Notes under the pieces: model-generated
The model's database searches: none
Told to the model about the DNA's origin: nothing
The model's input: the letters and a program-made list of their open reading frames with translations, nothing else
Shown here: piece by piece, positions 1 to 25,964 of the stretch
How positions within the stretch are numbered: position 1 is the stretch's first letter
How the letters are laid out: every line of letters starts with the position of its first letter
Source of the DNA: an uncultured bacterium
GTDB taxonomy: Bacteria; Electryoneota; AABM5-125-24; Hatepunaeales; Hatepunaeaceae
Assembly (NCBI GenBank): GCA_964387885.1
Contig: CAYLYZ010000084.1
Location: forward strand, 1-25,964
Length of the DNA: 25,964 nt
Direction of reading: 5' to 3'
Made by a program: the position numbers and the translations under genes

Positions 1-1104
1 ATCAAAGATAGAGTAGCCGGTCTGTTAGTTGCAGATATCAGCGATCCCACTCAACCACGTGAAGTCGGGCAAGCCGAGCTTCCCCTGGATTGGGAGGATG
101 GTAAAATGATCATTAATGGCAATTACCTCTATGTCAATAATCCCGATAGCGGTCTTTATGTGTTCGATATCTCCGAACCTGAACAACCAGAATTTATTCA
201 GCTTCTGGACAATCTGGTCGGAGGAAGCTATCCTCTCCTGCATGGTGATTTAATGTTGATGTCGAACGATCACAGGTTCCTCGATATTATAGATGTCTCG
301 TCTCCTGAATCACCGGAATTAATATCCTCCTGCGATATCTGGCTTGAACCTGAGGGAATTGCAGCCATTGGGAACTATGTTTATGTTACAGAGCGTGAAG
401 AAGGAATACTTATCGTGGACATATCCGACCCAACTTTTCCGTGGGTAGTGAATTTTATACCACCCTTTGATTCACAACCTGAATACCTCATCATTGACGT
501 AGAGAACCAAATTGCAGCATGTTGGGATAATCAAAACGCCTATTTGATGGATGTATCCGATCCAGAGAATCCGGAATTCCTCAGTTCAGTACGTGCTTGG
601 TGGGGACAATTGAGGATTTCTAACGGTCACCTGATAACCTCAAATATCAATGGTTATCTCAGGACATATGATATTCGAAATCCACGAGAACCTGAGCAAA
701 CCGGATATCTTCGAACGGATTTGTATACATATGATGTCGACGTACAGGGATTTTACCTTTACGCAGCACACAGTAGGCAATTCTGGATTTATGATTGTCT
801 GGACGTTTTATCGGTAGACGAGGGCAAACGATACGCCCCGGACAGTAACTTCGTCAGCCTCTATCCTAATCCAGCCAATAGCGGAGCAACAATTATTTAC
901 CGATTATCTTCACCAGGAAATACCGGTATTTCGATTTATGATTTAAAAGGCAGTCTTGTTGACCAGATAATGTCAAACCAATATAACCCGGCAGGCGATT
1001 ACCGAATCCGGTGGAATACGCACGGAATTCCAAGTGGTTCTTACATAATTAAGATAGATGGTGCAGTCAATTCCCATCACAAGACCATATCAGTCGTGAA
1101 ATAA
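1..1104 (+). CDS. LVIVD-repeat beta-propeller protein with T9SS C-terminal sorting domain (5' end truncated by window edge)
   Basis: The reading frame is open from nt 1; the internal Met is at 106. It contains repeated (L/I)xVxD(I/V)SdPxxPE motifs typical of LVIVD repeats. The C-terminus YPNPANSGATIIYRL...SGSYIIKI matches the Por/T9SS C-terminal domain pattern. Confidence 0.7.
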   Translation: MKDRVAGLLVADISDPTQPREVGQAELPLDWEDGKMIINGNYLYVNNPDSGLYVFDISEPEQPEFIQLLDNLVGGSYPLLHGDLMLMSNDHRFLDIIDVSSPESPELISSCDIWLEPEGIAAIGNYVYVTEREEGILIVDISDPTFPWVVNFIPPFDSQPEYLIIDVENQIAACWDNQNAYLMDVSDPENPEFLSSVRAWWGQLRISNGHLITSNINGYLRTYDIRNPREPEQTGYLRTDLYTYDVDVQGFYLYAAHSRQFWIYDCLDVLSVDEGKRYAPDSNFVSLYPNPANSGATIIYRLSSPGNTGISIYDLKGSLVDQIMSNQYNPAGDYRIRWNTHGIPSGSYIIKIDGAVNSHHKTISVVK

Positions 1105-1120
1105 AACTTAAGAGCCTACA

Positions 1121-3265
1121 ATGAAAACGACCTTAATATTCAGCTTGATTTTGATTACAACACTTTCAGGATTTTCTCAAGATAGTTCCGGAGTACGAAT
1201 GGTTGGGCAGGCTTTTCCACAATGGGGAGAAACTTACGACATGGAACTAGCTGGGAACATCCTCTTCGCTGCAAATAGACGGTTAGATATAGTAGACGCA
1301 AGTGATCCAGGAAATCCGGAGTATCTTTGGTTCAGCAACCGATTGGGCTCCTGCTACAGAGTTGAGGTAGATGGTCCGAGAGCCTTTTTGGCAACTTCAT
1401 CTTATTCCCGTGGGCGTGATATGTTTATACTCGACATCTCTGATTTATCAAATCCAAGGGAATTAGGTGTTTATTCAGATGATCTATCGCTATACGAGAT
1501 GATTGTGAAGGGCAATATCGCTTATTTACGCTCGCGAGATCAAGTTCAAATTCTGGACGTGACCACTCCTGACGACATCCGAATGATCTCCACCATTGAC
1601 ATAACTGATGATATGATCACGATGGATGATGATGGTGAATACATATTTGGATGCACTGAACGCGAAGGCATAAGAGTCTTCGATGTTTCAGATCCATCCA
1701 ATCCACACCAGATAAATTTCTTTCCTCTCGATATGCCTGTCGAGGATATCTCATATGCGGATGACAGAATCTATTTAGCAAATTCAACGCACCGGAACTT
1801 CGGTGTGACGGTTTTGGACGTTCGCGATGTAATGAATATAGATACTCTGCGTCATGTTTTGACTGGCAATAGTCGACCACTTAAGGTGTCTGCAAGAGAT
1901 ACGATGCTATTTGTTAGCACCGAACATTGGATCTATACTTATAGTATCGCAGATATTGATAATCCATTCAGAATCGGTAACGAAAGTTGTGAGCCCATTC
2001 TCTTTAAAATGAACGATTCTCTTTTATTTGTGAGAACTGAAAAGGAAAAGCCACTTTCAATTTTCAACTATAGAAATCCAGATGAATTGGTCGAGGTTGG
2101 TGGTATGAACAATGCATATAATGTTGATTTGATCAAATTTGCCGGTGACCGTATGTATGTTGATGAGACAATTTTCGATATCTCACGTCCGTTAAATCCA
2201 AGAAAACTTGGAAGCTTTCCCATTAGTGGTGTCATCGATTACGAGATCAACGATTCGTTTTTTCATGTAATCATTGAGGATCGCTATAAAGTGTTTGATG
2301 TAGCTGATCCAGCAAATATAGAGTTGAGAGCGGTGTTTGGCCATACTGGTCAGGATTTAATATTGAATGGAGATTATACCTATATTTCGAGTGGCAGTTT
2401 AGAGGTTCTGGATGCATCAGATCTGGGCTTTATCAGATCTGTCAACTCTATAAGCTCGGAAGAGATGACTGGATCAGCTGGTAATATGATAATTCGAGGG
2501 AATTACCTTTACAGTGTTTCGAAAAATAGTTTCGGGATTCTTGATGTATCGGAACCAGAATCGCCTATGTTAACTGGTAGTTATGATCTCAGTCCCAGAT
2601 GGATGGAATTTATGACTCCCGAATTTGTCCTCTACGATGACTATGCTTACATCGCTGCAGAAAAAGCCTTTTATATTTTAGATATCACTGAATTAGATAA
2701 TCCAGTTCTGGTTAGTGACTCTTTGGAATATAGATGCCGGAAGATTATTAGAGATGGAGATCATCTTTTACTTTCAGGAGTCAGGTGGGATTACCAACGA
2801 CACAGTGAATACGGACTCCAAATTCTGAGCCTGGAAGATCCAACTCACCCGAACATTGCGGGTTTCTATCAAACGCCCGGATTGGCTGAGATGTCAGGGG
2901 TAAGGGATGGACTCTGCTACGTTGCTGATGGCTCCAGTATCGTGATTCTTGATTTTTCTGAAGCACTTTCCACCCCATTTGGTCATGAACCGGAGTTTCA
3001 GCCATCAAAATTCTTTCTGACTGCTTATCCCAATCCCTTTAACTCGACAACAACAATCAACTTCAACATGCCTGGTATTGAAAAGGCTGAGCTTCGAGTC
3101 TATGATCTTCAGGGAAGACTGGTTCATGAGCTTGTGAACTGCAGACTCGACGCCGGGGAACACAATGTCAGGTTTGACGCGTCCGGGTTAGTAAGTGGAG
3201 TTTATCTGATGAAATTGGAATGTGGGTCGGAAATTACTTCACATAAACATGTAGTCCTAAATTGA
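1121..3265 (+). CDS. Secreted LVIVD-repeat beta-propeller protein with T9SS C-terminal sorting domain
   Basis: 714 aa with an N-terminal signal peptide (MKTTLIFSLILITTLSGFSQ). There are many LDIVDASDPGNPE / ILDISDLSNPRE / VFDVSDPSNPHQ type repeats. The C-terminus YPNPFNSTTTINF...GVYLMKLE is a canonical T9SS C-terminal domain. Confidence 0.75.
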   Translation: MKTTLIFSLILITTLSGFSQDSSGVRMVGQAFPQWGETYDMELAGNILFAANRRLDIVDASDPGNPEYLWFSNRLGSCYRVEVDGPRAFLATSSYSRGRDMFILDISDLSNPRELGVYSDDLSLYEMIVKGNIAYLRSRDQVQILDVTTPDDIRMISTIDITDDMITMDDDGEYIFGCTEREGIRVFDVSDPSNPHQINFFPLDMPVEDISYADDRIYLANSTHRNFGVTVLDVRDVMNIDTLRHVLTGNSRPLKVSARDTMLFVSTEHWIYTYSIADIDNPFRIGNESCEPILFKMNDSLLFVRTEKEKPLSIFNYRNPDELVEVGGMNNAYNVDLIKFAGDRMYVDETIFDISRPLNPRKLGSFPISGVIDYEINDSFFHVIIEDRYKVFDVADPANIELRAVFGHTGQDLILNGDYTYISSGSLEVLDASDLGFIRSVNSISSEEMTGSAGNMIIRGNYLYSVSKNSFGILDVSEPESPMLTGSYDLSPRWMEFMTPEFVLYDDYAYIAAEKAFYILDITELDNPVLVSDSLEYRCRKIIRDGDHLLLSGVRWDYQRHSEYGLQILSLEDPTHPNIAGFYQTPGLAEMSGVRDGLCYVADGSSIVILDFSEALSTPFGHEPEFQPSKFFLTAYPNPFNSTTTINFNMPGIEKAELRVYDLQGRLVHELVNCRLDAGEHNVRFDASGLVSGVYLMKLECGSEITSHKHVVLN

Positions 3266-3289
3266 TTATATGCTGACGAGTTTCGGAGA

Positions 3290-3309
3290 GGGTTGAAAAT
3301 ATTCAACCC
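3290..3309. terminator. Hairpin between convergent genes (GGGTTGAA-aata-TTCAACCC), possible bidirectional terminator
   Basis: A perfect 8-bp stem with a 4-nt loop sits between the stop at 3265 (+) and the stop at 3332 (-). There is no clear U-tract on either strand. Confidence 0.3.
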
Positions 3310-3331
3310 CTACGTCGACATACAATGGAGT

Positions 3332-4030
3332 TTATTGAATCGGGAAAAGGACAAAAATTGATACATCCCAAACAGCGTGTGAGACTATACCGGGCAACAC
3401 ACTACCAGTAACTTTATACAGCAATCCCCAGAAAACTCCGCACACGCCTGCAGCACCAATTAACATCAGGTTCATGCTTGGGATGTGAACCGCTGTGTAT
3501 GCGAGTCCGGCAATCAGGAATCCTACCCAGGGATTCCATTTTTTTGCGAACCTCTTCTGGACAAATCCACGCCAGAATATCTCCTCTCCGGGACCGATAG
3601 GGAAGAGGAGCAGCAAACCAATTGTCCATTGTGGTAATTGGGATTTTCGTCCGTATATCGAATCAATCTGTTGATCCTGATTGATAAACGATTGAGTAAC
3701 GATGTCCCCAAGGACGAAGATCCCGTATAAAATCGCAGCTGAAACTACTCCCCACGTTATAATTTTACCCCACGACCAATTGTATTTCAAAATACTACGG
3801 TCGTGGGAGAATGACCATATACTCAGGGAGGAGGTCGCAATCACCATCCATATCCAGAAGTTGCCATAATTGACCCTGAACATGAAAGTCCATAGGATCA
3901 GGGCTGCAAACACTCCGATCCAGACAGGTTTCAGATTTTGCTCATCAACTGCCTTAGAAGATGCTGGCAAGTACGAATCCCGCTGAGAGCAGTAAGCCGA
4001 AAAGCATGTGCAGTTGGGCTGTCGAAACAT
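3332..4030 (-). CDS. CPBP family intramembrane glutamic endopeptidase (CAAX protease / Abi domain)
   Basis: Multi-TM protein with the EExxxR motif (EEIFWRGF), FxxxH (YTAVHIP) and HxxxD (SHAVWD). The ATG at 4030 overlaps the upstream gene by 77 nt; an in-frame TTG at 3970 would give a 17-nt overlap and may be the true start. Confidence 0.7.
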   Translation of the reverse strand: MFRQPNCTCFSAYCSQRDSYLPASSKAVDEQNLKPVWIGVFAALILWTFMFRVNYGNFWIWMVIATSSLSIWSFSHDRSILKYNWSWGKIITWGVVSAAILYGIFVLGDIVTQSFINQDQQIDSIYGRKSQLPQWTIGLLLLFPIGPGEEIFWRGFVQKRFAKKWNPWVGFLIAGLAYTAVHIPSMNLMLIGAAGVCGVFWGLLYKVTGSVLPGIVSHAVWDVSIFVLFPIQ

Positions 4031-4871
4031 CGAGAGTTGCCAGATCGCCCGGAGTGTCAGGTCTGGCAGCGTTGGTGATTTTATGTAACTTGATCGATGG
4101 GATCAGGCTGATTAATGCAACTAATGTCCAAACCGGTGCAACTTTTGTGATGACTAGTACAATTAGAGTCACGTATGCAGACATAACTAAAAGCTTGTAA
4201 TTACGTTTGGATGGTTTCCATCCAATCAAGCTCGGGATTGTAACGAAACCGGCTCGGGTGTCATGCGTGATATCACGGAGATTATTTGCATTCAGGATGG
4301 CAGCAACAAGGATTGATATCGGTAGTGAAACCAACACAGGAGTCCATGATATTTGTTGTGTCTGAACGTAATATGCTCCAAATACCATTAATGGTCCCAT
4401 TAGTGTAAAGACTAATGGTTCCCCAAGTGCTTTGTATTTATAACCAAACGGATCTGCTGTGTAAAAATAACCTCCGAGAATACCGATAAGACCAAGTGCA
4501 ACTATTACCCAGCCTAAATGATACACTAAATATACACCAATCAGAAAAGCCACACCGAAGGCTACTATTCCTCCACGGAGGACATCTTTGGGTTCCATCA
4601 GTTTTTCAACTAAGATTCTACTCGATCCGAAAGAATCAGGGGTATCAGCTCCGGCTTTCAAATCAAAGTATTCAGAAACTAAATTTGTTCCAGTATGTAA
4701 TAACACACCACCAAGCATTGCAGCGATAAAAAATAGATAATTAAACTGTCCCTGATCAAAATAGGCGAGGGCTGTACCAAGAAGAACCGGTACTACGGAT
4801 GCAGAATAAGCAAATGGTCGCGCCGCTTGCATCCATAGGCTGAATCTGGAACGAGTTATATTTTCAGACAT
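3954..4871 (-). CDS. UbiA-family prenyltransferase, MenA-like (1,4-dihydroxy-2-naphthoate polyprenyltransferase)
   Basis: 305 aa, about 8 TM helices. The Asp-rich motif SEYFDLKAGADTPDS resembles the MenA NDYxDxxxGxD motif. A second motif NNLRDITHDTRAG is present. Confidence 0.6.
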   Translation of the reverse strand: MSENITRSRFSLWMQAARPFAYSASVVPVLLGTALAYFDQGQFNYLFFIAAMLGGVLLHTGTNLVSEYFDLKAGADTPDSFGSSRILVEKLMEPKDVLRGGIVAFGVAFLIGVYLVYHLGWVIVALGLIGILGGYFYTADPFGYKYKALGEPLVFTLMGPLMVFGAYYVQTQQISWTPVLVSLPISILVAAILNANNLRDITHDTRAGFVTIPSLIGWKPSKRNYKLLVMSAYVTLIVLVITKVAPVWTLVALISLIPSIKLHKITNAARPDTPGDLATLDVSTAQLHMLFGLLLSAGFVLASIF

Positions 4872-4993
4872 TTCGTTTCCTTTTTATGGTTAAATAATTT
4901 ACCACGAAATAAAAATATAGGTTGGCTGTTATTAATTGTCAAGTAAATGCATTTTTTGTTTGATACAAATTCTGATAACTTACCATTCGAATC

Positions 4994-7453
4994 TTACCAT
5001 TCAAATCTTACCCCACCCACAAAGAATAATCCGAGCTGGTGAACCGGCTCTTTAGCATTTATTTCAGGTACATTCGGATCAATTGGTTGAGTAGGATATG
5101 TATAATCAGTAATATTAGCACGATCGAAAACATTCTGCGCTTCGAGAAAAACTATTATTGATCGTCCACCGGTGTACCATTTGCTATCCCACCTGATATC
5201 CAGCTTCGAATAAGCCGGATACCTCGCACTATTAGGAATATCGGATCTTTTCCAGGTATATTTGGATTCAGAATCGTTTTTTGACCAAATCTTCGGTGTA
5301 TAAGGTCTTCCTGATACATATCTGAACCGAGAAGATACTGTGAGTTCATCGCCACTTACGGGCAAAAGGAATGACCAGTAGCCGTACCAGTGCTTTTGGA
5401 ATTTTCGCACCGATAATCCACTGAAATTATATCCCAATACGATCGTTGCAACATCTCGATAATCATAATCTGCCGGATATGTTAGGTTATTAAGCACTTC
5501 GACTGAATCAACATCCTCATAACGGGGAGCAGTAGTTAAGGCTTTTGCAAAAGAATAAGCGGCAGTTCCATACCAGTTATCTGAGAGTTTTTGTTGGATA
5601 AATAGTTCTACTCCACGAGTTTCCTTATTCTTGAGTGAAAGATATTGAAAAGTTTTTTGAGTGCGATTCAAACTATTGGTCATCCATTGGAGGGAAAGGG
5701 GTAGACTGGAATAAAATTTCAGATATCCCTCAATGCTGATCCTGGTGGATTCTGTAAGTAAATAGGAAAATCCTCCAATGTAGTGATCTGCTCTTTTATG
5801 GGGCAATTCCCTGTTAGCCTCATGAGAGAGGTAATCTATTATTGACAGAGCCTGGTAATATCTCCCATAGGCAATCGAACAGGAAATTCGGGAATTTACT
5901 CTCCATTTGGCAGAAAGACGCGGTGCTAAAGTTACATCATCGGAGAATTCAAATCCATCAATCCTTAACCCTCCCAAAATCGAAAGACTTTCAATCGGTC
6001 TCCAACGATATTGAAGATATCCCCCATATTTCAGCGAAGTCTGCTTCGATTCAATACGCAACTCTTGTTTTTCATCATCCCCACCGTCCGCGGCATCAAT
6101 ACTTGTAACAATGTCATCTTCACTCAACTGCAGCCATACATCATGAGAATATGTAATTGGCTTAAGCGAAATTCCCGCGAATAATTGATCAACGTTCCTT
6201 GTATTTAGTGTCAGGTTAACGTGTACCTGATCGGTCGTTTCAGTGCTTCGTGCAAAAGCGTAAAGGTTGCTTATTCTTTCACCTACAACATTCTCATAGA
6301 CATCAAATAAATCATAGCTGCCGGAAATTTGACTCCGTCCAATAACAAGTTCCGTAAATCCCCTGTCCATCAGCATGCGCAAACGAGCACCAAGGGCTAC
6401 TGTATGATCTTTGGCATCGATTGTCTCTGCACCGCGTGACCAGGCACCTTCTTCCATGGCATCAATTTTAACCCAATCTTTTAAATAAAGGCCAAACACG
6501 GAAATGTTGGTTGTTGGTGAGGGAAACGAAGATATTTTAAACTGTGAGTCCCAGAAATAGGGTACTGCAGGTAATTCGAGCTGATCCTTAAGAATATCAA
6601 TATAACTCCTTCTGAACGACAACAAGTATGATCCGTTAGTTAATGGTATTCCACCTTCGAGATTTAATCCGACACTTGCAACGGAAGTCTCTAGCTGACC
6701 TCTGAAATTATCCTTATCTCCATCTCGGAGCTCTAAATCGAGTATACTTGATAATTTATCACCGTATTTTGCTGAAAATCCTCCGGTTGAAAATGTAACA
6801 TCCTCGAGAAATTCAATGTTAACAGCACTCATTGGACCACCCGAGGTTGTGGGATCGGGGAAGTGATTGATATTGTCAATTTCCAATCCATCAATAATTG
6901 TCAAATGTTCTGCAAAGCTCCCGCCTCGTACGATAATTTCATTTGTTAGATCATTCTGACTGAAAACACCTGGAATAGCCTGAATTGTTCTCAACACATC
7001 TTCGAAAGCTCCCGGAGCTCTCCTGACTTCTTCATAACTCAATGTTTGGGTGGAAGATGGTAGGTTAGGTTTATCCTGGAAATATCCACTTCTGACAGTA
7101 ACTTCCTTCCCTTTGATTACCGTTGGATCGAGATGAAACTCAAGTGTCACCACTCTACCAGCTGAAACTGAAACTTCTCCTCGCGACATACTTGCAAATC
7201 CTAATGCGCTGGCAGTAATATGATAGGTTCCCGGTTTGAAACCTTGAATGATAAACCGACCATCAAGATCAGATGCAGCGCCAATATCCGTCCCAGCCAC
7301 TACAATATTTGCCCCCGGGATGGGAGAAAGATTGGAAGAATCTAAAACTCTTCCCTTTACACTTCCGGGATTAATCTTTGCATGTACTGAACAACTGCAT
7401 GAAAAAACGACCACGCAGAAAATCGTTAACACGATCTTTTTGTAGCAAAACAT
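4994..7453 (-). CDS. TonB-dependent outer-membrane receptor with N-terminal carboxypeptidase-regulatory-like domain
   Basis: 819 aa with a signal peptide. It has a CarbopepD_reg-like segment (GRVLDSSNLSPIPGANIVVAGTD...GRF), a plug-like region (FSTGGFSAKYGD) and a C-terminal aromatic residue (..GVRFEW) typical of OM beta-barrels. Confidence 0.7.
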   Translation of the reverse strand: MFCYKKIVLTIFCVVVFSCSCSVHAKINPGSVKGRVLDSSNLSPIPGANIVVAGTDIGAASDLDGRFIIQGFKPGTYHITASALGFASMSRGEVSVSAGRVVTLEFHLDPTVIKGKEVTVRSGYFQDKPNLPSSTQTLSYEEVRRAPGAFEDVLRTIQAIPGVFSQNDLTNEIIVRGGSFAEHLTIIDGLEIDNINHFPDPTTSGGPMSAVNIEFLEDVTFSTGGFSAKYGDKLSSILDLELRDGDKDNFRGQLETSVASVGLNLEGGIPLTNGSYLLSFRRSYIDILKDQLELPAVPYFWDSQFKISSFPSPTTNISVFGLYLKDWVKIDAMEEGAWSRGAETIDAKDHTVALGARLRMLMDRGFTELVIGRSQISGSYDLFDVYENVVGERISNLYAFARSTETTDQVHVNLTLNTRNVDQLFAGISLKPITYSHDVWLQLSEDDIVTSIDAADGGDDEKQELRIESKQTSLKYGGYLQYRWRPIESLSILGGLRIDGFEFSDDVTLAPRLSAKWRVNSRISCSIAYGRYYQALSIIDYLSHEANRELPHKRADHYIGGFSYLLTESTRISIEGYLKFYSSLPLSLQWMTNSLNRTQKTFQYLSLKNKETRGVELFIQQKLSDNWYGTAAYSFAKALTTAPRYEDVDSVEVLNNLTYPADYDYRDVATIVLGYNFSGLSVRKFQKHWYGYWSFLLPVSGDELTVSSRFRYVSGRPYTPKIWSKNDSESKYTWKRSDIPNSARYPAYSKLDIRWDSKWYTGGRSIIVFLEAQNVFDRANITDYTYPTQPIDPNVPEINAKEPVHQLGLFFVGGVRFEW

Positions 7454-7557
7454 CCGCTAATCTTTGTTAATATTGATTTTTCAGATATAAGATAAGAACT
7501 TTTCTTTCTCTTTCATGAACATTGTTTCAGTAAAAAGCATATTTTTTATATTTTTTC

Positions 7558-7627
7558 TTGACTGACATGTAATTATTGCTTACTTTGCACATATGTTATG
7601 TGATAATGGACATTTGTACACATTATG
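7558..7627 (+). promoter_or_regulatory. Putative promoter/operator region of the BMC operon: TTGACT -35-like, extended -10-like TGtGATAAT, and phased ACATnTGT palindromic motifs
   Basis: TTGACT is at 7558-7563 and TGTGATAAT at 7599-7607. ACATGT is at 7566, ACATATGT at 7589, ACATTTGT at 7610 and ACATTATG at 7620, spaced about 10 or about 21 bp apart. Confidence 0.3.
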
Positions 7628-8584
7628 CTAAAGACATCGGAAAAAACATCATCGCTTGTGGATGTAGCAAGGTTATACTACGAGCATGATTACAGTCAGC
7701 AGGACATTGCGAGAAAACTCGGGATTTCACGACCCAGTGTCTCGAGAATGCTGCAAAAGGCTCGAGAATTGGGCATAGTCCGAATTAAGATCTATGATCC
7801 TGAACAGCGAGGTTCGCATCAGGAAAAAGCTTTACAACAAATATACGGGCTCAAAAAGGTAATTCTCGTACCTAATGAGGACGCAACGGATCTAGTAATT
7901 AAGCAGAGGTTGGGATTTGTAGCGGCCAGATACCTTGACGAACTTCTTGAGGATGGTCTCACAGTTGGGGTTTCCTGGGGATCAACGATGCAGGAGGTTG
8001 TTAAGCACCTTCAGCACAGGACAATTCGCAACATGACGGTAGTTCAACTGAATGGTGGAATTTCGAGAGCAGAGTATAACACTCATGCAAGCGAGATTGC
8101 GCTGAAAATAGGAAAAAACTATCAGGCGATACCCTTTCTGTTGCCGTTACCGGCGATAGTCGACCAGGTACGAGTCAGAAGAGCGATTATTACCGATAAA
8201 AACATTGCCAAAACACTAAATCTTGCAAGAGAAGCTCAAATTGCAATGTATACCGTTGGAGCTTTCAGCTTCAACTCTGTGCTTGTAAAAGCTGATTACT
8301 TCGAGACTGAGGAAGTTGAAGAACTTTTAACCGACAAGGCAGTAGGTGATATATGTTCGCGGATAATTGATGAAAATGGGAACATATGTAACTCGAAGCT
8401 CAATGCCCGGACAATTGGTATAAGTCTAAGTGATTTAAAAAAGAAGAAATACGCTATTGCAGTCGCAGGTGGCATGGAAAAGCTCAACGCAATCAGAGCT
8501 GGATTGCGAGGTAATTATTTTAATGTACTTATCACAGATGAGTGGGTTGCTTCAAAGCTATTAGAAAACGCTGACATTTCCTGA
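7625..8584 (+). CDS. SorC/DeoR-family sugar-phosphate-binding transcriptional regulator
   Basis: N-terminal HTH ([41 protein letters not shown]) is typical of SorC/CggR/B. subtilis DeoR. The C-terminal region is a sugar-binding domain. The gene leads the BMC operon. Confidence 0.8.
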
Positions 8585-8594
8585 AATAAAGAAT

Positions 8595-10004
8595 ATGAAT
8601 TCATCTGAAAAACAAATTATCGCAATAGGTTCCGATCATGGTGGTTACCAACTTAAGGAAAAACTAAAAGAATACCTGACTCGCAATGGATTCAATGTAA
8701 ATGACTGCGGAACTTTCAGCACTGAGGATGTTGACTATCCGAAATTCGCATATCTGACCGCGAAGGAAGTTTCAGATGGGAACGCACATTTCGGCATAAT
8801 CGTCGATGGTGCAGGAATTGGTTCGGCTATGACAGCAAATAAAGTTGGGGGTATACGAGCTGCACTCTGCTACGATGTTTCATCAGCAAACAACGCACGT
8901 GAACATAATAATGCCAACGTTTTAACACTGGGCTCCGGATTAATAGGGGAAAACCTGGCCAAACAGATTTGCGATAAATTCCTGTCAGTAGACTGTACCG
9001 TTGACCGACACCTTAAACGGGCAAGTATGATTGATGAACTTGACAAAGGTATAATCCCGTTTTCTGCAATTAATGCTTCAAAGACCAGCAATAAAAAGGA
9101 CAATCACCCGATGGAATTGTCAAGTCAGGATCTAACTCGTATTGCAGATCGAATACGAGAAATGCTCTCAACCGATGTTGCAGAACCTAAAAAACATCAG
9201 AGCGCTTGTGGTGATGCAAACTGTAATAATTGTGGTCATTGTGCTGAAAAAACTCCGGATACAATAAGAAAATATCTTGACCTTGGTGCGGGAAGGATTT
9301 CTCATAAATCAGGTTCAGGTTACATTCCAAAGGATATTGCTGGAATTATCGACCATACAATACTCAAACCGGATGCGACCGAAGATGACATTATCACACT
9401 TTGTAACGAAGCTCGCGAACATGGATTTGCTTCGGTTTGTGTGAATCCTACCTTTGTGTCTCTGGCAAGGAGAGAACTTGTTGGTACTGACGTTCAGGTT
9501 TGTACGGTAGTAGGTTTCCCTCTTGGTGCGCACATGTCAGAGATTAAAAGTATGGAAACCCGACGTGCTATTCGTGAAGGTGCACGAGAAATCGACATGG
9601 TTATAAATATCGGAGCCCTGAAAAGCGGGAAAGATGATCTCGTTTACGACGACATTCGCAAAGTGGTGGATGCATGCGAGGATGGAGGCGCTCTAAGCAA
9701 GATAATTATTGAAGCTGCACTTTTAACAGATGATGAAAAGATCCGAGCCTGTCAACTCTGCAAACGAGCTCGTGCCAATTATGTTAAAACCTCTACCGGA
9801 TTCGCTCCCGGTGGCGCAACAGAAAAGGATGTCGCCCTGATGAGCAGTGTGGTGAAAGACTCCGGGATAGGTGTTAAAGCTGCCGGTGGGATAAAAGATT
9901 ATAAAGATTTTGAAAAGATGGTTTCGGCAGGTGCCACGAGAATTGGTGCCAGTGCCGGGATAAAGATTGTTCAGGGAGCCAGGGAAGTTACGGTCTCGAA
10001 TTGA
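8595..10004 (+). CDS. Fusion protein: ribose-5-phosphate isomerase B (RpiB/LacAB) N-domain + deoxyribose-phosphate aldolase (DeoC/DERA) C-domain
   Basis: Residues 1-150 carry [13 protein letters not shown]...[18 protein letters not shown] (RpiB fold). Residues about 245-469 carry [12 protein letters not shown]...CVNP...YVKTSTGF, the DERA Schiff-base Lys motif. A 50-aa linker with an amphipathic helix and a C-x4-C-x2-C-x2-C motif joins them. Confidence 0.8.
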
Positions 10005-10028
10005 ATGCTGTGTGTATATCACCTGTAG

Positions 10029-10048
10029 GGGCGAATAATCATTCGCCC
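10029..10048. repeat. GC-rich palindromic element copy (GGGCGAAT-aatc-ATTCGCCC)
   Basis: A perfect 8-bp stem. It belongs to an approximately 26-nt element, TGTAGGGGCGAATAATCATTCGCCC. Confidence 0.5.
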
Positions 10049-10102
10049 TTAGTAGCAAGTGAACAGCATTTAGGTCATGTCCTACAAAGTAAGATTTGTT
10101 TT

Positions 10103-10129
10103 GGGCGAATAATTATTCGCCCCTACGAC
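10103..10129. repeat. Inverted copy of the same palindromic element (GGGCGAATAATTATTCGCCCCTACGA)
   Basis: A 20-nt perfect palindrome. Its reverse complement is near-identical to the element at 10024-10048, forming an inverted doublet about 55 nt apart. Confidence 0.5.
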
Positions 10130-10163
10130 AGTAAAATCTTTTATATAAAGGGGAGGTAAACTC

Positions 10164-10787
10164 TTGGTAGACCTTCGCGCATACGTTTTTTTAGATAGTA
10201 TTCAACCACAGTACGCGGCATATCTCGGTACAGTGGCAAAAGGTTTTTTGCCTATTGCAGGCATGGCATCGCTGTATGTCGAGATTTCACCTGGCATCGA
10301 GATCAACAGGATTACAGATATTGCTCTGAAATCGACGAACGTGACTCCCGGGATGCAAATCGTTGAGCGACTCTATGGAATGCTTGAAATTCATTCTAAT
10401 TCGCAGGCAGATGTTCGGCAAGCGGGACAAGCAATTCTCGAAGCCCTTGATCTTAAGGAAGAGGACAGGTGGAAACCAAAGATCTACTCACAGCAGGTCA
10501 TACGACGAGTGGACGACCACCAGACACAGCTAATTAACCGGATGCGGTTTGGAAATATGATTATCCCTGGTGAAACGTTATTTGTCATGGAAGTTGCTCC
10601 CGCTGCGTATGCGGCTCTTGCAGCAAATGAAGCAGAAAAAGCTGCTGAAATCAACATCCTCGATGTACGTGCATTTGGAAGTTTTGGCAGAGTCTACCTT
10701 GGTGGTGAAGAACGCGATATTGATGTCGGTTGGCGTGCTGCCGTTAAGGCAATTGAAGAAGTTACAGGAAAAGAACAATCTAAATAA
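10164..10787 (+). CDS. BMC shell protein, tandem BMC-domain (BMC-T) with 33-aa N-terminal extension
   Basis: Two canonical BMC domains are present: [25 protein letters not shown] resembles PduA ALGMVET...ADAMVKSANV, and [29 protein letters not shown]...G...[13 protein letters not shown] is the second. TTG start with a GGGAGG SD 7 nt upstream; an alternative ATG at 10263 would begin directly at domain 1. Confidence 0.55.
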
Positions 10788-10801
10788 ATTTTGGAGAAGA
10801 A

Positions 10802-11116
10802 ATGGCAGAAGCACTGGGAATGTTGGAAACACGCAGTTTTCCTGCGGTAGTCGAAGCCGCTGATGCTATGGTAAAAGCTGCAAAAGTTGAATTAGTATCA
10901 TACGAAAAAACAGGTGGCGGGTATGTCACTGCTATTATCCGTGGTGATGTAGCTGCAGTTAAAGCTGCCTGCGATGCCGGTCGTGCGGGAGCTGCGAGAG
11001 TAGGTGAAATCGTTGCTGTTCATATCATTGCCCGTCCGCATTCTAATGTTGACTTTATCATGCCGCTTGGTCGTGAGGAAGATGGCAAGGCGGGAATGGA
11101 GCGTCTTAGTAAATAG
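10802..11116 (+). CDS. BMC-H hexameric shell protein (PduA/EutM/CcmK family)
   Basis: [60 protein letters not shown] is a textbook BMC domain (PF00936). Confidence 0.9.
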
Positions 11117-11135
11117 TCGCTCTTAAGGAGGTATT

Positions 11136-11435
11136 ATGGTTCTCGCCAAAGTTGTCGGGACATTGGTTTCGACACAAAAAGAAGAGAGTCTCGAGGGGCT
11201 GAAATTCCTGATACTGCGCAATGTTGAGATCAATGGCAAAGTCGGCAAAGGTTTTGTAGTCGCAGCTGATGGTGTGGGAGCTGGTATAGGAGAAATGGTT
11301 TTGTACGCAAGTGGCAGCTCAGCCCGTCAAACCAAATTGACCGAAAACCGCCCCTGTGACTCAATTGTTATGGCAATTGTTGATAATTGGGAAGTTGACG
11401 GGAAGTTAAAGTACAAGAAGGGAGTTAACGATTAA
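11136..11435 (+). CDS. BMC-P pentameric vertex protein (EutN/CcmL/PduN family), paralog 1
   Basis: MVLAKVVGTLVSTQKEESLEGLKFLILRNV...GFVVAADGVGAGIGEMVLYASGSSAR is the EutN/CcmL signature. A strong AAGGAGG SD precedes it. Confidence 0.85.
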   Translation: MVLAKVVGTLVSTQKEESLEGLKFLILRNVEINGKVGKGFVVAADGVGAGIGEMVLYASGSSARQTKLTENRPCDSIVMAIVDNWEVDGKLKYKKGVND

Positions 11436-11486
11436 GAGTGATTATTACATATCACTCGAATTGTATGGGCACGATGCTCGTGCCCA

Positions 11487-11505
11487 TTACTTCTTTGTTC
11501 AAGGT
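11487..11505. repeat. GC-rich hairpin GGGCACG-atgct-CGTGCCC (member of GGGCR..YGCCC family)
   Basis: 7-bp GC stem followed by ATTAC, lying between the BMC-P gene and the aldehyde dehydrogenase gene. Confidence 0.5.
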
Positions 11506-11540
11506 TTCGACTTTTAATGATATCGTTATCAATCAAACAG

Positions 11541-11559
11541 GGGCACGGGCACCGTGCCC
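11541..11559. repeat. GC-rich hairpin GGGCACGG-gca-CCGTGCCC (second copy of pair)
   Basis: 8-bp stem followed by TTAC, 35 nt downstream of the previous hairpin. Confidence 0.5.
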
Positions 11560-11603
11560 TTACGCTTTAACAGCATCTAATAATTATTAATTATGGAAGA
11601 GCT

Positions 11604-13055
11604 GTGTCCCGGTTAACAGACGAACAAGTAAATATCATTGCTGCTGAAGTCATAAAGCAACTTAAACAACCTGAATCCGGAAATTCTTCAGATAGAAGCA
11701 AAACAGCTTCTGCTCCATTAACATCGTTCGGAGCAGGAATCTTTGCCGATATTGATTCAGCAGTTAAGGCTGCACGTCTGGCTCACGAAAGGCTTGTGAG
11801 TATGACACTTGAGCAACGAAAAAAAATAATTTCGAACGTTCGCAAGCGAATGCTCGAGGCAACTGAAGAATTGTCTCGAATGGCGCTCGAAGAGACCGGC
11901 CTTGGTAGGTTCGAAGATAAAATTCAGAAAAACAGACTTGTTACGCTGAAAACTCCGGGAACAGAAATTCTTCAGCCAACAGCATGGTCGGGTGACAGAG
12001 GACTTACATTGATGGAATTGGCTCCTTATGGTGTTATAGGAGCAATAACTCCTGTTACCAACCCAACATCGACGATCATATGCAATTCAATTGGCATGGT
12101 TGCTGCTGGAAACGCAGTGGTATTTAACGTTCATCCAAGTGCTAAGAATACCAGCATCAGGAATATTATCCTGCTCAATGAAGCAATAACTGAAGTTGGT
12201 GGACCGGAGAATGTCATTACATGCATATCAGAGCCTACAGTAGAGAGTGCTACTGAGCTGATGCACCATCACGGTGTCAGGTTGTTAGTCGTAACAGGTG
12301 GTGGTGCAGTAGTTAAGGCAGCTATGAACAGCGGGAAACGGGCTATTTGTGCAGGACCCGGTAATCCTCCAGCTGTCGTTGATGAAACCGCAGATATCGA
12401 TCTTGCTGCAAAAAGCATTGTTGCAGGTGCTTCTCTCGATAACAACATTATCTGTGTACTCGAGAAGACCGTCATAGCGGTTGATTCTATCTCCGATTCA
12501 CTCATTGAAGCATTTCAAAGACACAATGCGGTATTGCTGACACAAGAGCAGTTCAACCAATTAGAACCGATTATCTTCTCAAAGACTAACGGACCGCGCA
12601 AATATGCAGTGGTGGACAAAGATTTGATCGGAAAGAACATACAGGTGATTCTTTCGAAAATCGGAATGACTGTACCTGATAATATCCGACTTGCGGTGGT
12701 TGAGGTAGATGCGGATCATCCCCTGGTCTGGACTGAACAGATGATGCCGGTAATGCCATTGGTCAGGGTATCTGATGTAGATAAAGCAATTGAGCTTGCC
12801 AGGGAATCCGAACATGGTTACCAACATACAACAGTTATGCACTCGACCAACATCAACAACCTTTCAAAAATGGCGCGAGAGATGAATTGCAGTATATTTG
12901 TCAAGAATGCACCCGGACCTGCCGGCCTGGGATATAACGGCGAAGGTTATTGTTCATTCTCAATTGCGAGCCCAACCGGTGAAGGATTGACGAATGCGCG
13001 GAGTTTTTCCCGCGAGAGGCGTTGTACGTTAGTTGATAATTTCAGAATTGTATGA
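11604..13055 (+). CDS. CoA-acylating aldehyde dehydrogenase (PduP/EutE-like BMC aldehyde dehydrogenase) with N-terminal encapsulation peptide
   Basis: GTG start. ELAPYGVIGAITPVTNPTSTIICNSIGMVAAGNAVVFNVHPSA and the catalytic Cys motif LDNNIICVLEKTV match PduP/EutE. The N-terminal amphipathic helix TDEQVNIIAAEVIKQLKQ plus a Ser/Ala linker looks like an encapsulation peptide. Confidence 0.85.
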   Translation: MSRLTDEQVNIIAAEVIKQLKQPESGNSSDRSKTASAPLTSFGAGIFADIDSAVKAARLAHERLVSMTLEQRKKIISNVRKRMLEATEELSRMALEETGLGRFEDKIQKNRLVTLKTPGTEILQPTAWSGDRGLTLMELAPYGVIGAITPVTNPTSTIICNSIGMVAAGNAVVFNVHPSAKNTSIRNIILLNEAITEVGGPENVITCISEPTVESATELMHHHGVRLLVVTGGGAVVKAAMNSGKRAICAGPGNPPAVVDETADIDLAAKSIVAGASLDNNIICVLEKTVIAVDSISDSLIEAFQRHNAVLLTQEQFNQLEPIIFSKTNGPRKYAVVDKDLIGKNIQVILSKIGMTVPDNIRLAVVEVDADHPLVWTEQMMPVMPLVRVSDVDKAIELARESEHGYQHTTVMHSTNINNLSKMAREMNCSIFVKNAPGPAGLGYNGEGYCSFSIASPTGEGLTNARSFSRERRCTLVDNFRIV

Positions 13056-13663
13056 TTAGAAGATATCCTGCAATAGCCCTGCTTGAATTATCCGGAATCT
13101 CCCGTGGTGTCGTAACAAGCGATGCAATGGTCAAACGAGCTCCGATAACGATGATAAAGTCGGGGACGATCTCGGAAGGTAAGTATCTTATCCTCGTCGG
13201 GGGAAGTGTCGCTTCAGTCGAGGAAGCTTTTGCTGCCGGAATGTCAATCGGGGGAAATTCAATTATCGATCATGTAATCCTGCCGGATGTTCATACCCAG
13301 GTTCACGATTCGATACTCGGAACAAAACGTAAACCAGCTGCTGATGCATTGGGATTAATTGAAACGAGCACTGTAGCTGCAACTATCAGATCGATGGATG
13401 CTGCGATCAAAAGTACAAAGATAGATATTGTCGAATTGAGGTTGGGTGATAACCTTGGCGGAAAAGCATTTGCTATATTCTCCGGCAAGGTCGAAGATGT
13501 ACAAACTGGAATGGACATTATTCATGAAGTATCAGGCGGGAAAGAGTATTTGACTGCAGAAGAGATTATCCCGAGATTGGCTGATGTGATAGGCAAACAA
13601 CTCGAATCAGGCAGCAGATTTGCTGAAATCAGGGCCAGCATATTAGAAGACGGGGAGCTCTGA
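13052..13663 (+). CDS. BMC-T tandem-domain shell protein (PduT-like)
   Basis: Two BMC domains: IALLELSGISRGVVTSDAMVKRAPITMI... and ALGLIETSTVAATIRSMDAAIKSTKIDIV... It overlaps the aldehyde dehydrogenase stop by 4 nt (ATGA). Confidence 0.75.
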   Translation: MIRRYPAIALLELSGISRGVVTSDAMVKRAPITMIKSGTISEGKYLILVGGSVASVEEAFAAGMSIGGNSIIDHVILPDVHTQVHDSILGTKRKPAADALGLIETSTVAATIRSMDAAIKSTKIDIVELRLGDNLGGKAFAIFSGKVEDVQTGMDIIHEVSGGKEYLTAEEIIPRLADVIGKQLESGSRFAEIRASILEDGEL

Positions 13664-13664
13664 T

Positions 13665-13952
13665 ATGATGTTGGGAAGGGTATTCGGTACTGTCACGGTC
13701 AGTGTAGTTTACGAGGGATTGGAGGAGACTCCGATGCTGCTCGTGCAGCCTCTCGATAAACGCCAACAGCCTGAAGGTGATTTCGTTGTCGCAGCCGATC
13801 CGACACGAATGGCAGGACCGGGCGAGCTGATATACTACGAAGCCAGCCGCGAAGCCGCCTTACTGTGTGATCCCTGGTTCGTCCCTGTAGATCATGCGAT
13901 AGTTGGGATAGTCGACGACGTCCACCTCTCAAACCACCCGGACGAGCAATGA
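13665..13952 (+). CDS. BMC-P vertex protein (EutN/CcmL family), paralog 2
   Basis: MMLGRVFGTVTVSVVYEGLEETPMLLVQPLD...DFVVAADPTRMAGPGELIYYE is an EutN-like fold signature. Confidence 0.75.
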   Translation: MMLGRVFGTVTVSVVYEGLEETPMLLVQPLDKRQQPEGDFVVAADPTRMAGPGELIYYEASREAALLCDPWFVPVDHAIVGIVDDVHLSNHPDEQ

Positions 13953-14209
13953 AAATCGGACGCGTCAGCGGAACTCTGCACAGCACTATCAACCATCCTT
14001 TTTACGACAACAGGAAAATCCTCGTCGTAGACTTGCTAAGCCCGGACAAAACCGAAACCGGAAAATACTTGATCGCATTAGATGTTGTTGATGCCGGAGT
14101 AGGGGAGACGGTGCTGATCGTTGATGAAGGCAACTCCGCCCGGCAGGTTTTTGATGCGAAGAATGGCCCTGTCCGGTCTGTGATTGTAGGAATTGTAGAC
14201 GAATATTAG
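13949..14209 (+). CDS. BMC-P vertex protein (EutN/CcmL family), paralog 3
   Basis: MKIGRVSGTLHSTINHPFYDNRKILVVDLLSPDK...YLIALDVVDAGVGETVLIVDEGNSARQ. There is an ATGA overlap with the previous gene. Confidence 0.8.
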   Translation: MKIGRVSGTLHSTINHPFYDNRKILVVDLLSPDKTETGKYLIALDVVDAGVGETVLIVDEGNSARQVFDAKNGPVRSVIVGIVDEY

Positions 14210-14401
14210 GTTGGAATCTGCAGAGTGCATAAGCGTGCATTGAGCAATTCGTTATAAACCACATCCTGATAATCTGTGCACCCAATATTTAGCCAAAGAA
14301 TATGCTAACAAAGCTTCTGTTTCCTAAATCTTAGTAAGAATTGATTCACACTTGCGCAATATGGCGCATCTGTTGCGTATTTTTACACATTTCTTTACGT
14401 T

Positions 14402-14417
14402 TGTGATATTTATCACT
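14402..14417. promoter_or_regulatory. CRP/FNR-like palindromic site TGTGATATTTATCACT upstream of the T9SS cargo gene
   Basis: GTGATA-TT-TATCAC is a perfect 14-bp palindrome about 90 nt upstream of the GTG start at 14508. It resembles TGTGA-N6-TCACA. Confidence 0.3.
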
Positions 14418-14507
14418 TGAATTTTATCAAGGATCTTCTTATAATAAACAATCCTGCAACAGTTTTTTTTTAACAAATCTCTCAAACTTTTGATTTCGGA
14501 GGCAAAG

Positions 14508-17500
14508 GTGAAGCACATCATCTTCCTTTTTGTGATTGTTCTCTTTTTAGCAACCTCATCATACGCGCTGGATGAAGTGAAGATATGTCCTGCAGAACAT
14601 CATGCGGGTGATATGTTCGGGACAGCAGTTGCTGTTGATGGAGACTATATGGTTGTCGGTGCCATAGGATATGATGTCGGTGAAGATCAAAATGTCGGAT
14701 CAGCTTATGTGTTCCACTGGGATGGTGATGAGTGGATCGAACAAACCAGAATTCAGCTTGATGATCGATCGGGTAGTGATAATTTTGGTGCAGCAGTCGA
14801 TATAGCAGGTGATTATATCATTGTCGGAGCTCCTAACGAAGATCCTGGAGGTGAAGATAATGCGGGTTCAGCCTGGATCTACATGAGGAATGGTCAGAAT
14901 TGGGATTTCCAGGCTCAGATTGTTTCCCGTAATCCATTTCCCAACGAAAATTTTGGTGCAGCGGTTGTGATAAATGGGAATATGGCTGTAGTCGGTTCCG
15001 CAGGTAGCGATACTTCTTGTGTTTATGCTCGCGATGGTGCAAATTGGGACCATACGTACCGAACATTATCGCAACAGGTGGGAGCAGGTTATGGCGATTT
15101 TATTAGCATGCATGGAAATAGTTACGTAATTTCCGGATATAATTTAAGTGTTTCAGGGCAAGCTGGTGCAGGTCAAGCATTTGTAAACATTTTTGATGGT
15201 CAGAACCTTGCCCTACAAGGAATAATAAATTCTTCTACTCCTACAACGAATGGACATTTTGGATGGGATTGTTCAATATTCGGTGATATACTTCTGGTCG
15301 GCGCGTCAGGTGACTCAATAGTTGATGTATATCAGGGAGCAGCATATATTTTCGAAAGAAATGCCGGAAACTGGAGTCGAACTGACAAACTCTTTTCGGA
15401 TGTTGAACCTGGTGATGGTTACGGAAAAGGTGTTGCAATCAACAACGATTATGCTGTAATAGGCGCACCTGATAATGATGCTCAAGAAATTGCAAATTCT
15501 GGCATTGTCTTTCTATTTGAATCCGATGAAGGCAACTGGAATGAATTGGGATCAATTGTTCCGGATGATGCTCACGAAAACATGCATTTCGGCCAAAACC
15601 TCGCGTTAAGTGACACTCTGATCTTCAGCGGATGCCCTGATGCAACAGTCGAAGGATCTGCCGGTGCCGGTGCAGTTTATATGTTCGTTGTGAATTCACC
15701 ACCAGCAGTTACAGTGATTGATCCCAATGGTGGTGAAGTGCTTGTAGAGAATACCGAATTCGAAATAGAGTGGGAAGTCGAATCGATGCAGGACATTGTG
15801 CAAAACACAATTGAGTATTCAGCTGATAATGGCCAGAACTGGTCACAGATTGGAACCACTGATGATGATGATTACGATTTCGAATGGACTATTCCTGACA
15901 CATTCTCAACGAGTTGCCTTATAAGAGTAACAGCTGAAACTGATGACCAGGAAGGATCAGATGTTTCAAATGCAACTTTCACGATTGTGACAATACCTGA
16001 TGTAGTTGTTTCTGTTCCCGATGGAGGTGAACAATACCAAACCGACGAAGAGGTCACAATCGAATGGGATGTGACAAATGAACCGGACATTATTGAAAAC
16101 GTTGTAGAATATTCCACAGATGGCGGAGATACCTGGATAAATATAGGAGCAACCCAGGATGAAGATTTTGATATCGTGTGGATAATTCCTGACATATACA
16201 GTCTTTATACAGTTGTTAGAGTGAGATCAACCAATGAATACGATGTTGAAGGTTATGATATTTCCGATGATTGGTTCATAATTGTACCGACATCGGCAAG
16301 TTATACCTTCTACCGCGGCTGGACTTTCTTCAGTCTGCCTTATACCCCGGATGACAACAGTGTCGAAACTCTGATCGAAGCTGGTATTATCGACCATATG
16401 CCCTGGGATTTGTTCGGATTTGACATGTCCACTGCTTACTACCGTCCTGAAGAACTGTTTGTAGGCAATGGTTACATGCTCACAATGTATCAGGATTCGT
16501 TGGAAATGTCGTTTGATTGCGAAGCCGGAATTGAACAGGTAGACTGGGAACTGGATCTGGGATGGAATCTGATTGGAGTACCGTTCGGTCAACCCCTTAC
16601 GGTAGAAAACCAAACATTGAACCATGAAGGTGAGTTATATACTATTGCAAATGCTGCGGACTCACTTTTATGCGTCCCAATCTTTTATGACTGGAGTGCC
16701 CAGGATAGTGCCTACCTGATTGCTGATGTTCTTGATGTTTGGAAGAGTTATTACTTCGTAGCACTTGACACAATGGTGCTTAATCTGTTCCCCGCACCTC
16801 CCGGACCTGTACCAACTGCAATTGATGACGTTCCGGGCACAATCGAGGCATGGCAATTGAATATCATTGCCGAAATGGATGGAAAACGCGATCCTCTGGC
16901 TGCCATCGGTGCCAATGCTTATGCTACGGACGGCTTTAATCCCGCATTCGACTATCCCGAACCTCCAAACGGCAACATCAGCCAGGTAGTTAATACCTAT
17001 TTCGAAGAAGAAGAATGGATACCAAACTTCGCCACTACTTTCTGCCGTGACATCCGCGAGCAAATGGTTGAAGAAGAAGACGTATGGACGATGTTCGTTT
17101 CGACAATCCGTCCTGGTGATGTCACGCTGACATGGGATGATATTTTCGACACCACTCCGGCAGGTTACGAATTTGAGATTAACGATCCAGCGGCGGATGT
17201 GACAATAAATCCAAAGGCTGAAGCTTCATACACGTTCTACAACGAAGGCACAAGTGAAATCGTAATCAGAGCTTTCGCTTCGCTGAATGTCAAGAATAGA
17301 GTCGAGATACCGAGCACCCACAACCTGCTAACAGCCTATCCAAACCCATTTAATTCAACTTTAAGCATCACCATGGATCTACAGTCAAGTTCTAACGTTA
17401 CGCTTAGCGTTTTCGACCTGAACGGAAAGCTGGTAGATACCGTGCTGAACGGCTCAATGGAAGCTGGCACTAACGAACTGAAATGGGATGCTAAAGGCAT

Positions 17501-17576
17501 TACAAATGGTGTTTATATCATCAGATTGCAGACCAGGACTCAAGAAGCGACTCAGAAGGTTCTTTTGATGAAGTAA
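14508..17576 (+). CDS. Secreted FG-GAP (integrin-alpha-like) beta-propeller protein with two tandem Ig-like repeats and T9SS C-terminal sorting domain
   Basis: GTG at 14508 lies 5 nt after a GGAGG SD and gives a clean signal peptide, KHIIFLFVIVLFLATSSYA; the ORF track's TTG at 14490 is an alternative. It has repeated FGxAVxxxGDYxVVGAP motifs. Two ~100-aa repeats of the form GGExL/YxxxExxIEWxV...IEYSxDxGxxWxxIG lie at about 15700-16290. The C-terminus is YPNPFNSTLSITM...GVYIIRLQ. Confidence 0.7.
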   Translation: MKHIIFLFVIVLFLATSSYALDEVKICPAEHHAGDMFGTAVAVDGDYMVVGAIGYDVGEDQNVGSAYVFHWDGDEWIEQTRIQLDDRSGSDNFGAAVDIAGDYIIVGAPNEDPGGEDNAGSAWIYMRNGQNWDFQAQIVSRNPFPNENFGAAVVINGNMAVVGSAGSDTSCVYARDGANWDHTYRTLSQQVGAGYGDFISMHGNSYVISGYNLSVSGQAGAGQAFVNIFDGQNLALQGIINSSTPTTNGHFGWDCSIFGDILLVGASGDSIVDVYQGAAYIFERNAGNWSRTDKLFSDVEPGDGYGKGVAINNDYAVIGAPDNDAQEIANSGIVFLFESDEGNWNELGSIVPDDAHENMHFGQNLALSDTLIFSGCPDATVEGSAGAGAVYMFVVNSPPAVTVIDPNGGEVLVENTEFEIEWEVESMQDIVQNTIEYSADNGQNWSQIGTTDDDDYDFEWTIPDTFSTSCLIRVTAETDDQEGSDVSNATFTIVTIPDVVVSVPDGGEQYQTDEEVTIEWDVTNEPDIIENVVEYSTDGGDTWINIGATQDEDFDIVWIIPDIYSLYTVVRVRSTNEYDVEGYDISDDWFIIVPTSASYTFYRGWTFFSLPYTPDDNSVETLIEAGIIDHMPWDLFGFDMSTAYYRPEELFVGNGYMLTMYQDSLEMSFDCEAGIEQVDWELDLGWNLIGVPFGQPLTVENQTLNHEGELYTIANAADSLLCVPIFYDWSAQDSAYLIADVLDVWKSYYFVALDTMVLNLFPAPPGPVPTAIDDVPGTIEAWQLNIIAEMDGKRDPLAAIGANAYATDGFNPAFDYPEPPNGNISQVVNTYFEEEEWIPNFATTFCRDIREQMVEEEDVWTMFVSTIRPGDVTLTWDDIFDTTPAGYEFEINDPAADVTINPKAEASYTFYNEGTSEIVIRAFASLNVKNRVEIPSTHNLLTAYPNPFNSTLSITMDLQSSSNVTLSVFDLNGKLVDTVLNGSMEAGTNELKWDAKGITNGVYIIRLQTRTQEATQKVLLMK

Positions 17577-17607
17577 GAAAGTTCTCCGATAGTTCAGTTT
17601 ATTTACA

Positions 17608-17642
17608 AGTCCCGATTTTTGTGAAAATCGGGACTTTTTTCT
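17608..17642 (+). terminator. Rho-independent terminator of the FG-GAP/T9SS gene
   Basis: AGTCCCGATTTT-tgtg-AAAATCGGGACT has a 12-bp stem and is followed by TTTTTT. Confidence 0.75.
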
Positions 17643-17666
17643 CATCAAGTTCTTCGATTATTGAAT

Positions 17667-17693
17667 GTGGAGTGCTCAAGCCACGCTTGAGCA
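17667..17693 (+). repeat. REP copy 1 (GGAGTGCTCAAGCCACGCTTGAGCA), followed by second hairpin TCGAAGC-aaa-GCTTCGA
   Basis: Palindromic stem TGCTCAAGC/GCTTGAGCA. The same unit recurs five more times around the transposase gene. Confidence 0.7.
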
Positions 17694-17770
17694 TCGAAGC
17701 AAAGCTTCGAACAAAACTGATACTGAGTTCATGCGTTAACTCGATGCAAAACTTTCCATCCAACAAAATA

Positions 17771-17794
17771 GCTCAAGCATGGCTTGAGCACTCC
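17771..17794 (-). repeat. REP copy 2 (inverted orientation)
   Basis: GCTCAAGCATGGCTTGAGCACTCC is the reverse complement of GGAGTGCTCAAGCCATGCTTGAGC. It lies 9 nt from the transposase stop. Confidence 0.7.
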
Positions 17795-17802
17795 ATAATC
17801 CT

Positions 17803-18324
17803 CTAAAAGTCATCAACAATATTTAATCTATCTATCGGCAATGATAATATCTCATTATAAAATCCCTTTTTACTATTCTCAATAAACCAACCTGCAGAAC
17901 AAAACGGGTAATCCAGGGGATTTTCAACCAAACCATGTTTTACCGGATTGTAGATCACGTATTTCATTCTGGCAAAATAGCTTTTTTCATTGCTAATGCA
18001 AGTATCCCAGTATTGATACCAAATTCTCCTGCCCGGACAGTAATCTATCTTATTTACCAATCGCGAAGCCTGAGAATGTATTCTTTGAATTGTGTTCTTC
18101 AGAGGTTTAGAATCTTCAGTGGAACATGCAATCAGATGATAATGATTTGCAAACACTGCCCAGGCAAGTATTTGCCAGTTATATTCATCCAAAACGTCCA
18201 ATATAGTTTTAGTCAGGATTGATAACTTTTTTTCTGTGTTAAAGAATTTTGCTTTCTGGTAGGTACTTGCAGTGATTATATAAAACGAGTTGTGTTGAAA
18301 AATGTGTAAAGGTCTGTGAGACAT
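17803..18324 (-). CDS. REP-associated tyrosine transposase (RAYT; IS200/IS605-like HUH Y1 transposase)
   Basis: 173 aa with the HUH motif (ANHYHLI) and a C-terminal catalytic Tyr motif, YVIYNPVKHGLV. It is flanked by inverted REP copies. Confidence 0.75.
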   Translation of the reverse strand: MSHRPLHIFQHNSFYIITASTYQKAKFFNTEKKLSILTKTILDVLDEYNWQILAWAVFANHYHLIACSTEDSKPLKNTIQRIHSQASRLVNKIDYCPGRRIWYQYWDTCISNEKSYFARMKYVIYNPVKHGLVENPLDYPFCSAGWFIENSKKGFYNEILSLPIDRLNIVDDF

Positions 18325-18337
18325 TCTTATGTCCTTC

Positions 18338-18483
18338 TGGAGTGCTCAAGCCATGCTTGAGCGTTTGCGAAAATTATTCAAAACAAAAAGCTAAATTATG
18401 GAGTGTTCAAGCCATGCTTGAGCGTTTGCGAAAATTATGCAAAACTCCAATCTATTTGTGGAGTGCTCAAGCCATGCTTGAGC
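18338..18483 (+). repeat. Tandem ~62-bp repeats each beginning with a REP (copies 3, 4, 5)
   Basis: The units are GGAGTGCTCAAGCCATGCTTGAGCGTTTGCGAAAATTATTCAAAAC..., then GGAGTGTTCAAGCCATGCTTGAGCGTTTGCGAAAATTATGCAAAAC..., then GGAGTGCTCAAGCCATGCTTGAGC. Confidence 0.7.
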
Positions 18484-18564
18484 TTAAAAGAAATTAATCC
18501 GAAGTTTATATATAAATACAACTTAAATTTAACTACCACCCATCTTTCGAAGCTTCACTTCGAT

Positions 18565-18589
18565 GCTCAAACATGGCTTGAGCACTCCA
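18565..18589 (-). repeat. REP copy 6 (inverted), with adjacent CGAAGC-ttcac-TTCG second hairpin as in copy 1
   Basis: The reverse complement, GTGGAGTGCTCAAGCCATGTTTGAGCATCGAAGTGAAGCTTCGAAAG, aligns with copy 1 plus its second hairpin. Confidence 0.65.
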
Positions 18590-18668
18590 CAGATCACAAC
18601 ATCCTATCGAACCAAACTAACCGTCCTGACCACAGAAATCACTTGCTTTTCAACAGTGATTAGAAAAT

Positions 18669-20915
18669 TTATTGGTCTTCTTTCTCTTTTTTAGGGCTCT
18701 GTTTCCCGTTTGCCCAATCGTTCAGAAGATGTGCACCACGTTTTCTAACTTCCGGGTCATCAAACTTGATGAGTTGGTGAGCAATCCAAAATTTTAATTC
18801 ATCTTGTCTGATATATGTTCTAATATTAAAGGTCTCTCTTGCACATTTGATCCTGAAATCTCTATTTGGGTGATTATAGCACTTTATTAGAATCTTTTTA
18901 CTTAAATACCCGATTCTTATTCCAATACCAACAATCTCTCTTGCGATATGAAATGGAGAATCATCGAGAATATCTAATATTTTCTGTTCCGCATCTAATA
19001 TTTGTTCTCCTAATTCTCCAAGCTTATGATATGACCATTTAACAACTGGAAAATCTCCCTTATTCAAGTTATACAAAAAACCATAAAACGCTTTATCTCC
19101 CATCGAGTCGTACAGGTATTTGAATTGTATTCTGCCTTCTGAAATAGTATCTCTTTCGGTATCAATTCTAATCCAGGCAGAACTCACGAGCTTGAACAAT
19201 TTAAGTGAAAGCTCAGGTGAATCTTTTACTAGATTGTAGACAAGTGTTCTTGCTGGAAAATCCAGTGCATAAACCACAGCTAATTGATCCAGAAAAGGAA
19301 ATAGAAGTGAATCTGCAGTTGAATAATAGTTTTGGAGAAAAACCAAATCCTTATTGTCAAGATCATGCCTTAAGAAAAGGTTTTCAATTAGTAACTCAGA
19401 TGATTTTAGATTCTTCGGAAAAAATTCATTAAACAACTTCTGGTAAGCGAACTTTATTTTCCGGTCTTTTGATTTCAATGAATCAAGCACAATTTGATGT
19501 ATATCTGTCGTATCTTTGGCAATGTCAAATATATATTCCTTAAGCTGTTGTTTCATAATGCTGTCTTTATTTGAGTCATAATCAAACCTCATTGTCATGG
19601 TATAAATTAGTTTATCCAAAGAAGACCTTGATAATGTATCATTGAGCATTTTCAGGTATCTGAGACCCTCATAAAAACATGCTGATGGAATTAATTCTAT
19701 AACTGTATTAATTAACGGATGAGTTGATTCACCTATGGCAACGAGATCACGAAGTATCTTTTTTCTGGTTTCTGCATACTCAATATAGAATTGATTCGGA
19801 AATTCGTCGACATATTCTTCATCGCCATAGCTCAAGTCACAAATTACAGAATCACGATAATGGTTCCAATCAGATTCTACTATTCTACCAATGAGAATCT
19901 CATTGATATGTGGTAAAAGCGAATCAATTCTTGAATGCTCAATTTTCATTAGCGTGATTAGAAAATCAATTCTCGGTAAATCTGCGATCCCGTCGAGTTT
20001 GATAAGTTCCTGTACAGTGCTTTGTGCAGACGCACCCATGTTTCCAAGAACTCTTAGGGCAAAAGTGATCTCTTCAGTCGTCCCTGATTTCAACTTTCTA
20101 AAAAGAAAATCGATTTTATCCGAGGAAGTCTCATTTGAAATATAAAGTTCTTTTAGGAAAATGTAGTCTCTGTAATCTACTCCACTTAAGAAATCGAAGA
20201 TCACTCGAATTGCTCTATCGTGGGTATCAACAGTTATACTGTCAATCTCTACAATTCCCGTGCTATCGCTAAAATAAAATACAGAAAAGAATTCATAAAT
20301 ATCCATGTCATAAAAATTTCTAAATTTCTCATCTGAAAGCTGATAAAAATCATTAAGTGCCTTTGTTGCTAATGGATTATTGTAGTTTATAATAAAAGTT
20401 TTTCTGAGATTTTTGACGACATCAGGCTCTGAGAGATCATATCCGGAAAACGAGTTAATTTCTTCCTTATAATAAACATCGAGCAAATCTTCGTTCAGGA
20501 CATCTTTGCCATTTAGCTTAAAAAATAAGTTTATAGCATGAACACTATATCCTGAGTATTTTGCGATGTTATTAACAATAATTCTGTGGAGTTCGGGATC
20601 AGGTTCTCCGGATAATTGTTTTAGTATTGTAAGTGATTCCGGAAAAAACTCCTCTTCACCGAGGAGTTCCATTGCCGGTTTTCGAAGTTCATCCTCTTTG
20701 TCTAAGGCAATTGAGAATATTAACTCTTTATAATAGTCTGAATTTTCTTTAATGTGTTTAAGGGCTTGATATTTCAGCTGATCATTACTTTTAACGGCAG
20801 CGATATATTCTCTTTGAGTTAGGTGATTCATTGGTTGCCCTTTGCAATCAACTGAAAAAATAACCACAGTTAGAAAAAGAAGTGCTTTCTTCAATCCTTG
20901 ATTTTTTAATCTCAT
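18669..20915 (-). CDS. Hypothetical secreted protein (748 aa), AT-rich, no recognisable domain
   Basis: Signal peptide MRLKNQGLKKALLFLTVVIFSVDCKGQ. The composition is Lys/Asp/Phe/Tyr/Ile-rich and predicted alpha-helical. Coding is plausible because the ORF is long with an AAGGTG SD. Codon usage is visibly more AT-rich than neighbouring genes. Confidence 0.55.
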   Translation of the reverse strand: MRLKNQGLKKALLFLTVVIFSVDCKGQPMNHLTQREYIAAVKSNDQLKYQALKHIKENSDYYKELIFSIALDKEDELRKPAMELLGEEEFFPESLTILKQLSGEPDPELHRIIVNNIAKYSGYSVHAINLFFKLNGKDVLNEDLLDVYYKEEINSFSGYDLSEPDVVKNLRKTFIINYNNPLATKALNDFYQLSDEKFRNFYDMDIYEFFSVFYFSDSTGIVEIDSITVDTHDRAIRVIFDFLSGVDYRDYIFLKELYISNETSSDKIDFLFRKLKSGTTEEITFALRVLGNMGASAQSTVQELIKLDGIADLPRIDFLITLMKIEHSRIDSLLPHINEILIGRIVESDWNHYRDSVICDLSYGDEEYVDEFPNQFYIEYAETRKKILRDLVAIGESTHPLINTVIELIPSACFYEGLRYLKMLNDTLSRSSLDKLIYTMTMRFDYDSNKDSIMKQQLKEYIFDIAKDTTDIHQIVLDSLKSKDRKIKFAYQKLFNEFFPKNLKSSELLIENLFLRHDLDNKDLVFLQNYYSTADSLLFPFLDQLAVVYALDFPARTLVYNLVKDSPELSLKLFKLVSSAWIRIDTERDTISEGRIQFKYLYDSMGDKAFYGFLYNLNKGDFPVVKWSYHKLGELGEQILDAEQKILDILDDSPFHIAREIVGIGIRIGYLSKKILIKCYNHPNRDFRIKCARETFNIRTYIRQDELKFWIAHQLIKFDDPEVRKRGAHLLNDWANGKQSPKKEKEDQ

Positions 20916-21360
20916 TCAAATCACCTTAAAGAAATCATTTTTTCACTCCTGTTATTTCCGAATACTAAACTGAACATACGTCGCGTGGCATAGTCTGGCT
21001 TGCCCAGACATGATTCATATATTTAAAAATAACCGATTTCGGCAGATCGTTATCAGCCCTAAAAGACTTTTAATGACTCGTGTCCGTATGAGCAGATACA
21101 CCACCCATATTGCAATTTAGAGCACAAATGAAGAATTAGCAAATGTGTACAGGAGGCAAATAGTAAATGCCCATCGGGGAAGTAAATATCGACCGTCTCG
21201 TACTTATCAACCCTTGCAAGCTGTACGGAAATGTAAATTCCCAACCTGCAAACAGACTGTCTTGGAATGCCGAATAGAGTGCCCGACATGCATCCCCGCC
21301 TGATAAAAAAACAACCACTTATACACCCGAACACCACATCACTTGGTCTCCTGGTCACAT

Positions 21361-21510
21361 ATTTCCGTCATTTCCATTACCTTTTTGTCACTGCCGTTAC
21401 TTATTTGCTATTTTCGTTACTTTTCATCAACATCGTCACATTTCCGTCACACCCTCTATCCCATACCCACAACCGCTTTCCGCAAATTGTGTGACGATGT
21501 GACGGAAATT
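21361..21510. promoter_or_regulatory. Array of GTCAC/GTTAC/GTGAC half-sites with interleaved inverted repeats (ATCGTCACA...TGTGACGAT; TTTCCGTCAC...GTGACGGAAA)
   Basis: TTTCCGTCA occurs at 21362, TTGTCAC at 21386, CGTTAC at 21395 and 21415, and ATCGTCACATTTCCGTCAC at 21432-21450. TGTGACGATGTGACGGAAAT lies at 21490-21509, so the two inverted pairs are each about 59 bp apart. Confidence 0.35.
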
Positions 21511-21549
21511 TTCACCTACCCCATACTTTCCTTTACTTTGTGATGAAAC

Positions 21550-21578
21550 TTGACTTTTTCAAAATTATGTTGTATATT
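21550..21578 (+). promoter_or_regulatory. Near-consensus sigma70-type promoter (TTGACT-17 nt-TATATT with TG immediately upstream of -10)
   Basis: TTGACT is at 21550-21555 and TATATT at 21573-21578. There is no + strand ORF downstream; the downstream 200 nt contain three hairpins. Confidence 0.35.
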
Positions 21579-21653
21579 GTCTACATATTTTTCGTATATA
21601 TCATGAAAAGTCACGAACTTAGTAGCAATGTCTTGAAAGAAATTACAAATATG

Positions 21654-21683
21654 CGCAGGGGCAATTCGTGAATTGCCCATGCG
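21654..21683. repeat. GC-rich hairpin CGCAGGGGCAATTCgtGAATTGCCCATGCG (GGGCR..YGCCC family)
   Basis: 9-bp core stem plus a 4-bp outer extension with one G.A mismatch. Confidence 0.5.
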
Positions 21684-21708
21684 GGAATGGAAATATTGAC
21701 AGGGAAGA

Positions 21709-21728
21709 GGGCACGTAGCAACGTGCCC
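21709..21728. repeat. GC-rich hairpin GGGCACGT-agca-ACGTGCCC
   Basis: Perfect 8-bp stem, 25 nt downstream of the previous hairpin; the paired arrangement matches the other two sites. Confidence 0.5.
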
Positions 21729-21730
21729 GT

Positions 21731-21767
21731 ACAAAAATAAAGCTGGCAGACGAGAACGCCTGCCAGC
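21731..21767 (-). terminator. Probable Rho-independent terminator of the tricorn-like protease gene (minus strand)
   Basis: On the minus strand the hairpin CTGGCAG-gcgttctcgt-CTGCCAG is followed by CTTTATTTTTGT. It lies about 145 nt after the stop at 21913. Confidence 0.5.
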
Positions 21768-21912
21768 ACAAAAAGTCAATTTTCCAAAAACACCGTTCGA
21801 ATTGCTAACTCACAAAGTTAAAATTCAGATAACAACAAAAAAATCCGTTAAATCCAATTAATCAGTTGTGAATAATAAACTTGCGAACTTGAAAACTTGT
21901 AAACTTTCAAAC

Positions 21913-24900
21913 CTACCGATCAAACCTACTCCGATCCGGATAGGGGGGAGGGTCAGGTATAGGCATTGGTTCGGTTTCCAACTTATTGAGCAGATAGTCA
22001 ATCGTCGCATCAAGCTGCGGATCTTTGCCGTCGAACTCGGCTGTGGGGTGTTCCTTGACTATGATGTCGGGATCGGTTCCCCAGCCTTCGATACGGTAGC
22101 TGCCGTTCAAGTTCCAGCCGGTGAACTCGGGCTGGGTCAAGCCGCCGCGGTCAACCAGCGGTTTATCACCGCGGATTCCTACCCAGCCGCCCCAGGTGCG
22201 GGTGCCGATGACGGGACCGAGTTTCATGTCCTTAAAGCCGTCTGTGAATGTTTCTCCGTCTGAGCCTGTCTCGCCATTGCATACTGCAGCCATGTGGCCG
22301 TAGAATGCTGTTCCCGGTCCTCTATAGGTCGCTCCGTGCCGAGGACGACCTACTGAAACCAATTGCCGTCCCAGATGGGACAGGATCATTTCTGCTACAA
22401 ATCCGCCGCCATTGTAGCGGACATCCATAATCAAAGCCGGTTTCCGGTGCTGTGGTTGGTAGGCTGCTGTGAATTGCGACAGACCAAAACCACCCATGTT
22501 AGAGAGGTGGATGTAGCCGATTTTGCCATCGCTCTTTTCAGATACATATTCCTGCCTGCCGTCGACCCACTCCCAGTAACGTAATCCGCGTTCGATGCCA
22601 AGTGGTTTGATTACGATCTCATGACTGCCTTTTGCTTCAGGCTTCGAGTTGATCGCCAAACTGGTGATCTTGTTCGCACGGTTGACTAGCAGTTCAAAGA
22701 TGGTTGTGGATTCTAATACTGATCGTCCGTTGACAGCGATTATGTAGTCTCCATTTTGAACTTTGACACCTGGTTCTGCGAGCGGACTGCTCAATCCCTC
22801 TTCCCACGGCCTACCCTTGATGATACGGTCGATACGATAGTATCCGCTCTTGTGATGACTGATGTCAGCACCGAGCAATCCGGTTGGGTGTCTTTCCGGA
22901 CGTCGCTGATCACCACCGCCGACGTAAGTATGCGAGCAGTTCAATTCAGCAAACATCTCGCCGATCAGATCATTCAGTTCGTCACGGGTGGAAATCCTGT
23001 CTGCAAGTGCGTTATACTTGTCGTATTCCGCCTGCCAATCGACCCGGTGCATATCAGGCGTCCAGAAGAAATCACGTTGGAAACGCCAGGATTCGCGGAA
23101 CATCTGTTTCCATTCCGGACGAACTTCGACGCGTAAATCCCAGCCTTTCAGGTTAACTTTCTGTTTCTCTTCCGCATCTTCAAATCCTTCTGCATCAATA
23201 CCCTTTACAATGAACTCACCATCTTTGTAAACCATCAACTTTTCACCTTCGATGGAGATATCATAGCCCCTGATACCTTTTGCGAGTATCTTGTGTTTCT
23301 TTCGCTTGAGGTTGAACTTATGGAGAGGTGAACCTTTAGGTCGCTTTTCGTGTTTTGACCGGTTGAACATGCCTCGGTTTTGGTGGGACATGTAAAACAC
23401 GTTGTTTTTGACTGCGTTCAAGCTGTGATAGTTTCCGGGAGCAATGGGGAAGGGGACTAAACGATCAACCAGACCGTCAAAGTCGATTTCAACTTTCACG
23501 ACTTCCTTCTTTTCCTTTTTTCCCTTTTTGCCTTTTTTCCCTCTCTTCCCCCTTTTACCCTTTTTCCCGTCTTCACCATCGTCATCTTCCCCGTCTTCAT
23601 CCCACTCGTCGTCACCGCCTGCAGGATCAGCTTCGGATAAGAAGGGTGATTCAGTCTCATCAGTCAACATCACAGCGTATAACATCGTTCGTCGGTCGAG
23701 GATGTAGGTCATCTCTTTTCCGTCAAGATGGGGATTTGCTACACGGTCAGACAGGAAATACAGATATTTGCCTTCAGGATCAAATACAGGGTTGTAGCTG
23801 CTGGTATAGTCATCAGTTACAGCGTAAGTCTCATGTGATTTCGAGTCCCAGATCCATACAGTATTGTTGTAATTTGGTTCCGGGCGTGAATAGGTGAGGA
23901 AACGCCCATCTCCCGACCAGCGATAATTCCTTATTTCCCAGGATCCCTGATCGACGATTTCCTTTTTCCCCGATTTCAGATCCATAACAATAAGCTGCTG
24001 TTCTTCATTTGTGTAGGCAATAGTTTTCCCATCCGGTGAAGGAACTGGTGGAAAATTCCAACCCATGTTGTCGTCACCGATAATGCTCCGGTCTCCACCT
24101 TTTGCCGGGATTCGGTACAACACTTCTTCACCGGTTTCATCTGCCCAGAAGAAAATCTCCTCACCATCAGCAGACCAATTAGGGAATTTCTCGCGTACTC
24201 CGGAATCGAAAGTCAACTGCCTTATTAATCCCTCACCTTTTGTTGGTGCTGTAAATAACTCACCTCTTGCACAGAACAGAACACGCTTTCCGTCTGGTGA
24301 TAAAGAGTAGTTTGACATATATTTCTTTGGATCGACATATTTGACTCTTGCCTGAACACGATCAGTAGGGAGATCAATTGGGATAATCTTTGATTTTCCG
24401 GTCTTGACATTGTACACATAGATGTCCATCCCGTTCTGGTAAACAATCTGATCACCGAACATTGCCGGCCAGCGGACATCGAAATCAGCGTATTTAGTTT
24501 GCTGAACCAAATCGCTGCCATCAGGTTTCATTGACCAGATGTTTGCACGGGTGTCACGATCGGTCAGGTAGTAGATCCGTCCGTTATTATGCCACATTGG
24601 GAATGCATCAGTTCCATCCCAGTCGTTTATTGAGGGATTGTCAGTAAGGTTTACAAATTCGTCGGTTTTCAGGTTCCCAACCCAGATATCCTGCGCCCAG
24701 CCGCCCTTATAGCGCTTCCAGTGACGGAATTCACGTGAATAACGGTTGAAAGCTATGCGGTTGCCATTGGGTTCGTAACTGATCAGGGAAGCTTTGGTTA
24801 TTCTGATCCCTTCGGGAAATGATCCATCCGGTGAAACCTTATAGATCCGATAACCTCGAAAAGGGATTTCACGAGATGACCTGAACAATATCTGACCATC

Positions 24901-25275
24901 TGGCGACCAGCCCACAACCTGTTCTCGATCAGGGTGGAATGTTAACCGGCGCGGTTCTCCTCCTGAAACAGGCATGACATACACATCATCATTACCATCG
25001 TCCTGACCGCTGAATGCGATTTGTTTGCCATCCGGTGAGATGTGTGCGAAACGCTCATCACCCTCATGCGTTGTTAATCTGACTGCTGTTCCACCATCAA
25101 TCGGAACTCGCCAGAGGTCACCTTCAGAAGTGAATATAACGTCTTCGCCATTGGTGTGCGGATAGCGGAAGAAACCCGGTGTATCGGAGGAGAATACCGG
25201 GATTGTAACTAAAAAAATAAAAGCAATGATAATCATTGCCTGAGTTTGTAGATTGGATTTTCCTGACGCTCTCAT
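21913..25275 (-). CDS. Tricorn protease homologue (peptidase S41B): N-terminal beta-propellers, PDZ, C-terminal S41 domain; secreted
   Basis: The N-terminus DVIFTSEGDLWRVPIDGGTAVRLTTHEGDERFAHISPDGKQIAFSG...DVYVMPVSGGEPRRLTFHP is tricorn-like, with PD40/TolB-like repeats. The C-terminus has DVRYNGGG, GETGSDGE and TRTWGG motifs of the S41 domain. Signal peptide is MIIIAFIFLVTIPVFSS; an alternative start lies at 25236. Confidence 0.75.
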   Translation of the reverse strand: MRASGKSNLQTQAMIIIAFIFLVTIPVFSSDTPGFFRYPHTNGEDVIFTSEGDLWRVPIDGGTAVRLTTHEGDERFAHISPDGKQIAFSGQDDGNDDVYVMPVSGGEPRRLTFHPDREQVVGWSPDGQILFRSSREIPFRGYRIYKVSPDGSFPEGIRITKASLISYEPNGNRIAFNRYSREFRHWKRYKGGWAQDIWVGNLKTDEFVNLTDNPSINDWDGTDAFPMWHNNGRIYYLTDRDTRANIWSMKPDGSDLVQQTKYADFDVRWPAMFGDQIVYQNGMDIYVYNVKTGKSKIIPIDLPTDRVQARVKYVDPKKYMSNYSLSPDGKRVLFCARGELFTAPTKGEGLIRQLTFDSGVREKFPNWSADGEEIFFWADETGEEVLYRIPAKGGDRSIIGDDNMGWNFPPVPSPDGKTIAYTNEEQQLIVMDLKSGKKEIVDQGSWEIRNYRWSGDGRFLTYSRPEPNYNNTVWIWDSKSHETYAVTDDYTSSYNPVFDPEGKYLYFLSDRVANPHLDGKEMTYILDRRTMLYAVMLTDETESPFLSEADPAGGDDEWDEDGEDDDGEDGKKGKRGKRGKKGKKGKKEKKEVVKVEIDFDGLVDRLVPFPIAPGNYHSLNAVKNNVFYMSHQNRGMFNRSKHEKRPKGSPLHKFNLKRKKHKILAKGIRGYDISIEGEKLMVYKDGEFIVKGIDAEGFEDAEEKQKVNLKGWDLRVEVRPEWKQMFRESWRFQRDFFWTPDMHRVDWQAEYDKYNALADRISTRDELNDLIGEMFAELNCSHTYVGGGDQRRPERHPTGLLGADISHHKSGYYRIDRIIKGRPWEEGLSSPLAEPGVKVQNGDYIIAVNGRSVLESTTIFELLVNRANKITSLAINSKPEAKGSHEIVIKPLGIERGLRYWEWVDGRQEYVSEKSDGKIGYIHLSNMGGFGLSQFTAAYQPQHRKPALIMDVRYNGGGFVAEMILSHLGRQLVSVGRPRHGATYRGPGTAFYGHMAAVCNGETGSDGETFTDGFKDMKLGPVIGTRTWGGWVGIRGDKPLVDRGGLTQPEFTGWNLNGSYRIEGWGTDPDIIVKEHPTAEFDGKDPQLDATIDYLLNKLETEPMPIPDPPPYPDRSRFDR

Positions 25276-25340
25276 TTAAGACCTCTTGATGTGCTTATTG
25301 CCTCAAACTGGCGGGTTATGAATAGTGTTTATAGTTCAAA

Positions 25341-25373
25341 ACAACAAAAGGGGCTGTTAACACAGCCCCTTTT
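25341..25373 (-). terminator. Rho-independent terminator of rpmE (structure symmetric/bidirectional)
   Basis: AAAAGGGGCTGT-taac-ACAGCCCCTTTT has a perfect 12-bp stem. On the minus strand it is followed by TTTTGTTGTTTT. Confidence 0.7.
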
Positions 25374-25385
25374 GAAAAATCATGA

Positions 25386-25592
25386 CTACTTCTTGTTGAG
25401 ATTGTATTTCTGGTAGTATTTCTCAACTCGCCCAGCAGTGTCAACCAGTTTCTGTTTTCCAGTGTAAAACGGATGGCATTCTGAGCATATTTCGACCTTA
25501 ATCTCACCAACCGCGGTGCGGGTTTCGAAAGTGTTACCGCATGCACAGCTGATTTTTGCAAGATTATAAACCGGGTGTATTCCTTCTTTCAT
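25386..25592 (-). CDS. rpmE: 50S ribosomal protein L31
   Basis: [26 protein letters not shown]...[12 protein letters not shown] carries the L31 signature, including the Zn-ribbon Cys pairs. Confidence 0.85.
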
Positions 25593-25964
25593 TATTTCCC
25601 TCTGTATTTATGTTCACAGATGCAACTCGTACAACAATCACATCCTGAAGAATTATCATCTTGAAGCTTTTTAATATAATATGTTAGATGTTGTCTGGCA
25701 AGTTTTTCTGGGTAATAAACAGCATTATTTCAGATATTCCCTAACCGCATAGCTGATTACACGTGCTTTTGATTTGTGATTCCTTCGCACTGTATGTACG
25801 AGAATGAGGTGATATGTAGAATAGGCATTCCCGCCTATCCATCCATCTCTAGACGGATTCGTTGTAAGTAACTGTTATTTCAGGAATCCGCCTATCAGCG
25901 GATTGTCAAACAGGAACAGTCTGTCCAAGAATAGCTCTTTGAAAACGCGTTACTTATGTAAGTG

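Follow-up and report, generated by a model that had tools for sequence, protein, structure and literature searches.

Sugar-phosphate-utilizing (SPU) bacterial microcompartments (BMCs) were represented in 2014 by a Marinimicrobia locus with an aldolase-isomerase fusion and no PduL (PMC4207490), and the SPU3 type defined in Supplementary Data 2 of Sutter 2021 (Nat Commun) has Calditrichaeota and Marinimicrobia among its listed host phyla. The only SPU enzymes assayed are those of the SPU6 locus of Chloroflexi bacterium GWB2_54_36 (Dwyer, Sutter & Kerfeld 2024, Commun Biol, PMC11585597), where purified DERA acted on deoxyribose-5-P, RPI showed no activity on ribose-5-P, and the two proteins formed a complex; a catalytic Cys changed to Asp, with His99 kept, was reported as the signature of SPU RPI. 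Reconstituted SPU-like shells from Hodarchaeales followed in a 2025 preprint (PMC12747264). The first-pass annotation of the sequence studied here, which held that the class was known from genome surveys alone and had no characterized member, is therefore out of date, and the lineage setting that it singled out is not unusual in view of the 2014 locus and the SPU3 host list.

Two other systems bear on the comparison. B. subtilis DeoR (8r7y, 4oqp) controls a DERA gene and 'binds covalently' (PMC11229326), and the dra-nupC-pdp operator has TTGAACA/TGTTCAA-type half sites (PMC11229326), with DeoR boxes both upstream and downstream of the -35 element. The second is the beta-carboxysome shell protein CcmP (4ht5, 5lsr).

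The sequence that we analyzed, here called the window, is a stretch of 25,964 nucleotides. Its nine co-directional genes at 7625-14209 on the forward strand, which run from a SorC/DeoR-type regulator to the last BMC-P gene in the order of Table 1, likely form an SPU3-type catabolic BMC (metabolosome) operon of a marine, uncultivated FCB-group bacterium, whose product would burn deoxyribose-5-P, a reading drawn from gene content and sequence features. The substrate would probably come from the deoxyribose part of scavenged DNA.

Table 1. Features of the BMC locus and its upstream spacer (window coordinates)
Feature	Position	Strand	Evidence or remark
Operator-like box 0, TGAACATTGTTTCA	7516..7529	+	Upstream of -35-like hexamer; matches TGAACANNTGTTCA with at most 2 mismatches
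-35-like hexamer TTGACT, putative operon promoter	7558..7563	+	Equivalent hexamer in related loci
Operator-like box 1, TTGCACATATGTTA, degenerate here	7585..7598	+	Positional match to boxes of relatives
Operator-like box 2, TGGACATTTGTACA	7607..7620	+	5 nt before regulator ATG; second window match to TGAACANNTGTTCA
SorC-family (DeoR-subfamily) transcriptional regulator, 319 aa	7625..8584	+	PF04198 Sugar-bind 237 bits, plus HTH
RpiB-DERA fusion, signature enzyme	8595..10004	+	PF02502 residues 9-146, PF01791 residues 252-457
Pair of identical-stem GC-rich palindromes, 159-nt gap	10029..10122	+	10029-10048 and 10103-10122; jointly one long REPIN-like hairpin possible
BMC-Tdp, CcmP-like double-stacking trimer, 207 aa, TTG start	10164..10787	+	PF00936 27.4 bits; NCBIfam CcmP 339.1 bits
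BMC-H hexamer, 104 aa	10802..11116	+	PF00936 100 bits
BMC-P pentamer paralogue 1, 99 aa	11136..11435	+	PF03319 92.8 bits
Pair of GC-rich palindromes, 168-nt gap	11465..11559	+	11465-11487 and 11541-11559; REPIN-like long hairpin
CoA-acylating aldehyde dehydrogenase (AldDH; PduP/EutE type), 483 aa, GTG start	11604..13055	+	PF00171; PRK15398 648 bits
BMC-Ts, PduT-like tandem-domain, 203 aa, no pore cysteine	13052..13663	+	Two PF00936 domains
BMC-P pentamer paralogue 2, 95 aa	13665..13952	+	PF03319 59.5 bits
BMC-P pentamer paralogue 3, 86 aa, last locus gene	13949..14209	+	PF03319 81.1 bits

All nine ORFs score above the curated Pfam gathering cut-offs, and all nine are intact and full-length against homologues and solved structures. 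Profile searches matched each of the expected families (PF00936, PF03319, PF00171, PF01791, PF02502 and PF04198), which bears out the first-pass inventory of one BMC-H, two BMC-T and three BMC-P proteins, an RpiB/DERA fusion, an acylating AldDH and a SorC regulator. The domain order of the fusion should be corrected to RpiB N-terminal and DERA C-terminal; the 4-nt ATGA overlaps, described as several, occur at two junctions only (13052 and 13949); and the tight packing is broken at two internal gaps, 159 and 168 nt long. The earlier description of the flanks holds: three of their proteins carry a T9SS C-terminal sorting domain (PF18962), and the gene for a TonB-dependent receptor is divergently transcribed. 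Their GC content matches that of the locus. Genes for a nucleoside phosphorylase, phosphopentomutase or deoxyribokinase were not found within the 26 kb window, and the locus itself has no phosphotransacylase (PTAC), alcohol dehydrogenase or PduS/MNdh, nor any cofactor-recycling enzyme.

When compared point by point with the catalogued SPU loci, using the gene and sequence features of Supplementary Data 2, the locus shows every sequence-level item of the published SPU3 description, in support of the class and chemistry predicted earlier. Shared are the AldDH and the fusion of PF02502 (N-terminal) to PF01791 (C-terminal); a stretch between the two fusion domains may act as an encapsulation peptide, and the AldDH has such a peptide at its N-terminus. 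Also shared are a shell set made up of a single standard BMC-H, a CcmP-like BMC-Tdp, a BMC-Ts lacking the pore cysteine and three BMC-P, two of them encoded side by side, and the lack of PduS and PTAC. Nothing essential differs, though in the window lineage there is also a SorC regulator of the DeoR type, absent from that description, with its conserved boxes, as well as REPIN-like hairpins in the two internal gaps. This is, then, a well-formed and intact locus of a type already catalogued rather than a new one, to which small additions can be made, namely the operator, an Asn at the DeoR lysine site, a patchy Cys motif and the hairpins.

The SPU6 locus of GWB2_54_36 shares with the window the N-terminal extension of DERA with its conserved D/K/K residues and an RPI in which Cys66 is Asp and His99 is retained. 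It differs in that RPI and DERA are not fused but associate in a complex as individual proteins, in its AldDH, which belongs to another branch and carries a C-terminal instead of an N-terminal encapsulation peptide, in a Tdp of another clade with no Ts, and in a regulator of the GntR/UTRA rather than the SorC type.

The fusion consists of an RpiB-like domain (residues ~9-150), an extension with an amphipathic helix and a Cys motif, and a DERA barrel (~247-462), and its nearest named relatives come from Neomarinimicrobiota and Calditrichota. It scores 287 bits against the deoC equivalog TIGR00126 (cut-off 117), and D334, K398 and K428 align with E. coli D102, K167 and K201; D334 and K428 are invariant among 120 homologues and K398 in a 26-sequence alignment (A1). 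The helix at 178-191 has the highest hydrophobic moment of the protein, and the four cysteines of the extension (C205/C210/C213/C216) are patchily conserved. In the RpiB-like domain, E. coli C66 is replaced by D71 whereas H99 is kept as H104; Asp stands in place of C66 in 118 of 120 homologues. The pocket residues D14, H15, H104, N105, R138 and R142 are invariant across 26 diverse fusions, and because of this strong conservation the sequence argues that the domain does more than scaffolding. The domain probably serves DERA as a partner in packing or complex formation, or else has some other activity.

The AldDH matches the BMC-associated AldDH 5jfl at 447 bits, with the catalytic Cys aligned in a DNNxxC(V)xEK motif. 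Its N-terminus (residues ~5-45) holds an encapsulation-peptide-like helix followed by a linker. This peptide is not part of the catalytic core, and relatives preserve the match over the full length.

Among the shell proteins, the low PF00936 score of the Tdp is to be expected since this protein is permuted; against NCBIfam CcmP it falls just under the cut-off of 340, and it aligns with CcmP (5lsr/4ht5) at 281 bits over 204 residues without a gap, keeping the ERLYG segment that holds the gating Glu-Arg pair. Unlike the setting of CcmP, the window has no carboxysome cargo genes, and the Tdp is presumed to let phosphosugars and/or cofactors through to serve a catabolic core. In the BMC-H, the edge motifs KAAK and (A)RPH align with PduA, BMC-P paralogue 1 shares 31-34% identity with the other two, and the BMC-Ts, which matches 3pac at 122 bits and PduT 3n79 at 115 bits, has 'TISEGKY' aligned with the PduT motif 'TICPGKF'.

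The best solved relative of the regulator is B. subtilis DeoR (8r7y, 251 bits, full length), and the HTH regions are very similar. N143 aligns with K141 of DeoR, which we take to be the Schiff-base lysine that forms a covalent adduct with deoxyribose-5-P, and Asn occupies this position in all eight SPU-linked regulators compared. Because of this replacement, and because the score against NCBIfam DeoR_Bac (372 bits) lies under the equivalog cut-off of 420, the effector may differ from that of DeoR or bind differently. The analogy with B. subtilis DeoR drawn in the first-pass annotation is thus upheld for the closest solved relative and for a DeoR-like operator, but weakened at the equivalog cut-off and the presumed lysine site.

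A putative, conserved DeoR-like operator, TGAACA-N2-TGTTCA, is present upstream of the regulator gene. With up to two mismatches, TGAACANNTGTTCA has two matches in the whole window, both in one 171-bp spacer; with up to one mismatch, 118 kb from seven related loci yield 10 matches, every one of them at a fixed offset and no more than 110 bp ahead of the SorC start. At the offset of box 0 (-109/-110), the 80%-identical relative L084 has TGAACAAATTTTCA; the counterparts of box 1 by position are TTGAACAAATGTTA (L084, L088) and TTGAACACATGT (L006, L009); and the equivalent of box 2, at -18 to -24, reads TGAACA(A/T)ATGTTCA in L004, L005, L006 and L009. A (C)TTGAC(A) hexamer occurs at the equivalent place in seven of seven related loci, aligned by eye. 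The boxes of the window genome, with two to three mismatches, are more degenerate than those of its relatives. Box 1 and the B. subtilis DeoR operator have ACATATGTT in common, which in the latter belongs to the right half (PMC11229326). As in B. subtilis, half sites of this type flank the -35 element on both sides and the regulator presumably controls a DERA gene; unlike DeoR, it is encoded inside the operon that it presumably controls, and the spacing of the boxes differs.

The order fusion-Tdp-H-P-AldDH-Ts-P-P is identical in at least 10 phyla, with examples in MAGs of Neomarinimicrobiota, Planctomycetaceae, Krumholzibacteriota, Woeseiaceae, Elusimicrobia, Thermoanaerobaculia, Opitutales, Lentisphaerae, Acidimicrobiia, Polyangiaceae and Chloroflexi, and the locus type has clearly spread horizontally across phyla. 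Related contigs carry the label Calditrichota, the lineage of the window appears to be that of Calditrichaeota and Marinimicrobia, and identical proteins were found on contigs of several independent metagenome samples. L084 retains the whole operon, and its synteny with the window stops directly after BMC-P paralogue 3. Directly upstream of SorC and the fusion, L088 (Calditrichaeota) has a pyrimidine-nucleoside phosphorylase and a PGM/PMM-family mutase; in L089 (Marinimicrobia), the mutase is directly upstream of SorC, with a TatD DNase-family gene ~3.6 kb further upstream beyond three unrelated genes.

We propose that a DeoR-like SorC repressor would bind TGAACA-N2-TGTTCA-type boxes that overlap the regulator's own promoter and 5' UTR, as the conserved operators suggest, and that the operon would be released once a phosphosugar effector, most likely deoxyribose-5-P or a close relative, accumulates. 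Judging by homology, a polyhedral shell would be built from the BMC-H, both BMC-T proteins and the three BMC-P paralogues, and the fusion and the AldDH would be packed inside it via amphipathic helices, internal (178-191) in the former and N-terminal in the latter, a proposal based on sequence pattern and published precedent. DERA, whose catalytic residues are present here and whose activity is taken from the SPU6 homologue only, would split deoxyribose-5-P into glyceraldehyde-3-P and acetaldehyde; the AldDH, with its catalytic Cys in place, would then convert the confined acetaldehyde to acetyl-CoA as NAD+ is reduced. Because PTAC, alcohol dehydrogenase and PduS/MNdh are lacking at the locus and the Ts has no Fe-S cysteine, CoA/acetyl-CoA and NAD(H) would have to cross the shell, most plausibly, on our assumption, through the gated CcmP-like Tdp pore.

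It is also conceivable, though unlikely, that the same shell and AldDH serve a substrate other than deoxyribose-5-P, so that the compartment would handle another phosphosugar. The RpiB-like domain would then be a functional aldose-ketose isomerase with Asp71 as its base, for which candidate substrates are tetrose or hexose phosphates or the glyceraldehyde-3-P product, and DERA would cleave or form another aldol adduct. The invariant pocket and the near-universal D71 look as if a binding or active site were under selection, the domain has weaker NCBIfam similarity to LacA/LacB and to erythrulose-4-P isomerase (98 bits), and the regulator lacks the lysine presumed to bind deoxyribose-5-P in DeoR. 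The inactivity of SPU6 RPI on ribose-5-P, for which its authors leave other substrates open, fits as well, but the same study found SPU DERA active on deoxyribose-5-P (PMC11585597), and the DERA domain here far exceeds the deoC cut-off with all three catalytic residues, nucleoside phosphorylase and mutase genes adjoin the locus in relatives, and the operator resembles that of a deoxyribonucleoside regulator.

It is very improbable that the genes are what is left of a horizontally acquired locus, decaying or silent, and make no compartment in this organism: the degenerate boxes, REP-like hairpins that invaded two intergenic gaps, the lack of substrate-supply genes in the 26 kb window and the spread of the locus type across phyla would suit it, yet all ORFs are intact, catalytic and gating residues are retained, GC content matches that of the flanks, and identical proteins recur in independent samples while L084 keeps the whole operon. 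We give almost no credence to a carboxysome-like or other characterized compartment (PDU, EUT, GRM, PVM) misread as SPU; although the Tdp is strikingly near cyanobacterial CcmP and the AldDH and shell proteins resemble Pdu/Eut proteins, none of the 18 large window ORFs matched RuBisCO, CcmM/N, carbonic anhydrase, diol/glycerol dehydratase, EutBC, glycyl-radical enzyme or class II aldolase, and DERA, published as unique to SPU loci, is the sole signature-type enzyme present.

The two internal gaps of the SPU3-type operon are predicted to fold strongly as RNA, at -57.4 kcal/mol (z = -6.2) for the 159-nt gap and -59.2 kcal/mol (z = -6.65) for the 168-nt gap, and L084 has different hairpin pairs in the equivalent of the 159-nt gap. 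A third GGGCACG hairpin lies at 21709-21728 of the window.

The locus between positions 7625 and 14209 is real and rightly classed as a sugar-phosphate-utilising (SPU) bacterial microcompartment (BMC) locus, a further member of the catalogued subtype SPU3 in phyla already known for it. It comprises nine co-directional ORFs on the forward strand, listed in the table, and the gene content claimed in the first-pass annotation is correct: a Pfam search places all nine in the families named there, with every shell and enzyme ORF, and the regulator, above its gathering score. Both kinds of shell gene are present (three proteins matching PF00936 and three matching PF03319, all above gathering scores), as are the enzymes expected of an SPU metabolosome, with a DERA-type aldolase as signature enzyme, an RpiB of the Asp type, and an acylating aldehyde dehydrogenase (AldDH). 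Some details do need correction. The 4-nt ATGA overlaps, described as several, occur at only two junctions; the genes are co-directional and close, as claimed, but their tight packing is interrupted by gaps of 159 and 168 nt; and the fusion of DERA to RpiB exists, with the order changed so that the RpiB domain is N-terminal. The GC content across the locus (0.42-0.48) is not distinct from that of most of the window. The flanks are as previously described, with three proteins that have a T9SS sorting domain (PF18962) and, transcribed divergently, a TonB-dependent receptor gene.

Genes of the SPU3 operon and other elements located in the window
Feature	Position	Strand	Family match or remark
SorC-type regulator	7625-8584	+	PF04198 + HTH
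RpiB-DERA fusion, 469 aa	8595-10004	+	PF02502 (RpiB/LacAB), residues 9-146; PF01791 (DeoC), residues 252-457
Palindrome pair, first internal gap	10029-10122		GC-rich, identical stems
BMC-T, tandem/permuted type (Tdp)	10164-10787	+	PF00936
BMC-H, single-domain	10802-11116	+	PF00936
BMC-P	11136-11435	+	PF03319
Palindrome pair, second internal gap	11465-11559		GC-rich, identical stems
Aldehyde dehydrogenase	11604-13055	+	PF00171
BMC-T, tandem/permuted type (Ts)	13052-13663	+	PF00936
BMC-P	13665-13952	+	PF03319
BMC-P	13949-14209	+	PF03319
Four palindromes around the transposase-like gene	17673, 17771, 18344, 18465 (within 17607-18483)		GCTCAAGC-N3-GCTTGAGC
Y1 (IS200-like) transposase homologue, 173 aa	17803-18324	-	PF01797, weak, 24 bits
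ORF, 748 aa	18669-20915	-	no Pfam match

The assignment to SPU3 is based on the published text description of the subtype and on a comparison of gene order with 80 genome loci. SPU loci were defined in 2014, in a paper that already noted one from Marinimicrobia in which aldolase and isomerase are fused and PduL is missing (PMC4207490), and the 2021 catalogue holds more than 280 of them from 26 phyla in seven subtypes (Sutter 2021). The enzymes of SPU3 are an AldDH together with PF01791 and PF02502 proteins, which some loci encode as a fusion with PF02502 at the N-terminus; encapsulation peptides (EPs) are recorded at the AldDH N-terminus and, as a possible one, between the fused domains, and the hosts include Calditrichaeota and Marinimicrobia (Sutter 2021 Supplementary Data 2). 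The SPU3 shell has one standard BMC-H, a BMC-P triplet, a CcmP-like Tdp, and a Ts with neither a PduS partner nor a pore cysteine (Sutter 2021). Our locus agrees with this description: PF02502 is fused N-terminal to PF01791 with an EP-like helix between the domains, the Tdp is CcmP-like, and the Ts lacks the pore cysteine. The N-terminal peptide of the AldDH is a candidate EP. The gene-order comparison proposed in the first-pass annotation showed that the order fusion-Tdp-H-P-AldDH-Ts-P-P recurs among the 80 genome loci, in MAGs of at least 10 phyla, which shows the module to be conserved and horizontally mobile.

The Tdp scores 339.1 bits against the NCBIfam CcmP model, whose cut-off is 340, and its best solved relatives are the CcmP structures 5lsr and 4ht5 (281 bits), followed by CsoS1D at 190 bits; the alignment to CcmP runs without gaps over 204 residues and spans the ERLYG segment, in which the gating Glu-Arg pair lies. 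A beta-carboxysome could be read from that near-threshold score, but there is no RuBisCO, CcmM/CcmN, or carbonic anhydrase among the ORFs of the window, and the likeness is one of shell homologues only. The CcmP equivalog of NCBIfam denotes the beta-carboxysome, and automatic annotation may therefore label close relatives of this Tdp outside the cyanobacteria as carboxysome proteins. The PDU, EUT, GRM, and PVM classes, one of which might have accounted for the locus in place of SPU, are rejected because no large ORF of the window matches their signature enzymes (diol dehydratase, ethanolamine ammonia-lyase, glycyl-radical enzyme, or class II aldolase). PduS, PduL, PTAC, and alcohol dehydrogenase are likewise missing from the 18 large ORFs of the 26 kb.

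The earlier statement that the SPU class has no experimentally characterised member is no longer true. The DERA of SPU6 is active on deoxyribose-5-P, with a Km of about 0.1 as reported, and forms a complex with the SPU6 RPI (PMC11585597), and a 2025 preprint describes reconstituted SPU-like shells of Hodarchaeales with EP-dependent recruitment (PMC12747264). In the literature searched, we found no experimental study of any SPU3 protein or RpiB-DERA fusion.

The AldDH scores 648 bits against PRK15398 (NCBIfam) and 447 bits against 5jfl, an acylating enzyme associated with BMCs, and its catalytic Cys motif aligns with that of 5jfl. By alignment, the core of the protein begins near residue 44 and is preceded by residues ~5-21 (TDEQVNIIAAEVIKQLK) and a low-complexity linker of ~25 residues. 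The N-terminal peptide has an EP-like pattern, but its hydrophobic moment is outside the top five of the protein. The Ts is PduT-like at 107.6 bits, far under the equivalog cut-off of 250.3 (NCBIfam), and its pore carries Ser where PduT has the Cys that ligates the Fe-S cluster ('TISEGKY' aligned with 'TICPGKF'). The three BMC-P proteins share 30-34% pairwise identity, and the last two are encoded by adjacent genes.

The DERA half of the fusion scores 287 bits against the deoC equivalog TIGR00126 (cut-off 117, NCBIfam), and D334, K398, and K428 align with D102, K167, and K201 of E. coli DERA; D334 and K428 do not vary among 120 homologues, nor does K398 in a 26-sequence alignment of fusions. 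The RpiB half also exceeds its equivalog cut-off (146.6 vs 138.65 bits, NCBIfam), with Asp (D71) at the position of the catalytic Cys66 of E. coli RpiB, while His99 is kept as H104. This Asp is found in 118 of the 120 homologues and the equivalent of His99 in all 120. The Cys66-to-Asp change is reported for all SPU RPIs, and that of SPU6 is inactive on ribose-5-P (Dwyer et al. 2024, PMC11585597). Since the pocket residues D14, H15, N105, R138, and R142 are invariant in the 26-sequence alignment, the RpiB-like domain is under constraint, whatever its role.

Between the two domains lies an extension of ~95 residues with an amphipathic helix, for which no solved structure was matched. AlphaFold2, run with the 26-sequence alignment, gives confident RpiB and DERA domains and predicts a helix at ~177-191 with low confidence. 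The 14-residue window 178-191 has the highest helical hydrophobic moment of the entire fusion, its sequence pattern is conserved in the 120 homologues, and the interdomain helix has been proposed as an internal EP (PMC11585597; 'possible EP' in Sutter 2021 Supplementary Data 2). Between this helix and the DERA barrel, the fusion has four cysteines arranged as C205-x4-C210-x2-C213-G-x-C216. Most of residues 158-246 have a pLDDT <50, so the model is uninformative on whether the four cysteines cluster. At least four cysteines are present in the extension of 80 of the 120 fusion homologues, and many stand-alone DERAs of the SPU type that have an extension carry them too, including some that lack any shell gene within 10 kb; the housekeeping DERAs compared never have them. 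The motif could be a Zn or Fe-S/metal site. We found no mention of the extension cysteines in the text of the 2024 SPU paper (PMC11585597), and the word 'cysteine' is absent from the 2025 archaeal-compartment preprint (PMC12747264).

Ten of the compared loci, from Acidobacteriota and Chloroflexota MAGs (L017, L027, L033, L034, L041, L045, L047, L050, L065, and L073), have genes for an RpiB-like protein and for a DERA with the extension, either fused or side by side, and no shell gene within ~10 kb in either direction. In their DERAs the amphipathic helix is retained and the Cys motif is usually present, which suggests enzyme modules distal to shell loci or a role independent of compartments.

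The proposed chemistry begins within the shell, where DERA would cleave deoxyribose-5-P to glyceraldehyde-3-P and acetaldehyde, and the AldDH would then convert acetaldehyde, CoA, and NAD+ to acetyl-CoA and NADH. There are no nucleoside-catabolic genes in the window. Related loci point to a possible supply. In L088 (Calditrichaeota; 5982-8690), genes for a PGM/PMM-family mutase and a pyrimidine-nucleoside phosphorylase lie immediately 5' of the SorC-fusion pair. In L089 (Marinimicrobia; 699-1478, 3528-4880), the mutase gene is immediately 5' of the SorC-SPU3 module, and a TatD DNase-family gene lies ~3.6 kb further upstream with three unrelated genes between. The mutase is a candidate non-DeoB phosphopentomutase, and the gene content of these relatives would fit a route from nucleoside through deoxyribose-1-P to deoxyribose-5-P.

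The locus, and SPU3 generally, is without phosphotransacylase, alcohol dehydrogenase, PduS/MNdh, and an Fe-S pore in the Ts. With no recycling enzyme in the locus, cofactor turnover would have to depend on exchange across the shell, for which the Tdp pore has been suggested (Dwyer et al. 2024, PMC11585597). It is improbable, in our judgement, that SPU3 runs on an unrecognised internal logic in which the Cys module and the Asp-type RpiB pocket, neither of them mere packing, are candidate parts. In that reading, the pocket could carry a catalytic step of its own or one in the handling of cofactors, such as redox relief or the removal of glyceraldehyde-3-P.

The regulator belongs to the SorC family (PF04198), and its best solved relative is B. 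subtilis DeoR, matched over its full length at 251 bits, but it falls below the DeoR equivalog NF053881 (372 vs a cut-off of 420 bits). In all eight SPU-linked regulators, that is, this one and seven relatives, an Asn is aligned with K141 of DeoR, which we take to be the residue that forms the Schiff base with the effector. The sub-threshold score and this Asn make the effector less certain. Compared by eye, the spacers 5' of SorC in the window and in the seven relatives all contain a TTGAC(A/T) hexamer, after which come two boxes with the consensus TGAACA-N2-TGTTCA; a third box is found at ~-110 in the window and in L084, a relative with 80% identity. The 118 kb of the seven related loci contain ten matches with at most one mismatch, all within 110 bp 5' of the SorC start and lying near -20, -42, and -109. 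The boxes of the window are degenerate, and its sole two matches, with at most two mismatches allowed, both fall in the 171-bp spacer 5' of the regulator. The half-site resembles the operator of B. subtilis DeoR (TTGAACA...TTCAA, ACATATGTTCAA), a protein that represses the DERA operon and is released by covalently bound deoxyribose-5-P (PMC11229326). This is good evidence for a DeoR-like autoregulated operon, and the conserved operator offers a direct handle for asking whether deoxyribose-5-P induces it.

Contigs from marine metagenomes, the longest 58.7 kb (JGI 3300007510/3300007511; ENA SUTE22-1 samples), carry proteins of the window residue for residue and on the right stop just beyond the tricorn protease gene. 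The named members of the 90% cluster that contains this neighbouring protease come from Calditrichota MAGs. Full-length homologues of the fusion number in the hundreds; the nearest among species-representative genomes are from Neomarinimicrobiota (58-62% identity), and the nearest among the named proteins of a large collection are from Calditrichaeota and Marinimicrobia MAGs. The description of the source as an uncultivated FCB-like genome is a fair one.

SPU is among the most widespread microcompartment types and is thought to give detritus feeders the use of deoxyribose from environmental DNA. The locus adds a member from the marine water column and the FCB group, and no new principle. Its value is practical: a compact operon of nine genes with its own regulator and a recognisable operator is a convenient construct, as are its less degenerate relatives, for SPU3 experiments on shell assembly, the part of the internal helix in encapsulation, the fusion's activity, and recycling of NAD+ and CoA. 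We rank the last, recycling without a recycling enzyme, above all other questions that the operon can address, which also include what the RpiB-like domain and the Cys motif do.

A palindrome pair lies in each internal gap and can also form a single long hairpin; the two gaps fold far better than shuffled sequences (z = -6.2 and -6.65). The same two gaps of L084 (9872-10033; 11405-11581) hold hairpin pairs of unrelated sequence, and more distant relatives have none. An Rfam scan of the entire window gave no match, so that no riboswitch or known RNA accounts for the gaps, and the ORFs listed within them are only short, overlapping, and unconvincing. A generic promoter/terminator scan gave counts no better than shuffles and was used only for flagging the hairpin at 11465. 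Further downstream, the transposase-like gene and the four palindromes around it are arranged like a REP-associated tyrosine transposase (RAYT) and its REP sequences, and with this arrangement nearby the operon hairpins are probably of the REP/REPIN type. They may act in segmental mRNA stability or processing, setting the ratio of enzyme to shell protein.

The last BMC-P gene is the 3' boundary of the conserved module; downstream of it in L084, a cluster of ResIII helicase, DUF6088, AbiEii, and methyltransferase genes replaces the T9SS FG-GAP protein. On the 5' side, L084 has two tandem copies of an 819-aa TonB-dependent receptor (1723-6857). A functional link between the receptor and the locus was considered and rejected, as among the relatives the receptor is kept only in L084, where it is duplicated, and is absent beside the L088, L089, and L090 loci. 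Beside the RAYT-like gene lies the 748-aa ORF, and the stretch from 18 to 21 kb has a GC content of 0.34-0.36, compared with about 0.42-0.45 elsewhere; it may be an inserted segment.

Follow-up and report, generated by a model that had tools for sequence, protein, structure and literature searches.

What does a protein that joins an RpiB-like domain to DERA do in a bacterial microcompartment, and what is carried by the segment between its two domains? This question is raised by a single open reading frame in a 25,964-nucleotide stretch of DNA from an uncultured bacterium, referred to here as the window. Sugar-phosphate-utilising (SPU) compartments rank among the commonest microcompartments of bacteria and are considered a means of recycling deoxyribose from DNA; Asgard archaea, too, have lately been reported to have them. 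We consider it probable, at roughly 60%, that the protein encoded by the open reading frame is the signature enzyme in a compact compartment of the SPU3 type and that it combines an active DERA, a helix serving as an encapsulation peptide, an RpiB-like partner domain and a four-cysteine (Cys4) knuckle. The positions of these parts and of the neighboring genes are given in Table 1.

Table 1. Features of the fusion and of the surrounding operon, in window coordinates.
Feature	Position (nt)	Strand	Details
SorC/DeoR-type sugar-binding regulator	7625-8584	+	immediately upstream of the fusion; same position in sister loci
RpiB-like/DERA fusion ORF, microcompartment signature enzyme	8595-10004	+	469 aa
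RpiB-family domain, aa 8-150	8616-9044	+	Pfam, NCBIfam, gapless RpiB-structure alignments
Altered catalytic loop D71-G-A73-G-I-G-S77	8805-8825	+	Asp71 codon GAT, nt 8805-8807
His104-Asn105 (E. coli His99-Asn100), retained	8904-8909	+	invariant in 87-sequence alignment
Variable, indel-rich spacer, aa 151-173	9045-9113	+	follows RpiB domain; low conservation, gaps; pLDDT <50 at aa 157-175 (full-length model)
Amphipathic helix, candidate internal encapsulation peptide, aa 174-192	9114-9170	+	hydrophobic moment, AlphaFold, conservation
Second variable spacer, aa 193-204	9171-9206	+	poor conservation; pLDDT <50 at aa 195-203 (deeper alignment)
Cys4 motif C205-x4-C210-x2-C213-G-x-C216, candidate metal site (Zn or Fe-S)	9207-9242	+	sequence motif
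DERA-proximal part of extension, aa 217-247	9243-9335	+	conserved P221, R225, G231, R234, P245, D247
DERA TIM-barrel core, aa 248-460	9336-9974	+	NCBIfam deoC equivalog; PDB DERA matches
DERA catalytic codons	9594-9596; 9786-9788; 9876-9878	+	Asp334; Lys398; Lys428
CsoS1D-like BMC-T(dp) shell protein	10164-10787	+	
BMC-H shell hexamer protein	10802-11116	+	
BMC-P pentamer protein, first of three	11136-11435	+	
Acylating aldehyde dehydrogenase (AldDH)	11604-13055	+	N-terminal encapsulation peptide LTDEQVNIIAAEVIKQL, nt 11613-11663
Tandem-domain BMC-T(s) shell protein	13052-13663	+	no cysteines
Two more BMC-P genes	13665-14209	+	13665-13952 and 13949-14209

Pfam assigned aa 9-146 of the fusion to LacAB_rpiB (PF02502, E 3e-49) and aa 252-457 to DeoC (PF01791), and both NCBIfam equivalog models scored above their cut-offs: rpiB (TIGR01120) over aa 9-149 with 146.6 bits against 138.65, and deoC over aa 248-460 with 287 bits against 117. 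The RpiB-family domain was modeled by AlphaFold at pLDDT 89-97, and a search of the PDB with the fusion matched DERA structures down to E 7e-83. These domain assignments and the adjoining shell genes agree with a sequence-only reading of this DNA, which had proposed an RpiB-DERA fusion belonging to a microcompartment. Nine metagenome contigs encode a protein identical to the fusion, and its closest species-level relative, from Ca. Neomarinimicrobiota, is 62% identical; the host is Marinimicrobia-like and falls within the FCB group. Many seemingly full-length matches in our genome scan were adjacent RPI and DERA genes, leaving 13 true species-level fusions, all 13 of which are adjoined by BMC-H and BMC-P genes.

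The operon runs in the order SorC regulator, fusion, BMC-Tdp, BMC-H, BMC-P, AldDH, BMC-Ts, BMC-P, BMC-P. Sister loci share this gene order and additionally carry a PGM/PMM-family gene (a candidate phosphopentomutase) and a pyrimidine-nucleoside phosphorylase. The 26-kb window contains no PTAC, TPI, AlcDH, class II aldolase or nucleoside-salvage genes, making the locus unusually minimal, and an Rfam scan of the window returned no matches. An RPI-DERA chimera has been described from SPU3 loci (Dwyer, Sutter and Kerfeld 2024, PMC11585597), for example in Verrucomicrobia bacterium ADurb.Bin018, with the same architecture of an RpiB-type domain lacking an encapsulation peptide followed by the extension and DERA. 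It also has Asp at the Cys66 position, and its locus shares AldDH, a CsoS1D-like BMC-Tdp and three BMC-P genes with the window; the fusion reported here differs in belonging to another lineage and a more minimal locus. The chimera itself, the replacement of Cys66 by Asp in SPU RPIs and the proposal of the extension helix as an encapsulation peptide are thus already published (PMC11585597). New here are the inter-domain length, the presence of the helix in 13/13 fusions and its likeness to the AldDH peptide, the invariance of the RpiB-like pocket, and the distribution of the Cys4 motif.

The two domains had been described as joined by a linker of about 50 residues (nt ~9111-9260), which proved too short: the inter-domain segment spans aa ~151-247 (nt 9045-9335), or ~97 residues. 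Nor is it a neutral linker. It consists of a ~22-aa variable spacer and the ~75-aa N-terminal extension of DERA itself, this conserved extension making up the C-terminal two thirds of the segment. A word-indexed search with the linker alone gave no matches, and searches with the full protein and with a profile were used instead. In SPU systems the DERA "linker" has likewise been recognized as DERA's own N-terminal extension, with its helix proposed as an encapsulation peptide (PMC11585597), and the DERA of Chloroflexi SPU6 resembles the fusion in having a ~70-aa extension of a helix plus a low-confidence segment (PMC11585597). DERAs of Streptococcus, Bacillus, Listeria and Haemophilus, which are not associated with microcompartments, lack the extension, their N-termini lying 10-35 residues ahead of the IDHT motif. 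Within the DERA-proximal part of the extension, all 143 SPU DERA sequences carry G231 and R234, and short helices are predicted at aa 216-229. AlphaFold placed the whole extension at low confidence in the full-length model, and a deeper alignment rescued the amphipathic helix, not the Cys module.

That helix, noted earlier as a string at aa 177-193 (nt 9123-9173), has a hydrophobic moment of 0.69, where the mean over the protein is 0.26, and the AlphaFold helix at aa 177-192 rose from pLDDT 53-64 in the full-length model to ~91 with the deeper alignment. It is kept in 13/13 species-level fusions, including those without the Cys module. The proposal of an amphipathic, encapsulation-peptide-like helix between the domains is thus supported: the helix is amphipathic, it is predicted with confidence, and the other true fusions have it. 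Residues D179, I183, A184 and R186 are conserved in relatives. The helix shares the pattern L-[ST]-x-x-[EDQ]-[IV]-x-x-I-A-x-R-[IV] with AldDH N-termini, and the encapsulation peptide of the operon's own AldDH has the same hydrophobic pattern. Classical encapsulation peptides (PduP, PduD, metabolosome AldDH) are similarly amphipathic helices of ~17-19 residues within poorly conserved linkers, whereas the fusion helix is internal, with a conserved Cys-rich segment after it. Of the features that define such peptides, the amphipathic 15-20-residue length and the flexible, poorly conserved flanks are present and the terminal position is absent. The internal position results from gene fusion. In unfused SPU DERAs the helix sits at the very N-terminus, and it is N-terminal in flavoprotein-DERA fusions as well. 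Internal encapsulation peptides have been reported (PMC11585597, PMC12747264). We suggest that the helix acts as one here, condensing the cargo and docking it to the shell.

It is quite unlikely, in our estimate, that the helix instead serves only the structure or oligomerization of DERA, or links the domains passively, with encapsulation achieved by other contacts. Such a role would suit its greater length than typical encapsulation peptides and its internal position (PMC11585597). The likeness to AldDH peptides is also weak at most loci: AldDH N-termini were the best non-self matches of a helix HMM, but one alone was significant (E 9e-4) and the window's own AldDH was not picked up. Against this role stand the N-terminal placement in unfused SPU DERAs and absence from non-BMC DERAs, the low-confidence, poorly conserved spacers on both sides, and the retention of the helix at four loci where the rest of the extension has been deleted (L015, L017, L020, L021). 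Experiments in related systems point the same way, as deletion of the extension abolishes the encapsulation-peptide-type aggregation of DERA (PMC11585597) and the inter-domain encapsulation peptides of a Flav+DERA fusion drew GFP cargo into shells (PMC12747264).

The DERA half is expected to be active. The E. coli catalytic set D102/K167/K201 maps to Asp334, Lys398 (the Schiff-base lysine) and Lys428, all three invariant in alignments of relatives and conserved in the Chloroflexi SPU6 DERA, which is soluble and active when truncated to remove the extension (PMC11585597). The domain would thus cleave 2-deoxyribose 5-phosphate, giving glyceraldehyde 3-phosphate plus acetaldehyde, and the peptide-tagged AldDH encoded in the operon would convert the acetaldehyde to acetyl-CoA within the shell.

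The RpiB-like domain is a different case. It begins seven residues past the initiator Met and so has no N-terminal encapsulation peptide; it has presumably lost its own. In gapless phmmer alignments with RpiB structures (C. thermocellum 3HE8/3PH3, T. maritima 1O1X, E. coli 1NN4, and 3S5P; best alignments E 5e-35 to 2e-29, ~45-55% identical positions), Asp71 aligned with the catalytic Cys66 (E. coli numbering), exactly where the sequence-only reading had placed an Asp, and Ala73 aligned with Thr68. The domain has the fold of canonical RpiB (E. coli RpiB/AlsB, T. maritima, C. thermocellum), M. tuberculosis RpiB and LacA, and retains the equivalents of Asp9/His10 (D14/H15), His99/Asn100 (His104/Asn105) and Arg133/Arg137 (Arg138/Arg142). 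Unlike canonical RpiB, it has neither of the known catalytic bases, Cys66 of the E. coli type or Glu75 of the actinobacterial type: Asp replaces the former, and Ser77 occupies the position of M. tuberculosis Glu75 (E. coli Ile72). The proton-transfer residue, Thr68/Ser71 in RpiB, is replaced by Ala73. LacA likewise has Asp at the Cys66 position but depends on the Cys of LacB (PMC11585597), and in contrast to that pair the window encodes no Cys-bearing partner.

Because both Cys66 and Thr68 are substituted, the domain most likely does not act as a ribose-5-phosphate isomerase. Asp replaces Cys66 in all SPU RPIs, and the only such enzyme tested, from SPU6, has negligible ribose-5-phosphate isomerase activity (PMC11585597). 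This SPU6 RPI resembles the fusion domain in having Asp for Cys66 and retaining His99, and differs in being encoded by a gene separate from DERA and in having both an N-terminal encapsulation peptide of its own and a linker of ~75 aa. It is a tetramer, and it joins the DERA dimer in a 1:1 complex (PMC11585597). The earlier description of the fusion as bifunctional is thus doubtful, given the loss of the Thr68 partner and the negligible activity of the related RPI. Even so, relatives show no variation in the pocket for phosphate and sugar (D14, H15, Y48, G74-S77, N82, K83, R102, H104, N105, R138, R142), from which we infer a sugar-phosphate-binding, oligomerizing partner of DERA. Fusing an RpiB-type tetramer to a DERA dimer would yield a multivalent, core-forming unit.

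The main alternative to this scaffold role is that the domain is a re-tooled aldose-ketose isomerase in which Asp71 is the base and the substrate is not ribose 5-phosphate but some other sugar phosphate, such as a triose, tetrose or rare pentose or hexose phosphate made or used in the compartment, which would make the protein genuinely bifunctional. Asp71, Ala73 and Ser77 are found in 118/120, 119/120 and 120/120 close fusions, respectively, and in microcompartment loci 45 RPI-like ORFs have the D/A/S triad, with three more ORFs unmatched by the search pattern. Such constancy of triad and pocket across many phyla argues against simple decay; it is the pattern expected of a functioning active site and sits no less well with an active enzyme than with a scaffold. 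A carboxylate base can work in the RpiB fold, as Glu75 does in M. tuberculosis RpiB (cited in PMC11585597), the domain exceeds the rpiB equivalog cut-off, and the window's operon has no triose-phosphate isomerase gene. Weighing against re-tooling are the proton-shuttle partner having become Ala and the behavior of SPU6, where an RPI with the same Asp is nearly inactive on ribose 5-phosphate, the RPI-DERA complex shows DERA kinetics no better than DERA alone, and the authors saw no obvious isomerase step in the pathway (PMC11585597). On balance, we regard a re-tooled isomerase as possible but unlikely. The unimproved kinetics of the SPU6 complex also led us not to favor the RpiB-like domain as a ring-opening or channeling feeder of DERA (PMC11585597).

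Beyond the helix, a 13-residue stretch (aa 204-216, nt 9204-9242) carries Cys 205, 210, 213 and 216 in the spacing C-x4-C-x2-C-x2-C, which satisfies a CxxCxxC pattern with a fourth Cys (C205...C210-x2-C213-x2-C216). Shuffling this Cys-rich protein placed four Cys within 12 residues in 2.9% of cases; taken by itself the motif is therefore only slightly out of the ordinary, and its significance rests on conservation in relatives. Among 143 diverse SPU DERAs it is conserved at 87-92% per position (C205 in 124, C210 or C211 in 137, C213 in 130, G214 in 131, C216 in 131), and it occurs alike in unfused, RpiB-fused and flavoprotein-fused forms, with repeated losses and spacing variants. Chloroflexi relatives, unlike the fusion, have C-x3-C-x4-C-x3-C or two Cys only (L016, L039). 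Flavoprotein (PF02441)-DERA fusions, including those of Hodarchaeales archaeal microcompartments (PMC12747264), share the Cys4 motif, the G/R segment and an amphipathic, encapsulation-peptide-type helix. They differ in order: their partner domain lies between helix and Cys4, giving helix, flavoprotein, Cys4, DERA, whereas the RpiB-like domain of the window precedes the helix. The motif is absent or degraded in about 30% to one third of close fusions and absent in 5/13 at species level, and is thus dispensable for fusion and for microcompartment association; by the same token, any purely structural role must be replaceable. The motif appears to be ancestral in SPU DERAs yet dispensable. Of the earlier suggestion of a metal or Fe-S site, then, the motif and its credibility as a metal site stand, tempered by its loss from these fusions. 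We suggest a small metal-binding knuckle that would stabilize the DERA-proximal extension, with structural zinc and [4Fe-4S] both possible. The main text of the SPU3 description does not comment on the motif (PMC11585597), and the conserved Cys4 beside the packaging helix is apparently the only undescribed detail of the fusion.

The rival to structural zinc is a [4Fe-4S] cluster, which would give the motif a part in redox chemistry, electron transfer or oxygen sensing within the core of the compartment. The dominant form of the motif, C-x(4-9)-C-x2-C-G-x-C-x4-P, resembles the ferredoxin motif CxxCGxCxxxCP, and in single-cluster ferredoxins the fourth motif position is likewise non-Cys. Other lineages carry C-x2-C-x3-C-x3-C, another Fe-S-like spacing, and in flavoprotein-DERA fusions the motif directly follows the FMN-type domain, with at least three Cys in 50/50 sampled. 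Extension fragments from 6/10 relatives gave Fer4, Fer4_13 or Fer4_15 matches (E 0.01-0.1), but none reached the gathering score, and a Pfam scan of the window's own extension segment found no family. Searching PDB sequences with the extension profile returned nothing below E 0.5; its ferredoxin-type subunits, at E 2-9, are not evidence, and the profile's non-DERA matches, to ankyrin-type repeat proteins, are false positives because they are limited to the short PEIIRTLVELGAD stretch. Even with the deeper alignment, the Cys4 module had pLDDT 45-61 and no confident fold. Medium-chain alcohol dehydrogenases have a structural zinc site of mirror-image spacing, C-x2-C-x2-C-x7-C, which argues against a cluster, as does the loss of Cys4 from many fusions. 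Nor is there an Fe-S pore partner: both BMC-T proteins of the operon lack Cys, which for BMC-T(s) excludes a PduT-type Fe-S pore, and Cys4 did not co-occur with the CPGK pore motif across 56 loci. We therefore rejected the idea of Cys4 as the partner of a PduT-like Fe-S shell pore. A [4Fe-4S] cluster at this site is accordingly a tentative proposal that we think unlikely, and the wider reading, in which this motif ancestral to SPU-type compartments holds an unrecognized [4Fe-4S] redox cofactor, is slightly less likely.

Taken together, the window adds a minimal, Marinimicrobia-type example of the published RPI-DERA chimera, and the survey of its relatives sharpens two questions: whether the Asp-bearing RPI is a dead scaffold or a re-tooled enzyme, and what purpose the conserved Cys4 module of the DERA extension serves. 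Neither changes the basic picture of the SPU system. If the Cys4 motif does bind a cluster, the signature enzyme of a very widespread microcompartment type would carry an unrecognized redox cofactor, which could serve NAD+ recycling or the redox or oxygen control of core assembly.

The fusion is the second gene of its operon (see table). It encodes a ribose-phosphate isomerase (RPI; RpiB-like) domain followed by deoxyribose-phosphate aldolase (DERA). The inter-domain helix, the Cys motif and the Asp71 codon all lie where the sequence-only reading had placed them; the linker, put there at about 50 aa, was found to span aa ~151-247, about 97 residues. The initiating Met stands only 7 residues ahead of the RpiB-like domain, and the fusion therefore lacks the N-terminal encapsulation peptide (EP) of unfused RPIs from sugar-phosphate-utilising (SPU) microcompartments. 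PDB DERA structures matched the fusion with E-values down to 7e-83. Fusion residues Asp334, Lys398 and Lys428 are invariant among relatives and align with E. coli DERA Asp102, Lys167 and Lys201, the published numbers of the three catalytic residues.

Features of the fusion gene, its operon and flanking genes
Feature	Position (nt)	Strand	Detail
Large secreted protein(s), Por_Secre_tail (T9SS)	106-3265		flank
TonB-dependent receptor	4994-7453	-	flank
Microcompartment operon	7625-14209
SorC-type regulator	7625-8584		first operon gene
Fusion ORF	8595-10004	+	469 aa
LacAB_rpiB domain			aa 9-146; Pfam, E 3e-49
rpiB equivalog			aa 9-149; NCBIfam, 146.6 bits, cut-off 138.65
Asp71 codon GAT	8805-8807	+
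Helix string	9123-9173	+	aa 177-193
Cys motif C-x4-C-x2-C-x2-C	9207-9242	+	Cys 205, 210, 213, 216
deoC equivalog			aa 248-460; NCBIfam, 287 bits, cut-off 117
DeoC domain			aa 252-457; Pfam
CsoS1D-like BMC-Tdp	10164-10787		third operon gene; CsoS1D_N domain
BMC-H	10802-11116		operon
BMC-P, first of three	11136-11435		operon
Aldehyde dehydrogenase (AldDH)	11604-13055		operon
AldDH N-terminal peptide	11613-11663		LTDEQVNIIAAEVIKQL
BMC-Ts	13052-13663		operon
Two further BMC-P genes	13665-14209		operon end
T9SS-secreted FG-GAP protein	14490-17576		flank
IS200-like Y1 transposase ORF	17803-18324	-	just downstream of operon and FG-GAP protein

The locus layout is that of SPU3 in the published microcompartment catalogue, given its CsoS1D-like Tdp, three BMC-P genes, PF01791 with PF02502, and AldDH; CsoS1D-like Tdp proteins are tied to SPU3 loci (PMC8217296). 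The operon is unusually minimal. The 26-kb window holds no phosphotransacylase, alcohol dehydrogenase, PduS/MNdh, triose-phosphate isomerase, class II aldolase, phosphopentomutase or nucleoside phosphorylase. Sister loci (~62-63% identity) have the same gene order, and L004 and L005 among them add to this core a PGM/PMM-family mutase, a pyrimidine-nucleoside phosphorylase and a class II aldolase (Aldolase_II), which supports a feed from deoxynucleosides to deoxyribose 5-phosphate. A 160-nt gap separates the fusion from the BMC-Tdp gene (region 10004-10787), whose start is ambiguous between TTG at 10164 (207 aa) and a later codon (184 aa, called on the identical contig L001). An identical fusion protein occurs on marine metagenome contigs, the longer of which also show the same neighbouring genes. 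At species level, the nearest genome match, 62% identical, comes from a Candidatus Neomarinimicrobiota MAG. The flanking TonB-dependent receptor and several large secreted proteins with T9SS sorting domains fit an FCB-group, Marinimicrobia-like host. The IS200-like transposase ORF follows the FG-GAP protein.

For the helix (aa 174-192) the hydrophobic moment is 0.69, compared with 0.26 ± 0.15 on average over the whole protein. AlphaFold predicts it at aa 177-192, with pLDDT 53-64 in the full-length model and about 91 when the input is an alignment of 143 sequences covering the extension and DERA; indel-rich spacers flank it, of low confidence at aa 157-175 (full-length model) and aa 195-203 (143-sequence model). 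D179, I183, A184 and R186 are conserved, and the helix is kept in all 13 true fusions from species-representative genomes (Neomarinimicrobiota, Planctomycetaceae, Krumholzibacteriota, Woeseiaceae, Elusimicrobia, Thermoanaerobaculia, Opitutales and Lentisphaerae). In unfused relatives it sits at the extreme N-terminus, while ordinary DERAs (Streptococcus, Bacillus, Listeria, Haemophilus) have no extension. The operon AldDH starts at GTG, and its N-terminal LTDEQVNIIAAEVIKQL, with a low-complexity linker of ~25 aa behind it, is a predicted classical N-terminal EP whose hydrophobic pattern mirrors that of the fusion helix. The pattern L-[ST]-x-x-[EDQ]-[IV]-x-x-I-A-x-R-[IV] is common to the fusion helix and sister-locus AldDH N-termini, and among 6,723 ORFs of the loci the top non-self matches of a fusion-helix HMM were AldDH N-termini (E 9e-4, 0.036 and 0.31, only the first significant). 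Predicted EPs of Hodarchaeales compartments are terminal or inter-domain, and GFP-tagged enzymes with an EP were recruited to shells where EP-deleted variants were not (2025 preprint, PMC12747264). An internal EP had been proposed from sequence; the amphipathic, conserved helix stood, and encapsulation or core condensation is its best-supported putative role on these data and the published experiments together.

Four Cys within 12 residues arise in 2.9% of shuffles by composition alone, so that conservation is the real test of the Cys motif. Among 120 close fusions (59-80% identity), 23 have C-x4-C-x2-C-x2-C, 22 of them, like the window, with no extra downstream Cys and one with a single extra; about 55 have C-x5-C-x-C-x2-C and two to four more downstream (GCxC...C-IDH), and about 36 retain only 0-2 Cys. 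These 23 share 58-100% pairwise identity; all of them have the four Cys, G214, A217 and R225, while the x positions vary. An extension profile searched against 1.84 billion representative proteins gave only 57 matches; those inspected were DERAs or short DERA-extension fragments, apart from ankyrin-repeat proteins, which were rejected as false positives. Full-length matches showed three architectures (helix, Cys4, DERA; RpiB, helix, Cys4, DERA; and helix, flavoprotein [PF02441], Cys4, DERA), from which it follows that the Cys module travels with DERA and that the helix is separable from it by an inserted domain. The third comprises P0138, P0146, P0156, P0177 and about 50 relatives, with an EP-type N-terminal helix; at least three Cys are kept in 50/50 sampled.

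A less biased sample started from an unfused SPU DERA and took its 120 closest relatives, the ranking resting mainly on the aldolase core. Extensions of 55 aa or more were present in 115, of which 97 had four or more Cys in the module, usually spaced C-x(6-9)-C-x2-C-x2-C; some other lineages space them C-x2-C-x3-C-x3-C or C-x3-C-x4-C-x3-C. The combined alignment of 143 sequences conserves C205 in 124, C210 or C211 in 137, C213 in 130, G214 and C216 in 131 each, and G231 and R234 throughout. Cys counts in the 13 species-level fusions were 4, 3, 3, 5, 6, 3, 2, 0, 2, 0, 0, 0 and 0; the P0019 fusion has none, yet lies in the same microcompartment operon. Four of the 13 (L015, L017, L020 and L021; Thermoanaerobaculia, Opitutales, Lentisphaerae) have lost the whole Cys/G-R module, the helix running almost straight into DERA, and offer a natural deletion series for probing module function. 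Overall, the motif is ancestral and has been retained widely, the pattern that a metal site would show; it is nevertheless dispensable.

This candidate site may bind zinc or an Fe-S cluster, the latter being possible but less likely than not. In favour of Fe-S, its C-x2-C-G-x-C-x4-P resembles a ferredoxin motif, extension fragments from six of ten relatives gave sub-threshold Fer4-type matches, and the motif abuts the flavoprotein domain in flavoprotein-DERA fusions. Other observations speak against Fe-S or are neutral: Pfam finds no family in the window's extension segment, the extension profile has no significant match in the PDB, and AlphaFold scores the module at pLDDT 45-61. Medium-chain alcohol dehydrogenases have a structural zinc site with the mirror-image Cys spacing. 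Neither operon BMC-T protein contains any cysteine, so the shell lacks a PduT-type Fe-S pore, and a comparison of 56 loci found no link between the motif and the CPGK motif of Fe-S pores.

Gapless alignments to five solved RpiB structures bore out the proposed Asp at the catalytic Cys66 position (E. coli numbering): window Asp71 corresponds to Cys66, Ala73 to Thr68, Ser77 to Ile72 (M. tuberculosis Glu75), His104/Asn105 to His99/Asn100, Arg138/Arg142 to Arg133/Arg137, and Asp14/His15 to Asp9/His10. Judged by these residues, the domain fails two defining catalytic features of RpiB. In the close fusions Asp71 is found in 118/120, Ala73 in 119/120 and G74-I75-G76-S77 in 120/120, with the mapped binding residues invariant; the Asp/Ala/Ser triad recurs in 45 RPI-like ORFs, fused and unfused, from many phyla in 85 loci, where three further ORFs fell outside the search pattern. 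Despite the missing catalytic features, the pocket is thus under strong purifying selection, which speaks against simple decay. In the main rival reading, the Asp-bearing domain would be an active isomerase that works on a different sugar phosphate. Every SPU RPI has Asp in place of Cys66 and retains His99, and that of Chloroflexi SPU6, a tetramer with negligible ribose-5-phosphate isomerase activity, binds dimeric DERA as a 1:1 complex (PMC11585597).

We propose that deoxyribose 5-phosphate would pass into the shell, where DERA would yield glyceraldehyde 3-phosphate and acetaldehyde, the latter trapped as acetyl-CoA by the EP-tagged AldDH. The internal helix may co-condense the fusion with AldDH and dock it to the shell; the RpiB-like domain would supply oligomerisation and sugar-phosphate binding, its tetramer-forming fold joined to a dimer-forming one giving a multivalent network, and a Cys4 knuckle may stabilise the DERA-proximal extension.

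Three of the four points of the sequence-only reading are already in print. Its observations were confirmed; its interpretation, for which support is partial, had largely been anticipated in the literature. RPI-DERA chimeras are known from 20 SPU3 loci, and removing the extension leaves a soluble, active DERA (Dwyer, Sutter and Kerfeld 2024, PMC11585597); flavoprotein-DERA fusions have been reported in Hodarchaeales (PMC12747264). The main texts of both papers do not mention the cysteines of the DERA extension or discuss a flavoprotein/FMN-type domain next to the Cys4 motif. The Cys4 module and the Asp/Ala/Ser pocket, which does not vary, deserve experimental work as leads, but they do not amount to a new system.

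Follow-up and report, generated by a model that had tools for sequence, protein, structure and literature searches.

We consider it likely that the GC-rich hairpins lying between genes in the window (the whole stretch of 25,964 nucleotides analysed here) are GTAG-tagged REP units, which form head-to-head dimers and arrived as lineage-specific intergenic insertions, and that they are not ancestral parts of the BMC operon. The family is known here from seven units at four sites, in about 35 kb of readable source-genome sequence (the window plus 8.9 kb).

The tagged hairpins of the window

A first-pass annotation of this DNA had described six perfect hairpins in three pairs. All six are present in the sequence, and the genes it named around them (RpiB-DeoC, BMC-T/H/P, aldehyde dehydrogenase and a tricorn-like protease) are correctly assigned. 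There is also a seventh unit, a singlet on the minus strand at 3290-3313. The units are given below with bit scores from a covariance model built from the seven.

Unit 1a, 10025..10048, plus strand: GTAG + GGGCGAAT/aatc/ATTCGCCC (hairpin 10029-10048), 31.8 bits; left half of dimer 1, 20 nt past the RpiB-DeoC stop codon
Unit 1b, 10103..10126, minus strand: GTAG + GGGCGAAT/aatt/ATTCGCCC (hairpin 10103-10122), 32.8 bits; right half of homodimer 1, after a 54-nt spacer (10049-10102), ending 37 nt ahead of the BMC-T start codon
Unit 2a, 11463..11485, plus strand: GTAT + GGGCACGA/tgc/TCGTGCCC (hairpin 11467-11485), 28.8 bits; left half of dimer 2, 27 nt past the BMC-P stop codon
Unit 2b, 11541..11563, minus strand: GTAA + GGGCACGG/tgc/CCGTGCCC (hairpin 11541-11559; loop gca on the plus strand), 26.9 bits; right half of dimer 2, after a 55-nt spacer, ending 40 nt ahead of the aldehyde dehydrogenase start codon
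Unit 3a, 21655..21678, plus strand: GCAG + GGGCAATT(C)/cgtg (or gt)/(G)AATTGCCC (hairpin 21659-21678), 27.6 bits; left half of dimer 3, outside any operon
Unit 3b, 21709..21732, minus strand: GTAC + GGGCACGT/tgct/ACGTGCCC (hairpin 21709-21728; plus-strand loop agca), 32.0 bits; right half of heterodimer 3, after a 30-nt spacer, just past the canonical terminator of the tricorn gene (21742-21767, minus strand)
Singlet, 3290..3313, minus strand: GTAG-GGGTTGAA-tatt-TTCAACCC, 29.1 bits; between convergent LVIVD and Rce1-like genes

With this model, no additional copy turned up in either the window or the 8.9-kb extension, and its only match elsewhere was in locus L021, described below.

Several details of the earlier reading have to be amended. 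The second hairpin of pair 2 does lie at 11541-11559, but the first is at 11467-11485 and had been placed 20 nt away, at 11487-11505. The two units of pair 1 do share an element, GTAGGGGCGAATAAT(C/T)ATTCGCCC, although it is 24 nt long and not 26; the base preceding GTAG is T in one unit and C in the other. Both units of pair 2 have the common tail of GTGCCC and TTAC, which reads GTGCCC-A-TTAC in one and GTGCCC-TTAC in the other, and the difference is therefore an extra A and not a substitution of a for t. Read on the proper strand, these tails are outward-facing tags, GTAG, GTAG, GTAT, GTAA, GCAG and GTAC from 1a to 3b. The statement that U-tracts are lacking holds for six of the seven units, but a T-rich stretch, TACTTCTTTG, follows unit 2a.

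Each unit is about 24 nt long (23-24) and consists of an unpaired GTAN tag, a perfect stem of 8 bp (up to 10 bp) and a loop of 3-4 nt. The foot of the stem is GGGC/GCCC, or GGGT/ACCC in the case of the singlet. Beyond it, the four distal pairs are free to vary, and every change affects both sides. There are six different stems among the seven units. All 49 of the 49 cells in a pairing check were paired, and four of the seven pairs had changed on both sides (compensatory). Single-unit stems have predicted energies of -10.6 to -16.9 kcal/mol. The fourth base of the tag varies: GTAG occurs in three of the seven units, GCAG, which fits GYAG, in one, and GTAT, GTAA or GTAC in the other three, and these last forms fall outside the published degenerate forms of the GTAG motif. 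Six of the seven units have the GTA itself at one constant position, and in the dimers it always faces outward; this regularity is far above chance. In each of the three inverted pairs the tags point outward; the spacers measure 54, 55 and 30 nt, and there are one homodimer and two heterodimers. Two of the sites are unidirectional operon gaps, one is a convergent gap and one a unidirectional gap between minus-strand genes; the intergenic fraction, 10.9% of the window, holds all seven units.

In the window, the pattern GGGCR N2-16 YGCCC has nine matches where 0.46 would be expected, a number reached by none of 100 shuffles, and GTAN-GGGY-N12-RCCC has four matches against 0.03 expected. GTA-tagged GC-rich perfect hairpins were absent from about 330 kb of unrelated loci. 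A chance origin of the hairpins is ruled out by the shuffles together with this absence.

Likeness to GTAG REPs and other repeat families

In published GTAG REPs the stem measures 6-9 bp and the loop 2-4 nt, and dimers lie 20-100 bp apart with the tags outside (Di Nocera et al. 2013, PMC3733652), and the superfamily is defined by a palindromic unit of 20-40 bp with a stem of 6-9 bp (up to 13) and a short loop (PMC3733652). The REP of S. maltophilia is GTAG followed by an 8-bp perfect palindrome with a 3-nt loop (PMC8266576). The seven units have the size, stem and loop of this superfamily, their dimers fall within its head-to-head or tail-to-tail arrangements with 20-100 bp spacers, and all seven are extragenic, in a superfamily that occupies mostly unidirectional or convergent gaps. 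The resemblance to the GTAG-REP superfamily, with the S. maltophilia SMAG/group-3 REPtron REP, lies in an unpaired end tag that is GTAG-like (GTAG itself in three units), the 8-bp perfect palindrome with a loop of 3-4 nt, the subfamilies that differ by complementary stem changes, the formation of both homo- and heterodimers, and the position near an upstream stop codon. This match of stem, loop and dimer, with the partial match of the tag, the difference from the RAYT-linked REP, and the absence or replacement of the units at the orthologous sites of relatives, bears out the suggestion in the first-pass annotation that they are a second REP/BIME-like repeat family.

The units here differ from the superfamily in belonging to a marine FCB-group bacterium, probably of the Calditrichota, a phylum outside those surveyed, in the degenerate fourth base of the tag (G, T, A or C), in stems that are more mixed than usual, and in occurring also in many phage contigs. 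Several observations count against the REP reading: four of the seven tags are variants (GTAT, GTAA, GTAC and GCAG), the mix of stems is unusually broad for one REP family in one genome, the only RAYT seen is flanked by another REP, and the phage contigs that carry identical units have no RAYT nearby. REPs are moreover defined by a high copy number spread through the genome, as against seven units at four sites in the 35 kb or so that was read. If the units are REPs, they would have spread as a hairpin and tag in single-stranded DNA that is recognised, cut and rejoined by a RAYT-type HUH/Y1 enzyme. Dimer 1 and the singlet, whose GTAG is intact, could still serve as substrates, and the units with GTAT, GTAA, GTAC or GCAG are probably immobile relics; with the S. 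maltophilia enzyme, a GTAC tag abolishes cleavage and GCAG nearly does so (Corneloup et al. 2021, PMC8266576).

Other hairpin families share parts of this design. The subterminal hairpins of IS200/IS605 elements and their miniature derivatives also combine a hairpin with an adjacent, TTAC-like tetranucleotide and are recognised on single-stranded DNA by a Y1 HUH transposase, but there the ends are two different same-strand hairpins flanking a transposase gene or its remnant, whereas the units here are inverted and have no coding remnant between them. REPINs, reportedly described in Pseudomonas fluorescens by Bertels and Rainey in 2011, likewise consist of two inverted REPs with a short spacer, the whole doublet being able to form one long hairpin, as dimers 1 and 2 are, and the doublet, not the single REP, appears to be the repeated unit. 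The definition of REPINs, however, includes a cognate RAYT and a population of near-identical doublets that runs to hundreds, as against the seven units known here in about 35 kb, and REP units of Pseudomonas are imperfect palindromes. The REP/BIME family of E. coli has the GTAG tag and an intercistronic location inside operons, but its REPs are longer, imperfect and bulged, its BIMEs are built from defined Y/Z units with linker motifs, and all of these traits are missing here.

The RAYT gene and its own REP

The window carries one RAYT gene (REP-associated tyrosine transposase):

RAYT gene, 17803..18324, minus strand; NF047646, 106 bits against a cut-off of 80 bits

Its product has an HYH motif and a tyrosine in YVIYNP. 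The gene is flanked, within 17669-18588, by six copies of another REP, GGAGT-GCTCAAGC-cat-GCTTGAGC, and its homologs (loci L059-L062, P0122 and P0126) are likewise flanked by GGAGT-type REPs and not by GTAG units. The hairpins had been said to differ from the RAYT-associated REP of the window, and the GGAGT tag of the latter confirms this. Within 2.8 Mb of loci, a RAYT HMM matched known RAYT loci only, and no RAYT flanked by GTAG-GGGC units was found, which sets the units apart from the superfamily described above. A published survey found that REPtrons can be absent from a genome.

Searching contigs with the RAYT-linked REP led to a related Calditrichaeota MAG (JABGPL01), in which the GGAGT REP of the window occurs as head-to-head doublets with spacers of 40-55 nt and in which GTAG-tagged units also occur. 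In 50 kb sampled from the related MAG, there was one covariance-model match, and GTAG-tagged units were seen in locus L011. The match, at 1743-1766 of locus L021 (E 0.015), is a unit nearly identical to the singlet of the window.

The operon gaps in relatives and the folding of the transcript

The order of the BMC genes is conserved in more than 20 related loci, and the content of the gaps varies. In a relative of 80% identity (L023), the same two gaps carry GTAG-CGCAGGC doublets and a second hairpin family, and 19- and 26-nt indels separate the strains of that lineage (L024, L025). The gaps of L027, L065 and a clade of 62-64% identity are 11-94 nt long without such hairpins, and those of a clade of 58-59% identity hold MITE-like repeats whose presence is variable. 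In many relatives the genes of this operon are separated by gaps of only 11-40 nt, in which no hairpin lies. As a conserved operon structure, the hairpins are ruled out by comparison with L023-L027 and L028-L065.

Dimers 1 and 2, which are predicted to be co-transcribed with the BMC genes, each have as their minimum-free-energy fold one long hairpin of about 25-30 bp, in which the left unit pairs with the right (-57.4 kcal/mol, z -6.2, and -59.2 kcal/mol, z -6.7, respectively). Dimer 3 folds into two separate hairpins. Rfam had no family at gathering score in the whole window, with chance-level matches (E 0.36 and 0.73) in 9950-11650. It is plausible from these predicted folds that the operon doublets affect the stability of the transcript, and an incidental effect on the operon mRNA is possible. 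REP hairpins of E. coli are said to be able to stabilise upstream mRNA, in work attributed to Higgins in 1982 and Newbury in 1987. By analogy with those REPs, the long operon hairpins would block 3'-to-5' exonucleases or serve as a site of processing or attenuation, and a by-product would be a shift in how abundant the RpiB-DeoC, shell-gene and aldehyde-dehydrogenase segments are relative to one another.

We see a real if minor chance that the doublets are REP-derived but exapted, that is, kept at the enzyme/shell boundaries as RNA hairpins that tune the proportions in which RpiB-DeoC, the shell proteins and aldehyde dehydrogenase are produced. Such exaptation would not conflict with the REP origin that we prefer. 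Palindromic repeats are found in the same junctions in three lineages independently, the eight hairpins within 20 kb of L023 all sit in the two operon gaps, and the mRNA folds of the dimers are very stable. The hairpin sequences are also invariant in all strain contigs of the source population, where the sole SNP seen is in a spacer. On the other hand, many relatives run the operon with the short, hairpin-free gaps just described, the gaps that carry repeats are merely those where genes do not overlap, the repeats of other lineages occur outside the operon too, and the indels between strains, in L024 and L025, speak against strong constraint.

Occurrences in phage contigs

Identical units, GTAG-GGGCGAAT... 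and GTAG-GGGCAATTC..., are found again in the intergenic spaces of many contigs of uncultivated phages, whose GC contents range over 0.34-0.70; one contig that carries the units is IMGVR_UViG_3300014204_000362. Phage contig L146 carries a tagged unit identical to 2b, L096 and L136 have the 2b hairpin as well, and the stem of unit 3a is that of a widespread unit, GTAGGGGCAATTCATGAATTGCCCCTAC. In viral contigs, 57 of the 87 sites matching GTAGGGGC-N10-14-GCCCCTAC have at least three further complementary pairs, and the foot and tag are thus widespread with a distal stem that is free to vary. The phage settings are between co-directional structural or early genes, among them those of the Mu-like L070 and L086 and the head/tail modules of L160 and L172. 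Viral scans for the GGGCACGG and GGGTTGAA stems gave mostly untagged matches at chance level, and we did not count these as family except for L096, L146 and L136 (GGGCACGG) and L183 (GGGTTGAA). There was no match to the unit in GenBank phages or PLSDB plasmids, and none of the papers searched prints the unit sequences.

The phage contigs with identical units have no RAYT nearby, and dissemination may therefore not depend on RAYT. A RAYT-independent hairpin family, spread by phages or by another enzyme and acting mainly as an intercistronic RNA element (a stabiliser or a U-less terminator) in phage and host operons, seems doubtful to us, even though identical units stand between co-directional genes of real tailed phages. 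Such a family would also fit the zero viral matches of the RAYT-linked GGAGT REP, as against the many for both GTAG subfamilies, and the lack of any RAYT in the 2.8 Mb of loci apart from the RAYT loci themselves. A tblastn search with the RAYT homologs found nothing in viral loci L066-L122; a single-copy host RAYT, however, is not expected on phage contigs, and its absence there thus says little. In addition, a GTAG tag with a perfect 8-bp stem is exactly what group-3 RAYTs use, no alternative enzyme was identified, and there are no U-tracts. We are just as sceptical of the broader proposal that the GTAG-GGGC hairpins are a pan-environmental, phage-spread and RAYT-independent intercistronic RNA family whose repeated capture at the enzyme/shell junctions of BMC operons, in separate lineages, was selected to set cistron ratios and was not a neutral settling in the only gaps on offer.

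Terminators, regulatory RNA and MITEs

That the units are factor-independent terminators or attenuators is improbable. Like intrinsic (Rho-independent) terminators, they are short GC-rich stem-loops downstream of a gene, with stable, GC-footed stems, and unit 2a with its T-rich stretch was flagged by a terminator scan. Yet the other six units have no U-tract, and a conserved tag and foot in inverted pairs inside an operon are foreign to intrinsic terminators. The scan was at chance level (seven found, 6.1 expected), and the organism has canonical T-run terminators at 17607-17636, 25345-25374 and 21742-21767 (minus strand). The doublets are symmetric on both strands, and as terminators they would cut up the operon, although no convincing promoter follows them.

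A conserved, BMC-specific cis-regulatory RNA structure that belongs to the design of the operon is very improbable. Two of the three doublets do occupy enzyme/shell junctions within the operon, a placement that had led to the proposal of a device setting shell:enzyme stoichiometry. We find no support for such a designed device: the gaps of many relatives are free of hairpins, and the operon does not include the third doublet or the singlet. As a conserved feature it is contradicted by the many relatives in which the operon works with hairpin-free gaps of 11-40 nt; across the more than 20 related loci, orthologous gaps are either hairpin-free or hold unrelated hairpins, and no Rfam family matched.

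MITEs moved by a DDE transposase, with the hairpin units as terminal inverted repeats, can be set aside with similar firmness: the doublets do consist of inverted repeats, 78-102 nt from end to end, but target-site duplications were found at none of the three, there is neither a common sequence nor a common length among the spacers, two of the doublets join unlike units, and solitary units occur both here and in phages. As MITEs, the doublets were rejected for want of a target-site duplication and a conserved interior, there being no direct repeats at their borders.

What the repeats mean

On the reading that we prefer, in which the hairpins are GTAG-tagged REPs, annotation should label them as REP-type repeats, and not as BMC regulatory elements or terminators, and a hairpin found in an operon gap should not be taken as a sign that stoichiometry is controlled by design. 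The known range of GTAG-type REP doublets widens to include a marine FCB-group lineage (probably Calditrichota), in which two REP families coexist and a RAYT is visibly linked to just one of them. The identical GTAG-GGGC units in phages of very different base composition would, if confirmed, bear on how REPs spread, and the units shared with phages might then serve as a signal linking phages to their hosts.

Results

The observation of paired palindromes at three intergenic sites was confirmed, with small corrections. Reading the three sites and scanning exhaustively for perfect hairpins gave six stem-loops, all of them perfect and with GGGC...GCCC at the foot; the first hairpin of the second pair, which the first-pass annotation had placed at 11487-11505, lies at 11467-11485, a 20-nt slip. 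A seventh unit is a singlet.

Hairpin units, each as tag, stem, loop and stem on the appropriate strand (coordinates of units 1a to 3b are those of the stem-loop; those of the singlet include the tag)
10029-10048, unit 1a: GTAG-GGGCGAAT-aatc-ATTCGCCC
10103-10122, unit 1b: GTAG-GGGCGAAT-aatt-ATTCGCCC
11467-11485, unit 2a: GTAT-GGGCACGA-tgc-TCGTGCCC
11541-11559, unit 2b: GTAA-GGGCACGG-tgc-CCGTGCCC
21659-21678, unit 3a: GCAG-GGGCAATT-cgtg-AATTGCCC
21709-21728, unit 3b: GTAC-GGGCACGT-tgct-ACGTGCCC
3290-3313, minus strand, singlet between convergent genes: GTAG-GGGTTGAA-tatt-TTCAACCC

Dimers 1 and 2 occupy gaps in a sugar-phosphate-type BMC operon (plus strand, 7625-14209; Pfam) that runs SorC-like regulator, RpiB-DeoC fusion, BMC-T, BMC-H, BMC-P, aldehyde dehydrogenase, BMC-T and two BMC-P. 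Other genes in the window encode a tricorn-like protease (minus strand), near dimer 3, and several T9SS sorting domain proteins (Pfam). All units fall in the intergenic part, which is about 10.9% of the window. The tags of all three pairs point outward, across spacers of 54, 55 and 30 nt for dimers 1, 2 and 3 that show no mutual relationship, and no target-site duplications were found at the doublet borders. Within the dimer 1 spacer, GTAG (10052-10055) and CTAC (10082-10085) form an inner pair that encloses no hairpin; it may have arisen by chance or be what is left of a decayed nested unit. An AT-rich perfect hairpin, GAGTGATtattacatATCACTC (11437-11458), directly follows the stop codon of the BMC-P gene, a short way upstream of unit 2a.

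The pattern GGGCR-N2-16-YGCCC occurs nine times in the window against 0.46 expected from dinucleotide-preserving shuffles, and the tagged pattern GTAN-GGGY-N12-RCCC four times against 0.03. In about 400 kb of fetched loci, perfect GC-rich hairpins with a GTA tag were confined to the window's lineage, a relative at 80% identity and a related MAG, with none in about 330 kb from other lineages. When the seven units are aligned, the three foot pairs are invariant and the four distal pairs all vary on both sides with 100% pairing, a measure biased by the selection of these units for being hairpins.

The source is a marine metagenome population whose strain contigs are identical at every hairpin site, one spacer SNP excepted. 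All tricorn-bearing assemblies (L004-L007) stop no more than about 750 nt past the tricorn gene, just after a ribosomal protein L31 gene (right end of the window, about 25276-25964), which suggests an assembly-breaking repeat at that point. On the other side (L008, 1-1025), the gene of a 5038-residue protein begins about 7.9 kb left of the window; a protein search with the first 341 residues did not recover this protein itself, and its best match was a choice-of-anchor D protein of a Calditrichaeota MAG, at 33% identity.

The first-pass annotation had distinguished the paired hairpins from the REP associated with the window's RAYT, and rightly so. The RAYT (17803-18324, minus strand) is bona fide: it scores 106 bits against a cut-off of 80 for NCBIfam REP_Tyr_transpos (NF047646), with an HYH motif and the Tyr in YVIYNP. 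Its flanks hold six copies of a different, GGAGT-tagged REP, GGAGT-GCTCAAGC-cat-GCTTGAGC, within 17669-18588, and its homologs at other loci also have GGAGT-tagged REPs on their flanks; the GGGC family is therefore without a visible cognate RAYT. A degenerate GGAGT copy, cagagtGCATAAGCgtGCATTGAGCa, lies at 14222-14247, about 10 nt past the last BMC operon gene. A scan of species-representative genomes located the GGAGT REP in the Calditrichaeota MAG JABGPL01, where it is present on seven contigs, mostly as inverted doublets with outward tags and spacers of 40-55 nt, a layout equal to that of the window's GGGC pairs. The same MAG carries GCAG-GGGTTGAA-aacc-TTCAACCC (L021; covariance-model match, E 0.015) and, adjoining toxin-antitoxin genes, a GTAG...CTAC doublet whose GGTGGAAT/ATTCTGCC arm is degenerate (L011).

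Through homologs of the RpiB-DeoC fusion, over 20 loci were collected in which the gene order is kept.

Gaps at orthologous BMC loci (RpiB-DeoC to BMC-T; BMC-P to aldehyde dehydrogenase; content)
Window: 159 nt; 168 nt; GTAG-GGGC doublets
L023-L026 (80% identity to window): 287 nt; 216 nt; other hairpin doublets
L027 (64%, Calditrichaeota): 73 nt; 94 nt; no hairpins
L065 (65%): 17 nt; 39 nt; no hairpins
62-64% clade: about 30-37 nt; about 11-20 nt; no hairpins
58-59% clade (large marine contigs): 22-743 nt; about 120-340 nt; MITE-like repeats

Both gaps of the 80% relative hold a GTAG-CGCAGGC-gtccct-GCCTGCG ... CGCAGGC-agggac-GCCTGCG-CTAC doublet and, beside it, inverted doublets of a second, untagged family, CCGTCAGGTG-tcct-CACCTGACGG (L023 9969-10033 and 11518-11581; same gaps in L024 and L025). 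Its strains differ there by 19- and 26-nt indels that delete or duplicate REP parts. The gaps of the 58-59% clade (L035-L046; e.g. L037 7396-8094, L038 7396-8138) are filled by unrelated MITE-like imperfect palindromes (GTTTGTCTCCCTGAG..., TCGTCATGCTGAGC... and GTCATTGCGAGGA...), whose presence varies among close relatives. At three loci of this clade the gap holds a small ORF, flanked by CACAGAT/CACGGAT word repeats, that from its sequence looks like a GxxExxY-type protein. The same junctions thus hold each lineage's own repeat family or none; the hairpins are insertions rather than an ancestral regulatory structure of the BMC operon.

Viral contigs in IMG/VR carry the same units. The 15-mer GTAGGGGCGAATAAT gave 70 matches, near chance for a 15-mer; in 40 of the 70 the sequence runs on as (C/T/G)ATTCGCC, a stretch absent from the query, to complete the hairpin, on at least 25 contigs of GC 0.43-0.65, with up to nine copies in some. 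The pattern GGGCAATTC-NN-GAATTGCCC has 54 sites in 30 stretches (GC 0.34-0.70), 44 of them tagged, with GTAGGGGCAATTCATGAATTGCCCCTAC as the typical unit and up to 10 copies per contig. For GTAGGGGC-N10-14-GCCCCTAC there are at least 87 sites; among the matches listed, 57 of 87 have three or more further complementary pairs and the distal stems are of many kinds, ACGT and ACGG included, so what is conserved is tag and foot, while the distal stem varies freely. Phage contig 3300014204_000362 (GC about 0.47) has both GGGCGAATAATTATTCGCCC and GGGCACGG-gca-CCGTGCCC, the hairpins of units 1b and 2b, and the 80% relative's unit has 16 viral sites. Unlike the GTAG units, the RAYT-linked GGAGT REP had no match in IMG/VR contigs.

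The hairpin-bearing viral contigs belong to genuine tailed phages: two, L070 and L086, are Mu-like, two others, L160 and L172, have head, tape-measure and tail modules, and the hairpins lie between co-directional genes. In L086 (5316-5335), the loop of a GTAC-GGGCGAATAATTATTCGCCC-CTAC unit holds the stop codon of a PHROG transposase-family, MuA-like ORF, so that the hairpin overlaps the gene's 3' end. In L160 (286-611, 2169-2327, 9536-9665 and 10869-11220), GTAG-GGGCAATTC hairpins stand amid the word repeats CGCAGAT, CGCAGAG, AATCCTGT and CAGGATT, which suggests that they are part of larger composite intergenic repeats. The phage-recurring sequences had no match in GenBank phages, PLSDB plasmids, Rfam or the literature searched, and the 2.8 Mb of fetched loci held no RAYT genes beyond the loci fetched as RAYTs.

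Discussion

The window's elements are probably new members of the already known GTAG REP kind, and the suggestion of a second REP-like family was right; their presence is lineage-specific. In published GTAG- and CGTC-tagged REPs a GTAG-like tag stays unpaired, stems measure 6-9 bp and loops 2-4, and subfamilies have alternative complementary stem residues; they form homo- or heterodimers 20-100 bp apart, most commonly with tags outside ('HH'), that can fold separately or as a single large stem-loop, and they are located close to the upstream 3' end in gaps between ORFs that are unidirectional or convergent (PMC3733652). The units match this format, apart from a fourth tag base that varies. Such REPs are further defined by their genome-wide copy number and a flanking RAYT. 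The analysis covered about 35 kb of the source genome, with seven units at four sites; a flanking RAYT was looked for and not found for the GTAG-GGGC units, though REPtrons may be absent from a genome (PMC3733652). The biochemically studied S. maltophilia REP is GTAG plus an 8-bp perfect palindrome with a 3-nt loop, and cleavage by its RAYT is tag-dependent, being lost with GTAC and almost lost with GCAG (PMC8266576). Intact GTAG is found only in dimer 1 and the singlet, and dimers 2 and 3 are therefore probably relics.

We suggest that an HUH/Y1 enzyme of the RAYT type would use the tagged hairpin in single-stranded DNA as its substrate and thereby spread the units. The operon dimers are co-linear with the BMC operon transcript and fold very stably, dimer 1 at -57.4 kcal/mol (z -6.2) and dimer 2 at -59.2 kcal/mol (z -6.7), left unit pairing with right, against -10.6 to -16.9 kcal/mol for single units. 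E. coli REP hairpins in mRNA, reportedly described by Higgins in 1982 and Newbury in 1987, are known as 3' exonuclease barriers or processing/attenuation sites. By analogy, the long dimer hairpins could act likewise in mRNA, and the ratios of the three operon segments might then shift as a side effect. Dimer 3, just past the tricorn gene's canonical terminator, is unlikely to act on that transcript. The proposal that the hairpins set shell:enzyme stoichiometry is not supported as a conserved design, orthologous junctions holding other repeats or none.

As to why identical units recur across such differing base compositions, phages may have spread them, or a matching enzyme may have been passed on horizontally. 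What is noteworthy is that identical units recur in uncultivated phages, and that the same operon junctions have been repeatedly colonised by different repeat families.

Follow-up and report, generated by a model that had tools for sequence, protein, structure and literature searches.

In Stenotrophomonas maltophilia, a REP is made up of a tag followed by a perfect palindrome of 8 bp whose loop has 3 nt, and the cut is made at a CT dinucleotide that the last two bases of the tag are proposed to select (PMC8266576). In Pseudomonas REPtrons, the gene for the REP-associated tyrosine transposase (RAYT, or TnpA_REP) lies between inverted repeats in which a REP unit is joined to an unrelated stem-loop, tag-outside REP dimers lie 20 to 100 bp apart, and REPs are also reiterated tandemly with flanking DNA; the tags fall into two superfamilies, GTAG and CGTC, with no mention of GGAG (Di Nocera et al. 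2013, PMC3733652). Insertion sequences of the IS200/IS605 type end in distinct left and right hairpins and have no terminal inverted repeats (PMC8266576). According to published surveys, about 25% of species carry RAYTs, among them members of the Cyanobacteria, Bacteroidetes, Planctomycetes and Chloroflexi (PMC6006769, PMC3733652), so the view taken in an earlier, sequence-only reading of this DNA, that these systems are poorly described outside Proteobacteria, is true only in part. The literature that we searched holds no paper connecting Calditrichota with REPs or RAYTs.

Here we describe an ordinary yet well-preserved RAYT/REP locus, with GGAG in place of the textbook GTAG as its one oddity, in a 25,964-base stretch of DNA (the window) from an uncultured marine Calditrichota bacterium. 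We consider it very probable that the locus is a REPtron, that is, an apparently single-context chromosomal gene for a RAYT of the TnpA_REP type, a predicted HUH/Y1 endonuclease-ligase of single-stranded DNA, within a cluster of cognate REPs, a reading supported by the family match of the protein, by the dispersal of the REP in a relative and by the hairpins found at related RAYT loci. As in the Group 3 REPtron of S. maltophilia K279a (REPtron Sm, PMC8266576), the gene is flanked by REPs, the last two tag bases are AG, and the REP (24 nt here, 23 nt in REP_Sm) has its 4-nt 5' tag directly at the foot of a perfect palindrome of 8 bp that closes in a 3-nt loop. The differences lie in the tag (GGAG(T) against GTAG), in the low copy number, in a host that belongs to Calditrichota rather than Gammaproteobacteria, and in the protein motifs, which are NHYH, WY and YVIYNP here and DH[LF]H, WQ and YI[VI]ANP in subclass 2.5 (PMC6006769 Table 1).

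RESULTS

The RAYT gene and its product

The open reading frame at 17803-18324 on the minus strand encodes a RAYT. The sequence-only reading had pointed to a HYHLI motif and a Y1 catalytic motif in this 173-aa product, and both are in place, at residues 61-65 and at residues 122-133 (YVIYNPVKHGLV), respectively. The predicted homology to Y1 transposases and RAYTs was likewise confirmed: the protein scores 106 bits (E 1.5e-30) with the NCBIfam model NF047646 (REP_Tyr_transpos; cut-off 80 bits) and 24.4 bits with Pfam Y1_Tnp (PF01797; cut-off 23), while the IS200 equivalog NF033573 gives only 14 bits, below its cut-off of 55. E. coli TnpA_REP (4ER8) is the best sequence match in a phmmer search (E 3.8e-9), with H61-Y62-H63 aligned to its HMH motif, Y122 to Y115 and N126 to N119. 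It is also the top PDB match of an AlphaFold2 model of the protein (pLDDT 90.6; TM 0.71/0.74), which the IS608 and ISDra2 transposases match with a TM of only about 0.5. Both the NF047646 match and the structural match to 4ER8 indicate that the protein has the RAYT-type C-terminal extension with the NPVKHG motif, and residues H61, Y62, H63, W102, Y122, N126, P127, V128 and H130 are kept in all 33 homologues compared.

Three of the five residues that contact the tag in E. coli, whose roles we take from PMC6006769, are replaced in the 4ER8 alignment (Q95 by Y103, H101 by T108 and R104 by S111). Together with the GGAG tag, this means that the details of tag recognition are extrapolated from the E. 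coli protein. The motifs N60-H-Y-H, W102-Y103 and Y122-V-I-Y-N-P, compared with the printed motifs only, match those of TnpA_Y1 subclass 2.8 (NHYH, W[YH] and YIHYNP), for which Quentin et al. (2018, PMC6006769) name a Tyr within HUH as the hallmark. That subclass is small, has relatives "in other unrelated phyla" and, as here, has REP-flanked genes. In contrast to its long canonical GT[AG]G REPs and proline-rich N-terminus, the REPs of our locus are short and carry GGAG, and the N-terminus of the protein (MSHRPLHIF) is not proline-rich.

REP copies, compound ends and tandem array

The pattern GGAGTGYTCAAGCCAYGCTTGAGC, searched with up to 3 mismatches over the whole window, matches six times, and each match is a copy of the 24-nt unit GGAGTGCTCAAGCCATGCTTGAGC with 0 or 1 mismatch (Table 1). 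There is no seventh copy in the window, the chance expectation is 0, and 0 of 100 shuffled sequences gave a match.

Table 1. Features of the RAYT locus, with positions in the window
Feature	Position	Strand	Remarks
Lower-GC segment holding the RAYT gene and a 748-aa gene	17641-21711	.	missing from the syntenic interval of relatives
Left compound end (REP copy 1 and second hairpin)	17666-17711	+	-16 kcal/mol, z -4.7
REP copy 1	17669-17692	+	GGAGT GCTCAAGC cac GCTTGAGC; tag towards FG-GAP gene (stop codon 92 nt upstream)
Second hairpin TCGAAGC-AAA-GCTTCGA	17694-17710	.	7-bp stem, adjoins REP copy 1
REP copy 2	17771-17794	-	8 nt 3' of RAYT stop codon
RAYT / TnpA_REP gene, intact	17803-18324	-	173 aa; HUH H61-Y62-H63, catalytic Y122, N126
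Tandem array	18338-18483	+	period 61, 2.4 copies, 88% matches; starts 14 nt 5' of RAYT ATG
REP copy 3	18339-18362	+	begins 14 nt before RAYT ATG
REP copy 4	18400-18423	+	
REP copy 5	18460-18483	+	
Right compound end (second hairpin and REP copy 6)	18546-18591	-	REP copy 6 with 1 mismatch
REP copy 6	18565-18588	-	

The sequence-only reading was thus right about the number of copies and about an inverted copy at 18565, and its details fared unevenly. Copies 1 and 2, which it had placed as hugging the gene, both lie 3' of the RAYT stop codon, where they form a doublet with the tags pointing outward; the REPs that directly bracket the open reading frame are copies 2 and 3, with copies 1 (+) and 6 (-) outside them, so that the REP hairpins on the two sides of the gene are inverted with respect to each other. 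Its 9-bp stem TGCTCAAGC/GCTTGAGCA holds for copies 1 and 6 only; copy 2 reads GCTTGAGC and then TATTTT, with a T in the next place, and its stem has 8 bp, as have those of copies 3-5. An extra hairpin does occur at both copy 1 and copy 6, but the sequence given for it, with its 7-bp stem, is that of copy 1, and the second hairpin of the right end (18547-18563) has a 6-bp stem and a 5-nt loop. Three direct copies do lie in tandem repeats, in units that begin at 18335, 18396 and 18456 and hence have a period of 61/60 rather than the proposed 62 bp or so.

When folded as single-stranded DNA, each REP alone forms a hairpin of 8-9 bp whose loop has 3 nt, and z lies between -3.5 and -4.7 except in copy 4, which is weakened by G-T pairing (z -2.3); the hairpin of copy 6 has 8 bp and a 5-nt loop. 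Copies 5 and 6 make up a second tag-outward doublet, and the region around them (18456-18593) folds at -34.8 kcal/mol with a z of -10.1. Both doublets at the locus fold as long hairpins of about -35 kcal/mol (z -7.5 and -10.1). On its own strand, copy 2 is followed by TATTTTGTTG, and a terminator-like element is called there on the minus strand at 17789-17771; from this sequence, copy 2 looks like a putative intrinsic terminator of the RAYT gene.

The two compound ends form a 46-nt inverted repeat (17666-17711 and 18546-18591) that is 91% complementary, and only the two outer REPs here have the second hairpin beside them, all dispersed REP sites being without it. Each 61-nt unit of the array opens with a REP (copies 3, 4 and 5). 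We rejected a CRISPR interpretation of the array, as units 1 and 2 have "spacers" that are 88% identical to each other and the repeat is the dispersed REP. Published precedents exist for the extra hairpin at the ends as well as for the tandem arrangement: compound ends, tag-outside dimers and tandem REPs are all present in Pseudomonas REPtrons as well, where, unlike the second hairpin here, the compound units are dispersed hundreds of times (PMC3733652).

Dispersal of the REP in a related genome

The palindrome occurs beyond this locus too, as the sequence-only reading had expected, and its dispersal is seen in a related genome and in metagenome contigs. Exact copies of GGAGTGCTCAAGCCATGCTTGAGC were found on 5 contigs of the Calditrichota metagenome-assembled genome co234_bin30 (GCA_018644935.1) and on 10 contigs from JGI metagenomes; several of the latter show co234_bin30 sites a second time. 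Non-redundant REPs number 25 in all, of which 19 lie outside the RAYT locus, at about 10 sites, and in Calditrichota-like contigs every site is extragenic. Next to classical REP families, few copies are visible. The genome of co234_bin30 belongs to a different species from that of the window (79% nucleotide identity over the tricorn/L31 block and 67% in the FG-GAP gene). In the genome to which the window belongs, some 35 kb (the window and about 9 kb upstream) contains no REP off the RAYT locus. A single 24-mer with 1 mismatch on a contig of 60% GC (L016/L018) was left out of account, being put down to chance or to another organism.

The dispersed REPs are mostly tag-outward doublets, 60-79 nt from start to start, just 3' of stop codons; with the RAYT locus included, inverted doublets span 60-105 nt from start to start. 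The tag GGAG(T) is present in 24 of the 25 REPs, the remaining one having TGAG, and conservation does not extend 5' beyond the tag. A canonical GT[AG]G tag at the foot of the hairpin is absent from these REPs, and GTGG appears only by extension, in 3 REPs at the RAYT locus. No consistent CT dinucleotide was found beside the REPs, the 5' flank being merely pyrimidine-rich.

Inverted pairs of REPs at the 3' ends of genes are also a feature of the E. coli system (TnpA_REP, RayT/YafM, 4ER8), which differs in its bulged stem, its strict GTAG tag and its hundreds of copies (REP/BIME). The REPIN-RAYT system of Pseudomonas fluorescens (Bertels and Rainey, PMC3116915) shares with this locus a RAYT in an apparently single context, flanking REP doublets that can form long hairpins, and the presence of doublets, here in a related genome, dispersed through extragenic DNA. 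In P. fluorescens, REPINs replicate whole and have related spacers, whereas the spacers here measure 36-81 nt and are unrelated. A REPIN reading was rejected, as nine aligned doublets are conserved only in the two 24-nt REPs; with unrelated spacers, the REPs here are not strict REPINs, and replication of whole REPINs is unsupported.

Related RAYT loci and the GGAG tag

A search gave roughly 130 homologues of the protein. Six other RAYT loci, with proteins 35-57% identical to ours, were compared, from Brocadiia and Chloroflexota metagenome-assembled genomes and from unnamed contigs. Clean hairpins of the same design adjoin the gene in five of them, on both sides in four (L025, L027, L028 and L033). 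In these hairpins the tag reads GGAGT or GGACT, the stem has 7-10 bp with compensatory changes, and the loop has 3-4 nt. Their stems differ and yet are self-consistent (GCGCAAGC, GCTGGAGC, GCTGTAGC, CCGCAAGT, CCCGAAGT, CAAAAGTC and CCAAAGTC), and all are preceded by GGAGT except in L028, which has GGACT. At the sixth locus (L032, P0064), perfect hairpins of 7 bp or more are missing from the vicinity of the gene, and the repeats there, 63 nt long and with GGAGT/GGACT in them, are all imperfect. Differing stems with a constant tag beside orthologous RAYTs are the signature of a cognate enzyme-substrate pair.

We tentatively suggest, with slightly more doubt than conviction, that this RAYT belongs to a coherent, non-proteobacterial and mostly uncultured clade, in which GGAGT/GGACT would be a third class of REP tag and the tag-contact residues would have changed to match (Q95 to Y/F/H, H101 to T and R104 to S/T). 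The labelled members are Calditrichota, Candidatus Brocadiia, Chloroflexota and a contig binned as Thermoprotei, and the protein signature reads NHYH ... GRxVW[YFH]xYWDTC ... Y[VI]xxNPVKHG ... DDF.

These loci also bear on an account in which the hairpins are mainly selected host terminators or mRNA 3' stabilisers and the RAYT is an inactive relic or an incidental neighbour. The dispersed REPs do lie 8-45 nt past stop codons with the tag end on the gene side, 16 of the 25 REPs have at least 3 T among the 6 nt behind the hairpin (binomial p ~1e-5), and copy 2 was scored as terminator-like. The REP-bearing sister genome, co234_bin30, moreover yielded no RAYT above 57% identity, apart from one 101-aa fragment (P0056) at 71%. 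Nevertheless, we regard this account as improbable: an identical 24-mer with an unpaired 5' GGAGT is not something that ordinary terminators have in common, five of the six independent orthologues adjoin differently stemmed hairpins that share the tag, and the RAYT open reading frame is intact, keeps every catalytic residue and is identical on 13 contigs. The roles of terminator and RAYT substrate are, in addition, not exclusive, and within the REPtron reading the dispersed REPs probably also act for the host as terminators or 3' mRNA stabilisers.

Genomic context

The RAYT gene (GC 0.347) and the neighbouring 748-aa gene (0.34) lie between flanks of 0.43-0.47, and the tricorn-to-FG-GAP interval of related Calditrichota contigs (the syntenic L023 and L024) is without the RAYT module. 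Synteny breaks at 17640 and 21712 and not at the ends of the inverted repeat, so the missing segment takes in the 748-aa gene too and is better called a variable segment than a precise insertion. The identical RAYT protein occurs on 13 contigs from several samples, with the same neighbours, wherever the contig reaches that far, in the 7 places listed among them. Among the 72,556 plasmids of PLSDB there is one weak RAYT match, at 29% identity. No Rfam family reaches its gathering threshold across the window, and the sole match in a permissive search, a miRNA precursor on the long REP doublet hairpin, is meaningless. A tRNA scan of the window found none, which means that the segment is not a tRNA-linked island.

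Improbable, too, in our judgement, is that the unit of 926 bp (17666-18591) constitutes an autonomous insertion sequence of the IS200/IS605-like type, with the compound hairpins as its ends and the gene moving along: the inverted repeat does bound exactly the gene and its REPs, the unit does lie within a segment absent at the syntenic site of relatives, and REPs are concentrated around the gene, but the protein falls short of the IS200 equivalog and passes the RAYT model, its gene keeps to one genomic context in the 7 places listed wherever the contig reaches far enough, the breaks in synteny miss the ends of the unit, the 24-nt REP occurs at many sites with neither the gene nor the second hairpin, and the ends are mutually inverted copies where those of IS200/IS605 elements are distinct.

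As the REP is identical in two Calditrichota genomes that are only about 79% identical, and the RAYT gene lies in a variable segment of lower GC, the RAYT/REP system could have moved horizontally between lineages rather than being inherited strictly vertically.

DISCUSSION

For a REPtron of this kind, we infer catalysis, the way the tag is recognised, the place of the cut and a role in termination, the mechanism being modelled by analogy on TnpA_REP of E. coli, Stenotrophomonas and Marinomonas. The protein would recognise the REP on transiently single-stranded DNA, where it forms a perfect hairpin of 8-9 bp that closes in a CAT loop and has GGAG(T) at its 5' foot. Y122 would then cut at a dinucleotide close by and become joined to the DNA in a 5'-phosphotyrosine bond, with H61 and H63 binding a metal ion, and the rejoining of strands may seed or maintain REP copies elsewhere on the chromosome. 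Because tag bases A3 and G4 are the same as in GTAG, the guide model (PMC8266576) predicts that the cut would fall at a CT dinucleotide.

Our findings extend a well-characterised system, a domesticated HUH transposase with its REP hairpins, to Calditrichota, and nothing at this locus overturns the current understanding of it. The locus amounts to a compact natural experiment in how REPs are recognised, in which the REP architecture of S. maltophilia is kept with one base of the tag different (GGAG against GTAG), while across the family the stems change compensatorily and the tag stays constant. This combination makes the guide/tag model of cleavage-site choice directly testable on a new pair of enzyme and substrate. 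If the tentative third tag class is true, it would stand beside the GT[AG]G and CGTC classes. For genome annotation, these REPs flag likely terminators and repeat-induced assembly breaks in Calditrichota metagenome-assembled genomes.

A RAYT gene set among its REPs

Our results support the interpretation of this locus as a REPtron, as the sequence-only reading had proposed, and show that the finding is real. With 106 bits against a cut-off of 80 (E = 1.5e-30), the 173-aa ORF passes the NCBIfam equivalog NF047646 for REP-associated tyrosine transposases (RAYTs); it fails the IS200/IS605 equivalog (14 bits against a cut-off of 55) and barely passes Pfam Y1_Tnp (24.4 bits, cut-off 23). Among PDB sequences it meaningfully matches only E. 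coli TnpA_REP (4ER8, E = 3.8e-9), whose HMH motif aligns with H61-Y-H63, its catalytic Y115 with Y122, and its N119 with N126. An AlphaFold2 model from 33 homologues (mean pLDDT 90.6) also matches 4ER8 best among PDB structures (TM 0.71/0.74), with the IS608, ISDra2, and IS200 transposases at about 0.5, and H61, Y62, H63, W102, Y122, N126, P127, V128, and H130 are invariant in the 33-sequence alignment. The gene is intact, and the identical protein occurs on 13 contigs from several metagenomes. In all seven places shown, its neighbours are the same as far as the contigs extend (the 748-aa gene and the FG-GAP/T9SS gene), and 72,556 plasmids held one distant match only (29% identity, Chloroflexota plasmid). 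The RAYT thus appears to behave like a single-context chromosomal gene, unlike a multi-copy insertion sequence.

The 24-nt REP, GGAGT-GCTCAAGC-CAT-GCTTGAGC, is present in six copies between 17669 and 18588 with 0 to 1 mismatch each; the original observation is borne out apart from small details. The rest of the 25,964-base window lacks the 24-mer, and its pattern had zero matches in 100 dinucleotide-preserving shuffles. As single-stranded DNA, the copies fold into perfect hairpins of 8 to 9 bp with a 3-nt loop, leaving GGAG(T) at the 5' foot unpaired as a tag. The 9-bp stem first described holds for copies 1 and 6 only, copies 2 and 3 to 5 having 8 bp; as folded, copy 6 is a little weaker (8 bp, 5-nt loop), and a G-T mispair makes copy 4 fold more poorly.

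The RAYT ORF (17803-18324, minus strand) is closely bracketed by copy 2, 8 nt past its stop, and copy 3, 14 nt ahead of its ATG. Read along the gene strand, copy 6 (forward) comes first, then copies 5, 4, and 3 (reverse), the RAYT, copy 2 (forward), and copy 1 (reverse), which places a doublet of inverted REPs with outward tags on each flank; copies 1 and 2, formerly described as hugging the gene, are in fact the downstream doublet. Each of the two doublets could fold up as one long hairpin (-35.0 and -34.8 kcal/mol, z -7.5 and -10.1). Copies 3 to 5 head tandem units with a measured period of 61 nt rather than 62 (TRF: 18338-18483, 2.4 copies, 88% matches). Each outermost REP, together with a second small hairpin, makes up one arm of a 46-nt inverted repeat, 91% complementary, that bounds a 926-bp unit (17666-18591).

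Features of the RAYT locus, with REP copies from a pattern scan (0-1 mismatch), and hairpins beside related RAYTs (P numbers, homologues with percent identity)
Feature or locus	Position	Strand	Description
REP copy 1	17669	+	
Second hairpin	17694-17710		7-bp stem, on outermost REP
REP copy 2	17771	-	
REP copy 3	18339	+	
REP copy 4	18400	+	
REP copy 5	18460	+	
Second hairpin	18547-18563		6-bp stem, on outermost REP
REP copy 6	18565	-	
748-aa ORF	18669-20915	-	Signal-peptide-like N terminus, GC 0.34
L025 (P0002, 57%)			GGAGT-GCGCAAGC-CRT-GCTTGCGC and GGAGT-GCTGGAGC-CAT-GCTCCAGC
L026 (P0014, 47%)			Candidatus Brocadiia MAG, gene beside contig end; GGAGT-GCTGTAGC-CAT-GCTACAGC
L027 (P0034, 47%)			Doublets both sides: GGAGT-CCGCAAGT-TCT-ACTTGCGG and GGAGT-CCCGAAGT-TCT-ACTTCGGG
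L028 (P0042, 46%)			Doublets both sides: GGACT-GCGCAAG-CTTG-CTTGCGC and GGACT-GCGGGAG-CTTG-CTCCCGC
L032 (P0064, ~41-44%)			Contig binned as Thermoprotei; imperfect 63-nt repeats, also containing GGAGT/GGACT
L033 (P0093, 35-38%)			Chloroflexota MAG; GGAGT-CAAAAGTC-TCCA-GACTTTTG and GGAGT-CCAAAGTC-TCCC-GACTTTGG

Co-variation of hairpins and enzyme

The flanks of six other RAYT-family loci were inspected (L025, L026, L027, L028, L033, and L032). The hairpin stems differ between loci with both arms co-changing, and the 5' tag, the stem of about 8 bp, and the loop of 3 to 4 nt are constant. Compensatory stems with a fixed tag are what would be expected for a co-evolving enzyme-substrate pair, and they are the strongest argument in our analysis that the association of RAYT and hairpin is probably functional rather than incidental. 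The RAYT at L028 is the only one with GGACT-tagged REPs and also the only one with Arg at W106, a position conserved at at least 90% in the alignment and equivalent to E. coli W99, adjacent to the tag-contact residue E100; this single case may hint at tag-protein co-variation. At L033 (3512-3531), the RAYT and a radical-SAM/SPASM gene overlap, the 3' end of the former with the start of the latter, and the overlap region contains REP-like hairpins.

Judging from the biochemistry of TnpA_REP from E. coli, S. maltophilia, and Marinomonas (PMC3479197, PMC8266576), the RAYT would bind the folded REP on single-stranded DNA, reading both hairpin and unpaired tag, and Y122 would cut a nearby dinucleotide to give a covalent 5'-phosphotyrosine intermediate, with a metal ion held by H61 and H63; strand transfer might then create or repair REP copies. 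The S. maltophilia REP is of nearly the same design (tag, 8-bp perfect palindrome, 3-nt loop). In Marinomonas, the CT cleavage site is selected by the last two tag bases (PMC8266576), and since GGAG keeps AG at these positions, cleavage at CT is predicted; no consistent CT was found adjoining the 25 REP copies of our non-redundant set. The residues that contact GTAG in E. coli (W94, Q95, E100, H101, and R104; PMC6006769) correspond in the 4ER8 alignment to W102, Y103, D107, T108, and S111, three of the five being different, and these replacements would fit the changed tag GGAG.

Dispersed REPs and their possible use by the host

An exact REP scan of one genome per GTDB species returned a single positive, the Calditrichota MAG co234_bin30 (five contigs), and JGI metagenome contigs added ten further REP-bearing stretches, several of them 96-99.9% identical to co234_bin30 sites. 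De-duplication left 25 copies, 18 of them with the exact consensus and 19 away from the RAYT locus at about 10 sites; all REP sites in contigs of ~42-46% GC are extragenic. This dispersal is seen in co234_bin30, a genome other than the window's: in the window's own genome, the window and about 9 kb further upstream hold no copy outside the RAYT locus, and for co234_bin30 a close RAYT was not recovered (best full-length homologue 57% identity, one fragment 71%). Two Calditrichota genomes with only ~79% (tricorn) or 67% (FG-GAP) identity at shared genes have the same 24-nt REP without a single difference, which could reflect strong constraint exerted by the RAYT or else horizontal spread.

Most copies form tag-outward doublets, 60-79 nt from start to start, whose alignment is confined to the two 24-mers, with no similarity among spacers. 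Because the spacers are unrelated, we rejected a strict REPIN reading and regard the doublets as REP dimers sensu Di Nocera et al. None of the dispersed sites has the second hairpin that is present at the ends of the RAYT locus. One stretch (L019) has a ~500-bp inverted duplication (1-808 and 1397-1895, 86% identity) with a REP doublet in each copy. The 24-mer also occurs once, with one mismatch, in each of two ~60% GC contigs from unrelated samples (L016 253-276, L018 3698-3721), either as a REP of this design from another organism or by chance (an estimated ~0.2 expected in the whole collection).

Dispersed REPs (L001-L005, L015, L019, L020, L022, and the window) have their GGAG end facing the closest stop codon, in many cases only 8-14 nt away. 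The four bases past the hairpin are T in 13-19 of the 25 copies, at least three T fall within 6 nt past it in 16 of 25 (p ~1e-5), and copy 2 was rated terminator-like for the RAYT gene. This stop-facing orientation and T-rich tract suggest that the dispersed REPs may serve as terminators or 3' stabilisers, and they look exapted, independently of the enzyme.

A variable genomic segment

The window's tricorn protease clusters at >=90% with Calditrichota MAG proteins, and two contigs, JABGPL010000036 of co234_bin30 (L024) and an ENA contig (L023), are syntenic, retaining L31/tricorn and the FG-GAP gene as the two borders of the interval. At the nucleotide level they are only 79% identical to the window at L31/tricorn and 67% at the FG-GAP gene, and these genomes are therefore from other species than the window's. 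Between the conserved genes they have LVIVD and TPR genes, and the window has the RAYT module, the 748-aa ORF (no Pfam match), and ~1 kb of non-coding DNA. Homology ends at 17640, just past the conserved FG-GAP terminator hairpin, with the left compound end starting 26 nt farther on, and resumes at 21712. GC in the RAYT (0.347) and the 748-aa gene (0.34) is ~9 points below the flanks. Together, the synteny break and lower GC place the RAYT module in a variable, possibly acquired segment. As the break points differ from the REP ends, synteny gives no evidence of precise transposition of the 926-bp unit.

In related Calditrichota contigs, LVIVD/TPR genes stand in place of a 4.1-kb segment (17641-21711) that includes the RAYT and the 748-aa ORF. 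From the 748-aa gene to the tricorn gene, ~1 kb (20916-21912) is free of any convincing ORF, repeat, or Rfam match, and within it only 21712-21770 is conserved in those contigs. Elsewhere in the window, the Pfam labels of called genes outline a bacterial microcompartment operon (7625-14400; BMC shell and EutN/CcmL vertex genes, aldehyde dehydrogenase, an RpiB/DeoC fusion, and a sugar-binding regulator), which adjoins two large T9SS-sorted surface proteins.

Relation to known systems

The term REPtron and its layout of inverted REPs flanking the gene are established (PMC8266576), and roughly one bacterial species in four has a RAYT-like gene, with Cyanobacteria, Bacteroidetes, Planctomycetes, and Chloroflexi among those represented (PMC6006769, PMC3733652). 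For Pseudomonas and others, PMC3733652 describes inverted repeats compounded of a REP and an unrelated stem-loop, REP dimers with outward tags at spacings of 20-100 bp, and REPs repeated in tandem along with adjacent DNA, and in Marinomonas REPs clustered round the RAYT with few elsewhere were interpreted as a recent arrival (PMC8266576). Judged by printed motifs alone (NHYH, W[YH], and YIHYNP), our RAYT is nearest to subclass 2.8 of Quentin et al., a small subclass that was found in Cyanobacteria, has relatives in other phyla, and is reported to have GT[AG]G REPs (PMC6006769). In the literature searched, no REP class with a GGAG tag turned up (0 mentions in PMC3733652, and one unrelated co-occurrence), nor did a REP or RAYT report for Calditrichota.

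The locus is a RAYT/REP system of known type in a phylum for which the literature searched gave no earlier description, with a one-base tag variant common to its clade. From seven loci, it is plausible that GGAGT-tag RAYTs form a separate clade, spread widely across uncultured lineages and perhaps moving horizontally.

Follow-up and report, generated by a model that had tools for sequence, protein, structure and literature searches.

A composite intergenic spacer with a non-random half-site cluster downstream of a tricorn-like protease gene

The spacer and its surroundings

The window (the whole 25,964-nucleotide stretch of DNA analysed here) contains a gap of about 1 kb between two minus-strand genes, one encoding a tricorn-like protease and the other a 748-aa ORFan protein. 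This gap is a composite intergenic spacer rather than an RNA gene: a terminator, REP-like hairpins and a cluster of GTCAC-type half-sites share it (Table 1), yet form no single unit. Every sequence feature that an earlier note ascribed to the region is present where that note placed it. Most of the spacer belongs, together with the ORFan gene, to a low-GC island (17577-21711), in place of which the closest genome carries a different gene. The 748-aa protein matches only itself among 5.8e9 clustered proteins, has no homolog in a full HMMER pass over 1.84e9 representatives, and yielded nothing in a metagenome scan with its peptides; no similarity to plasmid, phage or IMG/VR sequences was found. 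The 8-13 public contigs that carry the island all share one identical context. The putative promoter of the ORFan gene is the weak site at 20962-20991. Relatives available for comparison are named here by their identity: one lineage at 88% aa (L008 and L107), one at 84% aa (L103), and relatives at 65%, which have other genes directly after the tricorn gene and hence no spacer to compare.

Table 1. Sequence features of the spacer and of the island to which most of it belongs (positions in the window)
Feature	Position	Strand	Description
Low-GC (33-40%) segment absent from the closest genome	17577-21711		RAYT gene and REPs, 748-aa ORFan, most of the spacer
Best, weak sigma-70-like site for the 748-aa ORFan	20962-20991	-	ATGCCA-18-TAGTAT (8/12); ends 47 nt ahead of the start codon ATG
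Decayed direct paralog of the 64-nt F unit	21131-21193	+	Local alignment
36-aa ORF called by public gene finders	21167-21277	+	No family match
Direct array	21354-21451	+	About 10 units (T-rich tract + YCGTYAC); period about 10 bp, super-period 20 bp
Conserved non-coding block	21466-21565		CCCACA, spacer GCGGAAAGCG, inverted site pair, GATGAAACTTGACTTTTTCAAAAT including the -35-like hexamer
Inverted copies of the two best units	21490-21509	-	TGTGACGA TGTGACGG AAAT; 8-bp period, swapped order
Sigma-70-like hexamers	21550-21578	+	TTGACT-17-TATATT (10/12); promoter scan
Weak inverted copy of two further units	21603-21628	-	ATGAAAAGTCACGAA..TAGCAA versus TTGCTATTTTCGTTACTTTTCAT (21405-21427); alignment
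64-nt repeat unit with palindrome F (hairpin 1)	21637-21700	+	Core GGGCAATTC..GAATTGCCC, tag GCAG
Palindrome G (hairpin 2)	21709-21734	-	GGGCACGTTGCTACGTGCCC, 5' tag GTAC; family alignment
Intrinsic terminator of the tricorn-like protease gene (hairpin 3)	21742-21767	-	GCTGGCAGGCG-TTCT-CGTCTGCCAGC, then TTTATTTTTG on the minus strand
Lineage-specific stretch of about 135 nt, tricorn stop codon to terminator	21768-21905	-	Comparison with relatives

Consistent with the earlier view that the spacer holds no convincing ORF, eight spacer ORFs have no Pfam or NCBIfam match, and the codon scores of spacer ORFs are negative or non-significant. The accompanying statement that ribosome-binding sites are lacking fails for the 36-aa ORF, which has AGGAGG 10 nt upstream; this motif and the ATG lie inside the decayed copy of the hairpin 1 unit, the codon log-likelihood ratio of +0.137 is a value that 6% of spurious ORFs reach, and the ORF is probably spurious. 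A 43-aa hydrophobic ORF considered as type-I-toxin-like was dropped, as it has no ribosome-binding site and overlaps the promoter at 21550-21578; only its first 7 codons are common to L103, where the ORF has 16 codons. No relic of a neighbouring gene was detected by tblastn with the 1313-aa protein of L008 or by tblastx against all loci. ARAGORN predicts no tRNA or tmRNA gene. No Rfam family matches the whole window at the gathering score, so Rfam lends no support to an RNA gene here; searching 20700-22100 at E values up to 10 returns three matches (E = 2.6-8.5) far below gathering, to eukaryotic snoRNAs and a frameshift site.

The tricorn terminator and the REP-like palindromes

The tricorn-proximal part of the spacer is the 3' trailer of the protease gene, comprising the terminator and then an inverted REP-like doublet. 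A terminator scan of 20700-22100 finds a single terminator-like site, on the minus strand at 21742-21767, with an 11-bp GC-rich stem, a 4-nt loop and then TTTATTTTTG; stem position 9 pairs as G.U on the minus strand, where the plus strand has an A.C mismatch. The site resembles rho-independent terminators in its GC-rich stem and T-run on the tricorn gene's own strand, and differs from them in lying 145 nt past the stop codon. The same hairpin stands 12-15 nt past the tricorn stop codon in both the 88% and the 84% lineage; the distance is greater in the window because of the lineage-specific insertion, in which an 8-bp tandem repeat occupies 21877-21912. The earlier proposal that the last of three hairpins doubles as the minus-strand terminator of the tricorn-like gene agrees with this stem-loop and U-run on the strand of the upstream gene, and with conservation of the hairpin in all three close lineages. 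The stem occurs once more in L103, after an unrelated gene (3580-3603), so that it may itself be a dispersed repeat.

All three of the stable hairpins that had been reported exist, with fold z-scores of about -6 on both strands. Hairpins 1 and 2 (palindromes F and G) each consist of a perfect 8-bp stem with a 4-nt loop (21659-21678 and 21709-21728), the extended stem of F spanning 21654-21683, and together they form an inverted doublet with the tags outside and a spacing of 50 nt; doublets of like build occur at 10029/10103 (74 nt) and 11465/11541 (76 nt). Counting its flank, G shares 88% identity across 26 nt with the palindrome at 11461-11485, and it aligns with six other GGGY..RCCC palindromes carrying a GTA(N) tag. 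In the window, palindromes of this type number seven, distributed over four spacers and including three tag-outside doublets; the family tags are GTAG (three copies), GTAA, GTAT and GTAC (one each), the copy at 21709 bearing GTAC and that at 21659 bearing GCAG. The same type is found, along with two further CTAC-tagged palindromes, at non-homologous loci of L103, and a decayed counterpart of G is present in the 88% lineage; no further GGGC palindromes occur in an extra 9 kb of the same genome or in L008. The 64-nt unit that contains F has its decayed paralog 506 bp away (score 57, versus a shuffle mean of 21.6, standard deviation 2.9 and maximum 36). Hairpins 1 and 2 are thus members of a GTAG/CTAC-tagged GGGY..RCCC family, which is REP-like in that further spacers of the window hold inverted pairs of it and a relative has it too.

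The published features of GTAG-tagged REPs match the palindromes of the window (PMC3733652). As in such REPs and their doublets (BIME/REPIN-like), which measure 20-40 bp and can form a stem-loop, the palindromes are about 20 nt long and extragenic, mostly have an unpaired tag of GTA(G) type at one end, lie downstream of genes or between co-directional genes, form inverted pairs 50-76 nt apart, comprise several sequence types per genome, recur as the same type at unrelated loci of a relative, and share the window with a gene for a REP-associated tyrosine transposase (RAYT). They differ in number, as high copy number is a feature of REPs and seven copies are seen within about 35 kb of genome, and in the tags of the two spacer copies, GTAC and GCAG in place of GTAG. 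The RAYT gene (NF047646, 106 bits versus a cut-off of 80) lies 3.4 kb from the hairpins, and the hairpin on its own flanks, present in six copies, is another one, TGGAGT-GCTCAAGC.. / TGGAGT-GCTCAAGCCATGCTTGAGC; the arrangement of a cognate RAYT flanked by the same REP is not seen in the window.

The earlier note had joined the hairpins to a promoter at 21550-21578, described as near-consensus and strong, to propose a structured sRNA, or an antisense or cis regulator of the protease gene. In such a reading the plus-strand promoter would fire at about 21585, and a transcript with three hairpins would act in trans or as an antisense regulator of the tricorn 3' end. The TTGACT site is indeed present and, at 10/12, is the best sigma-70-like match in the spacer; its -35 hexamer (as TTGATT) and flanks are kept in L103, where a TAnnnT hexamer (TACTTT) stands 16 nt downstream. 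The description as strong does not survive, as a site of at least 10/12 is present in 36% of shuffles of this 1-kb region and the scan finds 3 sites versus 3.5 expected; in L103 the -10 hexamer has no counterpart and no site reaches 9/12 on either strand. The hexamers at 21550-21578 are thus neither better than chance nor conserved, as those of a functional sigma-70 promoter, 16-18 bp apart, should be. L103 also lacks 21566-21700, so hairpins 1 and 2 belong to no conserved transcript. The fold z-score would favour an RNA, but palindromic hairpins fold equally on both strands and are explained here as a terminator and REPs; no plus-strand T-run follows any hairpin, no plus-strand terminator is found, and Rfam offers no match. 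The sRNA proposal is accordingly unsupported as an account of the hairpin cluster, and a small or antisense RNA from this promoter is very improbable. What looks like an sRNA gene, with its 'hairpin cluster' and 'strong promoter', consists here of a terminator, palindromes of REP-like type and a promoter match at chance level, and the spacer is a useful caution for sRNA calls made from sequence alone where genomes bear REPs.

The half-site cluster and the conserved block

On the plus strand, which is 72% pyrimidine across the direct array, GTYAC cores start at 21354, 21387, 21396, 21416, 21435 and 21446, and GTRAC cores at 21491 and 21499. The half-site cluster exceeds chance: six same-strand GTYAC cores fall within 100 bp, whereas the maximum in 200 dinucleotide shuffles of the whole window averages 2.4 and never exceeds 4. 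The inverted-repeat pairs ACATCGTCACA/TGTGACGATGT and ATTTCCGTCA(C)/(G)TGACGGAAAT are exact copies, 58 bp apart from start to start, in line with the earlier description of a half-site array with inverted pairs, there put at about 59 bp. Of the 28 matches to TTTCCGTCAC (at most 2 mismatches) in the 26-kb window, seven fall in 21362-21536, and a cluster of at least three CGTYAC per 60 bp occurs only once in 1.4 Mb of other fetched loci, loci fetched with this pattern being excluded. Phasing of the array is moderate, with autocorrelation peaks at lags of 9, 19-20 (z = 3.7) and 29; restricted to the six strict cores, the phase statistic gives p of about 0.11. Relative to the array, the inverted copies at 21490-21509 stand in the order A'B' rather than B'A' and at a spacing of 8 bp rather than 11 bp; a single inverted duplication would not give this swapped order and altered spacing, which suggests that the units were selected singly. 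The further inverted copy at 21603-21628 is weakly supported (local score 26 versus a shuffle mean of 20.1, standard deviation 2.2).

No further copies of the motif were found in the extra 9 kb of the same genome or in L008. A metagenome scan for ATTTCCGTCAC-N25-55-GTGACGGAAAT gave 11 matches, none related: eight are long perfect palindromes, and three lie in low-GC, apparently eukaryotic contigs with TGTGACGGA clusters of their own. A literature search on the 10-mers returned only primers and unrelated matches. Readings of the sites as CRP-type TGTGA-N6-TCACA, sigma-54, IHF, integron attC or dif sequences were judged by eye to misfit.

The block at 21466-21565 is 76% identical over 101 nt (blastn E = 9e-14) to the end of L103, L104 and L106, a comparison that covers this single lineage, whose contigs stop inside the element and do not reach the direct array. 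Between the window's lineage and this one, four-fold degenerate sites of the tricorn gene show 40% identity; on this alignment the inverted YCGTCAC pair and its flanks are far more conserved than neutral sites. The best-conserved positions are the site cores themselves, the inverted pair is kept in L103 as AAATCGTCACTTCGTCACAC, and the spacing from the pair to the -35 hexamer, read from the alignment, is held there at 44-45 bp. The 88% lineage lacks the block and the whole module. Conservation, a check that the earlier note had suggested, is therefore seen for the inverted pair and its block in one lineage and for hairpin 3 in three lineages, and not for hairpins 1 and 2 in L103. High identity of the block could reflect shared mobile sequence instead of purifying selection.

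The label 'repeat-rich junk', also offered earlier, fits the rest of the spacer in part, given the REP copies, the decayed 64-nt duplicate and the 135-nt insertion with its 8-bp tandem repeat, but not the site cluster. Extended to the cluster, it would make the array a decayed minisatellite of 10/20-bp period, shaped by local rearrangements in a fast-evolving AT-rich spacer. This gathering of repeats in one spacer, the degenerate array units on which TRF makes no call, and the life of the 88% lineage without the module are all consistent with such an origin; the identity of the block relative to four-fold sites, highest at the site cores, and the exact inverted copies in swapped order, which slippage does not make, argue against it, and we consider a non-functional cluster distinctly unlikely.

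A candidate protein-binding platform and its alternatives

Our preferred reading, held tentatively and at somewhat less than an even chance, is that the cluster serves at the DNA level as a platform for protein binding, on the margin of the low-GC variable island, and controls initiation of transcription in the spacer. The cluster would work as double-stranded DNA, a platform for a sequence-specific DNA-binding protein of which several protomers would bind head-to-tail, on one helix face, along the direct array with its phasing of about 10 bp; the inverted pair 40-60 bp away and the weaker pair 170 bp away might then allow bridging or looping. The bound platform would control transcription initiating in the spacer, for which the best candidate by sequence is the plus-strand TTGACT promoter, with its -35 hexamer in the conserved block and 45 bp from the pair; transcription from it would enter the tricorn 3' end in the antisense direction. 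The organism uses TTGACA/TATAAT-type promoters, as four of the six intergenic sites of at least 10/12 are correctly placed upstream of genes. The earlier suggestion of sites for a dimeric or looping DNA-binding protein is to this extent strengthened by an array that exceeds chance and by a conserved inverted pair. If the operator is genuine, a motif of 8-11 bp (YCGTCACA) and a conserved 100-bp module become available to fish for the regulator in an uncultured phylum, and the module may govern antisense transcripts that run into the gene of a large secreted protease.

Operators of the OmpR/PhoB family are tandem direct repeats, such as the ompF F1-F3 sites, the pho boxes and the direct repeat units of Streptomyces PhoP. 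The array is similar in having a T-rich tract and G(T/C)(T/C)AC core every 10-11 bp on one helix face, with 20-bp double units in a contiguous multi-unit array. Counted from the candidate start at 21585, however, it lies at -230 to -135 instead of -100 to -40, further upstream than typical activator sites. It differs also in its inverted copies and in its neighbourhood, as no regulator gene adjoins the array and the window encodes no response regulator. Theta plasmids such as pSC101 and pPS10 have iteron arrays with inverted-repeat operators at their rep promoters, and the spacer resembles these too in its about 4.5 direct units of about 20 bp, inverted part-unit copies and then a sigma-70 promoter. 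In the spacer, unlike in the plasmids, the promoter has no rep gene or any ORF behind it, the inverted copies lie off the -35 and -10 hexamers, and the context is chromosomal, with no plasmid match. An iteron-type replication origin, for which direct repeats of 17-22 bp, a neighbouring rep gene, DnaA boxes and an AT-rich unwinding element are expected, was rejected in spite of the 20-bp period: there is no DnaA-box cluster or oriC, and the gene orientation around the array, convergent and co-directional, is not origin-like.

As minus-strand RNA the inverted repeat has the more stable fold (-31.7 versus -20.8 kcal/mol), because one G.U pair there is an A.C mismatch on the plus strand, and this would suit an RNA role. 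The element would then act in a long 5' leader of the ORFan gene, a read-through product or an independent transcript, through a 17-bp hairpin (21509-21440) and purine-rich repeats (GUGACGGAAAU...) to which a candidate RNA-binding protein would bind. The minus-strand orientation of both flanking genes and the several GGA motifs in the purine-rich repeats accord with this; on the other side, neither 20916-22100 nor the L103 tail has a minus-strand promoter that reaches 9/12, no minus-strand terminator follows the array, substitutions in L103 shift the register of the inner spacer helix so that the helix is not maintained, the array as a single strand is unusually unstructured, and Rfam is again silent. 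A minus-strand RNA element appears improbable.

The block and array might instead be the end, perhaps a relic, of a mobile element inserted site-specifically at a hotspot just downstream of the tricorn terminator, the minus-strand end TGTGGG... leading into subterminal repeats to which a transposase or recombinase would bind, and the low-GC ORFan being cargo; this we regard as unlikely. Transposon ends such as the TnsB sites of Tn7 and the multiple terminal repeats of IS21 have multiple subterminal transposase-binding sites, typically direct repeats of about 20 bp with an outward-facing promoter. The spacer resembles them in its direct repeats and promoter match, in the TGTGGG that precedes tightly packed repeats of about 20 bp on the inner strand, and in its place just past a conserved gene and beside low-GC cargo that is missing from the closest genome and has no known homolog. 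The block, moreover, is present in two lineages and missing from an equally distant third, and the junction is a place of assembly breaks: for the L103 lineage, three independent assemblies end at the same base, equivalent to 21466, just past TGTGGG, and in the Logan assembly of the population to which the window belongs the break falls at 21445-21463. Against a mobile end, the island has no transposase, integrase or Rep gene, nor any other transposition gene, save the RAYT, which acts on REP hairpins; nowhere in the window is there a second end with these sites; an element ending at TGTGGG would leave the conserved inverted pair outside; and the island has neither a plasmid, phage or IMG/VR match nor a second context among public contigs. 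Should the block nevertheless be such an end, it marks a hotspot at which Calditrichota genomes take up ORFan genes.

A bolder form of the idea, which we think improbable, is that in marine Calditrichota the YCGTCAC pair, the block and the phased array mark a hotspot of insertion or recombination, of a kind not described before, immediately past the tricorn terminator. They would be the end of a cassette system, mobile or hypervariable, with ORFan cargo and no recognisable transposase or integrase, its enzyme being supplied in trans. If true, this would account for a block conserved in two lineages out of three, for the low-GC ORFan and for independent samples whose assemblies break at one and the same base. 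The predicted intrinsic curvature of the array, with its phased T-tracts, ranks 13-15 among 2585 windows, which is notable and not unique. Across the region, all contigs of the same population are 100% identical.

Most of the spacer at 20916-21912 is ordinary, consisting of a terminator, REP-like palindromes and a promoter at chance level; the one noteworthy element, as far as sequence can tell, is a cluster of operator-like repeats, conserved in part, that borders a variable island.

Genomic setting of the spacer

The window is a contig from the chromosome of an uncultured, Calditrichota-like bacterium. Identical copies of the locus are present in several assemblies from JGI, ENA and Logan, and because these are 100% identical over the spacer they provide no polymorphism information. 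The 748-aa protein is a true ORFan, since searches of 5.8e9 clustered proteins and of 1.84e9 representatives gave no homolog; its gene has 33% GC, normal codon statistics, a signal/lipoprotein-like N-terminus, and a top candidate promoter (8/12) near the ATG and ~370 bp from the array. Consistent with the earlier note's view that the spacer contains no convincing ORF, no spacer ORF matches any family, and the codon scores lie either below zero or in the range of spurious ORFs; the AGGAGG and ATG of the sole gene-caller-predicted ORF come from a decayed repeat copy (21131-21193).

Among genomes, the MAG 'Calditrichaeota bacterium co234_bin30' (L008) is nearest, with a tricorn protein 88% identical. 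The only genes kept in comparison with L008 are tricorn, L31 and the end of a T9SS gene (17316-17563), and the only kept part of the spacer is 21712-21770, which comprises the terminator and part of hairpin 2. The 4.1 kb between these conserved parts is low in GC; L008 has a 1313-aa LVIVD gene instead, no relic of which was found in the spacer, and the L008 spacer contains no array. Relatives at 65% identity have other genes immediately behind tricorn. Short tandem repeats in the interior of the tricorn gene (23503-23603) encode a D/E/K-rich low-complexity insert (..DDEWDEDGEDDDGEDGKKGKRGKRGKKGKKGKKEKKE..) mid-protease. A bacterial microcompartment (BMC) locus occupies 7625-14209 (SorC-type regulator, RpiB-DeoC fusion, BMC-H/T and EutN shell proteins, aldehyde dehydrogenase), flanked by T9SS-sorted LVIVD and FG-GAP proteins.

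Features of the spacer and related repeats (window positions unless contig L103 is named)
Feature	Position	Strand	Remark
REP-associated tyrosine transposase gene	17803-18324	minus	NF047646, 106 bits, cut-off 80, E = 1.5e-30
748-aa gene	18669-20915	minus	start bounds spacer 20916-21912
Direct array (GTYAC units)	21354-21451
Inverted site pair	21490-21509
Promoter-like site	21550-21578	plus
Third inverted copy	21603-21628
Hairpin 1	21654-21683		core 21659-21678
Hairpin 2	21709-21734
Hairpin 3	21742-21767	minus	terminator
Tricorn-type S41 protease gene, 1120 aa	21913-25275	minus	stop bounds spacer 20916-21912
Other GGGY..RCCC palindromes	3290-3309, 10029-10048, 10103-10122, 11465-11487, 11541-11559		all intergenic, GTAG/CTAC-tagged
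Hairpin TGGAGT-GCTCAAGCC(A/C)(T/C)GCTTGAGC	17668, 17771 (inverted), 18338, 18399, 18459, 18566 (inverted)
Palindromes in L103	L103: 1046, 2334, 5159		matching type or otherwise CTAC-tagged

The half-site cluster and its conservation

The site cluster is real: six GTYAC units share one strand over a 100-bp stretch, where shuffles reached four at most, which places the half-site array of the earlier note beyond chance, and all feature coordinates given there are correct. Near-matches to TTTCCGTCAC are concentrated (7/28 of those in 26 kb fall inside 175 bp), and only one comparable cluster occurs in 1.4 Mb of unrelated loci. The direct units have a period of ~10 bp and a super-period of 20 bp (lag-20 autocorrelation, z = 3.7); limited to the six strict cores, the phase statistic does not reach significance (p ~0.11). 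Both inverted-repeat pairs, previously placed about 59 bp apart, are exact and lie 58 bp apart start to start. Because the inverted copies match direct units exactly in sequence, yet in swapped order and with different spacing, it seems that units are maintained individually and not as the product of one duplication event.

A third lineage (P0004, contigs L103-L106; 84% identical by BLASTP and 85% when aligned in full) bears on conservation. In L103, a block ~45 nt past the terminator corresponds to window 21466-21565 (76% identity, 101 nt, E = 9e-14), whereas the tricorn genes of the two lineages, with proteins 85% identical, agree at only 40% of four-fold degenerate sites, so that neutral DNA should no longer align. 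By this comparison one sub-part of the cluster is conserved well over neutral expectation; the alternative of neutral repeat decay is opposed by the contrast of 76% with 40%. Best kept are the inverted site pair (TCGTCAC-N-TCGTCACAC), GCGGAAAGCG, TGTGGG and GATGAARCTTGAYTTTT-CAAAAT, the last of which holds the -35-like hexamer. The conservation looked for in relatives is partial: the inverted site pair and block recur in L103 and the terminator hairpin in all three tricorn relatives (L008, L107, L103), but the array has no copy in L008, and 21566-21700, containing the -10, hairpins 1 and 2 and the third inverted copy, has no counterpart in L103. All three ENA contigs of the 84% lineage (L103/L104/L106; SPAdes) stop at exactly the position that matches 21466, and the comparison therefore leaves out the direct array; the Logan assembly for the window's own population is interrupted at 21445-21463. 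Both breaks lie between the inverted site pairs, within the stretch that separates them, and could stem from low coverage, repeated sequence or structural variation. An alternative reading, that the cluster is a mobile-element end at a hotspot, is supported by these breaks, by the TGTGGG terminus, by presence in some lineages and absence from others, and by the low-GC island with its ORFan, but there are no mobility genes, no second end and no relative in the databases searched.

The TTGACT-17-TATATT hexamers of the earlier note are present, but not beyond chance: a promoter scan gives 3 sites versus 3.5 expected, and a site of at least 10/12 is present in 36% of shuffles of the spacer. The -35-like hexamer lies 44-45 bp from the inverted pair, a distance kept in L103, in which neither strand has a promoter of at least 9/12. 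An sRNA transcribed from this promoter, suggested in the earlier note and a rival to the DNA platform described below, would include the three hairpins; the Rfam check returned no match for the region and a tRNA search was likewise negative. No 100-nt window outside the hairpin cluster and inverted repeat folds better than shuffles, and the direct array is unusually unstructured. The inverted repeat might instead be part of a minus-strand RNA leader, being more stable on that strand (-31.7 versus -20.8 kcal/mol on the plus strand), but neither a promoter nor a terminator was found for such a leader, and the inner helix is lost in L103.

The site cluster agrees with a model in which double-stranded DNA serves as the platform for a putative sequence-specific binding protein: many protomers would align along one helix face on the direct array, and the inverted sites would make bridging possible. 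The plus-strand promoter, with its -35 in the conserved block and antisense output into the tricorn 3' end, would be the best candidate target by sequence, yet it is statistically unremarkable and its -10 (TATATT) is not conserved. The array layout resembles iterons with inverted-repeat operators, but without a rep gene or DnaA boxes; OmpR/PhoB-type tandem sites, but with the wrong position relative to the promoter and no regulator gene nearby; and subterminal transposase-binding repeats, but without a second end or transposition genes. Since each system fails at least one tested defining feature, the array is assigned to none. Dense (T)TGTGACGGA(A/C) clusters in both orientations, unrelated to the window, occur in low-GC, apparently eukaryotic metagenome contigs with reverse-transcriptase fragments and microsatellites (L091 837-912, L097 79-138, L100 93-340) and could be a eukaryotic transposon's subterminal repeats.

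Terminator and dispersed palindromes

The three hairpins of the earlier note are real, and the cluster is securely resolved into a terminator and a REP-like doublet. Hairpin 3, with its T-run, is the sole terminator-like site in the spacer and serves tricorn, as had been proposed; at one position of the stem the minus strand forms a G.U pair where the plus strand has an A.C mismatch, and counterparts follow the tricorn stop codon in each of the three relatives. Its distance of 145 nt from the stop codon in the window is explained by an insert of ~135 nt (21768-21912), absent from all three relatives and containing an 8-bp tandem repeat (AAACTTGC x4.5). A single uninterrupted stretch of the LVIVD gene (2188-2219) is similar to two pieces of the insert, 21844-21857 and 21891-21908.

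A scan of the window placed hairpins 1 and 2 in a family of ~20-nt GGGY..RCCC palindromes, hairpin 2 being 88% identical over 26 nt, including flank, to the copy at 11461-11485. A GTA(N) tag adjoins the stem in 6/7 aligned palindromes, and all three pairs, two of them GTAG/CTAC-tagged within BMC operon spacers, are tag-outside inverted doublets spaced 50-76 nt. GTAG-tagged REPs are 20-40 bp long, tagged, paired in opposite orientation and situated downstream of genes (PMC3733652), and the GGGY..RCCC palindromes agree with them in size, opposite pairing and gene-downstream position and, for most copies, in a tag of similar type. The spacer also securely gathers repeats: the 64-nt unit of hairpin 1 recurs, decayed and in direct orientation, at 21131-21193 (score 57 versus a shuffle maximum of 36). 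The flanks of the REP-associated transposase gene (17660-18595) carry six copies of a different hairpin, not of the GGGY..RCCC type, three of which make up a 61-bp tandem repeat (18338-18483). Non-homologous loci of L103 contain the GGGTTGAA palindrome type, two more CTAC-tagged palindromes and a second 'terminator' stem; the tricorn terminator stem (CTGGCAGACG..CGTCTGCCAG) lies at L103 9146-9173, recurs after an unrelated gene at L103 3580-3603, and may be a dispersed palindromic repeat in its own right.
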